NCBI GenBank assembly: GCA_015680685.1
Contig: MNCI01002976.1
Coordinates: 7,223-71,222 of the forward strand
Direction of reading: 5' to 3'
DNA from: Gnetum montanum
Lineage: Eukaryota; Plantae; Gnetophyta
Length of the DNA: 64,000 nucleotides
The notes under the pieces were generated by a model. It worked only from the letters and a program-made list of their open reading frames with translations. It had not been told where the DNA came from and did not search any database. The translations under genes and the position numbers were made by a program. Of this stretch, positions 1-64,000 are shown in pieces (positions within the stretch are counted from its first letter, which is position 1; the number at the start of each line of letters is the position of its first letter).

Positions 1-2397
1 CTAGTTGTTTCTTGGTTCTACTTCCTCTATTTATTGTGATCTCTTGGTTTGTTTTATGTTACCTTCTCCTCTATATTTTCTATGAAAGTTGTAATTTTTT
101 CATATATCCACTCTAAAATCTTATCAAACATTCCTTCCAAGTCATTGATAGACTTCTATATTAGCAAGGTTCATTGTAGAATCACCTTATCAAGAGTGGC
201 ATCTTTCTCCTTACCATAGATATGGACCTACTTCTTTTGAAGGGTTGGGTCCTAGTGATATTTCTCAACATTCTCCCATTTGCAAATCTTTCTTTCTTCT
301 TTCGCCACATGCTCGATTAGCTCTTGGATCTAATAAGTTCGTAGCTCATATAATTGACCCAAGGCATAAATCCAAAGGGTCTCCCTTGTTTCATTATGAA
401 GCCCATCTATGATGTGGAAAAGTTGTCTTTCCTTAGAGAAACCATGGCCTGGGCATCTATTCAATAGAGAATAATATTTATCTAAGGCCATGTCCAAGGG
501 TTCTTGTTATTCTTGTCTCCATCCTTGGATCTGTCTCCTTAGGTTGGACACCCTCACATAGGTTTGGTATTTCTCATTGAAACGTTATAGCAATGTGGAC
601 CGCCATTGAATTGAGCTTGGTTTTAATTATCTATACCACACTTTGGCTCTATCGATTAGCATCCTAGGAAAGAGCTTAAGCTTTTTCTATGCACTTTTAA
701 TATTGTATGAGGCACAAGCATCATGGAAGGCTTGTATATGATGTTGTGGATTTGAATTGTAGCCTTCCACAAATTTAGGGATATTATTCATATCAAACCT
801 AGGTAGGTGACTTTTCCTACAATGCTTGTGGGGTATCTTAACTACCTTTGTGATCTGTATCAAGCTCTTAATGGCCAACAAGGGTTCATCATCATCAATC
901 ATGTTGTGGTAAAAATTTCTATTGCTATTCATTTGATTATGATGGTTTTTTCTATGTTCATTTTGACATCTTTGATTTTTCTTGTGGGTTTGATTTCTAT
1001 TTTTATTTTTACTTTGATACCAACAATGAGCTTGGTCTCTATATCTACATTCATCTTTGTCAAAACTAGATGTTGAAGAGGAAGAGGAAGATGAGGAACT
1101 GGGAGGATTGCCATGGCTTCTATGATGTTCCCTAGGGTTCCTTGATTTATCCTTTCTAGACTTCAAGAAGGTCTTAGGCCTTGATGCCTCCCTAGGTCTA
1201 GGACTTACTTCATCGCCTCTAGGATTATCTACCTTAGGTGAATGTAGTCCTTGAGTGTCATCATGGTGGTCATGAACATATGAAACCCCTGCATGAAGTT
1301 GGTCACACTAATTTTCTTCATCATATATCTCATTAATTCTGTAATGAATGCTTTCACTATACAATGCATTATTTCCTCCTTGTGAGAGAGAAATTGTTGT
1401 TGGTTAATGATGTGTGTGATTTAATATTTTTTGAAACATATATCATTAATGCATTTACAACAATCTTGTATAATATAACTAATCTAGATAATTAGCACCA
1501 TCCCCAACAATGGAACTAATGATGAGTAGCGAGGTACCCCTATGCCCAACCATGTGAATTACAAGCATTCACACATGATCTGATTGAATTTTGTGGATGG
1601 GACTAGTTATGCATTTAAATTGTTATGCCTTGATCGCAATTTGCTATCTTCCCACTTGGACTAGTTGTAGATTTGTCACGTATATTTTAGTCCTGAGGCA
1701 TATGATTGATGTTAACTAGCCCTAAGCTACTCCTAATGATAATAAAGAGATTAATTAATTAAGCTAATTAACAGTGAAAAGTAAAATCTAAACTAGCCTA
1801 TGTGCAATGAGTATCCATTCCTAATAATTGGCACACACCTTGGACTTCATTTAACTACTACTTGGATTACCAAGTGTACATCACTAGGCTTACCAAACGA
1901 TACACAACTGGGTTATCAAGTAATTACACTTAAGCACTCATGATTAGTAGTACTCATTCCACTTAATGACGAGAATCATAAAGAGAAATAAATGGAAACA
2001 TTAACTAAGGAAAATGGTAAATGATTAAATAATTGAAAGCAATAATAAATCTACGTGGATGATGTAATGATGAAAGTAATCTTAATCTTTATTTCTGGTC
2101 ATGTAACGCATCCAAGTACGTCACACTCAAATAAGGATGTCATATAATCACTTAACATCACATTGTGAGCATGCACTGGAATAATAGAACTAAAAATCAA
2201 AAATCTATGAAAAAAGCTATCTAAAATGTATCAACCATCTCCCAATTGTGCACCCTAGTGTGGTAATTATAGGTTAGCATAGAAGGGGCGATATCAAATA
2301 TCTAACATCATTTCTTGGGACCTAACATCACATATCCAATATCTAGGCTCCGATATTCAATATTTGATATTAGAGCTAACAAAACCATGACTCATTA
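1..2397 (-). mobile_element. Athila-type Ty3/gypsy LTR retrotransposon, 5' part (5' LTR, PBS, decayed gag); continues left of window
   Basis: LTR 1520-2397 with TGATGAGT...ACTCAT(T)A ends. Minus-strand PBS TAGTTCCATTGTTGGGGA (1501-1518) is a decayed TGGCGCCGTTGCCGGGGA (tRNA-Asp). The gag remnant (ORF 687-1166, then KLKLFP...WY) is colinear with gag at 61900-62530. Confidence 0.85.
1520..2397 (-). repeat. 5' LTR (~878 bp) of Athila-type element
   Basis: Homologous to LTRs at 2626-3520, 56927-57892 and 63138 onward. Degenerate GATATC array at 2289-2372. Adjacent PBS. Confidence 0.85.
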
Positions 2398-5300
2398 GAC
2401 TTCAAAATAATTTTCCTACTAGATCCTATGAAAATATTAGCATTTATATGAAAAAGCTCATACTTTTGAAAGAATAAAGAATCAATACCAAAGAGAAAAA
2501 TGCTAATAGGAAAATGATTTGACAAAGTAGCATCTGTATGCACTTCTAGTTTTCTTATAAGCTTCTAAAAAAACATTAGAGATGTAAAATCCATCAAGTT
2601 AACAACAAATTCTGTCATTTCCTTATGATGAATCATGATTCATCTGGTTGCAATATCAGACCCACGATATCGAATACACGATATCGGGTATGCGATATTG
2701 CACCCAACAACGATATCGGATATGCAATATCATGGTTTCTATGTGGGCCTATAAATACACATGTAGGCACATGGGAAGCGAGTCTTTTTGGTTAGAGTAG
2801 TGAGTCAGTTTAGTGTAGGATCTTTTTGTCAGTTTTTCCTCTCAACCCTTTCTTTGAGTGCATGTCTGCAGTGTGATGATTGTAATTGTATGACATCCTT
2901 TATTCAAGTGTGACATACTTGGATATGCACATGACTAGCAATAAAGATCGACATTACTTCATCATTGCAGCATTGACTTAGTTTAATTATTTATTTGTTA
3001 TTGTTATTTATTTCTTTCATAGTTAACATCTGTCCACCCTAAACTCCTTAAACGCGGAATGAGTACAACTTAATCACAAGCATTCAAGTGTGACTACTTG
3101 GTAACCCAATAGCATTCCTAGGATCTATGCTTGGTAATCCCAGTAGTAGTCATGCATGAGGTCCCAGATGTGTACAGATGATTAAGGAACATATGCTCAT
3201 CGTACTTAGGCTAGCTTAGACTCCCTCTCCCTATCTCCTCTTAATATAGCTCTCTCTCTCTCCCTTTTCCTCCTAGCTAGTTAAAGTTATTTTCCATTGC
3301 CTTCAAGAGTAGCATTAGTTTAGGAACACATCATACACCTCACTTTGGACTAAACCATACATGACAAAGCAATTACTAGTCCAGTTGGGAAGACAGTGAA
3401 CTGCAATCAACGAGTAACTATCTAGATACTACAACTAGCCCGTCTGCGGAGTTTGACCGAATCGTGTGTGAAACACTCGTATTCATATGGTTGAGTGTAG
3501 GGGTACCTCGCCACTCATCACCTTATTAATAATTTGACCAAGTATAATGTTTCTCATTGAACTAAAATAAGAATAAAAAGCTAACATAAAATATTTTTCT
3601 TTGAAATTGCATCCATCTTCTTTTTCTTGAGAAGATATATTAGGAGAAAGACTAGATTATCTAAATGACTTTCAACCACATTAAAATCACCTCCTATAAT
3701 CTAAGGAACTTTAGGTAGAGATATTTCCAAACCTCTAATTGATCTTTCAAATTATTAGGAGCATAAATGTTACAAAGTCCAAAGTTACCTTATTCACTAT
3801 GACAAATAATTCAAATAACTTTTCTAAGATTATCAAAGTTAGAATTCAAAACTTTACAAGTCTAGTTTTTATTAACAAGAATAGTAATACCTCCTTTATT
3901 AACTTCATGAGTAGCATAAAAAACAATGCAATTTGTCAAAATGCATTTACCAAGAAAACTAATATCATGAACTAAAATCTTAATTTCATGTAGGAAAAGA
4001 AAATTTGAAGACAAAAGCCAATTTGAAAGAAACTCCTTGGCAATCTTTGCTTATGACCTATTAGAAAGATCCCAGATATTGCATGATAGAACTAACATTA
4101 AGATGTGGAGAGGAGGCCCCCATGTTTGATTTTTCAAGCTTAGCATTTGTCTTACAATCTATGTCACCAATAAGTGAAAAAGCATTATCCAATAAGAAAC
4201 CCATTGGGAATAGTACTGGAAGTAGAAAAAGAATGAGATATCTTTAGGGTTTTTAAATTGAAATAAATAGTTGTAGGCCTCTTATTTTTATGTGTCACTA
4301 AGTGAAATCCACTGAATTAGTATTTTCATTGTTGATCCCTATTGAACATTTTTTTAAAAGAGGAATTCTCTTTAGATATCAAAAGTTTACTAGCACCTTT
4401 AGAATTAAAAGTATTAGTAAAAGGTTGAGAACTTTTTGAAGAAGATTTTATTTGTGCTTGATAAAAACTATTATTATTTGCCTTTTTTGAAAATTGTTGT
4501 TTATTTTCCTTAGAAACCACTTTTTTATTAAGAATAGGACAGATTCCAATAACATGGTCTTTTTTATGATAATAGTTGCAATGTCTAAGAAAATTATAAT
4601 ATGTAATTTTTTGAGAAAAATACTAATTACCTACCTTGAGTTTTAATTTTATCTTCTTCTATCGTAAATTAATATTTACAAACTAATGTGTGTATTGCAT
4701 ACCATTTAGTAATGTTTTTGACTCTGTCTTTAAGAGTGTGCCAATGCTGCCGCTAATTTCTCTTTCAACACTTTGAAAAATAAGAGGAAGATTTTTTAAT
4801 TCAATCTAACATGAAATTTTAGAATACTTAGAAGAATATGGATCAAAATCCACCCTCCATTCTTAAGTAATAAAAGTATTATGTTGATCCATAAAAACTT
4901 TATGATCCAATGATTTTTCAACCATTTTAGAATTCACTAGTTTGACAAGCAAAAAAGATTCAAAAAAAATAGGAGGCATGCAAAATATTAATTTTATAAC
5001 ATTCAAGGATAGCCTAAATTGTGTGTAAAACCCTTATTCAGGTAAACAAATCCAATAATCTCTAGAAATATGTATTGTGAAGTGATATCTTTTGATAGAG
5101 ATTCATATAAATCATCACTTAAAACAAAATTTAAAACATTAGAATTCTTCATAGTCTCTATGGTTTGAGAGACATTTCTAATCATTCATCACAAAACTTT
5201 ACTAGAAACCCTATATTAAGATAGAAAGACTCTTGTACCACAGTGAGTAAAGGACTAAATAAAGTTATAAGGATTAATCAGATACATACCAAAGGTTCCT

Positions 5301-5630
5301 TTTCATCACTTAATTACAAAAGTGATTACATATTACCTTGACTGTAACACTTCATCATTTAAAGAAATCAAAATAATGATGGATGAATAATTATCTTAAT
5401 AATACTTTTCACATTAAAAGTAGTTTATTATTTACTATGAGCCACCTCTTTGACAACATCAACTTGAGAAATTGAAGATTCTTAAATAAGCAACCATTTA
5501 GAAGAAGACAAAATAGAAGCTCCCATAGCAAACTAGGATTGAGTAGTTGAAATCTAAAGAAAAAGTTTCTTAGACTACATGGATCTACGTAAAGGACTTT
5601 TTGAACATATATAACAATGTAACACATGAA
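2398..5630 (-). mobile_element. Degenerate L1-type LINE (ORF1 plus ORF2 endonuclease), interrupted by LTR insertions; 5' end approximate
   Basis: Minus-strand translation gives an ORF1 zinc-knuckle-like HCNYYHKKDHVIGICP (~4545-4590) and IELKNLPL (~4790). ORF2 EEP motifs: SCNIWDL (~4075), NIYAPN (~3765), IGGDFN (~3690), YTWSN (~3545), then LDGFYIS and LSNHFPI at 2500-2600. Confidence 0.85.
2626..3520 (+). mobile_element. Solo LTR (895 bp) of the Athila-type family
   Basis: TGATGAAT...ACTCATCA ends with a perfect 5-bp TSD CCTTA (2621-2625, 3521-3525). GATATC array at 2650-2733 and TATAAATA at ~2750. Reverse complement aligns with LTR 56927-57892. Confidence 0.92.
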
Positions 5631-7570
5631 TTAATCTAAGCGTTTAAGGATTGTTTAATTTGATTTTGTTATAATGTTCCATGCGTCCAAGATTTGATTT
5701 AAGGCATTTTAAGCCACAATGATGTAAGGAAACCTTGTGCGTGTTTATATAAAGAAAAGTTTCACTCTCAATCGTAGCCAAAGTTTGAGCTCTTTCGACT
5801 TTAAATACCAAATTGTTGGAAGAAATCCAAGTTATTATCACTGGATTTGAAGAATTATTTTCCCACGTTGAATTTCAGGACGGTTAGTGTAAAGCTTAAC
5901 AGGGAAAGGTAAAGGACGGTGAAGCTGTTGTTGGTCTTGCCATACATGAAATGGAGGGAGGTAGAAGACAAACACCACAATTTTTCAAAATGTGAAAACC
6001 TTATCTATATTTAAACTAGCCAATTTTGAGTGGACTGCTGACGTCATATGACACCAGAAATATTTTCTTAAATCTGCCATACTTATCTACAGACTGCAGG
6101 CTACAGTCCCCATTACCTCAATCAATGAAGCGTGTTTCATATTCAACATGATCTCAAAAAGGATTTTGAAAGTAACGTATCGGAGTCCAGCTTAGGCAAC
6201 ATGCACAAAAAGGCAAAAACACCACAATCTTGACAGGAAGGCAAAGAGGAATATGTGCTCTGTAACCAAGGGTTCGTGCACAAACCGAAGTTTCCACAAT
6301 GATTATTCAAAGCATGAAAATCATCCAATGCGGTTAGGTAGTAAGACAAATTGATTCTCAGCAATAATGAGTGTCACTCAAACCATGACCCACAATCCCA
6401 ATGCAAGGAATATCAAAACCCCATTATTGGATAATCATGTTGCTTTGTGTTTTTGGCTGTTGCATTGCTTTGCTTTGCAGCTATTTAATTGTAATACATG
6501 AGAGACAAATTCAGGGTAAAGCATAAGTTGGGGGCAGTTGAAGAACATGAAAGGATCACTTTTTGATGACTAGATCAAAGCAAAAGCATTGGCCAATGAC
6601 CATCATGTTTTCTTTATCCTTGAAATGAATGATTTTGATAATTCTTGCCTTCAACTCATTTGGCTGTTGGATGCGCCTTCGTTTTTGACATTCATTTCCC
6701 CCAGGCTGCAATTTTCAAACTCTGCAGAATGACTTGCACACAACTGAATGAAATCTGATGATAGATGTGGACATTTCGTAAAGATGATAACCACCATAAT
6801 TGGTTCTTACGTGGACAAGGAATTTCAGAAAAAAGAAATCTTCTTATCCGTGTCAAACAATATAGCTACCAAGTTTTGTTTATTTATACATGTATATGTT
6901 AAATAATTTAACACATTCTAGACAGTTCAGGAAGATTAGGACCTGTATGTCAATTTTTTTAGAAAAAGAAATTACGGACAATTTCTTGCTTGGGTGAAAA
7001 AAAATTGGAAGTTAGGTAATTGAAGTGATTCTAATTACTCTCCAAGCAATCAAGATACCTCATGATTGTTAAAATACAATACATGGGTTATTATTATTTT
7101 TCCTGGATGCTATAAAGTTATATTTATAATCATTCTTGAACAGAAATGTGGGCAAACTACAAAATTTGGGAGAGCAGTCTAGATGACCTACCCTTGCCTG
7201 CTTAACGGTTTGAAAACAGTTATGTATCCTATAATATCGTACAAATTCTGTACAAATATCGGACAAGTGTAGGACAAGAATACAAACGAAGGAACAATAT
7301 TTCTTTAGCCGTGTAAGGTATGAATAACTTCTGTTGCCCTAACAAGACAACCGACACCCATCTCTCAAGAAACCTGCTCCCTTGTATTCTCAAAAAGTTT
7401 TGACAACTTCACATCCAAAAGTTTCATAACGTGGAGATCTAAGTTCGGATAATCCAAAACAGCCCACCAGCGTCTTAATCAACTTTCTAATAGCGTGCTA
7501 ATTTCCTGAAGCCCAAATGCATGCGTAGTGGCACTATTCATGACCTTTAATGCCGTAGTAATTTGCACGC

Positions 7571-7626
7571 TGATTTCATTTGCTTTATCTTGCTTGTATG
7601 ATTTCATTTACTTTATCTTGCTTGTA
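7571..7626. repeat. 28-bp tandem duplication in the aspartic protease promoter
   Basis: TGATTTCATTTGCTTTATCTTGCTTGTA followed by TGATTTCATTTACTTTATCTTGCTTGTA (1 mismatch). Confidence 0.95.
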
Positions 7627-7674
7627 TTAAATTACAAGCAAGATTCTTCCATTCTTCTTCAAATATCCACACCC

Positions 7675-7681
7675 ATATAAG
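7675..7681 (+). promoter_or_regulatory. Candidate TATA box
   Basis: CATATAAGC about 30 bp upstream of the first ATG and about 60 bp upstream of Met11. Confidence 0.5.
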
Positions 7682-7708
7682 CAGGGAGCCAGAGCGAGGC
7701 AGAGAAAA

Positions 7709-9157
7709 ATGTCCAGAAGCCATAGAGCTCAAATCATCATGAAGGCTGCTACTTGCTGCTGTGTCTTTCTGTATTTTGTGGCCTCATTCTTCTGGGTCTC
7801 AGAAGCCAGAGCAACCAAAGGAACTGAGATTCAAAGGGGATTCAGAGCAGAACTAGTGCATCTTGATTCACCACAGTCTCCATTCAATCAAGATAATAAG
7901 ACTGCTGCTGCTGCTGCTCAATGGCTGCAGAGAGCTGTGACAAGGAGCAAATACAGAGTGAGAAGTGTGTCCCGGTCCCTCTCCCACCACAGAAAAAGCA
8001 GAAGCAGCACAAAAGCAGCACAAGACGAAATTGAGGCCCCTGTTTACTTGGGCAAAGGGGAATACCTGATGAAGATGGGCATAGGCAGTCCAGCCCTGGA
8101 ATTCTATGCAATTCTTGACACAGGAAGTGACCTCACCTGGACACAGTGCCAACCATGTGAGGACTGTTATAGGCAGGCAACTCCAATCTATAACCCTGCA
8201 AGGTCCTCATCCTACTCCAAGGTGCCCTGCAGAAGCAGTCTGTGCAGCCACACTTCTTTGCCAGACTATAACTGCAAGGATGATGGGTGTGAGTATGAGT
8301 ACACCTATGGAGATTATTCTCTCACAGTGGGAATTCTGAGCTATGAGACCTTTTCCTTTGGGCCAAGGTACTCAGTCCCCCTTCTGGCCTTTGGCTGTGG
8401 CAGAACCAATGAGGGCAATGGCTTCAAGCAGGCAGCAGGGATTGTAGGTCTTGGCAGAGGCCCCCTGTCACTGATTACCCAACTCTCATCCCCATCTCAA
8501 TCCCCAAGATCAAAAGCTATTTCAAGAACAGCCATACCCAACAAATTTTCTTACTGCCTGGTTTCCATTCAGTCCTCACCCACAAAGCAGAGTCCCTTGT
8601 TCCTAGGAGAGTTTGCAAGGCTGAACAGCAAGTTCAAGGCCAGCTCCACACCTTTGATTACAAACCCAAAAGAGTCAACTTTCTACTTTGTGGCTCTGGA
8701 GGGCATCAGCATAGGGTCCACTTTGCTGAAAATCCCCAGAGGCACATTTGATATCCAGTCTGATGGCTCAGGAGGCATGATTGTGGATTCAGGGACAACA
8801 GTCACATATCTTGAGCAGGCAGGCTATGATGCAGTAAGGGAGCATCTGAGTGGTCTTATTAGGTTGCCAACAGCAGATGGCTCTGCAACTGGCCTGGATT
8901 TGTGCTACAGGCCCCCTGCATCCAGGCCTCTGCCACTTTTTCCAAACATGGTTTTTCATTTCAAAGGGGCAGACTTTGTGATGGGCACAAGCAATTACAT
9001 GGTCAAGGACACCACCACTGGACTTCTGTGCTTGGGCATGCTTCCAAACACAGGCATGTCAATTCTGGGTAATGTCCAGCAGCAGAATTTTCACATTCTC
9101 TATGATGTTGAGAACAGTCTCTTCTCCTTTCAGCATGCAGCCTGTGATTCCTTGTGA
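7709..9157 (+). CDS. Secreted A1-family atypical aspartic protease (nepenthesin-1/CDR1-like; TAXi_N + TAXi_C), intronless, intact
   Basis: 482-aa ORF with a hydrophobic signal peptide, propeptide GFRAELVHLDSPQSPF, GEYLMKMGIG, catalytic DTGSDLTWTQC and DSGT, a Cys-rich nepenthesin-type insert, FGCG, GIVGLGRG, FSYCL and SILGNVQQQNFHILYD. Confidence 0.97.
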   Translation: MSRSHRAQIIMKAATCCCVFLYFVASFFWVSEARATKGTEIQRGFRAELVHLDSPQSPFNQDNKTAAAAAQWLQRAVTRSKYRVRSVSRSLSHHRKSRSSTKAAQDEIEAPVYLGKGEYLMKMGIGSPALEFYAILDTGSDLTWTQCQPCEDCYRQATPIYNPARSSSYSKVPCRSSLCSHTSLPDYNCKDDGCEYEYTYGDYSLTVGILSYETFSFGPRYSVPLLAFGCGRTNEGNGFKQAAGIVGLGRGPLSLITQLSSPSQSPRSKAISRTAIPNKFSYCLVSIQSSPTKQSPLFLGEFARLNSKFKASSTPLITNPKESTFYFVALEGISIGSTLLKIPRGTFDIQSDGSGGMIVDSGTTVTYLEQAGYDAVREHLSGLIRLPTADGSATGLDLCYRPPASRPLPLFPNMVFHFKGADFVMGTSNYMVKDTTTGLLCLGMLPNTGMSILGNVQQQNFHILYDVENSLFSFQHAACDSL

Positions 9158-9765
9158 AGAAAAAAAAGGTTCAGGAAGGATTAGCCTCATCATCATATAT
9201 GTATGGCTCTGTACATTCCTTCCTCTTGGATTTTCTGTGCCACTGTCTACCTATTGATTCCCTTAACTCGTCTTCTCCTCTCTCATCTCTGTGACCGTAA
9301 ACAAGACTGATTTCCTGCTGGGGTGTGGCCGAGTTTCAGCTCTGTGGCCTCGGGGACATCGTGTGTGGGATGTTGTTGTCAACATTTACGTGTTGGCCGA
9401 CAGGGCATTCAGTCAGGTTAACTGCTGCTTTGACATTTGGGGTATTTTGTACAAAGTCCTCGGACTTGGATTGAACGTTTGCAGAATTGCAACTGTTTCT
9501 AAGCTAATTCACATAAAAATAATTTAGTATTGTTCTCCTTCAAAGAGGACTAAGCAAAGCATCTGATTGTATAGATTAGCATACAGAAAGAGCACAGAAC
9601 CGAAGGAATAGAACAATAGAGATCCTTAAGTTTTTGAAATACAGTATGTCCATCGCAGTTTTCGATTTTTTATTCCCAATCCAGAGCTACCTTGGTTTTC
9701 AGTTGCTTCAGCAGACAGACAAATTGTGATTTCAAATTTGGATTGGATACCTGAATTGGGTATAA

Positions 9766-12700
9766 CGTAACAACCTATTAACCAGGTTTAGGTTACTATG
9801 GTATTACTAACAAAAATAAATTGCAATTTATAGAAATTTAAGGATGCGAAAAAAAAAATATGACCAGCAAAGCATTAAGTGCTTATAAAAACAAACATAG
9901 AGATCTACAAAAAGTATAAACAATTTAAATATAAAATTACATTGCCATGCCAATTCAATGCCCTAATACTAAGGTAAAAATACACCTTAACTATAATACA
10001 ATAACAATGGAATAAATATGATTAAATATCCATATCGAATCAAGGCATTAGGCTCATATCATTAAAAACTATTAACCAATTTATTAATTACCAAACCGAT
10101 GTGGGCTTCTGCATAAACAATGGAAAGAAATGTAAGGTCTACACCAAAGACAAGTAATTACAAAGTCCATACAATGTTGCCAATCAAAAGGCATTACATA
10201 GTATAAAATACCAATTAAACATTATAACTTAGAAAAAATACATGAAACTTCTAACTTAAACAAAAACCAAAAATCCATAAATTCTATTCTAAGCATAAGC
10301 TTCTCCATCTACTTTCTCATCATTAACACTTGTATCACTTGGGAGGGAAAAACAAAGGAGAAAGTTAGTGTTCACATTGAGTGGAGAAAATAAACTATAA
10401 GTACTCCCCTAAGAATTTTGGAACCAAGCACTAGCTAGTTGGAAAGTCATGCATAGGAATAAGTGCATCTAAAACATTAGCATCCAAGTAACCAAAACAC
10501 ACGGACATCCAATAATCAATCCAAACCATAAAAAATGCCTAATATCATATCATTAACAAATTCCACCATGACCCACATCCAAACCATGAAAGCTAGCACC
10601 ATGTTTCAATTTCCTCAAGCCAAAGTTGGAAAGTGTAATCATTATATATAAAAATATTTTTATCAAATGCTAAAGCCAAACCAAAATGTGCTTGTAGGAC
10701 CTGTTTAATGTTTCATAAGTCTGGTATCAAGGTTAGCTTGAGTTCTATTGTCTTGATTTCCATCATCACTAGGGTGAGAAGCCCAAACTCTTCTACTCAC
10801 TTCCCCCTCCTATGGCATTTTTTAAAGGAAAAAATGATATAAACTTTACTACTATAGATAGTTAAGAGTTGTAGCATGCCTTGGGTTCCTTTAAAATGAA
10901 CTAGCCATGCCCTTCATGCTAGCTCTATCAAACATCATCAAAACTACAAAATGTTAGTAATCAATTCATCATATCAAAATCAAACCCAAGGTGGTGGAAA
11001 AGCATAATCAAACCATATAGATAACACCAATGTTTAATGAACCCTAAGTCTCATATATTGTATTGTTTGATTTGTATGCCTACCTTACTACAATATCTAT
11101 CAATGAATGGTTTGCCTAGCTCAATAATAATATTTACCAAATGAATGATCTGCTTAATAAACAAAATATTAACCCAGAGGCATCCGAAGCAACCACAAAT
11201 TCTAAAAAGATAATCAATTATTACTTCCAATTTTTAGTTGTGTTAGGAAGTTCTAGAAACTATGCTTTTAACCATTTTGATAGTTTTTGGAATCCACTAC
11301 ATGTAGGATCACTTTACAAAAGTTGCATTTTTTATGCATTATCTCCTAATGTCATCCCTATGTGTTTAGACCTTCATTTTTACCTTATCATGAGGTCGCA
11401 ATGAACTAAACACACCATAAGGAGTACCTTGTGATGCACACTAACATGCTGAATCACTTTGCCTTCTATGTCATCATTGTTCAAAGTCATCTCATGCCTC
11501 TAAAATGCGAAAAACTATATAAAATCTTAGTTCTACATCTTAGAAATTCATCAAAGATAAAAAACAAAATAAAAATAGATCCAAATTGAGAAAAATTCAA
11601 GATGCAATCTCCAAATTCTGCTAAAATCAATATCAGAATCTTAGATTTCAGAAACATGCATTAACAAATTAGATCTAATAGAGAAAATCCCCAAAATATT
11701 TTGTTGAATAGTTGTTAAAAAAACCAAACAAAACAAAATCAAATTCACACATAATCAGTTATTCCAAAAATTCAAAAGATGAGCATTATAATAAACTACC
11801 TAATTTGACTAATAGTATGGTAGATTAAATACCATTGCATGCCAAAAATCTCCTAAGCAGGCTCAAAACCCTAAGCTAAGTCAAAGGTCAACAATTGGAT
11901 CCAAGCAAAACCTAAAATGAGATATGGAAGGAAAGCACTTGCAAAGGTCCTAATTGGCAATGAAGGCTTAAATGAGGTTGCTCTCCTATCCATTAAGATC
12001 TTTCTCTCTTGTTCTATCTCCTAGATGTTGACAATGTAATTGGATGATCTCTAATGAAAGGGTTACTAGGTATTTATACTCACAAGGGTATACAAGGGTT
12101 TCATAAATGGGTGATTCTAATGGAAGAAACTAAAAATAAAAAGATAATATAATTAACACATAATTTTCTAAAATTAAATAAATAATAATTTTAACATGGG
12201 TTTATAGGTTGTGTTAGCCTACTAGGGTACCCTTAGGTACTACCTAATAGCTATGTCTACTCTAAATGTTAACCAAGGTTCAAGGTCTAAGAATTCAAAT
12301 ATAATCAAGGTACTCTCCCAATCTACCATGCTAAAAATAAAGTACCAAATAAACTAACAAATATTTTATTAACTTTCAAACAACAATAAAGGCATGTCAA
12401 ACACACGACATAAAGCATACCACATACATGATGTAGAATCCCATGTTTCCATGATGAATCTAGTACTTGATACCTACTTACTAAAAACATCAATAAAGAG
12501 GTTAGTGCACATATGCTTAAAAAATATATTAATAAATATCAAACCTACTTACTAAAACAATTACCAAGCATATAGCTTATCAAACATATAATTATACATC
12601 ATAAACATGCCACACCAAACATAAGATACCAAACACAATGTATAGACTAGGCAAAAGAAAAAAAACACACACATTAAGGGTTTAAATCAAAGGACATAGT

Positions 12701-13189
12701 AACACAATGTTGTATCTGGGAACAGGGTGTAACACTTTTCACCTTTTAATAATATTCCTTCTAAAAGATCTTAGGTTGAGTGCTATATAAATCCTTTTCC
12801 ACTTCCCATGATACTTCTTGATCATCATGTATTTCCCAAATCATCTTAACCATAAGAATTACTTTGCTTCTCAACTTTCTTTCTATCATGTCCTTACTCT
12901 TAATAGGCTACTCCACATACTTGATGTTCAATTGAACTTGCACCTCTTGTCAATCTATCACATGACTAGCATTTGAAGTGAATTTTCTTAATATAGAAAC
13001 ATGAAACATGATTTGAATAAATTGCAACTACTATAGAAGGTCAATCTAGTATGTAACTTATACAATCTTGCTTAAAATCGGAAAGAGATGAATGTAGCAT
13101 GGTGCTAATTTTCTCTTCCTGTTGAATCTCATAACACCTTTTAATGGTGAAAGTTTAAGAAATATTTTAAATTTAATATTAAACTCTAA
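9766..13189 (-). mobile_element. Tekay-type chromovirus 3' end: integrase C-terminus + chromodomain (12760-13189), PPT, ~2.97-kb 3' LTR (9766-12734)
   Basis: Minus translation FLKLSPLKGVMRF.RKRKLAP ... FHVSILRK ... RKLRSKVILMVKMIW...EVSWEVE. Purine tract ATTAAAAGGTGAAAAG directly precedes TGTTACACCC. The far end reads GGTTGTTAC(G) at 9766. Confidence 0.8.
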
Positions 13190-16100
13190 TGGTTTAATCA
13201 CCTTCAAATACTAAATCCAGATATTATGCAAAGATAAAACTTTTTGCTAGAAAATAAGAAAACTAGCTATCTTTAATTAATTGATTATAAGATTATAATA
13301 GGAATCTCAAACCTCATAACATCCAAAACCTTTCACACTCAAAAAAAATTGCAAAGCCTAATTCTTTACAATCATACAATGGCTATTCTTAATTCAAGAC
13401 ACAACCAATAGAGAGTCTCTCCCATAACCTGGGACTAAAGATCTCAACTCACAAGTAAGCCACAACAGAAATGAACACATAGATCAATACAACATAAGTT
13501 AACCTTGGAGATGCAATTACCAATTACACTCACTCAATGTGCCCACACACCCTCTCTTGCTAAGCTTTCCACACTCAAGGGATCTCTTTCTCACTTATGG
13601 TACCAACAATTATGAATTACATTAATATATATGGATAACAAGGAGACAAGAAGCTTAGAAACCTTCCCTCAACTGAACTTGAGGTTTTTCATATGTCTCT
13701 AGGATCTTTCAACCTTCTGTTTAGATTTTTCCATCCTTTTCCTACTTACGCTAGCTATTTCTAGAATTAGAATGGGTGATTTCAGAAGTTTTCCTAACCA
13801 TACAAGTCATCTCTAGCATGGGCAGGTCATCTCTCATGAAAACATAACTTTTGGCAATGATGTCTACTATTTTTGAGATATGTCTCCTCCCTAGAAAAGA
13901 TGTCTCCTCTTGACCCAAGATATTATGCCTAAGATATCTTGTCTTGGCCTAAGATTTCTTCTCTATGCACAATACATCTTGCTTGATACATTAGTACTTT
14001 GCATAGGATGTCTTTCTTGAGACATTAGTACTCTACAAAAGACATCTTGCCTAAGACATCAACACTTTGCACAAGATGTCTCTTCTCAAACTAAGATGTC
14101 TTCTATGAAGACTCCATTCCCAACCAAAACATCTTCTTAACCTCCAAGATGTCTTCATATATCCCAAAACCTATAGAAAACAAACATAGGGAAGGAACAA
14201 AGGGAATCAAAAGAGGTGTTCATACACCAACTCTCACGCCCTTCAAAAAGTGAGCTCATATGAACATGGGAGTAGGGGTTGAACTGATCCTTCACTGAAG
14301 AAGTTTGATCCCATGAACTAATACAACATCATCTATAGATTGATCCTCCCAATGGATCAAATGTTCATGTCTCTTGACATCCCAAGTGCTAGAAGCTTTC
14401 CTTAGCTTGAGTATGATTGTCTTCCTCTTCATTGAAGGCTTGGACTGCTCAATAGTCCTGTTCAACTCATTGATGCTACCTTTTATGGTCTTACCATCTA
14501 TTGATCCATGCTAGTGCACAAGATCTAAAATATCAAATACAAAAGACTTACTAACATCATTTGGTAAATAAATCTCAAAATCATTATTATTAATTTGAGC
14601 CTTGATTTTGAAAGGCCTTATCTTCTTGACTTTCAAATTAGAGAAATTAATACATATTAACCATTTCTTCTTCAAATGCACCCAAAATAAGTTACCTACA
14701 ACTAAATTAGGCTTTCATTTCCCCTCATTCCTATTAAGGGCTTTCTCTTCAACCTTCTTCTCAAGATCTAATTTTACTTATGCATGGAGCTCCATCATCT
14801 CTTACATGAAATTAGCACTAGGTTGAGCTTCACAATTAAAGATCTATAAAGTATTTACCATCCTTCAATAAAACACATTGTTCACCTAAAAAGGGCTTTT
14901 GCCAATAACAATGTAAAAATATTATTATATGAAAACTTATCATGATACAAAATGTTTTCCCACCTATTTTATTATCAATCACACAAAAATTTCAATATAT
15001 TTAGCAAGGATTTTCTCACCACCTCTGTTTGGCTATCAAATTATGGATGATATGCACTAGAAAAATTCAACTTTGTCTCTAAAATTTTCCAAAGGGACCT
15101 CATGAATTTGAAATCTCTATTAGGAACAATATTTAGAATAATTCCATGCAACTTCACAACATGCTAGAAAAACAAATTTGCTACATGAGAAACATCACTC
15201 ACCTTCTTGCATGGAATGAAATGTGCCATCTTGAAAAACTTTTCAACAACAACAGAAATTGTATTATTTATACTTTTGGTTTTTCAAATACCACATAAAA
15301 AATCCATAGACACACTTTCTCATCCACTCCTTTACCTCCTTTGAAGTTCTAACAAGTCAAACACTCCTTTACAAGTTTGGAAACTTTTGTTGCTATACCA
15401 AGCCAAAAATAGTGTCTACCCATAAGTTTCAATGTTTTATCTATGACAATGTGGCTTGTCATGCCACTATAATGCTTTTCAAACAAAATATTTTTCCTAA
15501 AATCATAATTAGAAATAAATACCTTTCCATTCTTAAATAATAGTTCATCTTGAATATGATAGTTCCTCTACTAGTTTATCCTACTCATCAATGACTCTTT
15601 AGGGCTCTTCCAAACTTGCCAAAAATCAACATCATGCTCATACAAAGAAACAAAATCATACATATCTTCCACATGGGGTACACTAAAATTCACCATATGC
15701 ACCCTTGATAATGCATCAGCTACCACATTAGCTTTTCAATTTTGTGCTTCAACATAATATTGAACTCCTATAATAGTGTAACCCACTTCATGTGCTTTTC
15801 ACTCAATTTCTTTTTTGAGTTTAGAAACTGAAATGCTTTATGGTGTGTTAATAAAGTAAAATCTTTGGGAAATAAATGATACCTTCAATTCTTGATTACT
15901 TGAAGAATAGCGTATAACTCCTTCTCATATATGCTATACTTTTTCCTTGACTTATTCAACTTTTTAGAAAAGAAAGCAATAGGCCTACCTTCTTGTGAAA
16001 GTACCCCACCAATGGAAAGTTAACTTGCATTCACCTAAACCTGAAAAACCTTCTTAAAATATAGAATTACAAGTACCACTTCAATGGTAATCTTTTCTTT

Positions 16101-18320
16101 CAAAAAGTCAAAGATCCCTTGGGTTTCATTATTCCATTTGAAATTGTTATTTTTCTTCAACAAAGAAGACATAGGCTATGAAATACCACTAAAATTTTTG
16201 ATGAACTATCTATAAAAACTTTCTAAGCCAAGGAATAATCTTACCTCAATATTCTTAAGAGTTGACCAATTCCTAATAGCCTTCACCTTGGTGGCTTTCA
16301 TATCAATTTGGTTTTTAGAAACCACATGCTCCAAATATGTGATTTTCCTCTTAAAGAAATGACTTTTCTTCGCATTGATCACTAGTTTTACCTCCTTCAA
16401 GTTAAGACACACCATCCTCAAGTAATCCAAGTGCTCTTTCTCATTAGAGCTATATACCAAAATATTGTCAAAAAGGATAATATAGTAATTACCAATCAAA
16501 TTTTTCAATACATTGTGCATCAACCTCATGAAAGTAGCAAGTGCATTCATGAGCCCAAATGACATCACCAACTACTCAAACAATCCATCTAGTGTTTTGA
16601 AAGCTATCTTCCACTTATCACTAACCATGATACTAATTTAGTGGTGTCCACTCTTCAACTCAATTTTCCTAAAAGTTTTAGCATTAGTAAGGACATCAAG
16701 GATATTATCCATCCTTGGAATAGGAAACTGGTACCTCATTTTTATCTTATTCACTACCCTAAAATCAATGCATATCCTTCATTCATCATTATTCTTCTCT
16801 AGCACTAACACCATTGGAACTACATAAGGTAAAATGGATTCCCTTAGAAAGCCATTTATAAGTAACTCCTCTACTTCCCTTTGTAATTCATCCCACTAAT
16901 TTGGTGCCATCTAGTATGCTCACTTGTTTGGAATGGTAGCACTAGGAATGAAATCAATCTAATGTTGTACATTCCTCATTAGTGGTAATCCATCTAATTT
17001 TTCATTGAACACCTTGGGAAATTTATATTTCAAGCCTAGCACACCTATAGGAAGTTTGATCTACATATAATCATAGTTAGTAATAACTATTGTCATAATA
17101 GAAAAAACCAAAACTAGTTTCAACATGTTTCTTAATATATTACCTCTTTCCTAGAAGGATTAAGGAAGCATTAAGTGAGCTTTGTTGCCTCACTTGTTCA
17201 GCTATCATGGGAATCAACTCATGGATTCAATTAGATTTAGCTATACTCCACACATTTCTCACTTCATCAAACTAAGCACCATTATCAAAATTCATAGGTC
17301 TACTAATAATTACATTAGCATAGGTTATTGGAAGTACATCACATTTCAAAACATCATGAAAACCTTTAATTTTAAATCTCAAAGTACATTGTTCCCTCAC
17401 CTTTTAGAAAAATTCTTTAGATAACCAATGCAATTTATAAGATTTAGGATTAAAATTAGTTACTAAACCCAATCTAAAACCTATGCTAGAAGAAATAACA
17501 TTTTATTGGACTTCCTCATTAATCAAAATGTGAATTCATTTCCCACTAAGTAAACATCTAATCCCAATCCGAAACAAAACATTTCTATTAGAATGATATT
17601 CTCTATTTAAATTCCTCATGAATGCACAAGAATTTAATTTAGAGATATCCTTAATTTTTGGATCATTAGGGTTAAATTTATAAATACATTGGCTTGATGT
17701 CTCGTACAACTCCATGGTTTACACATCTTTACCCTTAACTACCTTATGAAGTGGACATTTCCATTGCTTGTGTCACCATTATTCAGACTTAAAGCACTGG
17801 ATTTTTGATGAGTTGTTGCATTAATATTTTCCTTCCTTGTCTTGGTTCTTCTTAGCTTTTTCCTTCTCATTGTCTCTTTCTATCTTCTTATTCTAGCTAC
17901 CATCCTTGTATTTAAACTTGGACATGGATTCTTTTTTAGATTTGGATCCCTTTTCCTTTCCCTTGGAAATTTATTTTCTCTTGTTTCCAAATTCACTTCA
18001 TTTCTTCTTAGCCTTGAGTGTCAAATCATAAGCCTCATAAAGAGTTTTCATCTCTTAAAAAGACAACTCCTTCTCATATGCCATTTTAAGACCTCCTAAA
18101 AAGATTGAAGCCTATTCATATTCTTTCCACTTTACCTTAGCTTTATGAAATAGATCACAAAATTCAATGTAGAATTCTTTGACATCTTTGTCACTTTGCC
18201 TAAGAAATTTTAACTTTATAATGCTTTCTTATCTTTAACAATACTATTCAAATTTTTTCTTTCAAATATGATTCATCAAATTTCAATCTTTATAATGCTA
18301 CTCCCTTCCCCCTTTTATTT
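13190..18320 (-). mobile_element. Degenerate CRM-like chromovirus (partial gag, RT, RNase H, integrase, chromodomain-like tail, PPT, ~1-kb 3' LTR 13190-14229); 5' end missing
   Basis: RT ORF 16206-16571 (VMSFGLMNALATFMRLM), IDFIPSATIPNK (~16940), RNase H PIAFFSKKL, integrase ESVSMDF and KMAHFIPCKK (15200-15320). PPT GAAGGGCGTGAGAGT precedes TGGTGTATG. Left LTR boundary is inferred from TGGT and the resumption of the Tekay frame. Confidence 0.82.
13850..14160. repeat. Array of decayed AGACGTCT palindromic motifs in U3 of the CRM-like LTR
   Basis: More than 12 AGATGTCT/AGACATCT/AGATATCT variants at roughly 14-22 bp spacing. Confidence 0.7.
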
Positions 18321-18329
18321 CCTAGTGGA

Positions 18330-21300
18330 CAAAAACATTGAGATTAAAACTTTATCAACATTTTCTTAATTCTATGATATAGATGATGAAGATCCATATA
18401 ATCATATACCAGCATTTGAAACATTGATAGTTACATGTGGTAACAATATTACAAAATGTACTAAAAGGAGTGTCTTTTATCTAACATTTACAGATCGTTC
18501 ATTATCGTAGTATAGATGGTTAAAACAAAATTCTATTCAGTCTTGGAATGGTTTTAAGAATGAGTTTTAAATTGATTTTTATTTTTAGCAAAAATGCACC
18601 AATATAAGAAATAACTTGTAGGCTTTTTACATCAAGAAAATGAAACTTAGGAATAGGCTTGGGAGTATTTAAAAATGTAAACGCAAGAAATCCTGGTCAT
18701 GATTTTTCATAATATTAAATGTTAGGGTTTTTTTTAATGGTTTATACCTATCACATGGTAGAGTATCTATTTTGCTTATGGTGTTACAATTATAATAATG
18801 ACAACAAAAGTAGCTTTTGGTGCATTAGATAAAATAGTGGATCAGAGAAAAAGTTGGCCTATGGATAAAAAAGCCAATATGTTAGAACATAAAGTGATAA
18901 TAGGTTTGGAAAAATAAATTGTGAAGATTAATAATAAATTATCATCTTGATCTATGTCATCTAATGCTAGTTTGTAGGGCCAATCTTTCCAATGTCCACA
19001 ACAAGCATCGTTAGTTTGTATGAATGAGGGAATTCATAACACTAACCAACCATAGGCTAGAGGTATGGATTTTCCTTATTCTTGTGTAATTTGTAGGGAG
19101 ATTAATCACACTACTCATGATTATCCCATTTTACCATTTATTAAAGAACAAACTAATGTTGTAGGTAGTCAAGGTGGATAGGGGAGAAGTGTAACTTTAC
19201 AAAGTAGGATTTGGAATCCCAAACATGTCCAAAATTACCAATCATGTCCTCCAGTTTGGCTTAATTATCCAAATGACCATAATAATTTCAACTATTCTTG
19301 GATACCTAATCAAAATCATGAATTTCATTAGCAAATGCTACAACAAAATGAAAACTTACAACATAATTTGCAAAATCAAAATGATCATATAATTAAGCAT
19401 ATTTAAGCCTTACAATCTAAGGACACATTACCAACACAAATTGAAAGAAATTCCAAGTATCAAGGAAGATAAGTATTACATATGGTTTTGTCATCCAACA
19501 ATGACCAATGTAATGTAGTGACTAGAAGTAGAAGAGTTATTGATCTTCAAACTCCTTTTCATAGGGCTATTGAGAATAAAGAACTAGAGGAGGAATTTGA
19601 ATCTTTACAAAAGGAACTTCCTATGAAAGAAGTGATTGATCCAAAGATTCTTTCAGAGGAAATCATTAATTCATCTTCTCTACTAGCATCTTTTCTTGAT
19701 AGATAAAAATCAAATGAGATTGATGATAAGAAAATTGAGAACCTTTTTAAAGTTGTCACCCTACATTTTATTATTAATAGTTATTGAAGAAAACTCCTAA
19801 TATGCTAAATACCTTAAGGAGCTTTGTTCTATGAAAAATAAAATTTAAATACCTAAGCATGTTAGCCTTGCTAAAAATATCACAAATATTTTAAATGTTA
19901 GGATGTCTAAAAAGGTAATAGATCCTAGTAGTCCTACGATTGCATGCATGATTCATAATAGAAAATTTCATCATGCATTAGTATATCTAGGGGCTAATGT
20001 AAATATTATGCCATTTCAGATTTATCAGTCATTTGGTTATGATCATATTAGACCTACCAATTTTACCATTTCCTTGGTTTATGGGTCTACTAACTATCTG
20101 AAACATATTATTGAGGATATATTGGTTTAGGTAGATAAAGCTTTGCACCCTAATGATTTCATTGTGGTGGATTATTATACATCTTGATTAAATAATGTTT
20201 ATCCTTTGATTTTAGGTAGACTTATGTTGGTAACTATGGATGTAGTTATTTAAGTAAAAACTACATTGATGACTTTAACATTTTCCAATATGAAATTTTT
20301 AATCAATTTATATAACTTTTATTTTTTAGGGTCTACCAAAATTTTCTTTTTACTCACAATGTGGCCTAACAATATGACCTCCACAAACTCCATCATGGTT
20401 GAAAGTAAGAATTTGATTTGGTAATTCCTAATAAGAAGGGATCTAAAAATGTAGTGCAGATCATTTGTACATATTAGAGCATAATGTAGATTTGGAGACA
20501 TCTTATACCTTTAATGATGTATTTCTAGATGAATGACCATTTGCTTGCTTGGCTAGGACTATTATTCCTAAGGTTTGAAACCCTTGGTATGTAGATATTG
20601 CTAATTATTTAGCTGTATGCAAACTACCAAAATCTTGGACTCAAGGATAGAAATGGATCTTCGTCATTAAGGCACAATGGTTCACTTTGGAAGATCCATT
20701 CATGTATAAGGTTTGCAAAGATTAGAACATTCAACAATGTTTACCAAAACAAGAATAACAAGAGGTAATTACTTTCAACCATAATGGAGTATGTGAAGGT
20801 CACTTTTCAAGTAAGAAAATTTCATACAAAGTCCTTCATATTGGTTTTTATTGGTCTAATTTATTTCAAAATACTTATGCATATTGTAAAAGATGTGATT
20901 AATGCTAGTCCATGGGAGGACTGACAAGATAATAAGACATGTTATTATTACCTATCTTGGTGAAGTGTGAACCCTTCAATTATTGGAGCATTGATATCAT
21001 GGGTTCTTTTCCTTAAAGAAACTCTTGTAAGTATATTTTAGTTTCCATTGATTATGTTACCAAGAATTTTGGCAAGAGCAACTAGGCATGATGATGTAAA
21101 ATTGATAGTTAGTTTCTTGAGAGAAGACTTAATTCCATGCTTTTGACATCCAAAAATCCTAATTAGTGATTAAGGAACAAATTTTGTTAATGATATAATG
21201 GGGAAATTGCTAAACAAAATGGGAAATACACATCATATTGCTATTGCATATTACCCTTAATCAAATGATGTAGTTAAAATTATGAATAAGGAAATTTAAA

Positions 21301-23200
21301 AACATTCCATAGAAAGTTATATGAAAGAATAGAAAATATTGGTATACTTGATTACTTGATGCATTGTGAGCTATTAATACATCATATCAGTTGGCTCTCA
21401 GATTTAATTCATATGAAATAGTATTTAGTAAGTAATGTCTTATTATTTCTTTGATATAAAATAAATCCTTTCAAATGCAACGTCAATTGGATATGAACTT
21501 GGACTTGTGTATTTCTATCCATATCTATGCTCTAAACTATTTAGCTAAAGATTTTATGCATGCTCTAGATAGGCAATGTTTGTATAAGAAATAGATGAAG
21601 ATGTGACATGATCAAATGATTATGCAAAAGTTATTTTCAGAAGGTGATTTAATGTTACTATTTAATATAAGGATTAATAATTTTTCTATGAAATTAGTAT
21701 TAACATGGAAGATTCCTTTTACGGTTATTAAGGTATTAGGTAATGACACTATTGAAATTTCTAGGCCTGGTAGTTGTGAGTCTCTACATGTGAATGGTCA
21801 ATGGCTTGAAGATTATTTTGGATAACAACCCTACTTTGATATTGAGATGATTACCTTAACTGATACTTCTTCTTAGTAAGTTGAATTTAATTTAATCATG
21901 AACTAGTTTCCAATAGATTCTTATTAGATTGTCTAAGCTTTATGCTTCTTATTATGATAGGTTAATAGCTTTATTATTATGTGCTTTATCATCTATATGT
22001 TTTGGGTGACAGGTATTATGAGCCATACATTATATTTTTATTAATACTTATGCATGCTAATGATTATTGTTGTTATCAAGTCTTTGGTAGTATCTATGGT
22101 AACATATCTTTCATGGTATTTAGCCTTCAATGACTTAAATTCATAAAGGTATTTAGCCTTTCATGGGTTTTTGGGAATTTTTGTCTTTGAAATTTTTTAA
22201 AATTTTTTACTATAAATAGAGCAAAGGGTGGATGATGGGGTTTTGTCCCATGGAGAGAGTTTGTTAGTTTTTCAATTTGAAAATGATAAATTCTTTTTTT
22301 TATATACTAGGCATGTTGTTGGCTCAATATGTTATTTCATGAAAAATGTGAGGCTCTAGGCCTTCCTTAATTGAGGACTTGGAATAAGAGACATCATGAG
22401 ATATCAAGCATGAACCATGGGGATACTCATGGGGAATGACTTTCATAAGGATTGAACCTACACTAGGAGCAAAGTTTCCATTATTTATGAATTATGTTCT
22501 TATGTTAGTATAATAAGCAATCATAAGCTATTGCAGGTGTACATATTAGAGAATGCCTTTTAATAAGCATCTTGTCCCATTGCAACTATGGAACTACACA
22601 ATGAGAAAAGTTTTCATTGTTTAAAGATCATGTTTTTATGGCAGTGCAACAATCCCATAATTACTAAAAATATTATTCTTAGAAAAAAGAGAAAAAAAAA
22701 ATTAGTTGCTAATAAAGTATTTTGGATGCTAAGTGTTCTCTTTTTCATGGACATAGAATAAGTTTATTATGTTGATGCATAAAGAGTCTCCATTACCAAT
22801 AGCTACTTTTAGTAGGGATGACTATGTACTTTTAAGAGATGTAGTGCATAAGACATGGATAATTTGGTAAATAATGATTCATGAATGTTTGATCATGATA
22901 GTGAGGTGTATTTATATTATTCATTTAGAAGTAAATTTACTTAAGTTGTCACCAAATTTCTTCATATTTACCAAGCACAAACACTTTAGTTATTCTTCTA
23001 TCATAATTTTTCTTCATTTTTCTTGCTTTATTTTCAGTGGACTATATTTTATATTTTCGTTTCCTCAATATTTATTGAAGAATTATCTTGGACTAAGAAG
23101 TTCAAGTAGTGTATGACTCATATTCACTTGGACTCTCACTACGAGCCTGATTATTAGCCATAATTACCTTGGAGTTCACTCTATTGATGTTTATCATCTA
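18330..23200 (+). mobile_element. Degenerate Athila-type element: gag, protease, integrase; RT/RNase H deleted; both ends approximate
   Basis: gag EDPYNH (~18390), protease ALVYLGANVNIMP (19903-20130) and LILGR, integrase PWYVDIANYL (~20585), GHFSSK...GFYW, WSIDIMG, and GPY/F-type tail ORF 21616-21825 (VNGQWLEDY). Confidence 0.8.
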
Positions 23201-24425
23201 CAATGGAGTGTCGCTCCTAGTTCATTGCAATTTGGAATTTATGATTTTTGATTTTGATTAGTGAAAACTACTATGACTCATAGTTCATTCCATTATAATG
23301 TTAATTTCTCAGATTTTAAAATAGTATGATGAGATGTGACTTGTAGTTGATTGCAACTCCAAATTTTTTTAAATTTTTAGTTGTTATGTTGCAATGGGTT
23401 GTGACTCATAGTTGGTCACATCCTGATTGAAAATAGAAAAATAAAAGTAGTTCCTCAAAACAAAAAAAAACATTTTGCATCATAAAGCACTATAAGACGC
23501 ATCCAAGTGCTGAAGGGAGATTTGATCATATACATAGAAAGTAGATCTAACCTTGAATCCTTCTTTCCTTTGTAAAATGCCTAAGGTAGGCCTTAAATCT
23601 CTTTTTCTCAAGCATTTTTCTTCTAATATTTCTAGTTGCACATTATTGTGAGAAAATATGGAGCATTAGCATTACTTCTGAAAATGAATTTTGGGTTTCA
23701 GGTATCCTTCTTAATATTCTAGTACTTGTTTCTTGTAGTGTTTCAAGAAAATTTGTAATTGTGAATGTTGTATTAAACTATATTTTTGTGTTTTCTTTTA
23801 GAATTTTATGGTTCTTGCTAAATATAGAGTTAGAAACTAAGACAAGGATATCACTTGTAGCAAGATAATGCTAGGGTTTGTTCATGAGAAATTAGAATTA
23901 AAATTTTATTACTAGAAGGGACATTATATTTTACTATAGCTCTCCTATTTGTAAATATTTAAATATCAAGTCCAATTTGGGCTTTCTCTAAGTTGGAGCT
24001 AGGAAAACAATAATTTCAATTTAAGACTTACTTAATAGTATGAGATAGTATTAAGATAGTCAATGTGTATTCTTGTGAACTACATTTATGCTACCATAGT
24101 AAATTCTCTGTTAGGTGTGAAACTAATTTCATATTATATAGTTCCAAACCCTTTTCTACTTGAATAGCTATTTTCCACCTTTTCACTGGGCATGTACGTT
24201 GAGGACAATGTAGACCTAGTTCAGGCCACCAACATTGTTGAGATTTGGGAATTACTAGTGTTGAATTTTACAGTTGCTTTTTGTACTTTTTATAATTTAT
24301 TTGCATTATATTATTTTCAATTTTTCATTCTATTCATATTTTCTTACATCCATTATATTATCATTGTATGTCTACTGATGTTCCCTATAACAAAAAACTT
24401 CTTGTGCATCCTAGTGCAAGAGGGG

Positions 24426-25430
24426 ATGTCCTCAAGAACAATCTTTAGTAGCTCCAAACCTAATAACATGAAGATGTGCTTAGAAGGAAGAGTAGGAATG
24501 CATTCATAGCTAGTGAAAGGAGATTTTGGAGTATGAGGAATAAGAGATGAAGTTGCCTACGATGCCATTGAGGACACCTAGGAACCTCAAGTTCCTCATG
24601 GAACTAGTGAATTCACCAGTTTCAACTTCTTTCATAGTGCATAACCGAGAGTTTGTCTTGATAGGAGGTAAGACATTCTATTAGTAGGAGGCTCATCATT
24701 TCTACTTAATACTAGTAAGAACATCACTGAAGTCATGGAATTCTTAGGCTTTTCAAAGATCTTATGACATTAGCGAGGTCCTCATTATTGAGGTCCTTGA
24801 GATGCAGGTGGGACCCAATAGATAATACTTTATGATGTCAATGTTAGAGAGAAAGACTTAATTAACTAAGATCTTCCTTGATGTGATGATGGATGATTCA
24901 TGATAATTCTACAAGAACCATCCTCTTGAAAGGAGGATTCTTGCAAGGTTAGTGATGAACATTTTCAATAGCTTTCATTTTATACATGACATGTCTTTTG
25001 GCAAGTTGGTGACTAGTAACTTGGAAGATCCTTATACCCTAAATTATCCATTTAGTATTTTGTATAGGATGGAGTTGGGAATTTGAGACTCCAATGAGGT
25101 CCCATTTCCATCAATGATCTTAACATTTTATCATCATTTTTGGTTTCGGCCACCTGCCCTACCCCTCAAGGAGATCATGGCATGGAACAAGGATTAGTTT
25201 CTGAATCTAGGATGTGCTTTCTGCAGTCAATGGCTAGCCATGAAATAGTATGAGGAGGTTTAATGGATTCCTAATACATAAATTCTTGGAGATGAGGGTA
25301 GGGATGTTTGGAAGGCCCACTATGCTAACTTAAAATAGCCACAATACTAGCAACAGGGTATGATAGGTTGTGTTTTGTAGTCACCTCCATGATCTAGGTA
25401 TATCCCAACTTCAATTGACAAAACTCCTTA
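24426..25430 (+). pseudogene. Degenerate TE accessory ORF (PMD/env-like?), parent element unclear
   Basis: Stop-riddled, coding-like stretch richer in GC than its flanks, after a T-rich intron-like tract. Contains LRCRWDPIDNT, reminiscent of the plant mobile domain RW.PET.TF motif. Confidence 0.3.
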
Positions 25431-25483
25431 GTGACTTTTAGCTGGAACTTGCAATGTTGATGAAAAGGAGATAAATTTTGTGT

Positions 25484-25580
25484 AACATTGGTTGCAAAGG
25501 AGGGTAAGGTTTGTGCAATGTTGGTTGCCAAAGGGGGTAAGGTTCTATAACATTGGTTTCCAAGGAGGGTAAGGTTATGA
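25484..25580. repeat. ~32-bp tandem repeat x3
   Basis: AACATTGGTTGCAAAGGAGGGTAAGGTT variants at ~25484, 25517 and 25549. Confidence 0.85.
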
Positions 25581-28500
25581 ACTTGACTTTTTTATGTTGA
25601 AAAATTACTCTGAGAGTCTCCAATGCTCAATCGATTACTAGTTTGCCAAAAACGTATTGCAAAATGTCAAAAAAAATTTTGATACTCAAGATTTTAAAGG
25701 TTGTCCAACCCAAAGGACCTATTCAATGTGTTCAAAATTTTTATTTATAGACCATAGGATTGCTAGTTTTTGGCTATAAATTTCTACCATGATTGCTGAC
25801 ATATTGATATAATTTGTAGATGTAGTAGGGCCTTTAATCTCTAGTATATTTTTCAATTTATGGTAATTTTTAATACCTCCAAGGCCATCAAAAACATGCT
25901 AGATACCATAACTAGTAAACAAACTTTTCCAACTATGCTAGCTTTACCCATCCATGCTAGCTTCATGGGATCCATGCTGAAATGTTGGAGAAAATTTTGG
26001 CCTTATGAAGAAATCAAACCTCCAACTACTCCAACACTGGCTTTGTGAACCAATGCCAAGGTTATGGAAGCTATGCTGGTAATTACTATGAAAATGAAAA
26101 CCCAAACTCCCCAACATTGGATGCAGGTGGTTCTAGTGTCGTTGCAGTTATGAACCATGTAAAACCCATGAAAATGCCAAATTTTCCAATCCTTAAGGAC
26201 TTTTTATCCTTCCCAAGCCTAAATATAGACATAACATAACTTTTTTCACTTGGAAAGTGAGGCTATATCAACTTATGAGGCATGTTTTAGCACAAAAATT
26301 TCAAGTATGTGAGATTGCATCTTATGGATTACAAACCCCACATTATTACAATGAAAATCTAGCCTCAAGTGTAGGGTTGAAGGTTATAATGCTAAAAAGG
26401 TTGCAATATGTTTTTTATTGATGGTGTTTCATTGGTTCCTATTTGTTAATGTTTAGATGATTGAGCCAAGAGACATCAACAAAGAATGCAAAACACCATT
26501 GTAGGTCCATCACCAACATTTCCTCTCTGTGCTTGATTCTATAGTGTTGAACCATGCCAAAGAGTGCTTATGATGATGGGATAAGTGTTATGATGACATG
26601 ATATAGGTTAAAGGCTATATTTGGGTACAAAAAAATGGTCATAGGGTTAACAATGAGTTCAAATGTTGACATCGTGGCTGCAGTTATGTTGGTGACATTT
26701 TGGATAATCGATGGAGTCTTCACACTTTATCCTTTGAAGTGTTGATCACTTGGAAATGTTTTTGAGGAACTAACACCTCACTCTAAGGTTTCTTTGGCTA
26801 TTAGGCTCCTCCCTTTGCTTTTTTGTAGTCATTTTTTTATCTTTTGGTCTTTGTTATCCTTTCAACTTCTTGGAAATTTGGTTCCCCATTTTTTTCTTTC
26901 GTTTTTTGGATGAAAACTCTATTAGGTTTCATTACCAAGGCTAGGTTTGATTTTGATTTTTTCACTAAATGAGATGTGTTACATTCATTGGAATTAATGA
27001 TGTAGCATGACAAAGGAAATGTGACATGGCCATAATGCATGAGTGTCAAACATAGGTCATCATTAATGTTTAGGGTAAGGAAGGTTATGATCAAGCTATG
27101 GGATTGCACTCAAGGAGTGGTAATGACAATGATATGAAACAAGCACTCTTGGTGTGATAGGACAAGCTAACCAAGTCTTATGCATCAAGATCACATGGTA
27201 ACTTGCTACTGCGACAAGTTTTACCTTTGCAATGACATCCAAGCTTCATCTTGTAAGTAAAACTTCAAGAGAACAAGAAAACAAAACAAAGAAAAAATGT
27301 TGTTATAGTACAATGCATATGTCCACATAAGACAACTAGCAGACCAAGTTACAATAGGTCACCATTGTTACACCATAGGAAAATCTATGCAATGTATGTC
27401 AAATTTACAATACTTGTAGTTCATTTATTGTGCCAAATAGAGATATTGAAAGAGAGCATGTAGGAAAGCTTATTGTAGACCACTATAGTCATCAACGTTG
27501 GTCATTCGTTGCAACCTATCAACAAAGATAAATAACACTACAAGCAAACATGTGAGTGTTGGATGTAATCAAGGCTATGTGATGGCTTTATTATTATACT
27601 ACAAGGGTCTAATGATTCCTTGAATAGGTTTAAGTTTTGGCAAGGAACTTGGTTTTAGGTGCTTTCTCCTCACCATCATGGTCTATATGGGAACTTCAAC
27701 TAAGGAATCCTTTGTGATGTTTTTGGCTTTAAGATCAATGGTCATCATGCTACTTAAGGGTATTATGGCTATTTAATAGAATGTTTTTAGGGCTTGAGGT
27801 TTGGGTGTTTTAAGGTCAACTTGGTCTAACAATATCATGAAAGGAACCTATTTAGGCTTTAAAGATAGTTGAATTCCTTCCCCATCCTCCTAGATCATTC
27901 TTGCACAACAACATAAGTCCATCAAGTGATGCTTGTATAATAAAATTATTAAATAATGTAAAAACAATAAAAAATATTTTAATAATAAACTAAATGTGAT
28001 TCAAAATAAATTAAATCAATGTCAAAAAAGATGAAAACATGGTCAACAAAGGTCTTAAGAGGTTGATTGGGGCAAATAGGGTGAAATAAAGGCCAAATGA
28101 TGTAGAATCAGGTCAAATAAGGGTCAAATGATGACTAAAACCACATAAAATGGTATCAAAAAATATAAATAAGGTCTTATCAATATTAAATGACATCAAA
28201 TGATGTTTAATGAAGTCAATCAAGGTTCACATGATGCCAAATGATGGAAAAGAGTGCTAAAATAGGGAAGAATTATGTAAACAGTGATCATATTTTGTCA
28301 GTTTTAGGTCTTAGTGAGCTCTGATATCACTAGTTTTAGGCCTTGGTAGACTACAATGTTGCTAGTTTTAGGCCATAGTGCACCATGATATCATTAGTTT
28401 TAAGCCTTGGTGAGCCATGATGTTGCCAATTTTAGGCATTCGTAGGTTGTGGTAAGGGCCTATTTCACTGGGCAGGGTCAAAGCAAGGTAATGCTAACAT

Positions 28501-28869
28501 CCAATGGTGTTAATTGATGTCAAACCAAGTCAACTAAGGTCAAATGATAATAAGTGATAGAAATATTTGGTGAAGTTAGAATCAAATGATACTAAAATGA
28601 TGAAAATGAGGCAACATGTCATCAAATGATAGGGTATCAAATATCAATAATGCATACCAAGGTCAAACCAAGTCAAAACACAATGGAATAAGGCCAAACT
28701 AGTCAAGTTAGGTAACATGGATAAAACATGATTAATATTGGTTAATTAGAGTTAGATTTTACCAATTTTAGACATTAGTGGGTTATGGCGGAAGGCTATA
28801 GGGTTGACAAGGAAGTTTGAACACATGAAGAGGTCACTTTGAGGCTATTTAAGGGTTAAAAAGAGGCTC

Positions 28870-31260
28870 TGTTTGGCATCCATGTTAGATCCATGCTGGC
28901 CAACATAGATAGGGTAAGATCAAACATGGATAGTGTTAACATGTGGAATTTTGGGTTCATTATGGCTAGTTTTTGGGTTTTGATGGTCTATATTGGCAAC
29001 ATAGTGGATTGAGGATGGAGATTGGTCAATTCTGGTATTGATTTCATCCTTTGGGGGCCACAAATGCCATCAAGAACTACCATCCATGTTGAAACTACAT
29101 TGGTAGCATGGACCTAACATGGTTCTATGAGTGAAAAGAGTTTTTGGCATCCCAAGGCCAAAATTTATGTTCTTTAGCTTCCTAGGGTAGTGTAGGAACA
29201 TTAGGGTTGGGAACCTATCATTTGAAGGCTAAAACATGCTACCAAAAGTGGGTTTTGAGGCCTTTTTCCTTCAAAGATATAGTAGCCAACATAGATGGGC
29301 TAGCCCTAGCATGGATGAATAAGACATAATTTTTTTATATTTCAAACATTTCCAAATTAGAGCTGGACTCAAGGCCTCATGGTTCTAGGTTTCCTGAATT
29401 AGGTTTTACACCATTTAGAGTAAGGTAATGTTACCAAAACTAGTTTAGAATCTCAATCATGTTAGAGCCATGGTGGCCAACATGGCTCTAGCCCTCCTCA
29501 GTGTGGTTGCATTTGGATTTTGAATTTTAGTATGTTTTGGTGATCATGACCCAAGTTCCTGGGTTCTTGAGGTTCTTGGTATTCATGATAAGGCTTTTGA
29601 CACATAATTGTTAATTTTGAAGGGTTTTTTATTTTTAATATAGCCATACCCCTTGGACCACACTAGCCCACATAGTCCTACCATGGATGAGGGATATATG
29701 ATGGATTTTTACCATTTTTGATTTAATTTCTAGGATTTGGTAATCTCTAGAGGCTCCAGTAGGATTCTAGGATTAGTATGATGCACTGGGATGATAATTT
29801 GGCTTGTTTATGATCTATTTTTGATTTTCTACAAAGTTTCCATGCTAGGACCATACTGGCTAGTGTGGATGGGGGCTCCCTATCATGGTTATGGGTTTAA
29901 AGTAGAATTTGAATTATTTTGTCTTGTTATTTAATGTCCTAAGGTTACTGGAGGCTCCAAGAAGGTTTGGAGGCAATGATGTCATTTTGAAGGTTATTTT
30001 TTGGTCTTTGGTAGTTGAACCTAATCCAACCATGCTAGGACCACGTTGGCCAACATGGTTGAGATTTCCTCTAGCATGGCTCTAAGATTAAAGTGGAGTT
30101 TTGCCTAATTTGTCCTAGTTATTCAACATTCTAGGGTTGTCGAAGGCTCCAAGAAGGTGTAATGGTCAAGAAATTTAACTTTGAAGGTTGTTTATGGCAT
30201 ATGATGGATAAATCCCTACTAACCATGCTAAGACTATGCTAGATAGCATGGTTGTAGTGCCTTCCATCATTGTTCATCCAAAATAAGTTATTTTCAACAT
30301 CTTTTATTAGGTTTCAAGTATTTTGGAGCTACCAGAGTCTTTGGCTAGGGTATGGGGTTTGGAGTGACCATTATGGAGTTGATTTGACATGTTAGTGATC
30401 TATTTTTTGGGTATTCATGGAGTATCCATATTGGGACCATGTTGGCGAGTATGGATGGAGGCTTACTCAGTGTGGGTCGAAGGTTCAACTGGATTTTGAC
30501 CTATTTTTACTTAGTTTTCTAACATTTCAAGGTTGATAGAGATAATAGAAAGGTGTGAAGGTTGGGATATGTCATTTTGAAGGTTTTTGTTGGCCTTTGG
30601 TGGTTAAACCCCATCTAACCATGCTAGGACGATGTTGGCTAGCATAGTTGGGGTGCCCCCTAGTGTGGCTCTAAAGTTAGGGTGGGTTTTGACTGATTTT
30701 CCCACTTATTTGACATTTCAAGATGACTAGAGACTCTAGGGATATGTAAAGGTTAAGAAATGCTACTTTGAAGATTATTCAAGATAGTTAATAATCATAC
30801 CCCTATCAACCACATTGGGACTACATTAGCCAACATGGTTTGGGTATCCCTCAGCATGGTTGAAGTAAAATTTGTGGTTTCTAGTACTTTTTGTTGGGTT
30901 TTAGGACATTTTGAAGCTGTTGGAGGCTACAGCTATAGTTTAGGACTTAGTGTGATCATTCTACAATTAATTGAAAACTTGGTTGGTGTTTGTAACCCCC
31001 ATCCCTCTTTAGACTATGTTGGCTAGCATAGTTTGGATCACGACCAATGTAGTTACCTAATATAACTAATTTTATTATAGTTTTTACCTTCCTTCAATGT
31101 TTGGTACCTTCTAATGTCGATACCCTATTTAGAATTTTGGTATGAAGGTTTATTTGCCTTGATATGCTATGAATGGGTTGCTAGGAGATGGGTTTTAACA
31201 ATGTTCGATGCTTGGAATCCATTCCAACGCTAGGGACTTAACCCTAGTGTAGATGTGGGT
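28870..31260. repeat. ~190-200-bp tandem array (~12 diverged units) in the PR-RT interval of copy A
   Basis: Core CCATGCTAGGACCATGTTGGCCAACATGG recurs at ~28880, 29084, 29458, 29650, 29840, 30030, 30223, 30426, 30619, 30810 and 31005. Confidence 0.85.
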
Positions 31261-32667
31261 CAAAGTTATAAATCCTAGTATTTTATAATTTTTGGTTTTT
31301 TTTGGAAGGCTAAATTGGTTAGAACACATGGTTATGATACAATAATTACTCATGAAAAATGTAAATTAACTAGACAAGCCAACAGTAAACTAAGGCATAA
31401 TGGCTAAAAATAGGTTGTAAAAGTATTGCTAGTTTTAGGTTTTGGAAAGACACTAGTTTAAGGCCTTGGAAGGTTATGTTTTGCTATTTTTAGGCCTTAG
31501 TGGGCCATAGTTTTCCTAGTTTTAGGCCATGAAGGATCATGTTCTTTACATTGTTTAGCAAGTATGGGATGCTCTTGAAAGAGCATATAAGGCTAGAGCT
31601 AATATTAAAACATGATATAATTCCAAAAATGTGATCAAATGATCCTTAATAAGAGAGGGGATAAGACATTTACTATGAACTTATTGCTTGATCTTTGATA
31701 GATCAATGAGTCCGTTTGGCATGATCTTGTGCTCACCATATCTCTTGTTCAACATGGTAAGTTGCATGTATTTTCATTGAACACCCCATGTTGTAGAGTT
31801 GATATAGCTAGCATTATTATTATCTTTGTTGTTGGTGGTCCCAATCTAAGTATCGGGAGTTTCCTCTTGAAACTACACCTATAAACCTTGGTTATTATTA
31901 ATATAGTTAACTAAAGGTACCAACACATTTTCTCCATGGATCATAATTTCCCCTTCCTCATATGGAAAATGAATCTCTAGGTGTATAGGAGATGAGACCA
32001 TGTAGATCTTAGCCAACTAGGTTCTTCCTAGAATTAGGTTGAAGTTAGGTCTCTTCAACTCCTAGGAAGTATGTGAATGTAGGAAATTTCTCGCTAGTTA
32101 TGAAATCTAAGAAGATAGAACCTTGCACTAGTACTAACTCATTAAATGACTAGAGTGGTGAGGTTGTGGTTGCTGGGATGTTCTCAATTAAGGCTAGTTT
32201 GTACACAATGGAAAATGATACTACATTAGTTGCCATCCCATCATTCATATGGACACATTTAATCTTGTACATGCCAACACATATGATAATTAGGAGAGGG
32301 GCAAATAAAAAATTCCTATTTCAAGTGTCAATATTCACCTCATTTTCATAAAAGTCAAGTATTGGTTGATGCCCATTTTCCTTAAGTAAAGCTTGTTCAA
32401 TGATAGAGTAGATAGACTTTCTATTGGGAGGCATGTCTCTTCTCATAGGGATAGAAGTCAATGCTTGAGCTATTGCATCTCTATGAGTAGGAGAAGTTAT
32501 AACTAGGTTGTATAGGCTTGGTGATGTGTTTTTTTTTGTTTAAGGGATTGTTTCACTTGTTCCCTTGTTGTAAGAAATTTTCCTTTAGCATGTGATATTT
32601 TAGCCTTAGTGGTCTTAACATCCTTCATCATTCCTACAATTTGTGGCTTAGGTTTTAATGTGGTTTC

Positions 32668-35600
32668 TGTTGGCGACCATTTGGGACATGATTGCCAACG
32701 AGTGTCCTCGAACAGGATTTAGGTGCTTGCTAGTCTCTCGCAACACCAAGGCTCAGATACCTACAAATAGACTTAGTAGTTAATGTGAGTATGTGTGTGT
32801 GCTGTTGTGAAAAATGAAACAATTGGGTTGTGTGTGAAACTATAAATGACTTATCTTAAAGATATTCAGCTAACTTTGCAAAGTATTGTGAGTTGTTGAG
32901 AGTTCCTATTTTGTTCAATTGCCTAGTCTATGTGGTCTTTATAATACCTACTTGTAACAAATAAAGTTTTGCAAAAACATTTAAGCACAACTCTGCAAGT
33001 CTACTTCTAATCTTTCCCAGAGAAAGAGATAGTTCCACAAGAAAATTATAAATAGAGCGAGATTCAATGGAAATAGAAATAAGAGAAAAAGAAAGCAGAT
33101 TTGTGTAAAGATCTCAAATGTTTAAACAAGGTAAAATGATACGAGTAAAAAATTCACAATAAAGCTATCCCAAATTCAATAACTACAAATTTTTTAAACT
33201 TCCAAGGCTCAAATAAACAATTTCTTCAGGACAATCCTACTATGCTACCCAAAAAATTGCTACATAAACCATCATGTACCAAACTCTATTTTGGCTAGAT
33301 AATGGATGTCAACAATTGCATTCAACAAAACCTTCAAACGACTTGACAATTTATGATTGAAATACCATGGAGATTCACTTTAAAGATAAAAGAAGCTATT
33401 CTAGTCTTATCAAAATACCAAAGATTTTTTGAACCCTCCTGACTATTTAATTGTTCAATGAATTGACTACATGCAGAGGCTCTCTTACAACAATCTCAAT
33501 AGCGGTTCTTTTACATTGCCCAATAATAAAATTCACTACTAAAATGCTCTTAAGACTTTCAAACACAAGCTCTTCTATGGCAAAATTTTAATAGAAATTT
33601 TCTATCATGCAACAAGAACAATAAGAGCAATCTAAAAATTCCAAAATTATTTGCCAAGCATGATACTATCTAAAACACTAGCTAAACAAGTTAAAAAAAA
33701 TAAAAAATAAACATAACTCATAGGAATATGACAAAGAGGCTAAAATGTTGTCTTTAATAAGTTATCTTACAAGCAATCTTTCACAATGTCTTCTTTACAA
33801 ATGCTCTTCTCCCTTCTCTTTCACCAAGACCCAGAGTGAAACCCCCTTTCCTTTAACCCTTGAAGCCTTTTTATAGGGTCTCATAGGTAGTTAGATATTA
33901 CAAAATATCTTGGGTAACTTTTCTCCCAAGTAAGGAAGTTATAACTTGCCCAACAAGTTAGGAAGTTATAACTTATACACGAAGTTAGGAGAAAACCATG
34001 CTAACATTGGCACGTGTCTTTACAAAATTTACAAATATTTCTTTCATAATAAGTCATAACCTATATAATAATTTTAGAAAATAAAGCCAAGATCTCCATA
34101 CAATAAGCACTCCATACAATTGTCATTTTATTTCTGTTTAAGATTTCAATTGTTAAATATCATTACCCACCGTGTACAAATCCCTAGTAATTTTCATGAA
34201 TAGGTGGTACTAAGAAAGTAATTCAGCATCCATCTTAGTGTAGATGTTGGTGGAGGCGGCTGCATGATCTTTCAAATCAAGAAAGCCGATCCTTGCAAGT
34301 CAAGCATACCATCTGATGCTTGTATAACTAAATCATCTGCATTTGCACTTGATGCATGCTTTATATCCACGTAAAATTTGTTGTTGGTTTCCTTGGAAAA
34401 GTGACTCTCACTGGGTAAAGAAATTTGAATACGGTGGTGACCACTTGGCACCATTACAGGAGGTGCTTCAATCAGCAACACATCCTTTAACTTTTTGAAG
34501 CCTCATTTTCCTGCTATCATCATCTCCCAGTAATTGATTCTTCCTTCCTTGTCTTGTCATTCCAAACACGCATTTTCTTCTTCCCATAGGCTGTTGTTGT
34601 TGTTTCTTTCCCATCAAAGTATCCATATACCACATGCCTGGTCATCACTTTGCTACACCAGATCCACAACCTTCTTCATCAAACATGCAATGCCACCATT
34701 ATTATCTAACGCCGCCCGTGCATCACTCGTAACAGCTAACACTAGCTCTGTGCATAATCCTTTGGCAGCTACCATGTTACGCATCATTGCATTCTTCCCC
34801 ATTATTTTGGTGGTTATGTTACCCATTTCTCTATCCCTCTTTTCTTGAATTTCTTTACTTGAATGGTGACTAGTATTTCCATTACATCAAAGAGGTCATG
34901 CGTGCATTATTTTAGGCAGTGTAGATAATAGCAAAATAAGTAGTTTTAGCTACATATGAAATCTAGAATAATGCCGTCATTTGATTCAGATGATGCCATC
35001 TCCATTTTCACCAATGGCTCCATCGAAACAGTAGGCGTTGACGGTGGCGTTGGCTCTGGCTTGATCTAGCCGAAGGAGGTCACATGTTGATGCTACCCTC
35101 ATCTTCTTGACATGGTAGAAGTGGGATATTTGGAACATTCTACGTAGTATTCTATCTTTTTGTTGTTGGAATTTCATTCATTAAGCAATCTTTTATCTCC
35201 GCAACATCAAGGGCTTGACCACGGCGTGCTCTAACTTTGGGAGGCGCTAATGGCGCAGCACCAGCTGTTAGAGGAGCCTGGTAACGAAACTAATTTCAGG
35301 TTCTCTATTCAAACATTTTTCAGCTGAACTTTTAATTACATGCGACACTGAAATCCAGCGCAGTATTTGAGATACATAAATATTTTGCACTTTTGGAGCT
35401 TTGGTAGATTTATTAAATCTCTACAGCTGCACCAGAAGCAGCTATGGTGTCCGTGATGTTTCACGTGAGTGTTTCACTATGGCCGTGGGACAGAGTTCAG
35501 CTGCCGCATTTCGTGAAGTTTGGTTGCAATTGTAGGTTGTGGTGATTGTAGTGCATGACCACCATTTCGACACCAAATAATGTCGTGAGCAAGAACACGT

Positions 35601-36249
35601 TGAAGTTGCTCGCATTCGATGAGGACTTGGATTTTGACTTTACGAGCGATGGTGTCAAGGATGAAGATGATGGTGATGACAACGAGGATGACCACATGGA
35701 AGCACTGGGTGAGCTTCATAGATAAGGGTAGGGATTTCCTCATCATGGGAGATTGCAAGCTCGACGAGCATGTGTAGAGGACCACCGGGAAACAGAACGG
35801 CGACAACATTGTAGAGGGCCATGGCCACAAGTAGAATCCATGTGGTCCACTGCAGTAGCGTGGTGAACCAGTAGGCCACTAGCATACCTAGTAACACCAC
35901 CACAGCCCCACCCATGTATGCTAGAACCACGAAGGCTACCAAGTTTATGTACCAACGCAGGAACCTTGTGCAGCGGAAATAGAAGAGACATACCAGCATG
36001 AATGTTACCACTGTGACCAACAGCATGCACAATGAAACTAGGATCACAATTTTGATTATTTCTTCTCCCAGGTTATGCAGTATGCTCCCTCTCTACCTCT
36101 CTTATTCTTCCTCTAACATGATGCTTTTGGCATAAAAACTTAGACAGTGCTTAGCATCAGCATTTTCTGATCTATTTTTTTTTTCTAAAACCGTTGCTCA
36201 TATTTTATCATATCAACCTATTCCATGAAATGGCCAAAATGTGCCAACA
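32668..36249 (-). mobile_element. 3582-bp solo-LTR-like insertion carrying host gene-derived sequence
   Basis: Ends TGTTGGC...GCCAACA with a perfect 5-bp TSD GTTTC (32663-32667, 36250-36254). The gag of copy A rejoins across it. Minus-strand CCCTATAAAAAGG at ~33865-33878, preceded by two AAGTTATAACTT palindromes. Confidence 0.85.
34900..36119 (-). pseudogene. Presenilin-derived pseudogene with internal deletions; 3' end approximate
   Basis: From ATG 36119 (two early in-frame stops): GSILHNLGEEIIKIVILVSLCMLLV / TVVTFMLVCLFYFRCTRFLRWY...MGGAV / VVLLGMLVAYWFTTLLQWTTWILLVAMALYNVVAVLFPGGPLHMLVELAISHDEEIPTLIYEAHP. This matches plant presenilin (WFTKLPEWTTW, ALYDLVAVLAPGGPL, LVELASSRDEELPAL.YEARP). 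A frameshift into a Ser-rich loop follows. Confidence 0.92.
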
Positions 36250-38889
36250 GTTTCCTTGGATCCCATATCTATGAATGTAGTTGATTTTGGTGTGGACCTT
36301 GATTGGTTAAGTTGTCTTAAAGCCTTTCATTATTGGTTACCTTCAATGGACTCCATTGTTGGTTTGGGAACTGGTTATTTTCATTGGCATTTTGATGATG
36401 ATTTCTTGCTAACCTCTAAGTTAAGGGTTACTGTAGGTGGGCTTTAAACACACATTGTTATGGTTTTACTTATTAAAGATGGAGGAACCTGGATAATGAA
36501 TGGTTCCTTAGGCTTTGAAGGATTAGTATCTCGTGGTCTGGGCTATGAAGTTGATGCCACTAAAAGGGGGACACGTATGATGAAAGGTATCTTAGGGGCT
36601 AAGGGAGGTGATATCCTAATGATGAAGGGCTATCTAGGCTTTGTGTTTTAAGACTACAGTGGTACTCTAATGATAAAAGGATCCCTAAGAGGATTAGATT
36701 GTTTTGTTTCTATCAATAAGGCTACAGTATGGGAGTTGTTGTTGGTGCTTGGAGAGCAAGGCTCATTGAACATCAACCCTCCATGATCTATCATCTTCTC
36801 AAGGTCATCCTTTAATGTTAGGAAAAAATCAATGTCATGACTAGCCATTTGATGATAATGGCAAATACCTATCTAGTCTAAAGTACTTCAATAACTTTGG
36901 ATCATCTTTGATAGTTATCGTTGGATCTCTATCTATGTCACAAAGATGATCATGCCTCCTACAAGCTTCCTAAGATAGTTTCTTATGTTGTATATAGTTG
37001 TCTTTAAGCCACTATTGTAAAAGATTAGAGGGCTTCATAAGCAACCTAGTATACTTTGACCTATCCTTCCACCCAAAGTTTGATCTTGATTGATTTGGAT
37101 AGGAAGTGAATAGTTACGATGAGTCAGGGGATGTGTTGCATGGTTGTGATCCCCATCTCTCTACTTTTTTTAACTCCTTGGATACTAAGGCCATGGTTGT
37201 ATGTTCTTTCATAGCTTTTAAAATACCACAAAATTTTGCATATTATAATCAATCTTCATCATGTAGCTTTCACCCCATGAAACCTAAGGTAAAATTTCAT
37301 TGTAAATGTGAAAATTATAACCCAAAATGGGAAATTTCAAATAGTTTATACTTTTGGGGCCGAAAAATGCCTCATAAGTGGTCCAAGCCTCATTCCCTAA
37401 GTGAGAAAAGGTTACCTATTATCTATATTTTGTCTTGGGAGGATCAAAAAATCCTTTTGGAATGCCAAAAAAGGAAATTTGATGGGTTTCATGGGGGGTA
37501 TGCATTTTTCTACGTTGGAACCATCTGTACGGGGATAGATCTCACCTACCTCCAATGTGGAAGAGAGGAGGGTTTAAAAAATTTCTCCCCTTCAATGTGG
37601 ACACCAAATTCATAACTCAAAAACTTTTCCCCAACTTGGAAAATTTCCCCTTTAGCTTGGAAAGTTTTCCCCCAATGCAAAATTTTTTCCCAAGCCTTGA
37701 AACTTTTTCCCCTACCTTAGAAAGATTTTTTCCCAATGTGAAAAATTCAATTTCCTAGTGTGGAAGCCACAAGAAGAAAAATTCATTAATTCATGCACTT
37801 CAATGTTGACCAAACACTTCAAGAAACATGGTGGATATCTTAGCATGGAAGATTCATCTCCAACGTGGAAGGTGTGCCCTAGTTAGTATTTACAGTAAAT
37901 GAAATGACCATGGGGGAGGCACTTACTATGTATAGTAACCCCTCAAATTTGGACACCCATCTCACCTAAATTTGTAGCAAATTTATAGCCATTTTCAAAA
38001 AAAATTGTAGTTTTTTCATAGCCAATTTGTAGCCAAATCATGGTAATTTGTAGCCTCATTCATGGCCTAAAGACCCTATGAAAGCCAACCTCCAACACCA
38101 TTGAGAGATTCCATGTTCCAAAATTTTTTAGCAAGTTAAGCATTTTTTGTTCAAGTAATTTTGAAATAATTTTCATTCACATAATTCAATACTTGGAGAA
38201 TTTTCAAGCACTCAAGAAGTCTTACAAATTCCCATACTTGAATTCTCTTGAACCATAATGTGGAAGTAGTGAGGCCTTGAGATCTGGTACATTTTTAGTG
38301 TTAATACTGCACTTCTAGGATTCCAAACCCAGCATGGAGAAACTTGGCATCCAAATATTCCACCTTTCTCACTCTCCATTAATGACCCAATTGGTAGATC
38401 CAAGGTTATGGCAGCAAAGGAAGGTTTGATAACATCAAGAGTGGCTTAGCATCTAGATCATGGAGTAGATCACCTTAGCTTCTATAGGCTTTGAACTCTT
38501 GCATAAGTGAACTCCATTTTTGCTCATCCAAGAACCATTTGTACACATTTCTCTAAATTATTATTTATTCTTTTCTCAATAAAAGTTTTGAGTTTTTTGT
38601 TCAAAAATAAATTTATTATATGTGCATTATTCAAATCTATTCATATTTCCACATTTTGCATCTCCTAAGTCCCTAGTTGATCTGCCAAACTAGCTAGGGC
38701 ACTTTAAATCCCATTTTTATCATGAAGGCCTTGGGGATGGGGAACTACTTGCATCGAGGATTCTTAGCTTTTCATTCTAGCAATTAAGGTTTTTGGTCAC
38801 AATAGTTTTTCTTGGCACTAGAAGACAGGTCTTTGGCAAAATTATATAACCAAATCTATTCTTTTCATAGTCGTTTACAAGCCTTTCAT

Positions 38890-39880
38890 TTATTTTTTGC
38901 AACCAAAACCTTTGAGAAATCAATGCTGGTCTTTCCCCCTTTGTGACAAAAACTGTAGCATGGAAGTTGTAGGTGGTTAGGTTTTGGCTTTTCACAAAAA
39001 TATTTAGTGAATTTTATAGCCCAAAGCCAATGTTGATATCTCTTTCCCCCTATTGTTTTTACTACCAAAACAATTTTCTCTAGTTTCTAAAGTGAGTGGT
39101 TCAACTCATATATGAGTTGGCTCCCCCTCCCACCCATCCCCAACCCCCAAAACTTTTCCAAGCTAAGAAAATTAGCAACTACCTAAAATCAATTTTAGTG
39201 AAAAACTACTAATTTTTCACATTGGCTGTTAGCCTTTCTCCCCATCAATGTTGAGGTAGGAGGTGTGAGATTTCCATCATCTCACCTCCCTTCTTACCCC
39301 CCTCTACCATACCCAGCATGAAAGTAGTTGGGAGGCCAGCATTGGTTAAGTTTGAAACCAATTTTTTAACCAAATCTACTTTTTTTTGTAAGTTGAAAGC
39401 CATTTTCTAGCCAAAACTCTGAAGAAATCCAATGCTACCTTTACCCCCCTTGTGGTAGAAACCTTAGCATAGAAGCTATAGGTGGTTTGGGTATTGGAAT
39501 TTCACAACATCTATTATGAATTCCTAGAACAAATCCAATATGGAGGCCTTGATAAAAATTTAAATTTTTTTGCCATAATCTTTGTTACTAAACCAACATT
39601 GGTTTCCATACCAACCAAGCCTATTGTTCCCTTCTTTTTGGTGAAAGTTGTAAACCTACAAAAACCATCTTTGGAAATTTCCAAACTTTCATTTTTGGTC
39701 TTCAAACATTCCCCCCTCTCTCCAATGTTAGAATAAGAAGGTGTGAGATTTCCATTATCTCACCTCCCTTCTTTCTCCCTTTGTCATACCTATCACAGAG
39801 GCACTTGGGAAGCCAACTTAGGTGAGCTTTGAAGCCAATGTTGCCAATATTCTATTTCTAGTAAAGGGATAAACCCCCCT
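38890..39880. repeat. ~480-510-bp diverged direct duplication upstream of gag B
   Basis: 38900-38995 resembles 39410-39505, and 39236-39360 resembles 39715-39840. Confidence 0.75.
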
Positions 39881-40777
39881 TAAGTATATCAATTTTTTGT
39901 CATTTTCATTTTCTCTAAGAGTTTTTGAATTTCATTGACTAGAATTTACTCTTATTTTAACATTTATAGCAGATTCTTTTAAGCAATTCTCAGGATTATA
40001 GCCATGTCTTTCTAAAAATCCATCAAATTTCCCTTCACCTTCACTAGTAAAGATCCTAACCAATAGGTGATGAGGGTTTATGATCCCAAAGACCCTACAA
40101 TCATTGAGTGTAGGTGATCTTTGAGAGTCAATGGGGACAATCCTAATTTTGCAGCCATAAATGAAGATCATTATGACTTCATTTGTGCCAAAGTATAGGC
40201 AAGCATGCTAATTCTAAAAATTGAAGTTGAGGTTAAAAGGGAGTTTAAGCTCATACACAAAGGTGAGAAAGACTACGTTCCTTTCCTATATGAAGAAATT
40301 TCCCTTAACGATTTCTATTCTAGCATCCTAGCCCAATTGATTACCACAAAAGAGAAGGATGCCTAGCATATCATTCGGGAACAACAGGAAGAAGAGGATG
40401 AATTTAGGATAGAGTCTAAGCCTGAAAACACCCTTGGAGGGCTATTCCAACAAACATACCCCAACATTACAAAACCTTCTCCTAATGCCTTTATTTTCTC
40501 CATGTGCATGATGCCACCATCTTCCACTCATCTACATCCTACTATGGTAGATCCCATGCTATTTGTAGCTACACATCACACTTAGTCAATGCCACAAACA
40601 ACAAGCTATAATGCATCACTACCATTTACAACACAACCATGATATACAAAATCATCAATAGTGGCTTTTACCACCACAAATCCCCTAACTAATCACATGG
40701 GATCTACCATGATACCCCTAGCAACACAAGGGTCACACACCACATTTGTCCCATTTGTGCCTCAAGTACCAACACAA

Positions 40778-41079
40778 NNNNNNNNNNNNNNNNNNNNNNN
40801 NNNNNNNNNNNNNNNNNNNNNNNNNNNNNNNNNNNNNNNNNNNNNNNNNNNNNNNNNNNNNNNNNNNNNNNNNNNNNNNNNNNNNNNNNNNNNNNNNNNN
40901 NNNNNNNNNNNNNNNNNNNNNNNNNNNNNNNNNNNNNNNNNNNNNNNNNNNNNNNNNNNNNNNNNNNNNNNNNNNNNNNNNNNNNNNNNNNNNNNNNNNN
41001 NNNNNNNNNNNNNNNNNNNNNNNNNNNNNNNNNNNNNNNNNNNNNNNNNNNNNNNNNNNNNNNNNNNNNNNNNNNNNNN
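40778..41079. other. Assembly gap (302 N)
   Basis: Run of n within gag of copy B. Confidence 1.
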
Positions 41080-43930
41080 TGACACAACACTTGACCAACT
41101 CATGAAGGTCAAGAAAGGGCACTTAGAACCTATATAAAAATTCATTCAATGGTGGAATGGATTATTCAATGAAATACTAGAGCCCATAGCCAAAGCCCAC
41201 TTGTTAGCCATGTTCAAGGGAGTAGTTAATGACTTCATCAAGTCTAAACTCTACTACCTTAATCTATGGCCTTTAAGCTAAGCATTCTCACAAATAAAAA
41301 ATATAGAGGATGTTGCAAAGGCCAACCATGATTTAGGCTATATATCATATAAAAACCAACAAACTTGAAGAGACAATGAAAAGAGTGAACACAACAACAC
41401 TACCATAGCAACTATAACCAAAGAAGCCAAGGCCTCAAACCAAGGGCTAAAGTTCAACCCATCCAAGGTCTCCACCAATGACCATAATAACCAACTATCA
41501 ACTTCTAGGACTAATGCATTGACAAAAAATAAACCTAACTTCAAAAGGAAGGATAGGTTTAAATACACTACATTACCACTAAAATCATCCAAGTTGCTAG
41601 ACCAACTATTAAGAAGTGAATGTATGCAACATAAACAAATGACTAAAGCCACTCAAAAGAAACTCAAGTGACTATGCAAAATAGCCAAAGATCCTACTTG
41701 GGTAACAAAGGATGATCCTCATTTTTCTAAATACATCAAGATAGACTACTTCTATCATTATCATTGACTACCTGGTCATGATATAAACTTCTACCTTACT
41801 TTGAAGGATGACCTGCAAAGGATGATAGATAAGGGAAATTGGTCTTAGATGCTTCTAACCTAGTTCGACCACAAAACTACTTAATTCAAGTCTACAAAGA
41901 TCCTTTGAATGCTAATGATAGCTCCTATGTTATATTGGCATCCAACATCAATAACAACCAGAGACCTACAAGAGAATAGTTTGTGATCTAGGTATCCCTC
42001 TACAATGAAAGAGTTTCTTCAGCTTTTCATAGCTCAAGATCTCCCTTCATTATGAGAGTACCATCATGAATGCCTTTAAGGAAACCTTTTGTTATCAAGG
42101 TTTCCCAACCCAATACAACCTATATAGCTATAGTCCAACCAACTACACAATGACCTGCTATGGTGGCTAATGTGACTATCTCTTCTTTATAGCCAATAGC
42201 TAACAACCAAAAAAATGTTAGCCAACCAAAGGAAGAAGCATAAGAAAAGGCCTAACAACATGGGAGAGAAGTAGATAGAGGCATAAAAGGAAGTGGATCC
42301 ACTGAAGCCCACTCCCATTTTAGCTATACCTATTACCTTCTTTACCAGCAAGCCATAAGAGGACACTAAATTCCACAACCAAAACAACCAAAAAGAGCCA
42401 CAGTAGCCATAGCTTAAAGCCAAAGTTTGCATTTTGTGACACATTGAGGAAGTAAAGCAATAATCCCATAGCCAACAAAAAAAACATTTCACTATAATGG
42501 ACATAGTCAGGTAATCACTTAAGGCAAAAAAAACACAAGCTTAAGCTTATATAACCTAATCATGACTTCTACCACACATTGTGAGGCACTAGTCAAAATG
42601 TTGACCTCCATATTTATTAGTGAAGATATTCCCACTAATGAGGAAGCGATCCATGTAGTGATGATTCCTTCATTACTAGGAAAGGAGAAGTTAACACCAT
42701 TAACATTTTGCAATAGCAAAATTAATGTGAATCCCTAGAATGGTGAAATATGATCCCTTTATTTATAATGATATGCATCAGAAAATTTAAAATACATTTG
42801 GTGCATGTTATTGAGGGAGCTACAACCAATTTCATTCCTTTCACCATCATTGAATGCTTGAGCCTAACTGAACACATACAACCTACAACCACTACAGCTC
42901 TTAAGTCCTTCAATGGATCAAGATTTTTCCTCAAGGGGTCTATCTTCTTAGAGTTTGTAGCTAGAGAACAATTCCCTACAACTATAAATATTTGGTGGTG
43001 GAACAGACACCATGATTCAACCTGATCCTCGGATACCTTGGTTCACTTAATTATGAGCTATCTCCTTGCTCATCCATCAAGAAATTCACCTTCCTTATGA
43101 GGGAGGTGAAATCATCATTCATGGTGATAATGTAGCTCCCCTAGCTATCAACAATGTGGGCATAGAATAGGGGTCCAAGCTCCTAGCCATGAAGAGCAAA
43201 AATCCAAGACAACCAATGCTGACAATGACAAGAAATAAGATACATTATGGGATGAACTTCCTTTTAACATTGTAAGTGAAGAGGATTGCAAATACAATCT
43301 TGTGAAGATTATAAAGAATCTACACAAGTAAAGTTTACCTTAACCTTCCCATGCCTCTATGATTGAATGCCACGATAACCAAATAGCCTTTTTTTTTTGC
43401 AATTTATTATATCTTTGTTATGCACGTAGCCTATGTATGTAGCCATAAATTTATTTGCATTGATTTTTTACAACCTTTCTTTATTTTTACTTATATTTTA
43501 AATATTAAAAAAAACATCTCTTTTAGACATGTCCCACTAAGGCCTAAAATTGGCATAAGATGTTAAACTGGCAATGTAGCCATGATCAAATTGTATAACT
43601 TGTGCCCAAAAATGGCCTAAAACTAGCAAACATCCCTTTTGTCATCATATCTCTCATTTCTTAGCCTATTATTACATCAATTAGCCATAACCAAAAACAT
43701 AAACATAGCCATTTTTAAGGTTTATAATATTTACAATATTTACTGCTACTATAAATGCATATAGCCAAAAAATAAAATCAAATACTCAAATTTAAAATTA
43801 AAATGTTCATAACACATATAGCCATAACCACAATGTGTAGAAATGATGCCAATGAATAACCATCCATAACATAGTTTTGGCTAACCATAGCTATCAACAT
43901 AAAAATAAAAACAAACTAATCTAAAGGAGG

Positions 43931-46900
43931 CTATTGAGTGTCATCTAGAGGAGGAAGTGGTGGGTCATTCCCACCCTTACTACTGAGACTGCCAATGTCA
44001 ACTGAGGCCTAAAATTCAATAACATATAGCTAGTTAGTAATCCATTGCCAAAATTATGACTTAAAACAAATACTAAAGCATAAAATATATTAAACCTATG
44101 GAGAGTCTAGCTTCATTACTTCTAGGGATAGATGGGAAAGGCCCTCCTCCAAATGATTGAGGATTTGGTCCTCTGTAATGTTGACCTAGTCAACATTCCC
44201 AAGTTCAATATCAAAATAATGTTAAATCTATCTATAGGAGTCTAAGTAGGAGGCTTATGAGTAACAATAGCTATAGTAGTATCACCTATAATGGTACTAA
44301 TCTAAAGAGTAGGGGATTACCCCACCTTGAGAGTACTTTCAAAAAGTTGATAAGCACTCTTTGCTTGGATCCCCTGAATGAATAGTTCTCTCTTGTGTCA
44401 TTCAATTGACTCTTCCTTAAGCCATTTTATGTAGGCCCCATGATCAACCTTATACTTATGCTTGTGGGCCTTTTGTGTCTTGCCCGACTACAGGACCCGA
44501 GCACAATGATCCTTTTAGTCCTTAACCTTTTGGAAGATGATGTCCATATGCATACGTTGCTCTACAATCTCGTGTAGGATTGCTACTTTGTCCTAAATAG
44601 CATGCCAGTAGCAGGCCCAAGTGATCTCCTTGGTTTATAACTCCCCTAAGTTAGCCACTTGGGCTTCCACAAAGGCTTTATGGTCTTTGAGATTCCTAAT
44701 TGTATCCTCCTATCTTTGAACCTTTTCCCTCAAGATCATAGCTTCCTTCCATAGGAATTCATTGGAGCTCTCTAGCTCCCATGGTGCTTTTGCACATGAC
44801 ATTGCTAAATCAATGGCAATGTTGTGCAGCTTCACTAGTACACTAAAAATGTCATAGAGAAGTATAGGCAAGGAGTCTACCTCTATGTATCTACTAGAGG
44901 CCCACTCTATAGATGGTACTGCACAAAGCATAAAATACAACTGTAAGACAAAACCTAAGATAGACATAATACAAACAAAACCTACAACCAAAGCACATAA
45001 AAAAAATCCTTGTCTATCTCAGGTGCAACTTGATGTAATCGATCGATGATATCCTTAGTCATCCCACATAGGAACTCCACTTTATCTAGAGTCTCTACCC
45101 ATGGGTTTGCACAAAACTTAGGGATGGGAGCCTCTATTGGTATCATAGGAACTAATGTAAGCATAATAATCATCAAAAGGTTAGGATGACAACCAAATAT
45201 AACCAGTAAGATATAACAAAAATAGTGAGGCATAAGCATACTTAGCTTCTTCTTCTTCTCCTCCTCCTCTAGGATGATGATGGGAGAGGTACTTGGTATG
45301 ACCTCACCAAGAAAGGCATCTAAATCATCTATACCTACATCGACAAGTCCTCCAACCATGGGTTTCTTTAGAAGTGCTTCTTCTACATGCCTTTGTTCTA
45401 CCTCTATAGCAGATTGGGCTACTATAACTTGTCACTTATCTACAAGCATAGCACATAGAAAACTAGTCAACACATAAAACCATAAAGTAGCCATGAAATT
45501 TTAGAACATGAAATAGCCAAATTTAAACAAAGCATACCTACAACTTCCTATTGTGATGGATTAAGCTTAAACCTAAGCTTCTTTGAGGTAGGCTTATTTG
45601 ATACTAGGGGTGCCTCCTTCATAGGCCTTTTGAGTTTCTCTCTAACTATCCCTTCAACCTCTATGTGCCATTGTCTGGTATCCTGAACACTAGCAAGAAA
45701 TGAGAGGGGCTCATCATCATTAGTACTATCAAAGACTTGCACTACCTAGCATCAATATTCTTAATGGTGATGGATAATGTTTCATCCATCCCCTCTAGTG
45801 GATCATGGGCCTACACTATTGTATAAATGTGCTTTATCCAAGGCCTAGAAAGTTGGCTTGGGTCTTGGAAAAACCATCATCCATTCCTATACACCACCAA
45901 AAACTTTGCAAGCCTTTTTAGATAACCTATAAAAAATGCAAAGTGCATATGGATTATCATAGAGGTGTCAACACAGAGTCTAAGGATCTCCTCTTGAAGC
46001 CTTATAGCCAAAGTAGTAGCCTAATCAAATTTGATGCTCTTCATCAAAACCTTCTTAAAGGTCCACCCCTATGCTAGGCTTATTATCTTCTTTTGTGATA
46101 GTAGTTTGGGAAATGCATGAGACCTAAACATAGAATATAATTTCTTTGCATTAGGATTTGTAAAGCTATCCATAAAAATTCTAGAGTGGCCCATATTAAC
46201 ACTAAGCCGCTACAAAGCTTTCTTTTGATGGCTTGATTCCCACATTGTCCTAGTGGGAACCTTGGCCCTATCAATGGGGACACCAAAAAATTCATGAAAG
46301 AGGCCAACACCTATGTCAATGTTTCCTTAACACCTTAAATGATGGTGCTAAAGTGACCAACCTCCTCATCATAGGAGTCAATAACATGCAACATCTCTGC
46401 AACAAGAATGGAAGGAATAGGTGCCATAAATACATCAAGCAAACTTGCATGCTGAATGTTTTCTTAAATGTATCTAGGCACTTGTCCATTTAGCCTGAGC
46501 TAATGACACATCACCAAACTTTAGGATGAAGGTGTCCTCATGATGTGATCATGAAAATGGTATAGTAACATTAGTTGAGATGGAATATCCTATGAAGCAA
46601 TAACCAAAGGTTAACAACCATATGAGCAATTTCAACAACCAAGAAAAGCAATAAAATACTTAATACCATAAAACACTAGAAGCTATGTGTTCACCTTTAC
46701 TTTTCTTCTACGAAGTGGAGATTCTAGCTACAAGGGTTTGATCCATGTTATTGGCATCTACCCACCAACTATGCATCATCTTATCATCCTTGCACTTCTT
46801 GTATACAAGGTTAAACCTAGTGGTATTCATCAAAGTCCCCTTTTAATTGTTGATACATAGCAGCTCTAATTTGGAAACTCTTGGTGAATTTGTCTAAAGT

Positions 46901-48816
46901 AGTTTGGGCCACTACCAAGGTTTGGTCATTAACAATCAAGCCTTGATCATTGACCTTGTACCTGAAAGAAGTTAAATTAATGAAGCTAGGTAAGGTAATC
47001 AAGCAAAAACCATAAAAACATTATAATAATCATATTTACCCTTGTATAAAATACATGGTGCCAAGTGGGATTTGAAATAATGTGTGGGATCTATGCACCA
47101 CCATTAGGATATTGTCAGTATTATATTGACTATACTCTAGCATTGTCCAAATCTCTAAAAGGTAATGTGAACTTACAGCATCTGTAGGTCCCCCTATGAT
47201 CTTAGGAACTGGTTTATCAATCCAAATGCCTAAGGCAATAGGGTCTCCACAACAATCTTAACTACATCAGTGAACAAGTGTGACCACATCACATTTAAGT
47301 TCCTAAGGAGGTAGGCAAGGAGGTACCTTTCCCCAAGCCAAAACCACAATGAGAGCTTCCCAAGAGGCATGTCGTGTGGTGGAGTCTTGGTCTTGGGATG
47401 ACCAATGTAGCACAAAATTCCAGTAAGCTTTACTATAATGAGAATATGCATCAAGAAGACCTTGCATGAAACAAAGCAAAAACATTATGACCTATTAGAA
47501 TTACTTAGCAAATTTAGACAAAACATCTAGTTGGATGTGAAATTAGCCTCTATAAAAAGCTCAAAGGTGATTAACTAAATTAGTCTAAGCAATTTTAGAA
47601 AAAATTATTACAACATTGCATATACTTGCATCATGACCAATTGAAATTTCTTAATAAATTTAGAAAAACCTTTCCAAGTCCAAGGTGAAATTAGCCTCTA
47701 TAAAAAGCTCTTAGATGTTTATCTAAATTAGCTTAAGAAATTCCATAAAAGCATTATTACCATATTTTATAGCCTTTATAGCCAAAACATTATAACCAAA
47801 ACTATATCTTAGTCTAAATTATGCATAAATTTATGAAAAAGAATCTAGATTATGCATAAATTTGGGAGAAAAAACTAAACTATGCACAAAAACTACAATC
47901 GAGAGTTCTACCTTGATTCATATAACCTTAGCAAAAAATTCATAAAAAATTTGATTTAAGTCTAATCTGATTCCACGTCCATTGGAAAGCTAAAGCCAAA
48001 GCCTATGTAGCCATGACTAGAAACTAGGAAAAACCTTGGCCATTTTCTTATGAAAATTTCACAAATCTACATGAAATTACAAAACCGGCACAAACAACCT
48101 AACTACACAATGTTAAGAAAATAACCACAACTCCCTTGTTTCAAACACAAATTAAAAGAAACAAAAGCCATCAAAAATCTTTAAAAAAGGGCTACAAATT
48201 GATAACCTTCAAGTTCACAAATATGCATCCATTTCATTAAGGAAAAATACACAACATGGCTTGCTTTTTCATAGCGAAGGTTCAAAAATCCTAAAGCCTA
48301 AATTTCATATAGCCACTAAAATGGTAGAAATATCCAAAACCATTAACCATTTAAATTTGCATCAAAATAATGGTGTGGTATTTTTTAAAAATTTATTTTT
48401 AACAAATCCTATGGCCTAGATCTGAAAAAAATGACCATACTACAAGATTTTGAGAAAAAACACAAAACAACAAGCCTTATTTTCAAAATGAAACTTGCAA
48501 AAGCTAAAATAATAAAAAAAAAACTATATATATGCATGGGAGCAACCAATATAGGAGATGGGATTTTATCAAAATTCCATCTTAATCCCTCTATAGGAGT
48601 AGATTTGAGAAAATGGCCTCAACATCTAAAAAGCAAAAAACTAGAAAAATCACAGAAAATAAAGGCAAAAATAGGTAGAACTGCCAAGCTTGGAGTAGTG
48701 ATAGATGGAGCCTAAATGGAGATAGGCCTAGGAACCTTTGATAACTCCCTTGAATGCTCATCCATTCTTTGAATTTTGGGATTCTTGAACATTCCTCCTC
48801 TCTATTTTGGTGTCAT
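43931..48816 (-). pseudogene. Decayed multi-exon accessory gene, antisense to and inside Ogre-type copy B
   Basis: Minus-strand GT-AG introns at 46962-47039, 46590-46694, 45440-45537, 45152-45241 and 44009-44095, plus 44919-~45009 with a decayed donor. Exons read as protein-like with CAG>TAG-type stops. Candidate first exon MTPK.RGG at 48816 and a TATA-like motif at ~49005. Confidence 0.7.
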
Positions 48817-49080
48817 GATAGGCTCAATGTTGAGGAAGATGGAAATTGGAAGAAGATAGAAATTCTATGCTAGTTGCAGAGGAGATTAGAGGCTTCCATG
48901 CTAAATATTGGTTATGGCTACCACAAGAATCTCTATTAGAGCTCTCCTTTGATGCACTGTTGTTGAAGAATGATGTTATGATCAAATTTTGCAAAACTTA
49001 ACTTATAAAACCCATCTAAAACCTAGACAAAATCCCAATTGTTAGAAAAAGGGGAGAAAGTCTAGTTCACATTGGTTTGT

Positions 49081-49150
49081 TGGGGAGGGGAGGGTGGGGT
49101 GGGGGGTGTGGAGGGGTGGGGGACTGGAGGGGGAGGGGGAGAAAGAGGGG
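49081..49150 (+). other. G-run tract (potential G-quadruplex)
   Basis: About 10 runs of G3-G6 in 70 bp. Confidence 0.8.
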
Positions 49151-49299
49151 TTAAACAACTTCATTTTTCAAAATTTTAAATTTTTGGATTATGGGCCCCA
49201 CCCTACTCCTTCCCTTTTGACCAAACTTGCATCAACAATGAGATTTTTACTCATTTCAACAATTAAAACATTATGGCAACCTTACCCCCATGAATCCAT

Positions 49300-52200
49300 G
49301 CTATGAATACCATGCCCAATGTTGAAACATATTTATCATTTTATAAATTCATTAGACATACAAATATCTTTCTATTTTCAATAACCTAGACTTACCTTTT
49401 TCAACTTCAAGTTTCCAAATTTGGGCAAAACATGAGAAAGGCTAGGTACCATGGATTTACACATTGAGGCAACAATTCCCAATGTGGAAGAAGGGGAGTA
49501 ACACTCACTTGTGCCTCCTAATACTCATCTAGCATAATTTTGATCCAAAAGTGGACCCCACATGACCTAGAACCCCTCTAAGCATCTTTGGTAGCCTCAA
49601 AACCTTACTAAACTTAGTTAAAATTGGTCAAAACTATTTGAAATATAGGATTTGATGTGTTTCATGCTGAGGAAGACTTCTTCCATGTTGAACCTCTCAT
49701 GCTCAGTGTGGATAGATGGGGGGAAGCCAAAAATGACCTAAATTGATGACCTAATGACCATTTCCTAATGCCTGATGATCACTAGACCCTATTGAAACCC
49801 TCCAGCACTTCCAGAAGCTCCAAAATGGATCAAAATGGTACAAATATATCATACCCTTCTCATCCATGCTGGGGCCATCATTTCAAATGTGGAAGAAAGG
49901 GGGGAGGTTGCATGAGGTACATAGAAGGTTCCAAACTATCAAATCTTAACACCCAACATTGACCATCAACATTGGCAACCTTGGAGGTTGACATGCATGG
50001 TCGATCAACTATCAATTTAGCCTAGATATGACTATTTCTAGTGAGGGGAACTCTTCCATGCTGAGCCTTCCACCCTCAACTTGCAAAAAAATGGGAAAGG
50101 ACTAAAAGCCTCCTCATAGCCTCCAAAATAACTAGATCTCAACCTTAGGCACTGATGGCTTACACCAGCAACCCTGTGAGCACTCATGCAATGCTAGATC
50201 AACCAAAATGATCAAAAAAGTTTTCCCCCAAAATTTCCACACTAGGCATGGAAGCACCAATGTGGAGAAAAAAGGGAAGCCAAAAAAAATGCCTTATGAC
50301 CCTTGAAATAGTCAAATTTTAATGTTAGAATGTAGCAAGTGACATCAACAACCTTGTAAAAGTGCATGCATGGTTGAAAGTCACCATAGAGGATCAAAAA
50401 TATTTCCCCCAAATTTTCCACACTAATCATGGGTTCCCTAGCCTAGAAAGTGGGGGGTAAGTTCAAAAAATGCCTTATGACTCTTGAAACTATCAAATGT
50501 TAACATTAGATATTAACAGTCAATGACAATAACTTAGGAAGCCTATATGCATGTCTAAAAATGATCAAAACACTTTTCCCCAAACTTTCCACACTAAGCA
50601 TGGAGGGTCTAACATGGAAAAAGAAGGGGTAAGTTCAAAACTTGTCTTATCAATCTTGAAACAACCAAGTTTTCACATCAAGTAATAGTAGTTGACACTA
50701 GTGACCTTAGAAAACTACATACATGAGTGAAAAAAGTGGTAAAAAAGACCAAAAATCTTTCCCCCACTTTTCTACCCTAATAATGGAAGCCTTATAATGG
50801 AAAAAGGGGGAAAGCACAAAACCCACTCATCAACCTTCAAGATAGCAAAAGTTTTACACCAAGCATTGACCATCATTGTTAGCAACCTCAAAAGTTTGCA
50901 TACATGACCAAAAGTGATCATAAAGATCCAAAAATCTTTTCCCCCAATTTTCCATGCTAAGCATGGAAGCTCTAAAGTGAAAAAAAGTGGAGGAGTCTAG
51001 AAACCATTTTAAAAACCTTTAAAATGACTATTTTTTATTCCAAACCCTAGTTCTCAACCCTGACAGCCTTAGAGGCTGACATGCATGGTCAATTGAACTT
51101 AAGTCTAGGCTATATCTAAGTTTTATGATGTCACCATGTTGTAAATTCTCCCCTCCATGATGCTTAGTGTGTAAATTAAAGGAAAAACCTATTTTCAGTC
51201 CATAACTACCTTAGAAAAACATTAACCAAACTTGTATGTACACTAGGACCCTGTTAACATAATTTGGAACTTTCAAACTTCAAGAAACTAATCTTAGAAG
51301 GCTAAAAATCCATTCCCCCTTATTTTCCATGATAAGATCTCCATCCCTAGTTTGGGAAGAAGGGGGAAATTTCAAAAAACACTTAGTGATACTCAAAGTT
51401 GCCAAAACTTGATACCAAACTCTAGTCCTCGACCCCAATAGCCCTAGAAGTTGGCATGCAAAGTTGATTGAGGTTAAAATTGGCCTAGATCTGAGATGCA
51501 TGATTCTTGCACAATGGGGATCCCATTTTCCACATTGATGGTAGCTTCCTAAAGATGAAAAGTCAAGGGAAAACTTATTTATAACTTCTAAAAACCTCAA
51601 AAGGACATCAAATGACCTTTCCTACACTCTAGAACCCTTGTAGCAGCTATCAAAGCCCTTAAACTTCAAAAAAATGATGTTAGATGGCCAAAAATCCATT
51701 CCCCCTTGTTCTCCAAGATGATTTCTCTATCCCTATTGTGGAAAAAAGGGGGGAAGCCAAAAATCCACTTAGGGATGCCCAAAACTACTTAATTTTGACA
51801 TCAATCCATAGTCCTCGACCCTGACAAGCCCAAGAGGTAACATGCACAATCAACTGTGACTCAAATTGACCTAGATCTAAGCTTCTTTCTTCCTCCATGT
51901 TGAAGTAACTTTCCTAGCATGAAAACAAGGGGGAAAGTTATTTTTCCACTTTTGAAGACAAGATGACACGCCCAAAAGCCAAAGAGCTTTGTAAGAGAAG
52001 CCTAGGACCTCACAACCTCTAGATTTTACTTGTTTAACCTCATTTCAACCTTCAAAAGTTATTTTCCCCATTCTTCCATGTATGAGTAACTCCCTCAACC
52101 TGGAAATATAGGGGTAGAAATTAAGTAACCTTAAATAGCCTTCAAATGTGGCCAAAAGTAGCCAGAAACTTGTAGAATTAAAGTTTACAAACCTAGGGGC

Positions 52201-52750
52201 CTAGAAACCTATTCAAAGTGCCCTAAAATTACTCTAAATTCACCAAATAAGTGTCTTCATACTTTTCCATGTTGAGGATACTATGCCCCATGTGGAGAAA
52301 AGTAGGAAAACCATTTCAACACTTCAAAATGAACTCAAATTACATTGGAACAAAGTTGGGAGATGCACAAGTTCCAAATTAGGACTCCAACTACCTATTT
52401 GACCATGTTTGACCTTATTTGTGCTTGGATTTTGGTTCCCCATGTTGAGGCCCCCCTCTTTTCCACACCAGCCAATGTAGAAATAAGGGGGCAAGGCTTC
52501 AAAACCTGCTTTTGGGCCTTTACAGACCTCTGGGGAGCTCAATTTTGATGGATCTAATGTTTCGCTACCTTGGGAAGGTCCAAATACCTTAATTTTTGAC
52601 CCCTAAGCTCCCTAGAACATTTTTTCCTTAGTCCCCATACTAAGGATCCCTATTTCCACATTGAGCCCAACATGGAAGCCTTAAAACACTTGATTTTGGG
52701 ATCTAGATAGCCTAGAAATAGCCTTGATTGATGCTTGAACTCACCTAATA
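49300..52750. repeat. ~180-bp tandem array with palindromic core in the PR-RT interval of copy B
   Basis: Units start near 50212, 50392, 50564, 50750 and 50929 (ATCAAAAA..TTCCCCCAAA.TTTCCACACTA.GCATGG...TGGAAAA.GGGG), with more diverged units on both sides. Confidence 0.85.
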
Positions 52751-53373
52751 TCCTTGTAGCCTCAAAACATGGCCTCATAAGCTTGAAACTAGCAAAACCT
52801 AATAGTTTTTGACCTATATTAATCAAATTTTATCATATATAGCCTATTTTACTTGATGTTTGCCTTATTAAGTAGTGTTTTGACTTGGTTTTAGACTTAT
52901 GTTGCCTTGAGGACCTTGTTGACCTTTTATGGCCTTTATACAACATTATATATTCTTTGTTTATCCCATTACAAGTCTATTGTTTTTTTTTTGGCCTTTA
53001 AATGGTATCAAATAGTGAGGTTTGACCTTACCTAACCACTACTTGACACCATATGACCATGGCCCACTAAGGTCTTAAAGTAGCATCATAGTCCACCAAG
53101 ACTATAAATTGGCATCATGGCCCACTAAGACCTTAAACTAGCAAAATAGTAAGCTTTATTGATCATTTTTAGCCTTACAGCTTATATTTCCCTTTGTTTA
53201 ACCTTTATGTAACATTTGTTCACCTCTATTGCACTTTTCCAAATTGACCTTATCTCATTGATGACATTGGATGCCTTTGATTGCATTAGATTTGCATACG
53301 TTTGATGGAATTTTAACATTATTTATTTACTTTTACCCATGTACCACTTCATATTCTTTTGGTTGATATGCAG

Positions 53374-56300
53374 TATCAAAGTATGAGTACTTGGGAGCAA
53401 ATCAATTTACCTTTGTGTCTACATGGACCTTACGATGATATTAAATGATGTATCGACTATGATTGCCTAGATCTCAAGCTTGAAAGTCTTGTAGACCACA
53501 TAGCCTCAATAGAGAAACCTCTATAATTGCTTGAAAACCTAGTCAAAACCCTTGACTTAGAATCAAGGACCATAACTAAGGGCTCTCTAGTTGAGGTTCC
53601 TATCACAACACATAGTGGTGAGGAGAAAATCCTTAAACTAATTTCCTCACTAGAGCCTCAATGTGCCCAAGATATCAATCTTACAAAATAACATTAAGGT
53701 ATTTGCTTGGTCATATGAAGACATTCTAGGCCTAGACCCATGTCTATTCTAGCACAATATCATATTGGACCCTAGCATTATACTAGTTAAGCAAAAAGTG
53801 CAAAATATTAGACTTGATTTGGCCTTGACAATTCATAATGAAATCTCAAAGCTCTACCAAACAGGTCTCAGTAGGGCTATTAATTATGTAGAATGGATGT
53901 TCAACATAGTGGTAGTACCTAAGAAAAATGGAACTATCGATATTTGCATTAATTTGTAAGACCTAAATAAAGAAACCATCAAGGATGACTTCCATTTGCT
54001 TAGTATTGATCAACTTATTAATACTACAACTGAACATGCCCTATTGTCCTTTATGGATGGATTCTTAGGATATAACCAAATTAGGATCAACTCAATGTAC
54101 CAGCTTAGCATTACCTTTATGATCCCAAGGGGTACTTTTTGTTATACCATGATGTCCATTGTCCTTAAGAATGCGAGAGCAACATACCAAGGAGCCATGA
54201 CCTATATCTTCAGTGATTACATGTTAGGTTTTCTTAATGGCTATGTAGATGACATAGTTGTAAAATATAAAATAGCCAATGATCATGCTAATGACCTAGA
54301 CCTTGTGCTTAAACAATGCCTCAAATATGATCTTAGGCCCAATCCTAAGAAGTGTGTCTTCTGTGTTAAGATTAATAAGATGCTTGGCTTTATAATCTTT
54401 GAAGTAGGGATACACATAGATCTTGATATGGTTAAGGCCATATCCAAATTGGAAACACCTACCAACCTTAAAGAGCTTTGGGGATTACAAGGTAGATTAA
54501 AATTTATTCATATGTTTATCGCTAAGCTTATAGATAAGTTACAGCCTATGCAACATTTACTCAAGAAAGGAGTTCACTATGAATGGGTGGCTCAATGCTA
54601 AGAAGCCTTTGAAAACCTTAAGTAAGAGTTGACACAATTGTCGACAGTCTATCATTCACAAGAGGGTAAAGCATTCTACATTTATCTCACCATCTCTAAT
54701 ATATTTTTTTCCTCTCTACTCTATTAGAAATGTGATGACAGGGTAGAAATGCTTGTATACTACATTAGTTATACATTAGTTTTCCACAAGACCCGATACA
54801 CTAAAGTGAAGAAGTATTATCTAGTGCTAGTCCTCTCTTTGAAGAAATGGAGATAATACCTATTCATAAGCCAAGTCATCATAATTTGCAAGGATAACAT
54901 ACTCAAAGCCATAATGACCAACATCTACAAAAGTAGCCATATAGCTCAATGGAAATCTATAACCACAAAGTTCAACCTCCATTATGTCTCTCAATCATCA
55001 ACAAAAGGTCAAGCTATAGCCATACAACTCATAGTTTCACCTATTGATGACCAAGTATCCATGGACCCTAACTTTCCTGATGAACACATTAACACACTTA
55101 GCCAAGTGCTCAAGCATTATGAGGTAGTCATGAACTTTGATGGGGCTTCAACCACCCATGGAGCTAGTGCTACTACCATCATAACATTTCCATCTAGTGA
55201 AATCCAACCCTTTGCCTATCATTTTGGGTTCCCATGTATAAAAACCATAGTGGGATATGAGGATTTTATTAGAGGGATCATGGTAGCTCATGACTTAGGA
55301 ATTAGATGCCTAGCCATCAAAGGCGATTCACAACTCATGGTTAGCCAAGTAACTAAAGTCTATGCATGCAAAGCTAAGCATTTACAACCTTACTGTGACC
55401 TAGGAAAGAAATTCTTATAATAATTCATAGACATTGATGTCCAAAACATAATTCAAAATAAAAATTCCATAACTAATGCAATTGCAAAACTAGCCCTTAG
55501 TGTGATACTAGATGTGTTTATCAAGTTTCCCACCTTAACTATGGACTGTGCTACTTTCATCATACAGAACACTGAGGATACCTTTGTGGCCATCATTCAT
55601 ACTACTCCTCCTAAGGAGTGGTATGATGATATCAAATTTTACCTTATACATGATGAATCCTCACAAGGCTTGACTACTTCTCAGAAGGATGCCATATGCA
55701 AGCAATCAAAGCATTATGTCATCATAGGTGATAACACATTATGTTAAAAATCCTACAGTGGCATACTTCTAAAGTGCTTAGGTAAAATCAAAGCTAGAAT
55801 AGTCCTAGAGGAGGTTCACAAGATCATTTTTGGAGGACATATAGGACCTAGAGCTATGATTCCTAATATTAGACGATAAGGCTACTATTGCTCCATATGG
55901 AAAATGACTGCTTGCAAAAGGTTAAGCAATGTGACATATGCCAATGATATAGCAACCTAATACATGTATCACTAATTAAGTTACATAAAACCTGGATAAC
56001 ATGGCCATTTCAATAATGGGGGTTGGATATCATTGGACCTATAATTCCTAAGTCTATTGTAAGGCATAGTTTCATCATTATTGCAACCAACTACTTTACT
56101 AAGTGGGTTTAGACTATTCCCATAAGGAAGACCATGTCTAAACAAGTTTGCAAGTTTATCCTAGACAACATTGTAGCTCATTTTGGCATACGCATAACCA
56201 TAGTTACAAATAATGGACCTCAATTCAGTAGCCAAGAAACCAAGCATTTTTATCACAACCTAGGCATTAAGCATTCATTCTCATCACCTTACTACCTACA

Positions 56301-56874
56301 AGCTAATGGACAAGTAGAAGAAAGCAACAAGGCCATCATCAACTTGCTTAAGAAGATGCTCAACAATAACAAGTAGAAGTGTCATGAGTGACTTGTCCAT
56401 GCACTATGGATATATAGAACAACCTATCACATGACAATTGGCATGATTCCTTATAGCCTTGTTTATGATTTTGAAGCTATTTTAGCTCTTGAATTATAGG
56501 TGCCATCACTCCAGGTAGCCTTGACCGACTTTATCAATGGCAAGTAGAATAAGGAGTTGTAGATATTAGTATTAGATTTGGTGGAGGAGTGGCATATGCA
56601 AGTGCTTGCTCACATTGAGTACCATCAAGAGAGGTAGAAGCAACAACATCATCATAACATGACCATGCACAAGATCAAGGAGGGGGACCTAGTCCTCAAG
56701 GCCGTCTATGAGCATGTAGATAAATTCTCAACCAACTGTAAAGGGCCCTTTCTTCTCACAAACATCTATGAGAATGAAGTATTCAGAATAGGCAACATGG
56801 ATGGAAATGAGCTCACCAATGTACTTAATCATTCTTATCTAAATCCATACTACATGGAGTTGATAGATCGTTAA
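53374..56874 (+). pseudogene. pol: Degenerate Ogre/Tat pol: RT, RNase H, archaeal-type RNase H, integrase
   Basis: VFAWSYEDILGLDP, WMFNIVVVPKKNG, LLSFMDGFLGYNQI, YVDDIVVK; aRH FDGAS...YE...GDSQLMVSQV; integrase EEVH...GGH, GLDIIGP, PYYLQANGQVEESNK, KGPF. Confidence 0.93.
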
Positions 56875-56926
56875 CAAGCGAGCCCACTTTGAATGGTCTG
56901 CTATGATCTTAAACTAGAAACATAGT

Positions 56927-57892
56927 TGATGAGTGACGAGGTATCCCTACACTCAACCATACGAATACGAGCGTTACATGCGTGATCTGTTCGAACTCCG
57001 TAGACGGACTAGTTGTGGCACCTAGATAGTTAGCCTTAAGTCATAATTCGTTGTCTTCCCACCTGGACTAGTATCATCTTTGTCATGTATGGTTTAGTCC
57101 AGAGTGAGGTGTATGATGTGGTTTCTAATCTAATGCTACTCCTGAAGGCAATGGAAAATAATGTTAACTAAGCTAAGAGGGAAAGGATGAGAGAGAGTCT
57201 AAACTAGCCTAAGTGCAATGAGCATCCATTCCTTGATTATCCATACACATCTTGGACTTCGTGCATGACTACTATTGGGACTACCAAGTGCAGATCCTAG
57301 ATAAGCTACTCGGTTACCAAGTAGTCACACTTAAATGCTCGTAATCAAGTCATACTCATTCCGCGTTTAATAGGAGTTTAAGGGTGAGAGAGATTAACTA
57401 AGAAAGCAGTAAATAACAAATAAATAAATAAATAAATAAACTAAGTGAATGCTGCGATGATGAAGTAATCTTGATCTTTATTTCTGATCATGTGCGTGTC
57501 CAAGTACGTCACACTCAAAAAAGGATGCTATACAATTACAATCACCACACTACGGGCATACACTAGGAAATAATTCTAACTCTAAGAAGGAAAAACTACA
57601 AGAGTTTGGCTAGGGAACTAAAAAATGGATGCAAAACAAGGGAGAGCCACCTCTTATTTATAGGAATTGAGGCAGGCCGTGATATCACGTACATGATATC
57701 ATGGCTGATGCGATATCACGGCCGCGATATCGTGTACACGATATCACTGCTGATGTGATATTGTGGCTACGATATCGCATACATGATATCGCAACCCATG
57801 GGATATCATGGCTATGATATCACGGTAGTAATATCACAACCACTATGATATCATAGGTGTGATATCACAGCCAGCAAATTCATGACTCATCA
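56927..57892 (-). repeat. 3' LTR (966 bp)
   Basis: TGATGAGT...ACTCATCA termini. PPT-like CAGTTGTGGGTTA adjacent (57893-57905, minus). TATA CCTATAAATA at ~57655-57664. 13 GATATC-type motifs at 57678-57870. Confidence 0.92.
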
Positions 57893-58072
57893 TAACCCAC
57901 AACTGAATGAAAACTCGTCCTCGAGTTACAAAGAGAACAAGATCCATTGATTACACAATGGATAGGTATGAGATTAATGACTGACTAGAATGGATTCATG
58001 CTGAAGTGTGGAGTCAGAAAAAATTGAGATACAACATAAAAGAAAATCTTATGATTACAAAATTGGTGGAAC

Positions 58073-58839
58073 TCATGTAGTTCCTAGTGGCGGTGGCTCC
58101 TCCATAGGTGTCTTTCCCTTCTCTTGTGCTCCAGGTCTTGGGATTTGATAGCGTTGAAGTATGGCCTAGAGTTTCTCCTCTTGTAAGGCCTTGAGTGCCT
58201 TGGCATGCATTTCATTTTACGCTTGTGCCATAGAGGCATCCCAATCATCCTTCTCTTTTTCTTCTGCCACCCTTTTATTCTGTGTCAACAGTTTATTAAG
58301 TTGCTCGGTTCTAAAAGTGTCTATCTGGTTCTAAGCAACCTTTGGCCCTATATTTGGAAGGTTTAATACTTCCAAAATGGCTTGAATAGAGAAATCAATA
58401 GTCACAGCATAGTTTTTAACCATGGTGCCTTCTCCCTATTGTGACAAAATTGGTACATTTCCCCTAAGTACCAGGTACTGCTTTTAGAGAGGGTAGGCCA
58501 TAATGGGGATCCTTTGAGGTGATTCCTAACGGCCTCCATAGTAAATTTTGTGAAAGGTCCAGAGTTTAATTCCATGATCGCTATAGTGAATATGGACCTT
58601 TCATGGATGGTTTGAACACAATCCTAGGTCAGCGTGAGATATCGTCCCTATTCAGACGCTGCAGTAGCTCCTCCTTTCTCCTATCTTGATTGTACAGTAG
58701 CAGGGTCTTCTTGGTGGATACTAAATGATTGTTCCTCCTACTTTGCATGTTGTTCGGAAAGAACTTTTCCTTCACCTCTCCTAGGTTGTTTGATCACACC
58801 TTAAGAAGGACCTTCCTGTTGTCCGCGTTTCAAGGCCAT
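58073..58839 (-). pseudogene. Decayed Athila env-like / putative plant transposon protein ORF (~250 codons)
   Basis: TTGCAG|ATG start. MALKRGQQEGPS... GEMYQFCHN... TIDFSIQAILEVLNLP (cf. EFYAN...I.FS...IN..L.LP of Athila env-like ORFs), then a coiled-coil tail. Stops are CAA/CAG>TAA/TAG type, with one frameshift. Confidence 0.65.
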
Positions 58840-60707
58840 CTGCAATCACATCGGGCCAATAGTTAGTAAGGTTGTTACCAAAGTTAGGTTATACCTTACT
58901 GCTTTCCTTAATAGATTTACCTTATTTCTGTGTGATGTTAATTATTGGAAGAACATGTCCTCAAAATATTATAATGTTGAATCTGCTTTGCTTAGGTGGT
59001 TTCCAAATTTAATTTTCTGGTATAGCTAAGGGGATGAAATTGTTTTTGACACGTTTTGTTCTTAATTTTACAACTAATTACCCTTAAATATGTCCTTTGG
59101 GTGATGATGAATTTCAAAAAATTTCAAAAACATTTATGCACTATTCAGCATGTGCCCCTCCCCCACAACTAAGCTGAACACTCCGGGTTCAAGTAGGTTC
59201 AGACAAAATGAAAATCAGAGTACCAGTGAGCGAGATATGGATATGAAAGCAAGGGATGCGCAGTTGTGATTTGTAGAGAGGAATTTGAAAAACTTCCCCT
59301 ACGTGAACAGTTGCAAATGATGTTGATTAGCATAGGGGGGTCACATATATATATTTTCATTGAAGTTAGGGCACTTAGAGAATGTACCGAATTTTTAATA
59401 TTTCTTTGAAATTAAATGATGTAAATGAAGGACATCTGGAAGATTGTTAAAGGGTTCCAGGGTAATTCAACTAGTTCTGAAGGCACGCAAATTATGATGG
59501 TGTGGAATTTATTAGTAAGGACCTAGAATGCAAGAAAAAGGCTATGTGATAGTAATAAGGGAAAGAAAAATTTTGGCAATATGCTAAGGGTAAGAAATGG
59601 TGTGTGTGAGCTATGTCATAAGCGAAGATTACAAAAGATTACACAAGTGGGTCCTCCCCAAAGTAGGTTTCAACCTATAATGCCCTTGTGAAACCACACG
59701 TAAAAGTGTCCATGGGTACTAGAAGGGTTAAATGTAATCCACACTAATTCCACAAAACACACACATGTAAATATCACTAGAATGAGGTAAGAATTCTGTG
59801 TTACACATGACATGAGCTACAATTACATGAACAATGAGATGAGATGAACTATAGAAAGGGATTGTATAGATTGGGACATGAGGTAACTAACCCAGGGAAT
59901 AGTGAATTTTGCATGTAAAGCATGATTAATGTATCATTAACCCATCATTCCAAGATCAGGACCAAGTCCATTCCTCTTGATCAGTGACATCGCATTGTTT
60001 CATCCCATGAGGAGCAACTATGAGAGTACCATAACAACAAGGCGTACGATCACTTAGCATTTTGTTCAAGGGAGGAGTGATTTTTGTTTTGTGGCACTTC
60101 CTTTTTTTTGTTGTTTTTTTTTTTTGTTTTTTTTCTTTTTTTTCTGATTGCTGAATCTAGAGAAGCTACCAATGTTCAGGCATGGGTGCATGTCTTTCCA
60201 ATGGGACCCCCTAGAACAACATTGGATTTTTGAGTGCTCTTTTGATTACTCTTACTCCCATTTTTGTTAGATCTACAAGGATCTTAGTACAACCATGTTA
60301 CATAATAACTCCCACAGACATCACCAAAGAGAATCTGCAAGTCCCCTTGATGTCACATCCTAATCATTCCCTCTTGGTCCATCCTTCTTCATTCTAGGTA
60401 CAATGAACACAAAATTAATTTTAAGTTTTAAAAATGTCAAGAATATCACTGTACCCTCAAACAGAACCTCTTATTTGTAGAATGGATAAGTGGGTGTAAT
60501 GGGCTCACTGTCCAAATAATAAATCATTCGAGACTTGACAAAATAGAACACACCTCAACCAACGATCCACATGAGTGTTTTATTTGTAGATGAGATTACT
60601 GATAAGAATGTAAAGAGACAAAAAGACAAAAAGATAAAACAAGAAATTGAAAAATGAAAAACTGGAAAACAAAAAGTTGTAAAATTAAAGAAAATGAAAA
60701 GTATTTA

Positions 60708-62990
60708 TTAATCCTGCTTGCTCCTAAAATGGGGGATATCCCTCATAGCTAAACGGTTGAGGATGGAAAGGATTAATAATTGACGACGGGGATCCTTGCA
60801 TGTTGGAAGTATTGGAACTTGGCCATACTTACCCCGTTGGGTTTCACACACTGGGTTATAGTAAGCATAGTGGGGAAATTTATACGATGTAGTTCTCAGA
60901 TTACGAGTTGACCCACTATGATATTTAGGACCGTTAGATGGTATGCAAGGATTAGGATGATGCCTTCCATGACTGTGTTCATTAGGCCATATGGTTGTTG
61001 GAGTGTTAGCTGGTGGTCCTAATGAAGTAACATGAGGCGTTGGATTTGAAGATAAGGGTGTGATACAGCGTTGGGCTTGTGCTGAGTTGGATGATGCAGT
61101 GCCCTTGGAATTGTGTTGTCCCTTCCTAGGATCATTTCTAAAGGGACGTCTTCGATGTTGAGGAGGCCTCTCACTGTTGTTGATAGTAGTAACACAAGTG
61201 GCATTCATGGGTTGTTGCTATGGCACAAGCACCTTAGGAATAGTTCGTGGCAATGTGGAAGGAGTGAAAGGATGAGAATGTTGAAAATTAGGAGAAGTGT
61301 AAGGTGCACAAGGCGATGGTGGTGTTGAGGACATGGGCTAATAGTATTGTGGAGAATGGTAATGTGGTGAGATAGGGTATGTTGGCCCAGTTGGGGAAAT
61401 AGGATGTTGAACTAGATAAGCATTTGGATTTAGGTGATATGAAGGGTGCCTCTAGTGTAAGGGTGGTTTCCCCCATGATTGGGATTGTTGCCACTGTTGT
61501 CGAACATAGTATCTCTGTATGATCTTTGGATGTAACGTGTTTCCCCAATGCTCATATAAATGTAACAGGATTGGGCATTGGCCCTTGGGGTGATCATACA
61601 GGCATATGTTGCATTCATACATATGATCAGCAGTTGAGCTCTTATTTTCTTCATTCCTTCTTTCTGAATGTCTAATGTTTTGTCCTACTTCTTGGGTTGC
61701 CAAAGCTCTATCTCCAATAATATCGATAACTTCTCCACACCTTTTATGCGTCCATTCCAACATCTTATTAATCCTTTCCTCGAATTTCTCTAATGATTGT
61801 TGTTCTGGCAAAGATGGTTCTTCCTCCTTGTGATAGGTTGATTTCTCATTTTTATGATCATGGACCTTTGTTAAGTTGAGATTTTGGTCCCATTGATGTT
61901 TTTCAACACTCTCCCATCTATCCATTTCTCCTTCTTCTTTTGCTACCCATTTAATAAGCTCTTGGATTTGATGGGTTCGTAGTTTGTATAGTTAGCCTTG
62001 GGCATACATCCCTAGGGTCTCTCTTGTTTCATCATGCAGCCCATCAATGATATGGTATATTAGCCTTTCCTCAGAGAACTCATGGCCTGGACAGTTATTT
62101 AACAGTGCATGATATCTTTCTAAGGCCATGTCCAAGAGTTCATTTTGTGCTTGTTTCCACCCTTGGATTTGTTTCCTTAAGGCTGAAACTCTTGCATAGG
62201 TTTGATATCTTTCACTAAAGAGTTCTACCATTGTTGGCCAACGTCGTATTGAATTTGGTTTTAACGATCTATACCATACTTTTTCTTGGCCAACAAGTGT
62301 CATAGGAAAGAGCTTGAGTTTTTTCCAACCATTATCAATGTTGTTCCATGTATAGGCATCATATAAGGCTTGTAAATGTTGTTGTAGATGTAAGTCATAG
62401 CCTCCTAAAAAATTGGGAAATTTTTTTAAATTGAGCTTGGGTAGGCGGCTCTCTTTATGAGGCCTACGTAAGATTCGAACAGCAACGTGTATTGGTGTTA
62501 GGCTCTTAGTGGCCAGCAAGGGTTCATCATCACTAAGTAGGTTGTGAGTTTGTGAGTTGGGATGATGTTGCCTTCATTTATGTTGGCGTTCTTGATTTTC
62601 TTTGTGAGCTCAATTTTTAGTTCTACGCCAATCCCTTGAAAGATAGTCATCCATGTCACAAACTGATGTTGAAGGAGTAGAGGAAGAGAAGGAACTATAA
62701 AACTCATTATGACTTTTGTAAGTCTTCCAATCATCCCCAAGTAAGTTCTTGTTAGTTATTGAGAAGGTTCTAGGCCTTTTGAGCCTCCTCATTCTATGGG
62801 ATGTCTCATCCTCACTAGAGGTGTCAGAGTTGGATGACGAGAGTCTTTGAGTATCGTTGGGGTGTTCATAAATGTAGGGGACTCCTACATAAGGTGGAGT
62901 ACTCCAAACTTCATTGTCATATAATTCGTCGGTTCTCCAATGAATTTCCTCCCTAGGTATGACATTAGTGTAATCTTGTATGAGAGGCAT
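60708..62990 (-). pseudogene. gag: gag (Retrotrans_gag + CCHC-like knuckle + P/Q/H/N-rich tail), frameshifted
   Basis: KLKLFPMTLVGQEKVWYRSLKPNSIRRW...ALERYHALLNNCPGH (61992-62519) and CNICLYDHPKGQCP (61452-61925). Confidence 0.88.
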
Positions 62991-63118
62991 GATTGTGAAA
63001 TTTGTGTGTGAATTTATGTGTGAATTTTTTTATATATAATTATTTCTTTCTAAAAGGTATATCGTTAAGTACTTTACAATGACCTTGTATGATATAACTA
63101 ATCTAGATAATAGCACCA

Positions 63119-63136
63119 TCCTTGACAATGGCGTCA
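63119..63136 (-). promoter_or_regulatory. Primer-binding site, tRNA-Asp type (decayed)
   Basis: TGACGCCATTGTCAAGGA versus TGGCGCCGTTGCCGGGGA, immediately after the LTR end. Confidence 0.8.
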
Positions 63137-63137
63137 A

Positions 63138-64000
63138 TGATGAGTGCCGAGGAACCCCTACACTCAACCATATGAATGGGAGTGTTACACGCACAATCCG
63201 GTTGAACTCCGTAGATAGACTAGTTGTGGCACCTAGATAGTTAGCCTTACGTCGTAGTTTGTTGTCTTCCCACCTGGACTAGTATTATCTTTGTCATGTA
63301 TGGTTTAGTCGAGAGTGAGGTGTATGATGTGGTTTCTAATCTAATGCTACTCCTAAAGGCAATGGAAAATAATGTTAACTAAGCTAAGAGGGAAAGGGTG
63401 AGAGAGAGTCTAAACTAGCCCAAGTGTGATGAGCATCCATTCCTTGATTATCCGTACACATCTTGGACTTCATGCATGACTACTACTGGGACTACCAAGC
63501 ACAAATCCTAGATACGCTACTGGGTTACCAAGTAGTGACACTTAAATGCTCGTAATCAAGTCGTACTCATTCTGCATTTAATAGGATTTTAAGGGTGAGA
63601 GAGATTAACTAAGAAAGCAGTAAATAACAATTAAATAATTAAATAATTAAACTAAGTGAATGCTGCAATGATGAAGTAATCTTGATCTTTATTTTCGGTC
63701 ATGTGCATGTCCAAGTACGTCACACTCGAATAAGGATGCCGTACAATTACAATCACCACACTATGGGCATACGCTAGGAAATAATTCTAACTCTAAGAAG
63801 GAAAAACTACAAGAGTTTGGCTAAGGAACTAAAAACTAGATGCAAAACAAGGGAGAGCCACCTCTTATTTATAGGAATTGAGGCAGGCCATGATATCACA
63901 TACGTGATATCGTGGCTGATGTGATATCACAGCTGCGATATCACGTACACAATATCGCTGCTGATGTGATATTGTAGCTGTGATATCACATACGTGATAT
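63138..64000 (-). repeat. 5' LTR (truncated by window end)
   Basis: Direct repeat of 56927-57790. Confidence 0.93.

Follow-up and report, generated by a model that had tools for sequence, protein, structure and literature searches.

Host gene fragments in LTR retrotransposons

LTR retrotransposons are known to capture fragments of genes (PMC2774510; PMC13317346; bioRxiv 10.1101/777037). In maize, the element Bs1 carries three host genes. A maize survey counted 425 elements with gene fragments, each with sequence from a single gene (PMC2774510; PMC13317346). Cross-talk through siRNAs between captured fragments and their donor genes has also been studied in maize (bioRxiv 10.1101/777037). In gymnosperms, a 2026 survey counted about 400,000 TE-captured exon fragments per genome, and 13.7% of the host TEs contained two or more of them (PMC13477047).

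The DNA analysed here is a 64-kb stretch from Gnetum montanum (the window), with a GC content of 35% and a CpG observed/expected ratio of 0.19. It contains a 3582-bp insert, a putative solo LTR, whose features are listed in Table 1. Like Bs1 and other fragment-bearing LTR retrotransposons (PMC13317346; PMC2774510; PMC3726574), the insert carries decayed remains of at least two host genes, probably acquired via RNA. However, the pieces of Bs1 lie between its LTRs, whereas those of the insert lie within the presumed LTR itself, of which only a solo copy is present. The insert also resembles the captures described in gymnosperm giga-genomes in that an exon fragment resides within a TE of a gymnosperm host, but that survey gives no position of the fragments within the element (PMC13477047).

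Host-derived sequence within the LTR, and therefore doubled at each transposition, is also found in the non-autonomous elements Cassandra, Helenus and Ajax (PMC10886601; bioRxiv 10.1101/2023.07.14.548913). Their cargo consists of 5S rRNA or other small-RNA genes, has a promoter role and is conserved in the family, while the cargo of the insert is made up of broken pieces of protein-coding genes that show no sign of being used. In BARE-2 and Veju, LTR chimeras arose by switching of reverse transcriptase between co-packaged RNAs (PMC13317346), which is the mechanism proposed below for the insert, although the donor was another retrotransposon or DNA of unknown origin in those cases and would be host mRNAs in ours. 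Pack-MULEs and other Pack-TYPE DNA transposons likewise bear several host gene fragments between fixed ends. They have long TIRs, TSDs of 9 or 3 bp and capture genomic DNA, and none of these traits applies to the insert. Mosaics of protein-coding fragments inside U3 were not found described in the literature searched. The only unusual aspect of the locus would be the placement of the fragments in U3, as far as the proposed orientation and the putative LTR identity hold.

Table 1. Features of the insert and of its borders (positions in the window)
Feature	Position	Strand	Basis or remark
Whole insert, putative solo LTR	32668..36249	-	Ends, TSD and colinearity of the flanks; strand inferred from gene-piece orientation and TATA box
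TSD GTTTC, left copy	32663..32667	.	Adjoins left end
TSD GTTTC, right copy	36250..36254	.	Adjoins right end
Terminal TGTTGGC, putative 5' end of U3	36243..36249	-	Inverted repeat of 32668-32674
A10 run, ~65 bp from the end of the insert, immediately before the presenilin leader	36175..36184	-	Sequence scan
Presenilin-derived fragment, start codon to end of TM6	35691..36119	-	Pfam PF01080, E 2.6e-27; PDB presenilin-1 and -2
Coding-like stretch, AATAAA on minus strand at 35414-35409	34890..35690	-	Higher GC (0.39-0.46)
Weak similarity to beta-propeller repeats (WD40 or NHL type)	34523..34675	-	PDB, E 0.015, below significance
Fragment similar to the C-terminal domain of SOQ1 (SUPPRESSOR OF QUENCHING 1)	34281..34484	-	PDB 7djm/7djk, E 1.7e-4; domain i-E 0.003
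Tandem 27-nt repeat, two clear copies and a degenerate third by eye	33915..33995	-	Repeat scan
TATAAAAA, putative core promoter (TATA box)	33868..33875	-	Sequence scan
AT-rich putative R-U5 (GC about 0.3), ends ...GCCAACA	32668..33840	-	No gene similarity

A clean insertion into a decayed retroelement

The insert begins with TGTTGGC (32668-32674) and ends with GCCAACA (36243-36249), which are complementary at seven of seven positions, and a perfect copy of GTTTC adjoins each end. The first-pass annotation had described these TG..CA ends, the 7-bp inverted repeat, the TSD and the length of the insert, and all of them were present as stated. The same signature was then counted over the whole 64-kb window, defined as a 7-mer beginning with TG, its reverse complement at a distance of 1-8 kb and a 5-bp direct repeat flanking the pair. 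It occurred eight times, against 2.8 +/- 1.6 times in block shuffles, and therefore TG ends, a 7-bp TIR and a 5-bp TSD alone prove little.

On the minus strand, the two flanks of the insert show homology to another copy of the same decayed retroelement, which lies on the plus strand of the window. On one side, 37107-36780 corresponds to 41510-41836 of this paralog; on the other, 32584-32360 matches 42478-42702 and 32299-32141 matches 42756-42914. When the insert is left out, the interval between the matched flank blocks measures 613 bp, compared with 642 bp in the paralog. An empty site was also reconstructed by removing the insert together with one TSD copy and was globally aligned to 41700-42780. 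The alignment (68% identity) ran uninterrupted across the junction, which fell within an ungapped block near 42403, with identities of 71% in the preceding 100 bp and 67% in the following 100 bp. The colinearity of the flanks with the paralog across the junction shows that the insertion is clean and that its ends are exactly 32668 and 36249.

The target had been named as an Ogre gag in the first-pass annotation, and this assignment was not borne out, since the Pfam search of the flank pieces and of the paralog returned no family, neither gag nor protease. The recognisable Retrotrans_gag ORF of the window is located at 61992-62519, its only relative is at 357-881, and neither is at the insertion site. 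As for Ogre (Tat lineage), the sole evidence is the colinearity of the flanks with an element copy that has its RT further downstream (plus strand, 53996-54601). By eye, a decayed protease-like motif can be recognised a few hundred bases downstream in both the flank and the paralog, and the insertion site lies approximately 350-500 bp upstream of this motif. The target can safely be described as a decayed retroelement, entered upstream of its protease region.

Neither a second copy of the insert nor one of either terminus occurs in the 64-kb window. Scans of metagenomes gave no match for one terminus and five for the other, all five being bare 20-mer chance matches, and scans of viral contigs were blank. 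No full-length element, PBS or PPT was seen. The identification of the insert as an LTR is therefore putative and is drawn from its ends. It could instead be some other non-autonomous mobile element, or a cDNA inserted aberrantly by an integrase, that shows TG..CA ends and a 5-bp TSD by chance. The blank searches of the window and of the metagenome and viral collections would suit such an origin, as would the chance frequency of the end signature, which is about three per window. However, a clean insertion with a 5-bp TSD matches the action of an LTR-type integrase, and the poly(A) and longer TSD of the LINE type are both absent, so that we hold this origin to be improbable. The TSDs of plant DNA-transposon superfamilies measure 2, 3, 8 or 9-11 bp and go with longer TIRs, and Helitrons produce no TSD. 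LINE-type retroposition requires poly(A) and a longer TSD. Self-comparison revealed no terminal direct repeats inside the insert, and a small complete LTR element with short LTRs, such as a TRIM or a LARD, was rejected on this ground.

Gene fragments and promoter-like sequence within the insert

On the minus strand, the frame 36092-35658 matches the Pfam Presenilin family (PF01080) with an E-value of 2.6e-27, only up to about position 223 of the 408 in the profile, and the structures of human presenilin-1 and -2 in the PDB with E-values of 1e-8 to 7e-8. Among 1.84 billion representative proteins, the best match was a transcript of Welwitschia mirabilis, which is identical at 104 of the 131 aligned residues. 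In a phylogenetic tree, the fragment fell outside the angiosperm presenilins and among those of gymnosperms and ferns, on a very long branch (1.25 changes per site) and with an odd composition; its nearest relatives are the gymnosperm presenilins and not the legume ones. Together with the GC content and CpG ratio of the window, this placement speaks for a gymnosperm host. A legume origin was rejected, and an Ogre label that implies a legume is doubtful.

The fragment starts with its own ATG (36119-36117), which lies 130 bp from the end of the insert, as the first-pass annotation had noted for this minus-strand frame. That annotation had also let a presenilin-derived gene fill about 1.9 kb, which proved too generous: the homology covers only some 430 bp, or 12% of the insert, and stops at the residues YEAHPV around 35691, the remainder being other sequence. 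Stop codons occur at codons 6 and 9 after the ATG. Two in-frame deletions, of 52 and 45 aa, have removed the TM1-TM2 loop region and TM4-TM5, and the catalytic YD motif of TM6 reads YN, with Asn (AAT at 35810-35808) in place of the catalytic Asp. The C-terminal halves of seven plant presenilins had no match in the insert, and the loop, GLGD and PAL are absent. A whole or functional presenilin gene is rejected by the Asn, the early stops, the deletions and the missing C-terminal half. The piece is a broken N-terminal fragment of presenilin and not a gene.

An open frame of 145 codons persists in this fragment and both internal deletions are in frame, which might speak for a function, be it through translation into a mini-protein or through siRNA or antisense RNA directed at the host presenilin gene. 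In simulations of neutral decay to 20-25% protein divergence, however, 13-30% of the trials remained stop-free. The survival of the frame is thus within neutral expectation (P(no stop) 0.13-0.30), and selection on it was discarded as an explanation. The two stops within nine codons of the ATG, the replaced catalytic Asp, the missing second catalytic half, the very long branch and the odd composition all argue against a functional product, and a protein identity of only 74-79% to the nearest presenilin would leave few perfect 21-24-mers for siRNA. Function of the presenilin piece is therefore considered very improbable.

Next to the presenilin fragment lies a coding-like stretch recognised by its GC content (Table 1). 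This stretch (35690-34890) and the piece at 34656-34886 had no relative in Pfam, the PDB or the protein atlas. The SOQ1-like piece has the string ISLP...HFSKE...KF.VD in common with SOQ1 of Arabidopsis. It is followed by a stop and by a tail resembling a 3'-UTR, with AATAAA at 34132-34127. A protein search with this piece gave no candidate. The weak beta-propeller similarity at 34675-34523 may represent the NHL part of the same gene. Like the presenilin piece, the SOQ1-like piece is on the minus strand. Judging from these similarities, the cargo combines pieces from two or more host genes.

As the first-pass annotation had already remarked, the gene block is not bounded by a poly(A) tail or by a second TSD: self-comparison and a sequence scan found neither a poly(A) tail nor a direct repeat around it. 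A processed pseudogene made by LINE activity was rejected, as there is no 3' poly(A) and no TSD of 7-20 bp around the gene piece. The A10 run (36184-36175) precedes the gene block on its 5' side, whereas a poly(A) tail belonging to the block would have to follow it.

These borders also bear on the possibility that an unremarkable solo LTR, some 1.5-1.7 kb long, gained the gene-like block of about 2 kb later and only once, for example as filler DNA in double-strand-break repair or by another insertion, in which case the family would be devoid of presenilin. The odd A10 run at the 5' border of the block fits such a history. So does the lack of a second copy in the window, and so does the absence of any near-identical mini-presenilin among 5.8 billion predicted proteins (a word-indexed collection including gene-called plant contigs from Logan), a result that weakly disfavours a multi-copy family. 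On the other hand, no direct repeat or poly(A) tail delimits the block, and all identified pieces have the same orientation as the promoter-like part. A single late acquisition of this kind is viewed as unlikely, but less so than the other alternatives to an LTR with host-derived cargo discussed here.

The promoter-like part lies downstream of the gene pieces. The LTR-type TATA box announced near 33870 was located on the minus strand at 33875-33868 (TATAAAAA). The tandem 27-nt repeat is found 40-120 bp upstream of it, and repeats just upstream of the TATA box are a frequent layout of U3 in plant LTRs. The putative R-U5 would be long, about 1.17 kb, and there is no AATAAA on the minus strand downstream of the TATA box. 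Competing TATA-like sites exist on the plus strand at 32841 and 33047, in AT-rich DNA. Because AT-rich DNA offers such plus-strand sites, the minus orientation is weakly founded. With this orientation, which is itself inferred, the presenilin and SOQ1-like pieces are in sense with the putative promoter.

Proposed origin of the insert and its implications

Taken together, these features suggest that the insert is probably a solo LTR whose putative U3 is a patchwork of dead host-mRNA pieces, which is the best reading of the locus, held with some confidence. The first-pass annotation had proposed a solo LTR with host-derived cargo; its ends, TSD, clean insertion and promoter-like part agree with this reading, whereas the presenilin gene does not, being replaced by a broken fragment within pieces of at least two host genes. 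Its further proposals, that copies of an LTR family spread the presenilin piece and that the host gene is affected through siRNA or antisense RNA, would be hypothetical.

According to this reading, an integrase would have inserted an LTR retrotransposon into an older retroelement, at a site upstream of the protease of the latter. The two LTRs of the newcomer would later have recombined, leaving a single LTR. On the minus strand, the putative U3 would comprise the first ~230 presenilin codons minus the two deletions, the coding-like stretch and the SOQ1-like 3' end; the tandem repeats, the TATA box and the AT-rich R-U5 would follow the gene pieces. The likeliest origin of the cargo may be a switch of reverse transcriptase from the element RNA to co-packaged host mRNAs while U3 was being copied. 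After such a switch in U3, the daughter element would carry the gene pieces in each of its two LTRs. The sense orientation of both pieces relative to the putative promoter is as expected from capture at the RNA level by template switching (PMC13317346).

The gene fragments are non-functional passengers. By itself, the locus is a dead fragment carried along by the element, and no effect of it is visible; gene-fragment capture itself is already known. If the LTR reading is true, however, pieces of host genes can reside in the very part of an element that each transposition doubles and that persists when only a solo LTR is left, and published surveys of gene capture do not list this location separately in their counts. 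A more tentative possibility, which we would not yet count as probable, is that one LTR family or several in this genome use U3 as a cassette, routinely reassembled from fragments of host mRNAs ("Pack-LTR"), with this locus as the presenilin/SOQ1 member. If so, each transposition would copy the mosaic of fragments twice and would leave it in every solo LTR.

Setting and composition of the insert

The decayed retroelement that holds the insert, a putative solo LTR, is present in two copies arranged head-to-head, about 5-10 kb apart and with approximately 68% identity (see table below). The paralogous plus-strand copy served as the empty-site reference for the insert. An assembly gap lies within this plus-strand copy. 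The observed/expected CpG ratio was 0.47 for the insert and 0.58 for its presenilin part, compared with 0.19 for the whole window. The higher ratio of the insert fits either an insertion younger than its surroundings or a gene-derived origin.

Coordinates of the insert and other features in the window
Feature	Position	Strand	Remarks
Insert	32668-36249
Decayed retroelement, copy 1	31900-32584 and 36780-37107	-
Decayed retroelement, copy 2 (paralog)	41510-43158	+
Assembly gap	40778-41079		302 N
TG/7-bp TIR/5-bp TSD pairs 1-4	90-5318, 4911-6323, 19832-24327, 20992-22406
TG/7-bp TIR/5-bp TSD pairs 5-7	24548-27267, 37262-40573, 38427-42097
Aspartic-protease ORF	7709-9157	+	482 aa, intact, intronless
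Direct repeat pair	56927-57226 and 63138-63437		91% identity, 6.2 kb apart
Third repeat copy	2900-3523		near 3 kb, inverted
Retrotrans_gag ORF	61992-62519	-
gag adjoining third repeat copy	357-881		54% identical to gag 61992-62519

Other LTR-like and coding features

Besides the insert, seven further pairs of TG ends with a 7-bp TIR and a 5-bp TSD were found in the window. Most of them should be chance pairs, because about three are expected from block shuffles of the window. The surplus (8 observed, including the insert, vs 2.8 expected) nevertheless suggests that at least one of the others may be a true LTR-type insertion.

The direct repeats enclose minus-strand ORFs, among them the Retrotrans_gag ORF, and could represent the two LTRs of a small element. 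Their inverted third copy also adjoins a gag. The aspartic-protease ORF carries TAXi_N (E 2e-51), TAXi_C (E 2e-32) and Asp (E 2e-22) domains, and is probably a genuine host gene amid repeats.

A presenilin-like protein with a damaged TM6 motif

P0004, a presenilin-like prediction of 103 aa on a 3.8 kb ENA contig, clusters with the Cryptomeria presenilin. Like the presenilin fragment of the window, it has a damaged TM6 motif, in which IND replaces YD. Given this damage, P0004 may likewise represent a presenilin pseudogene, in this case from a conifer.
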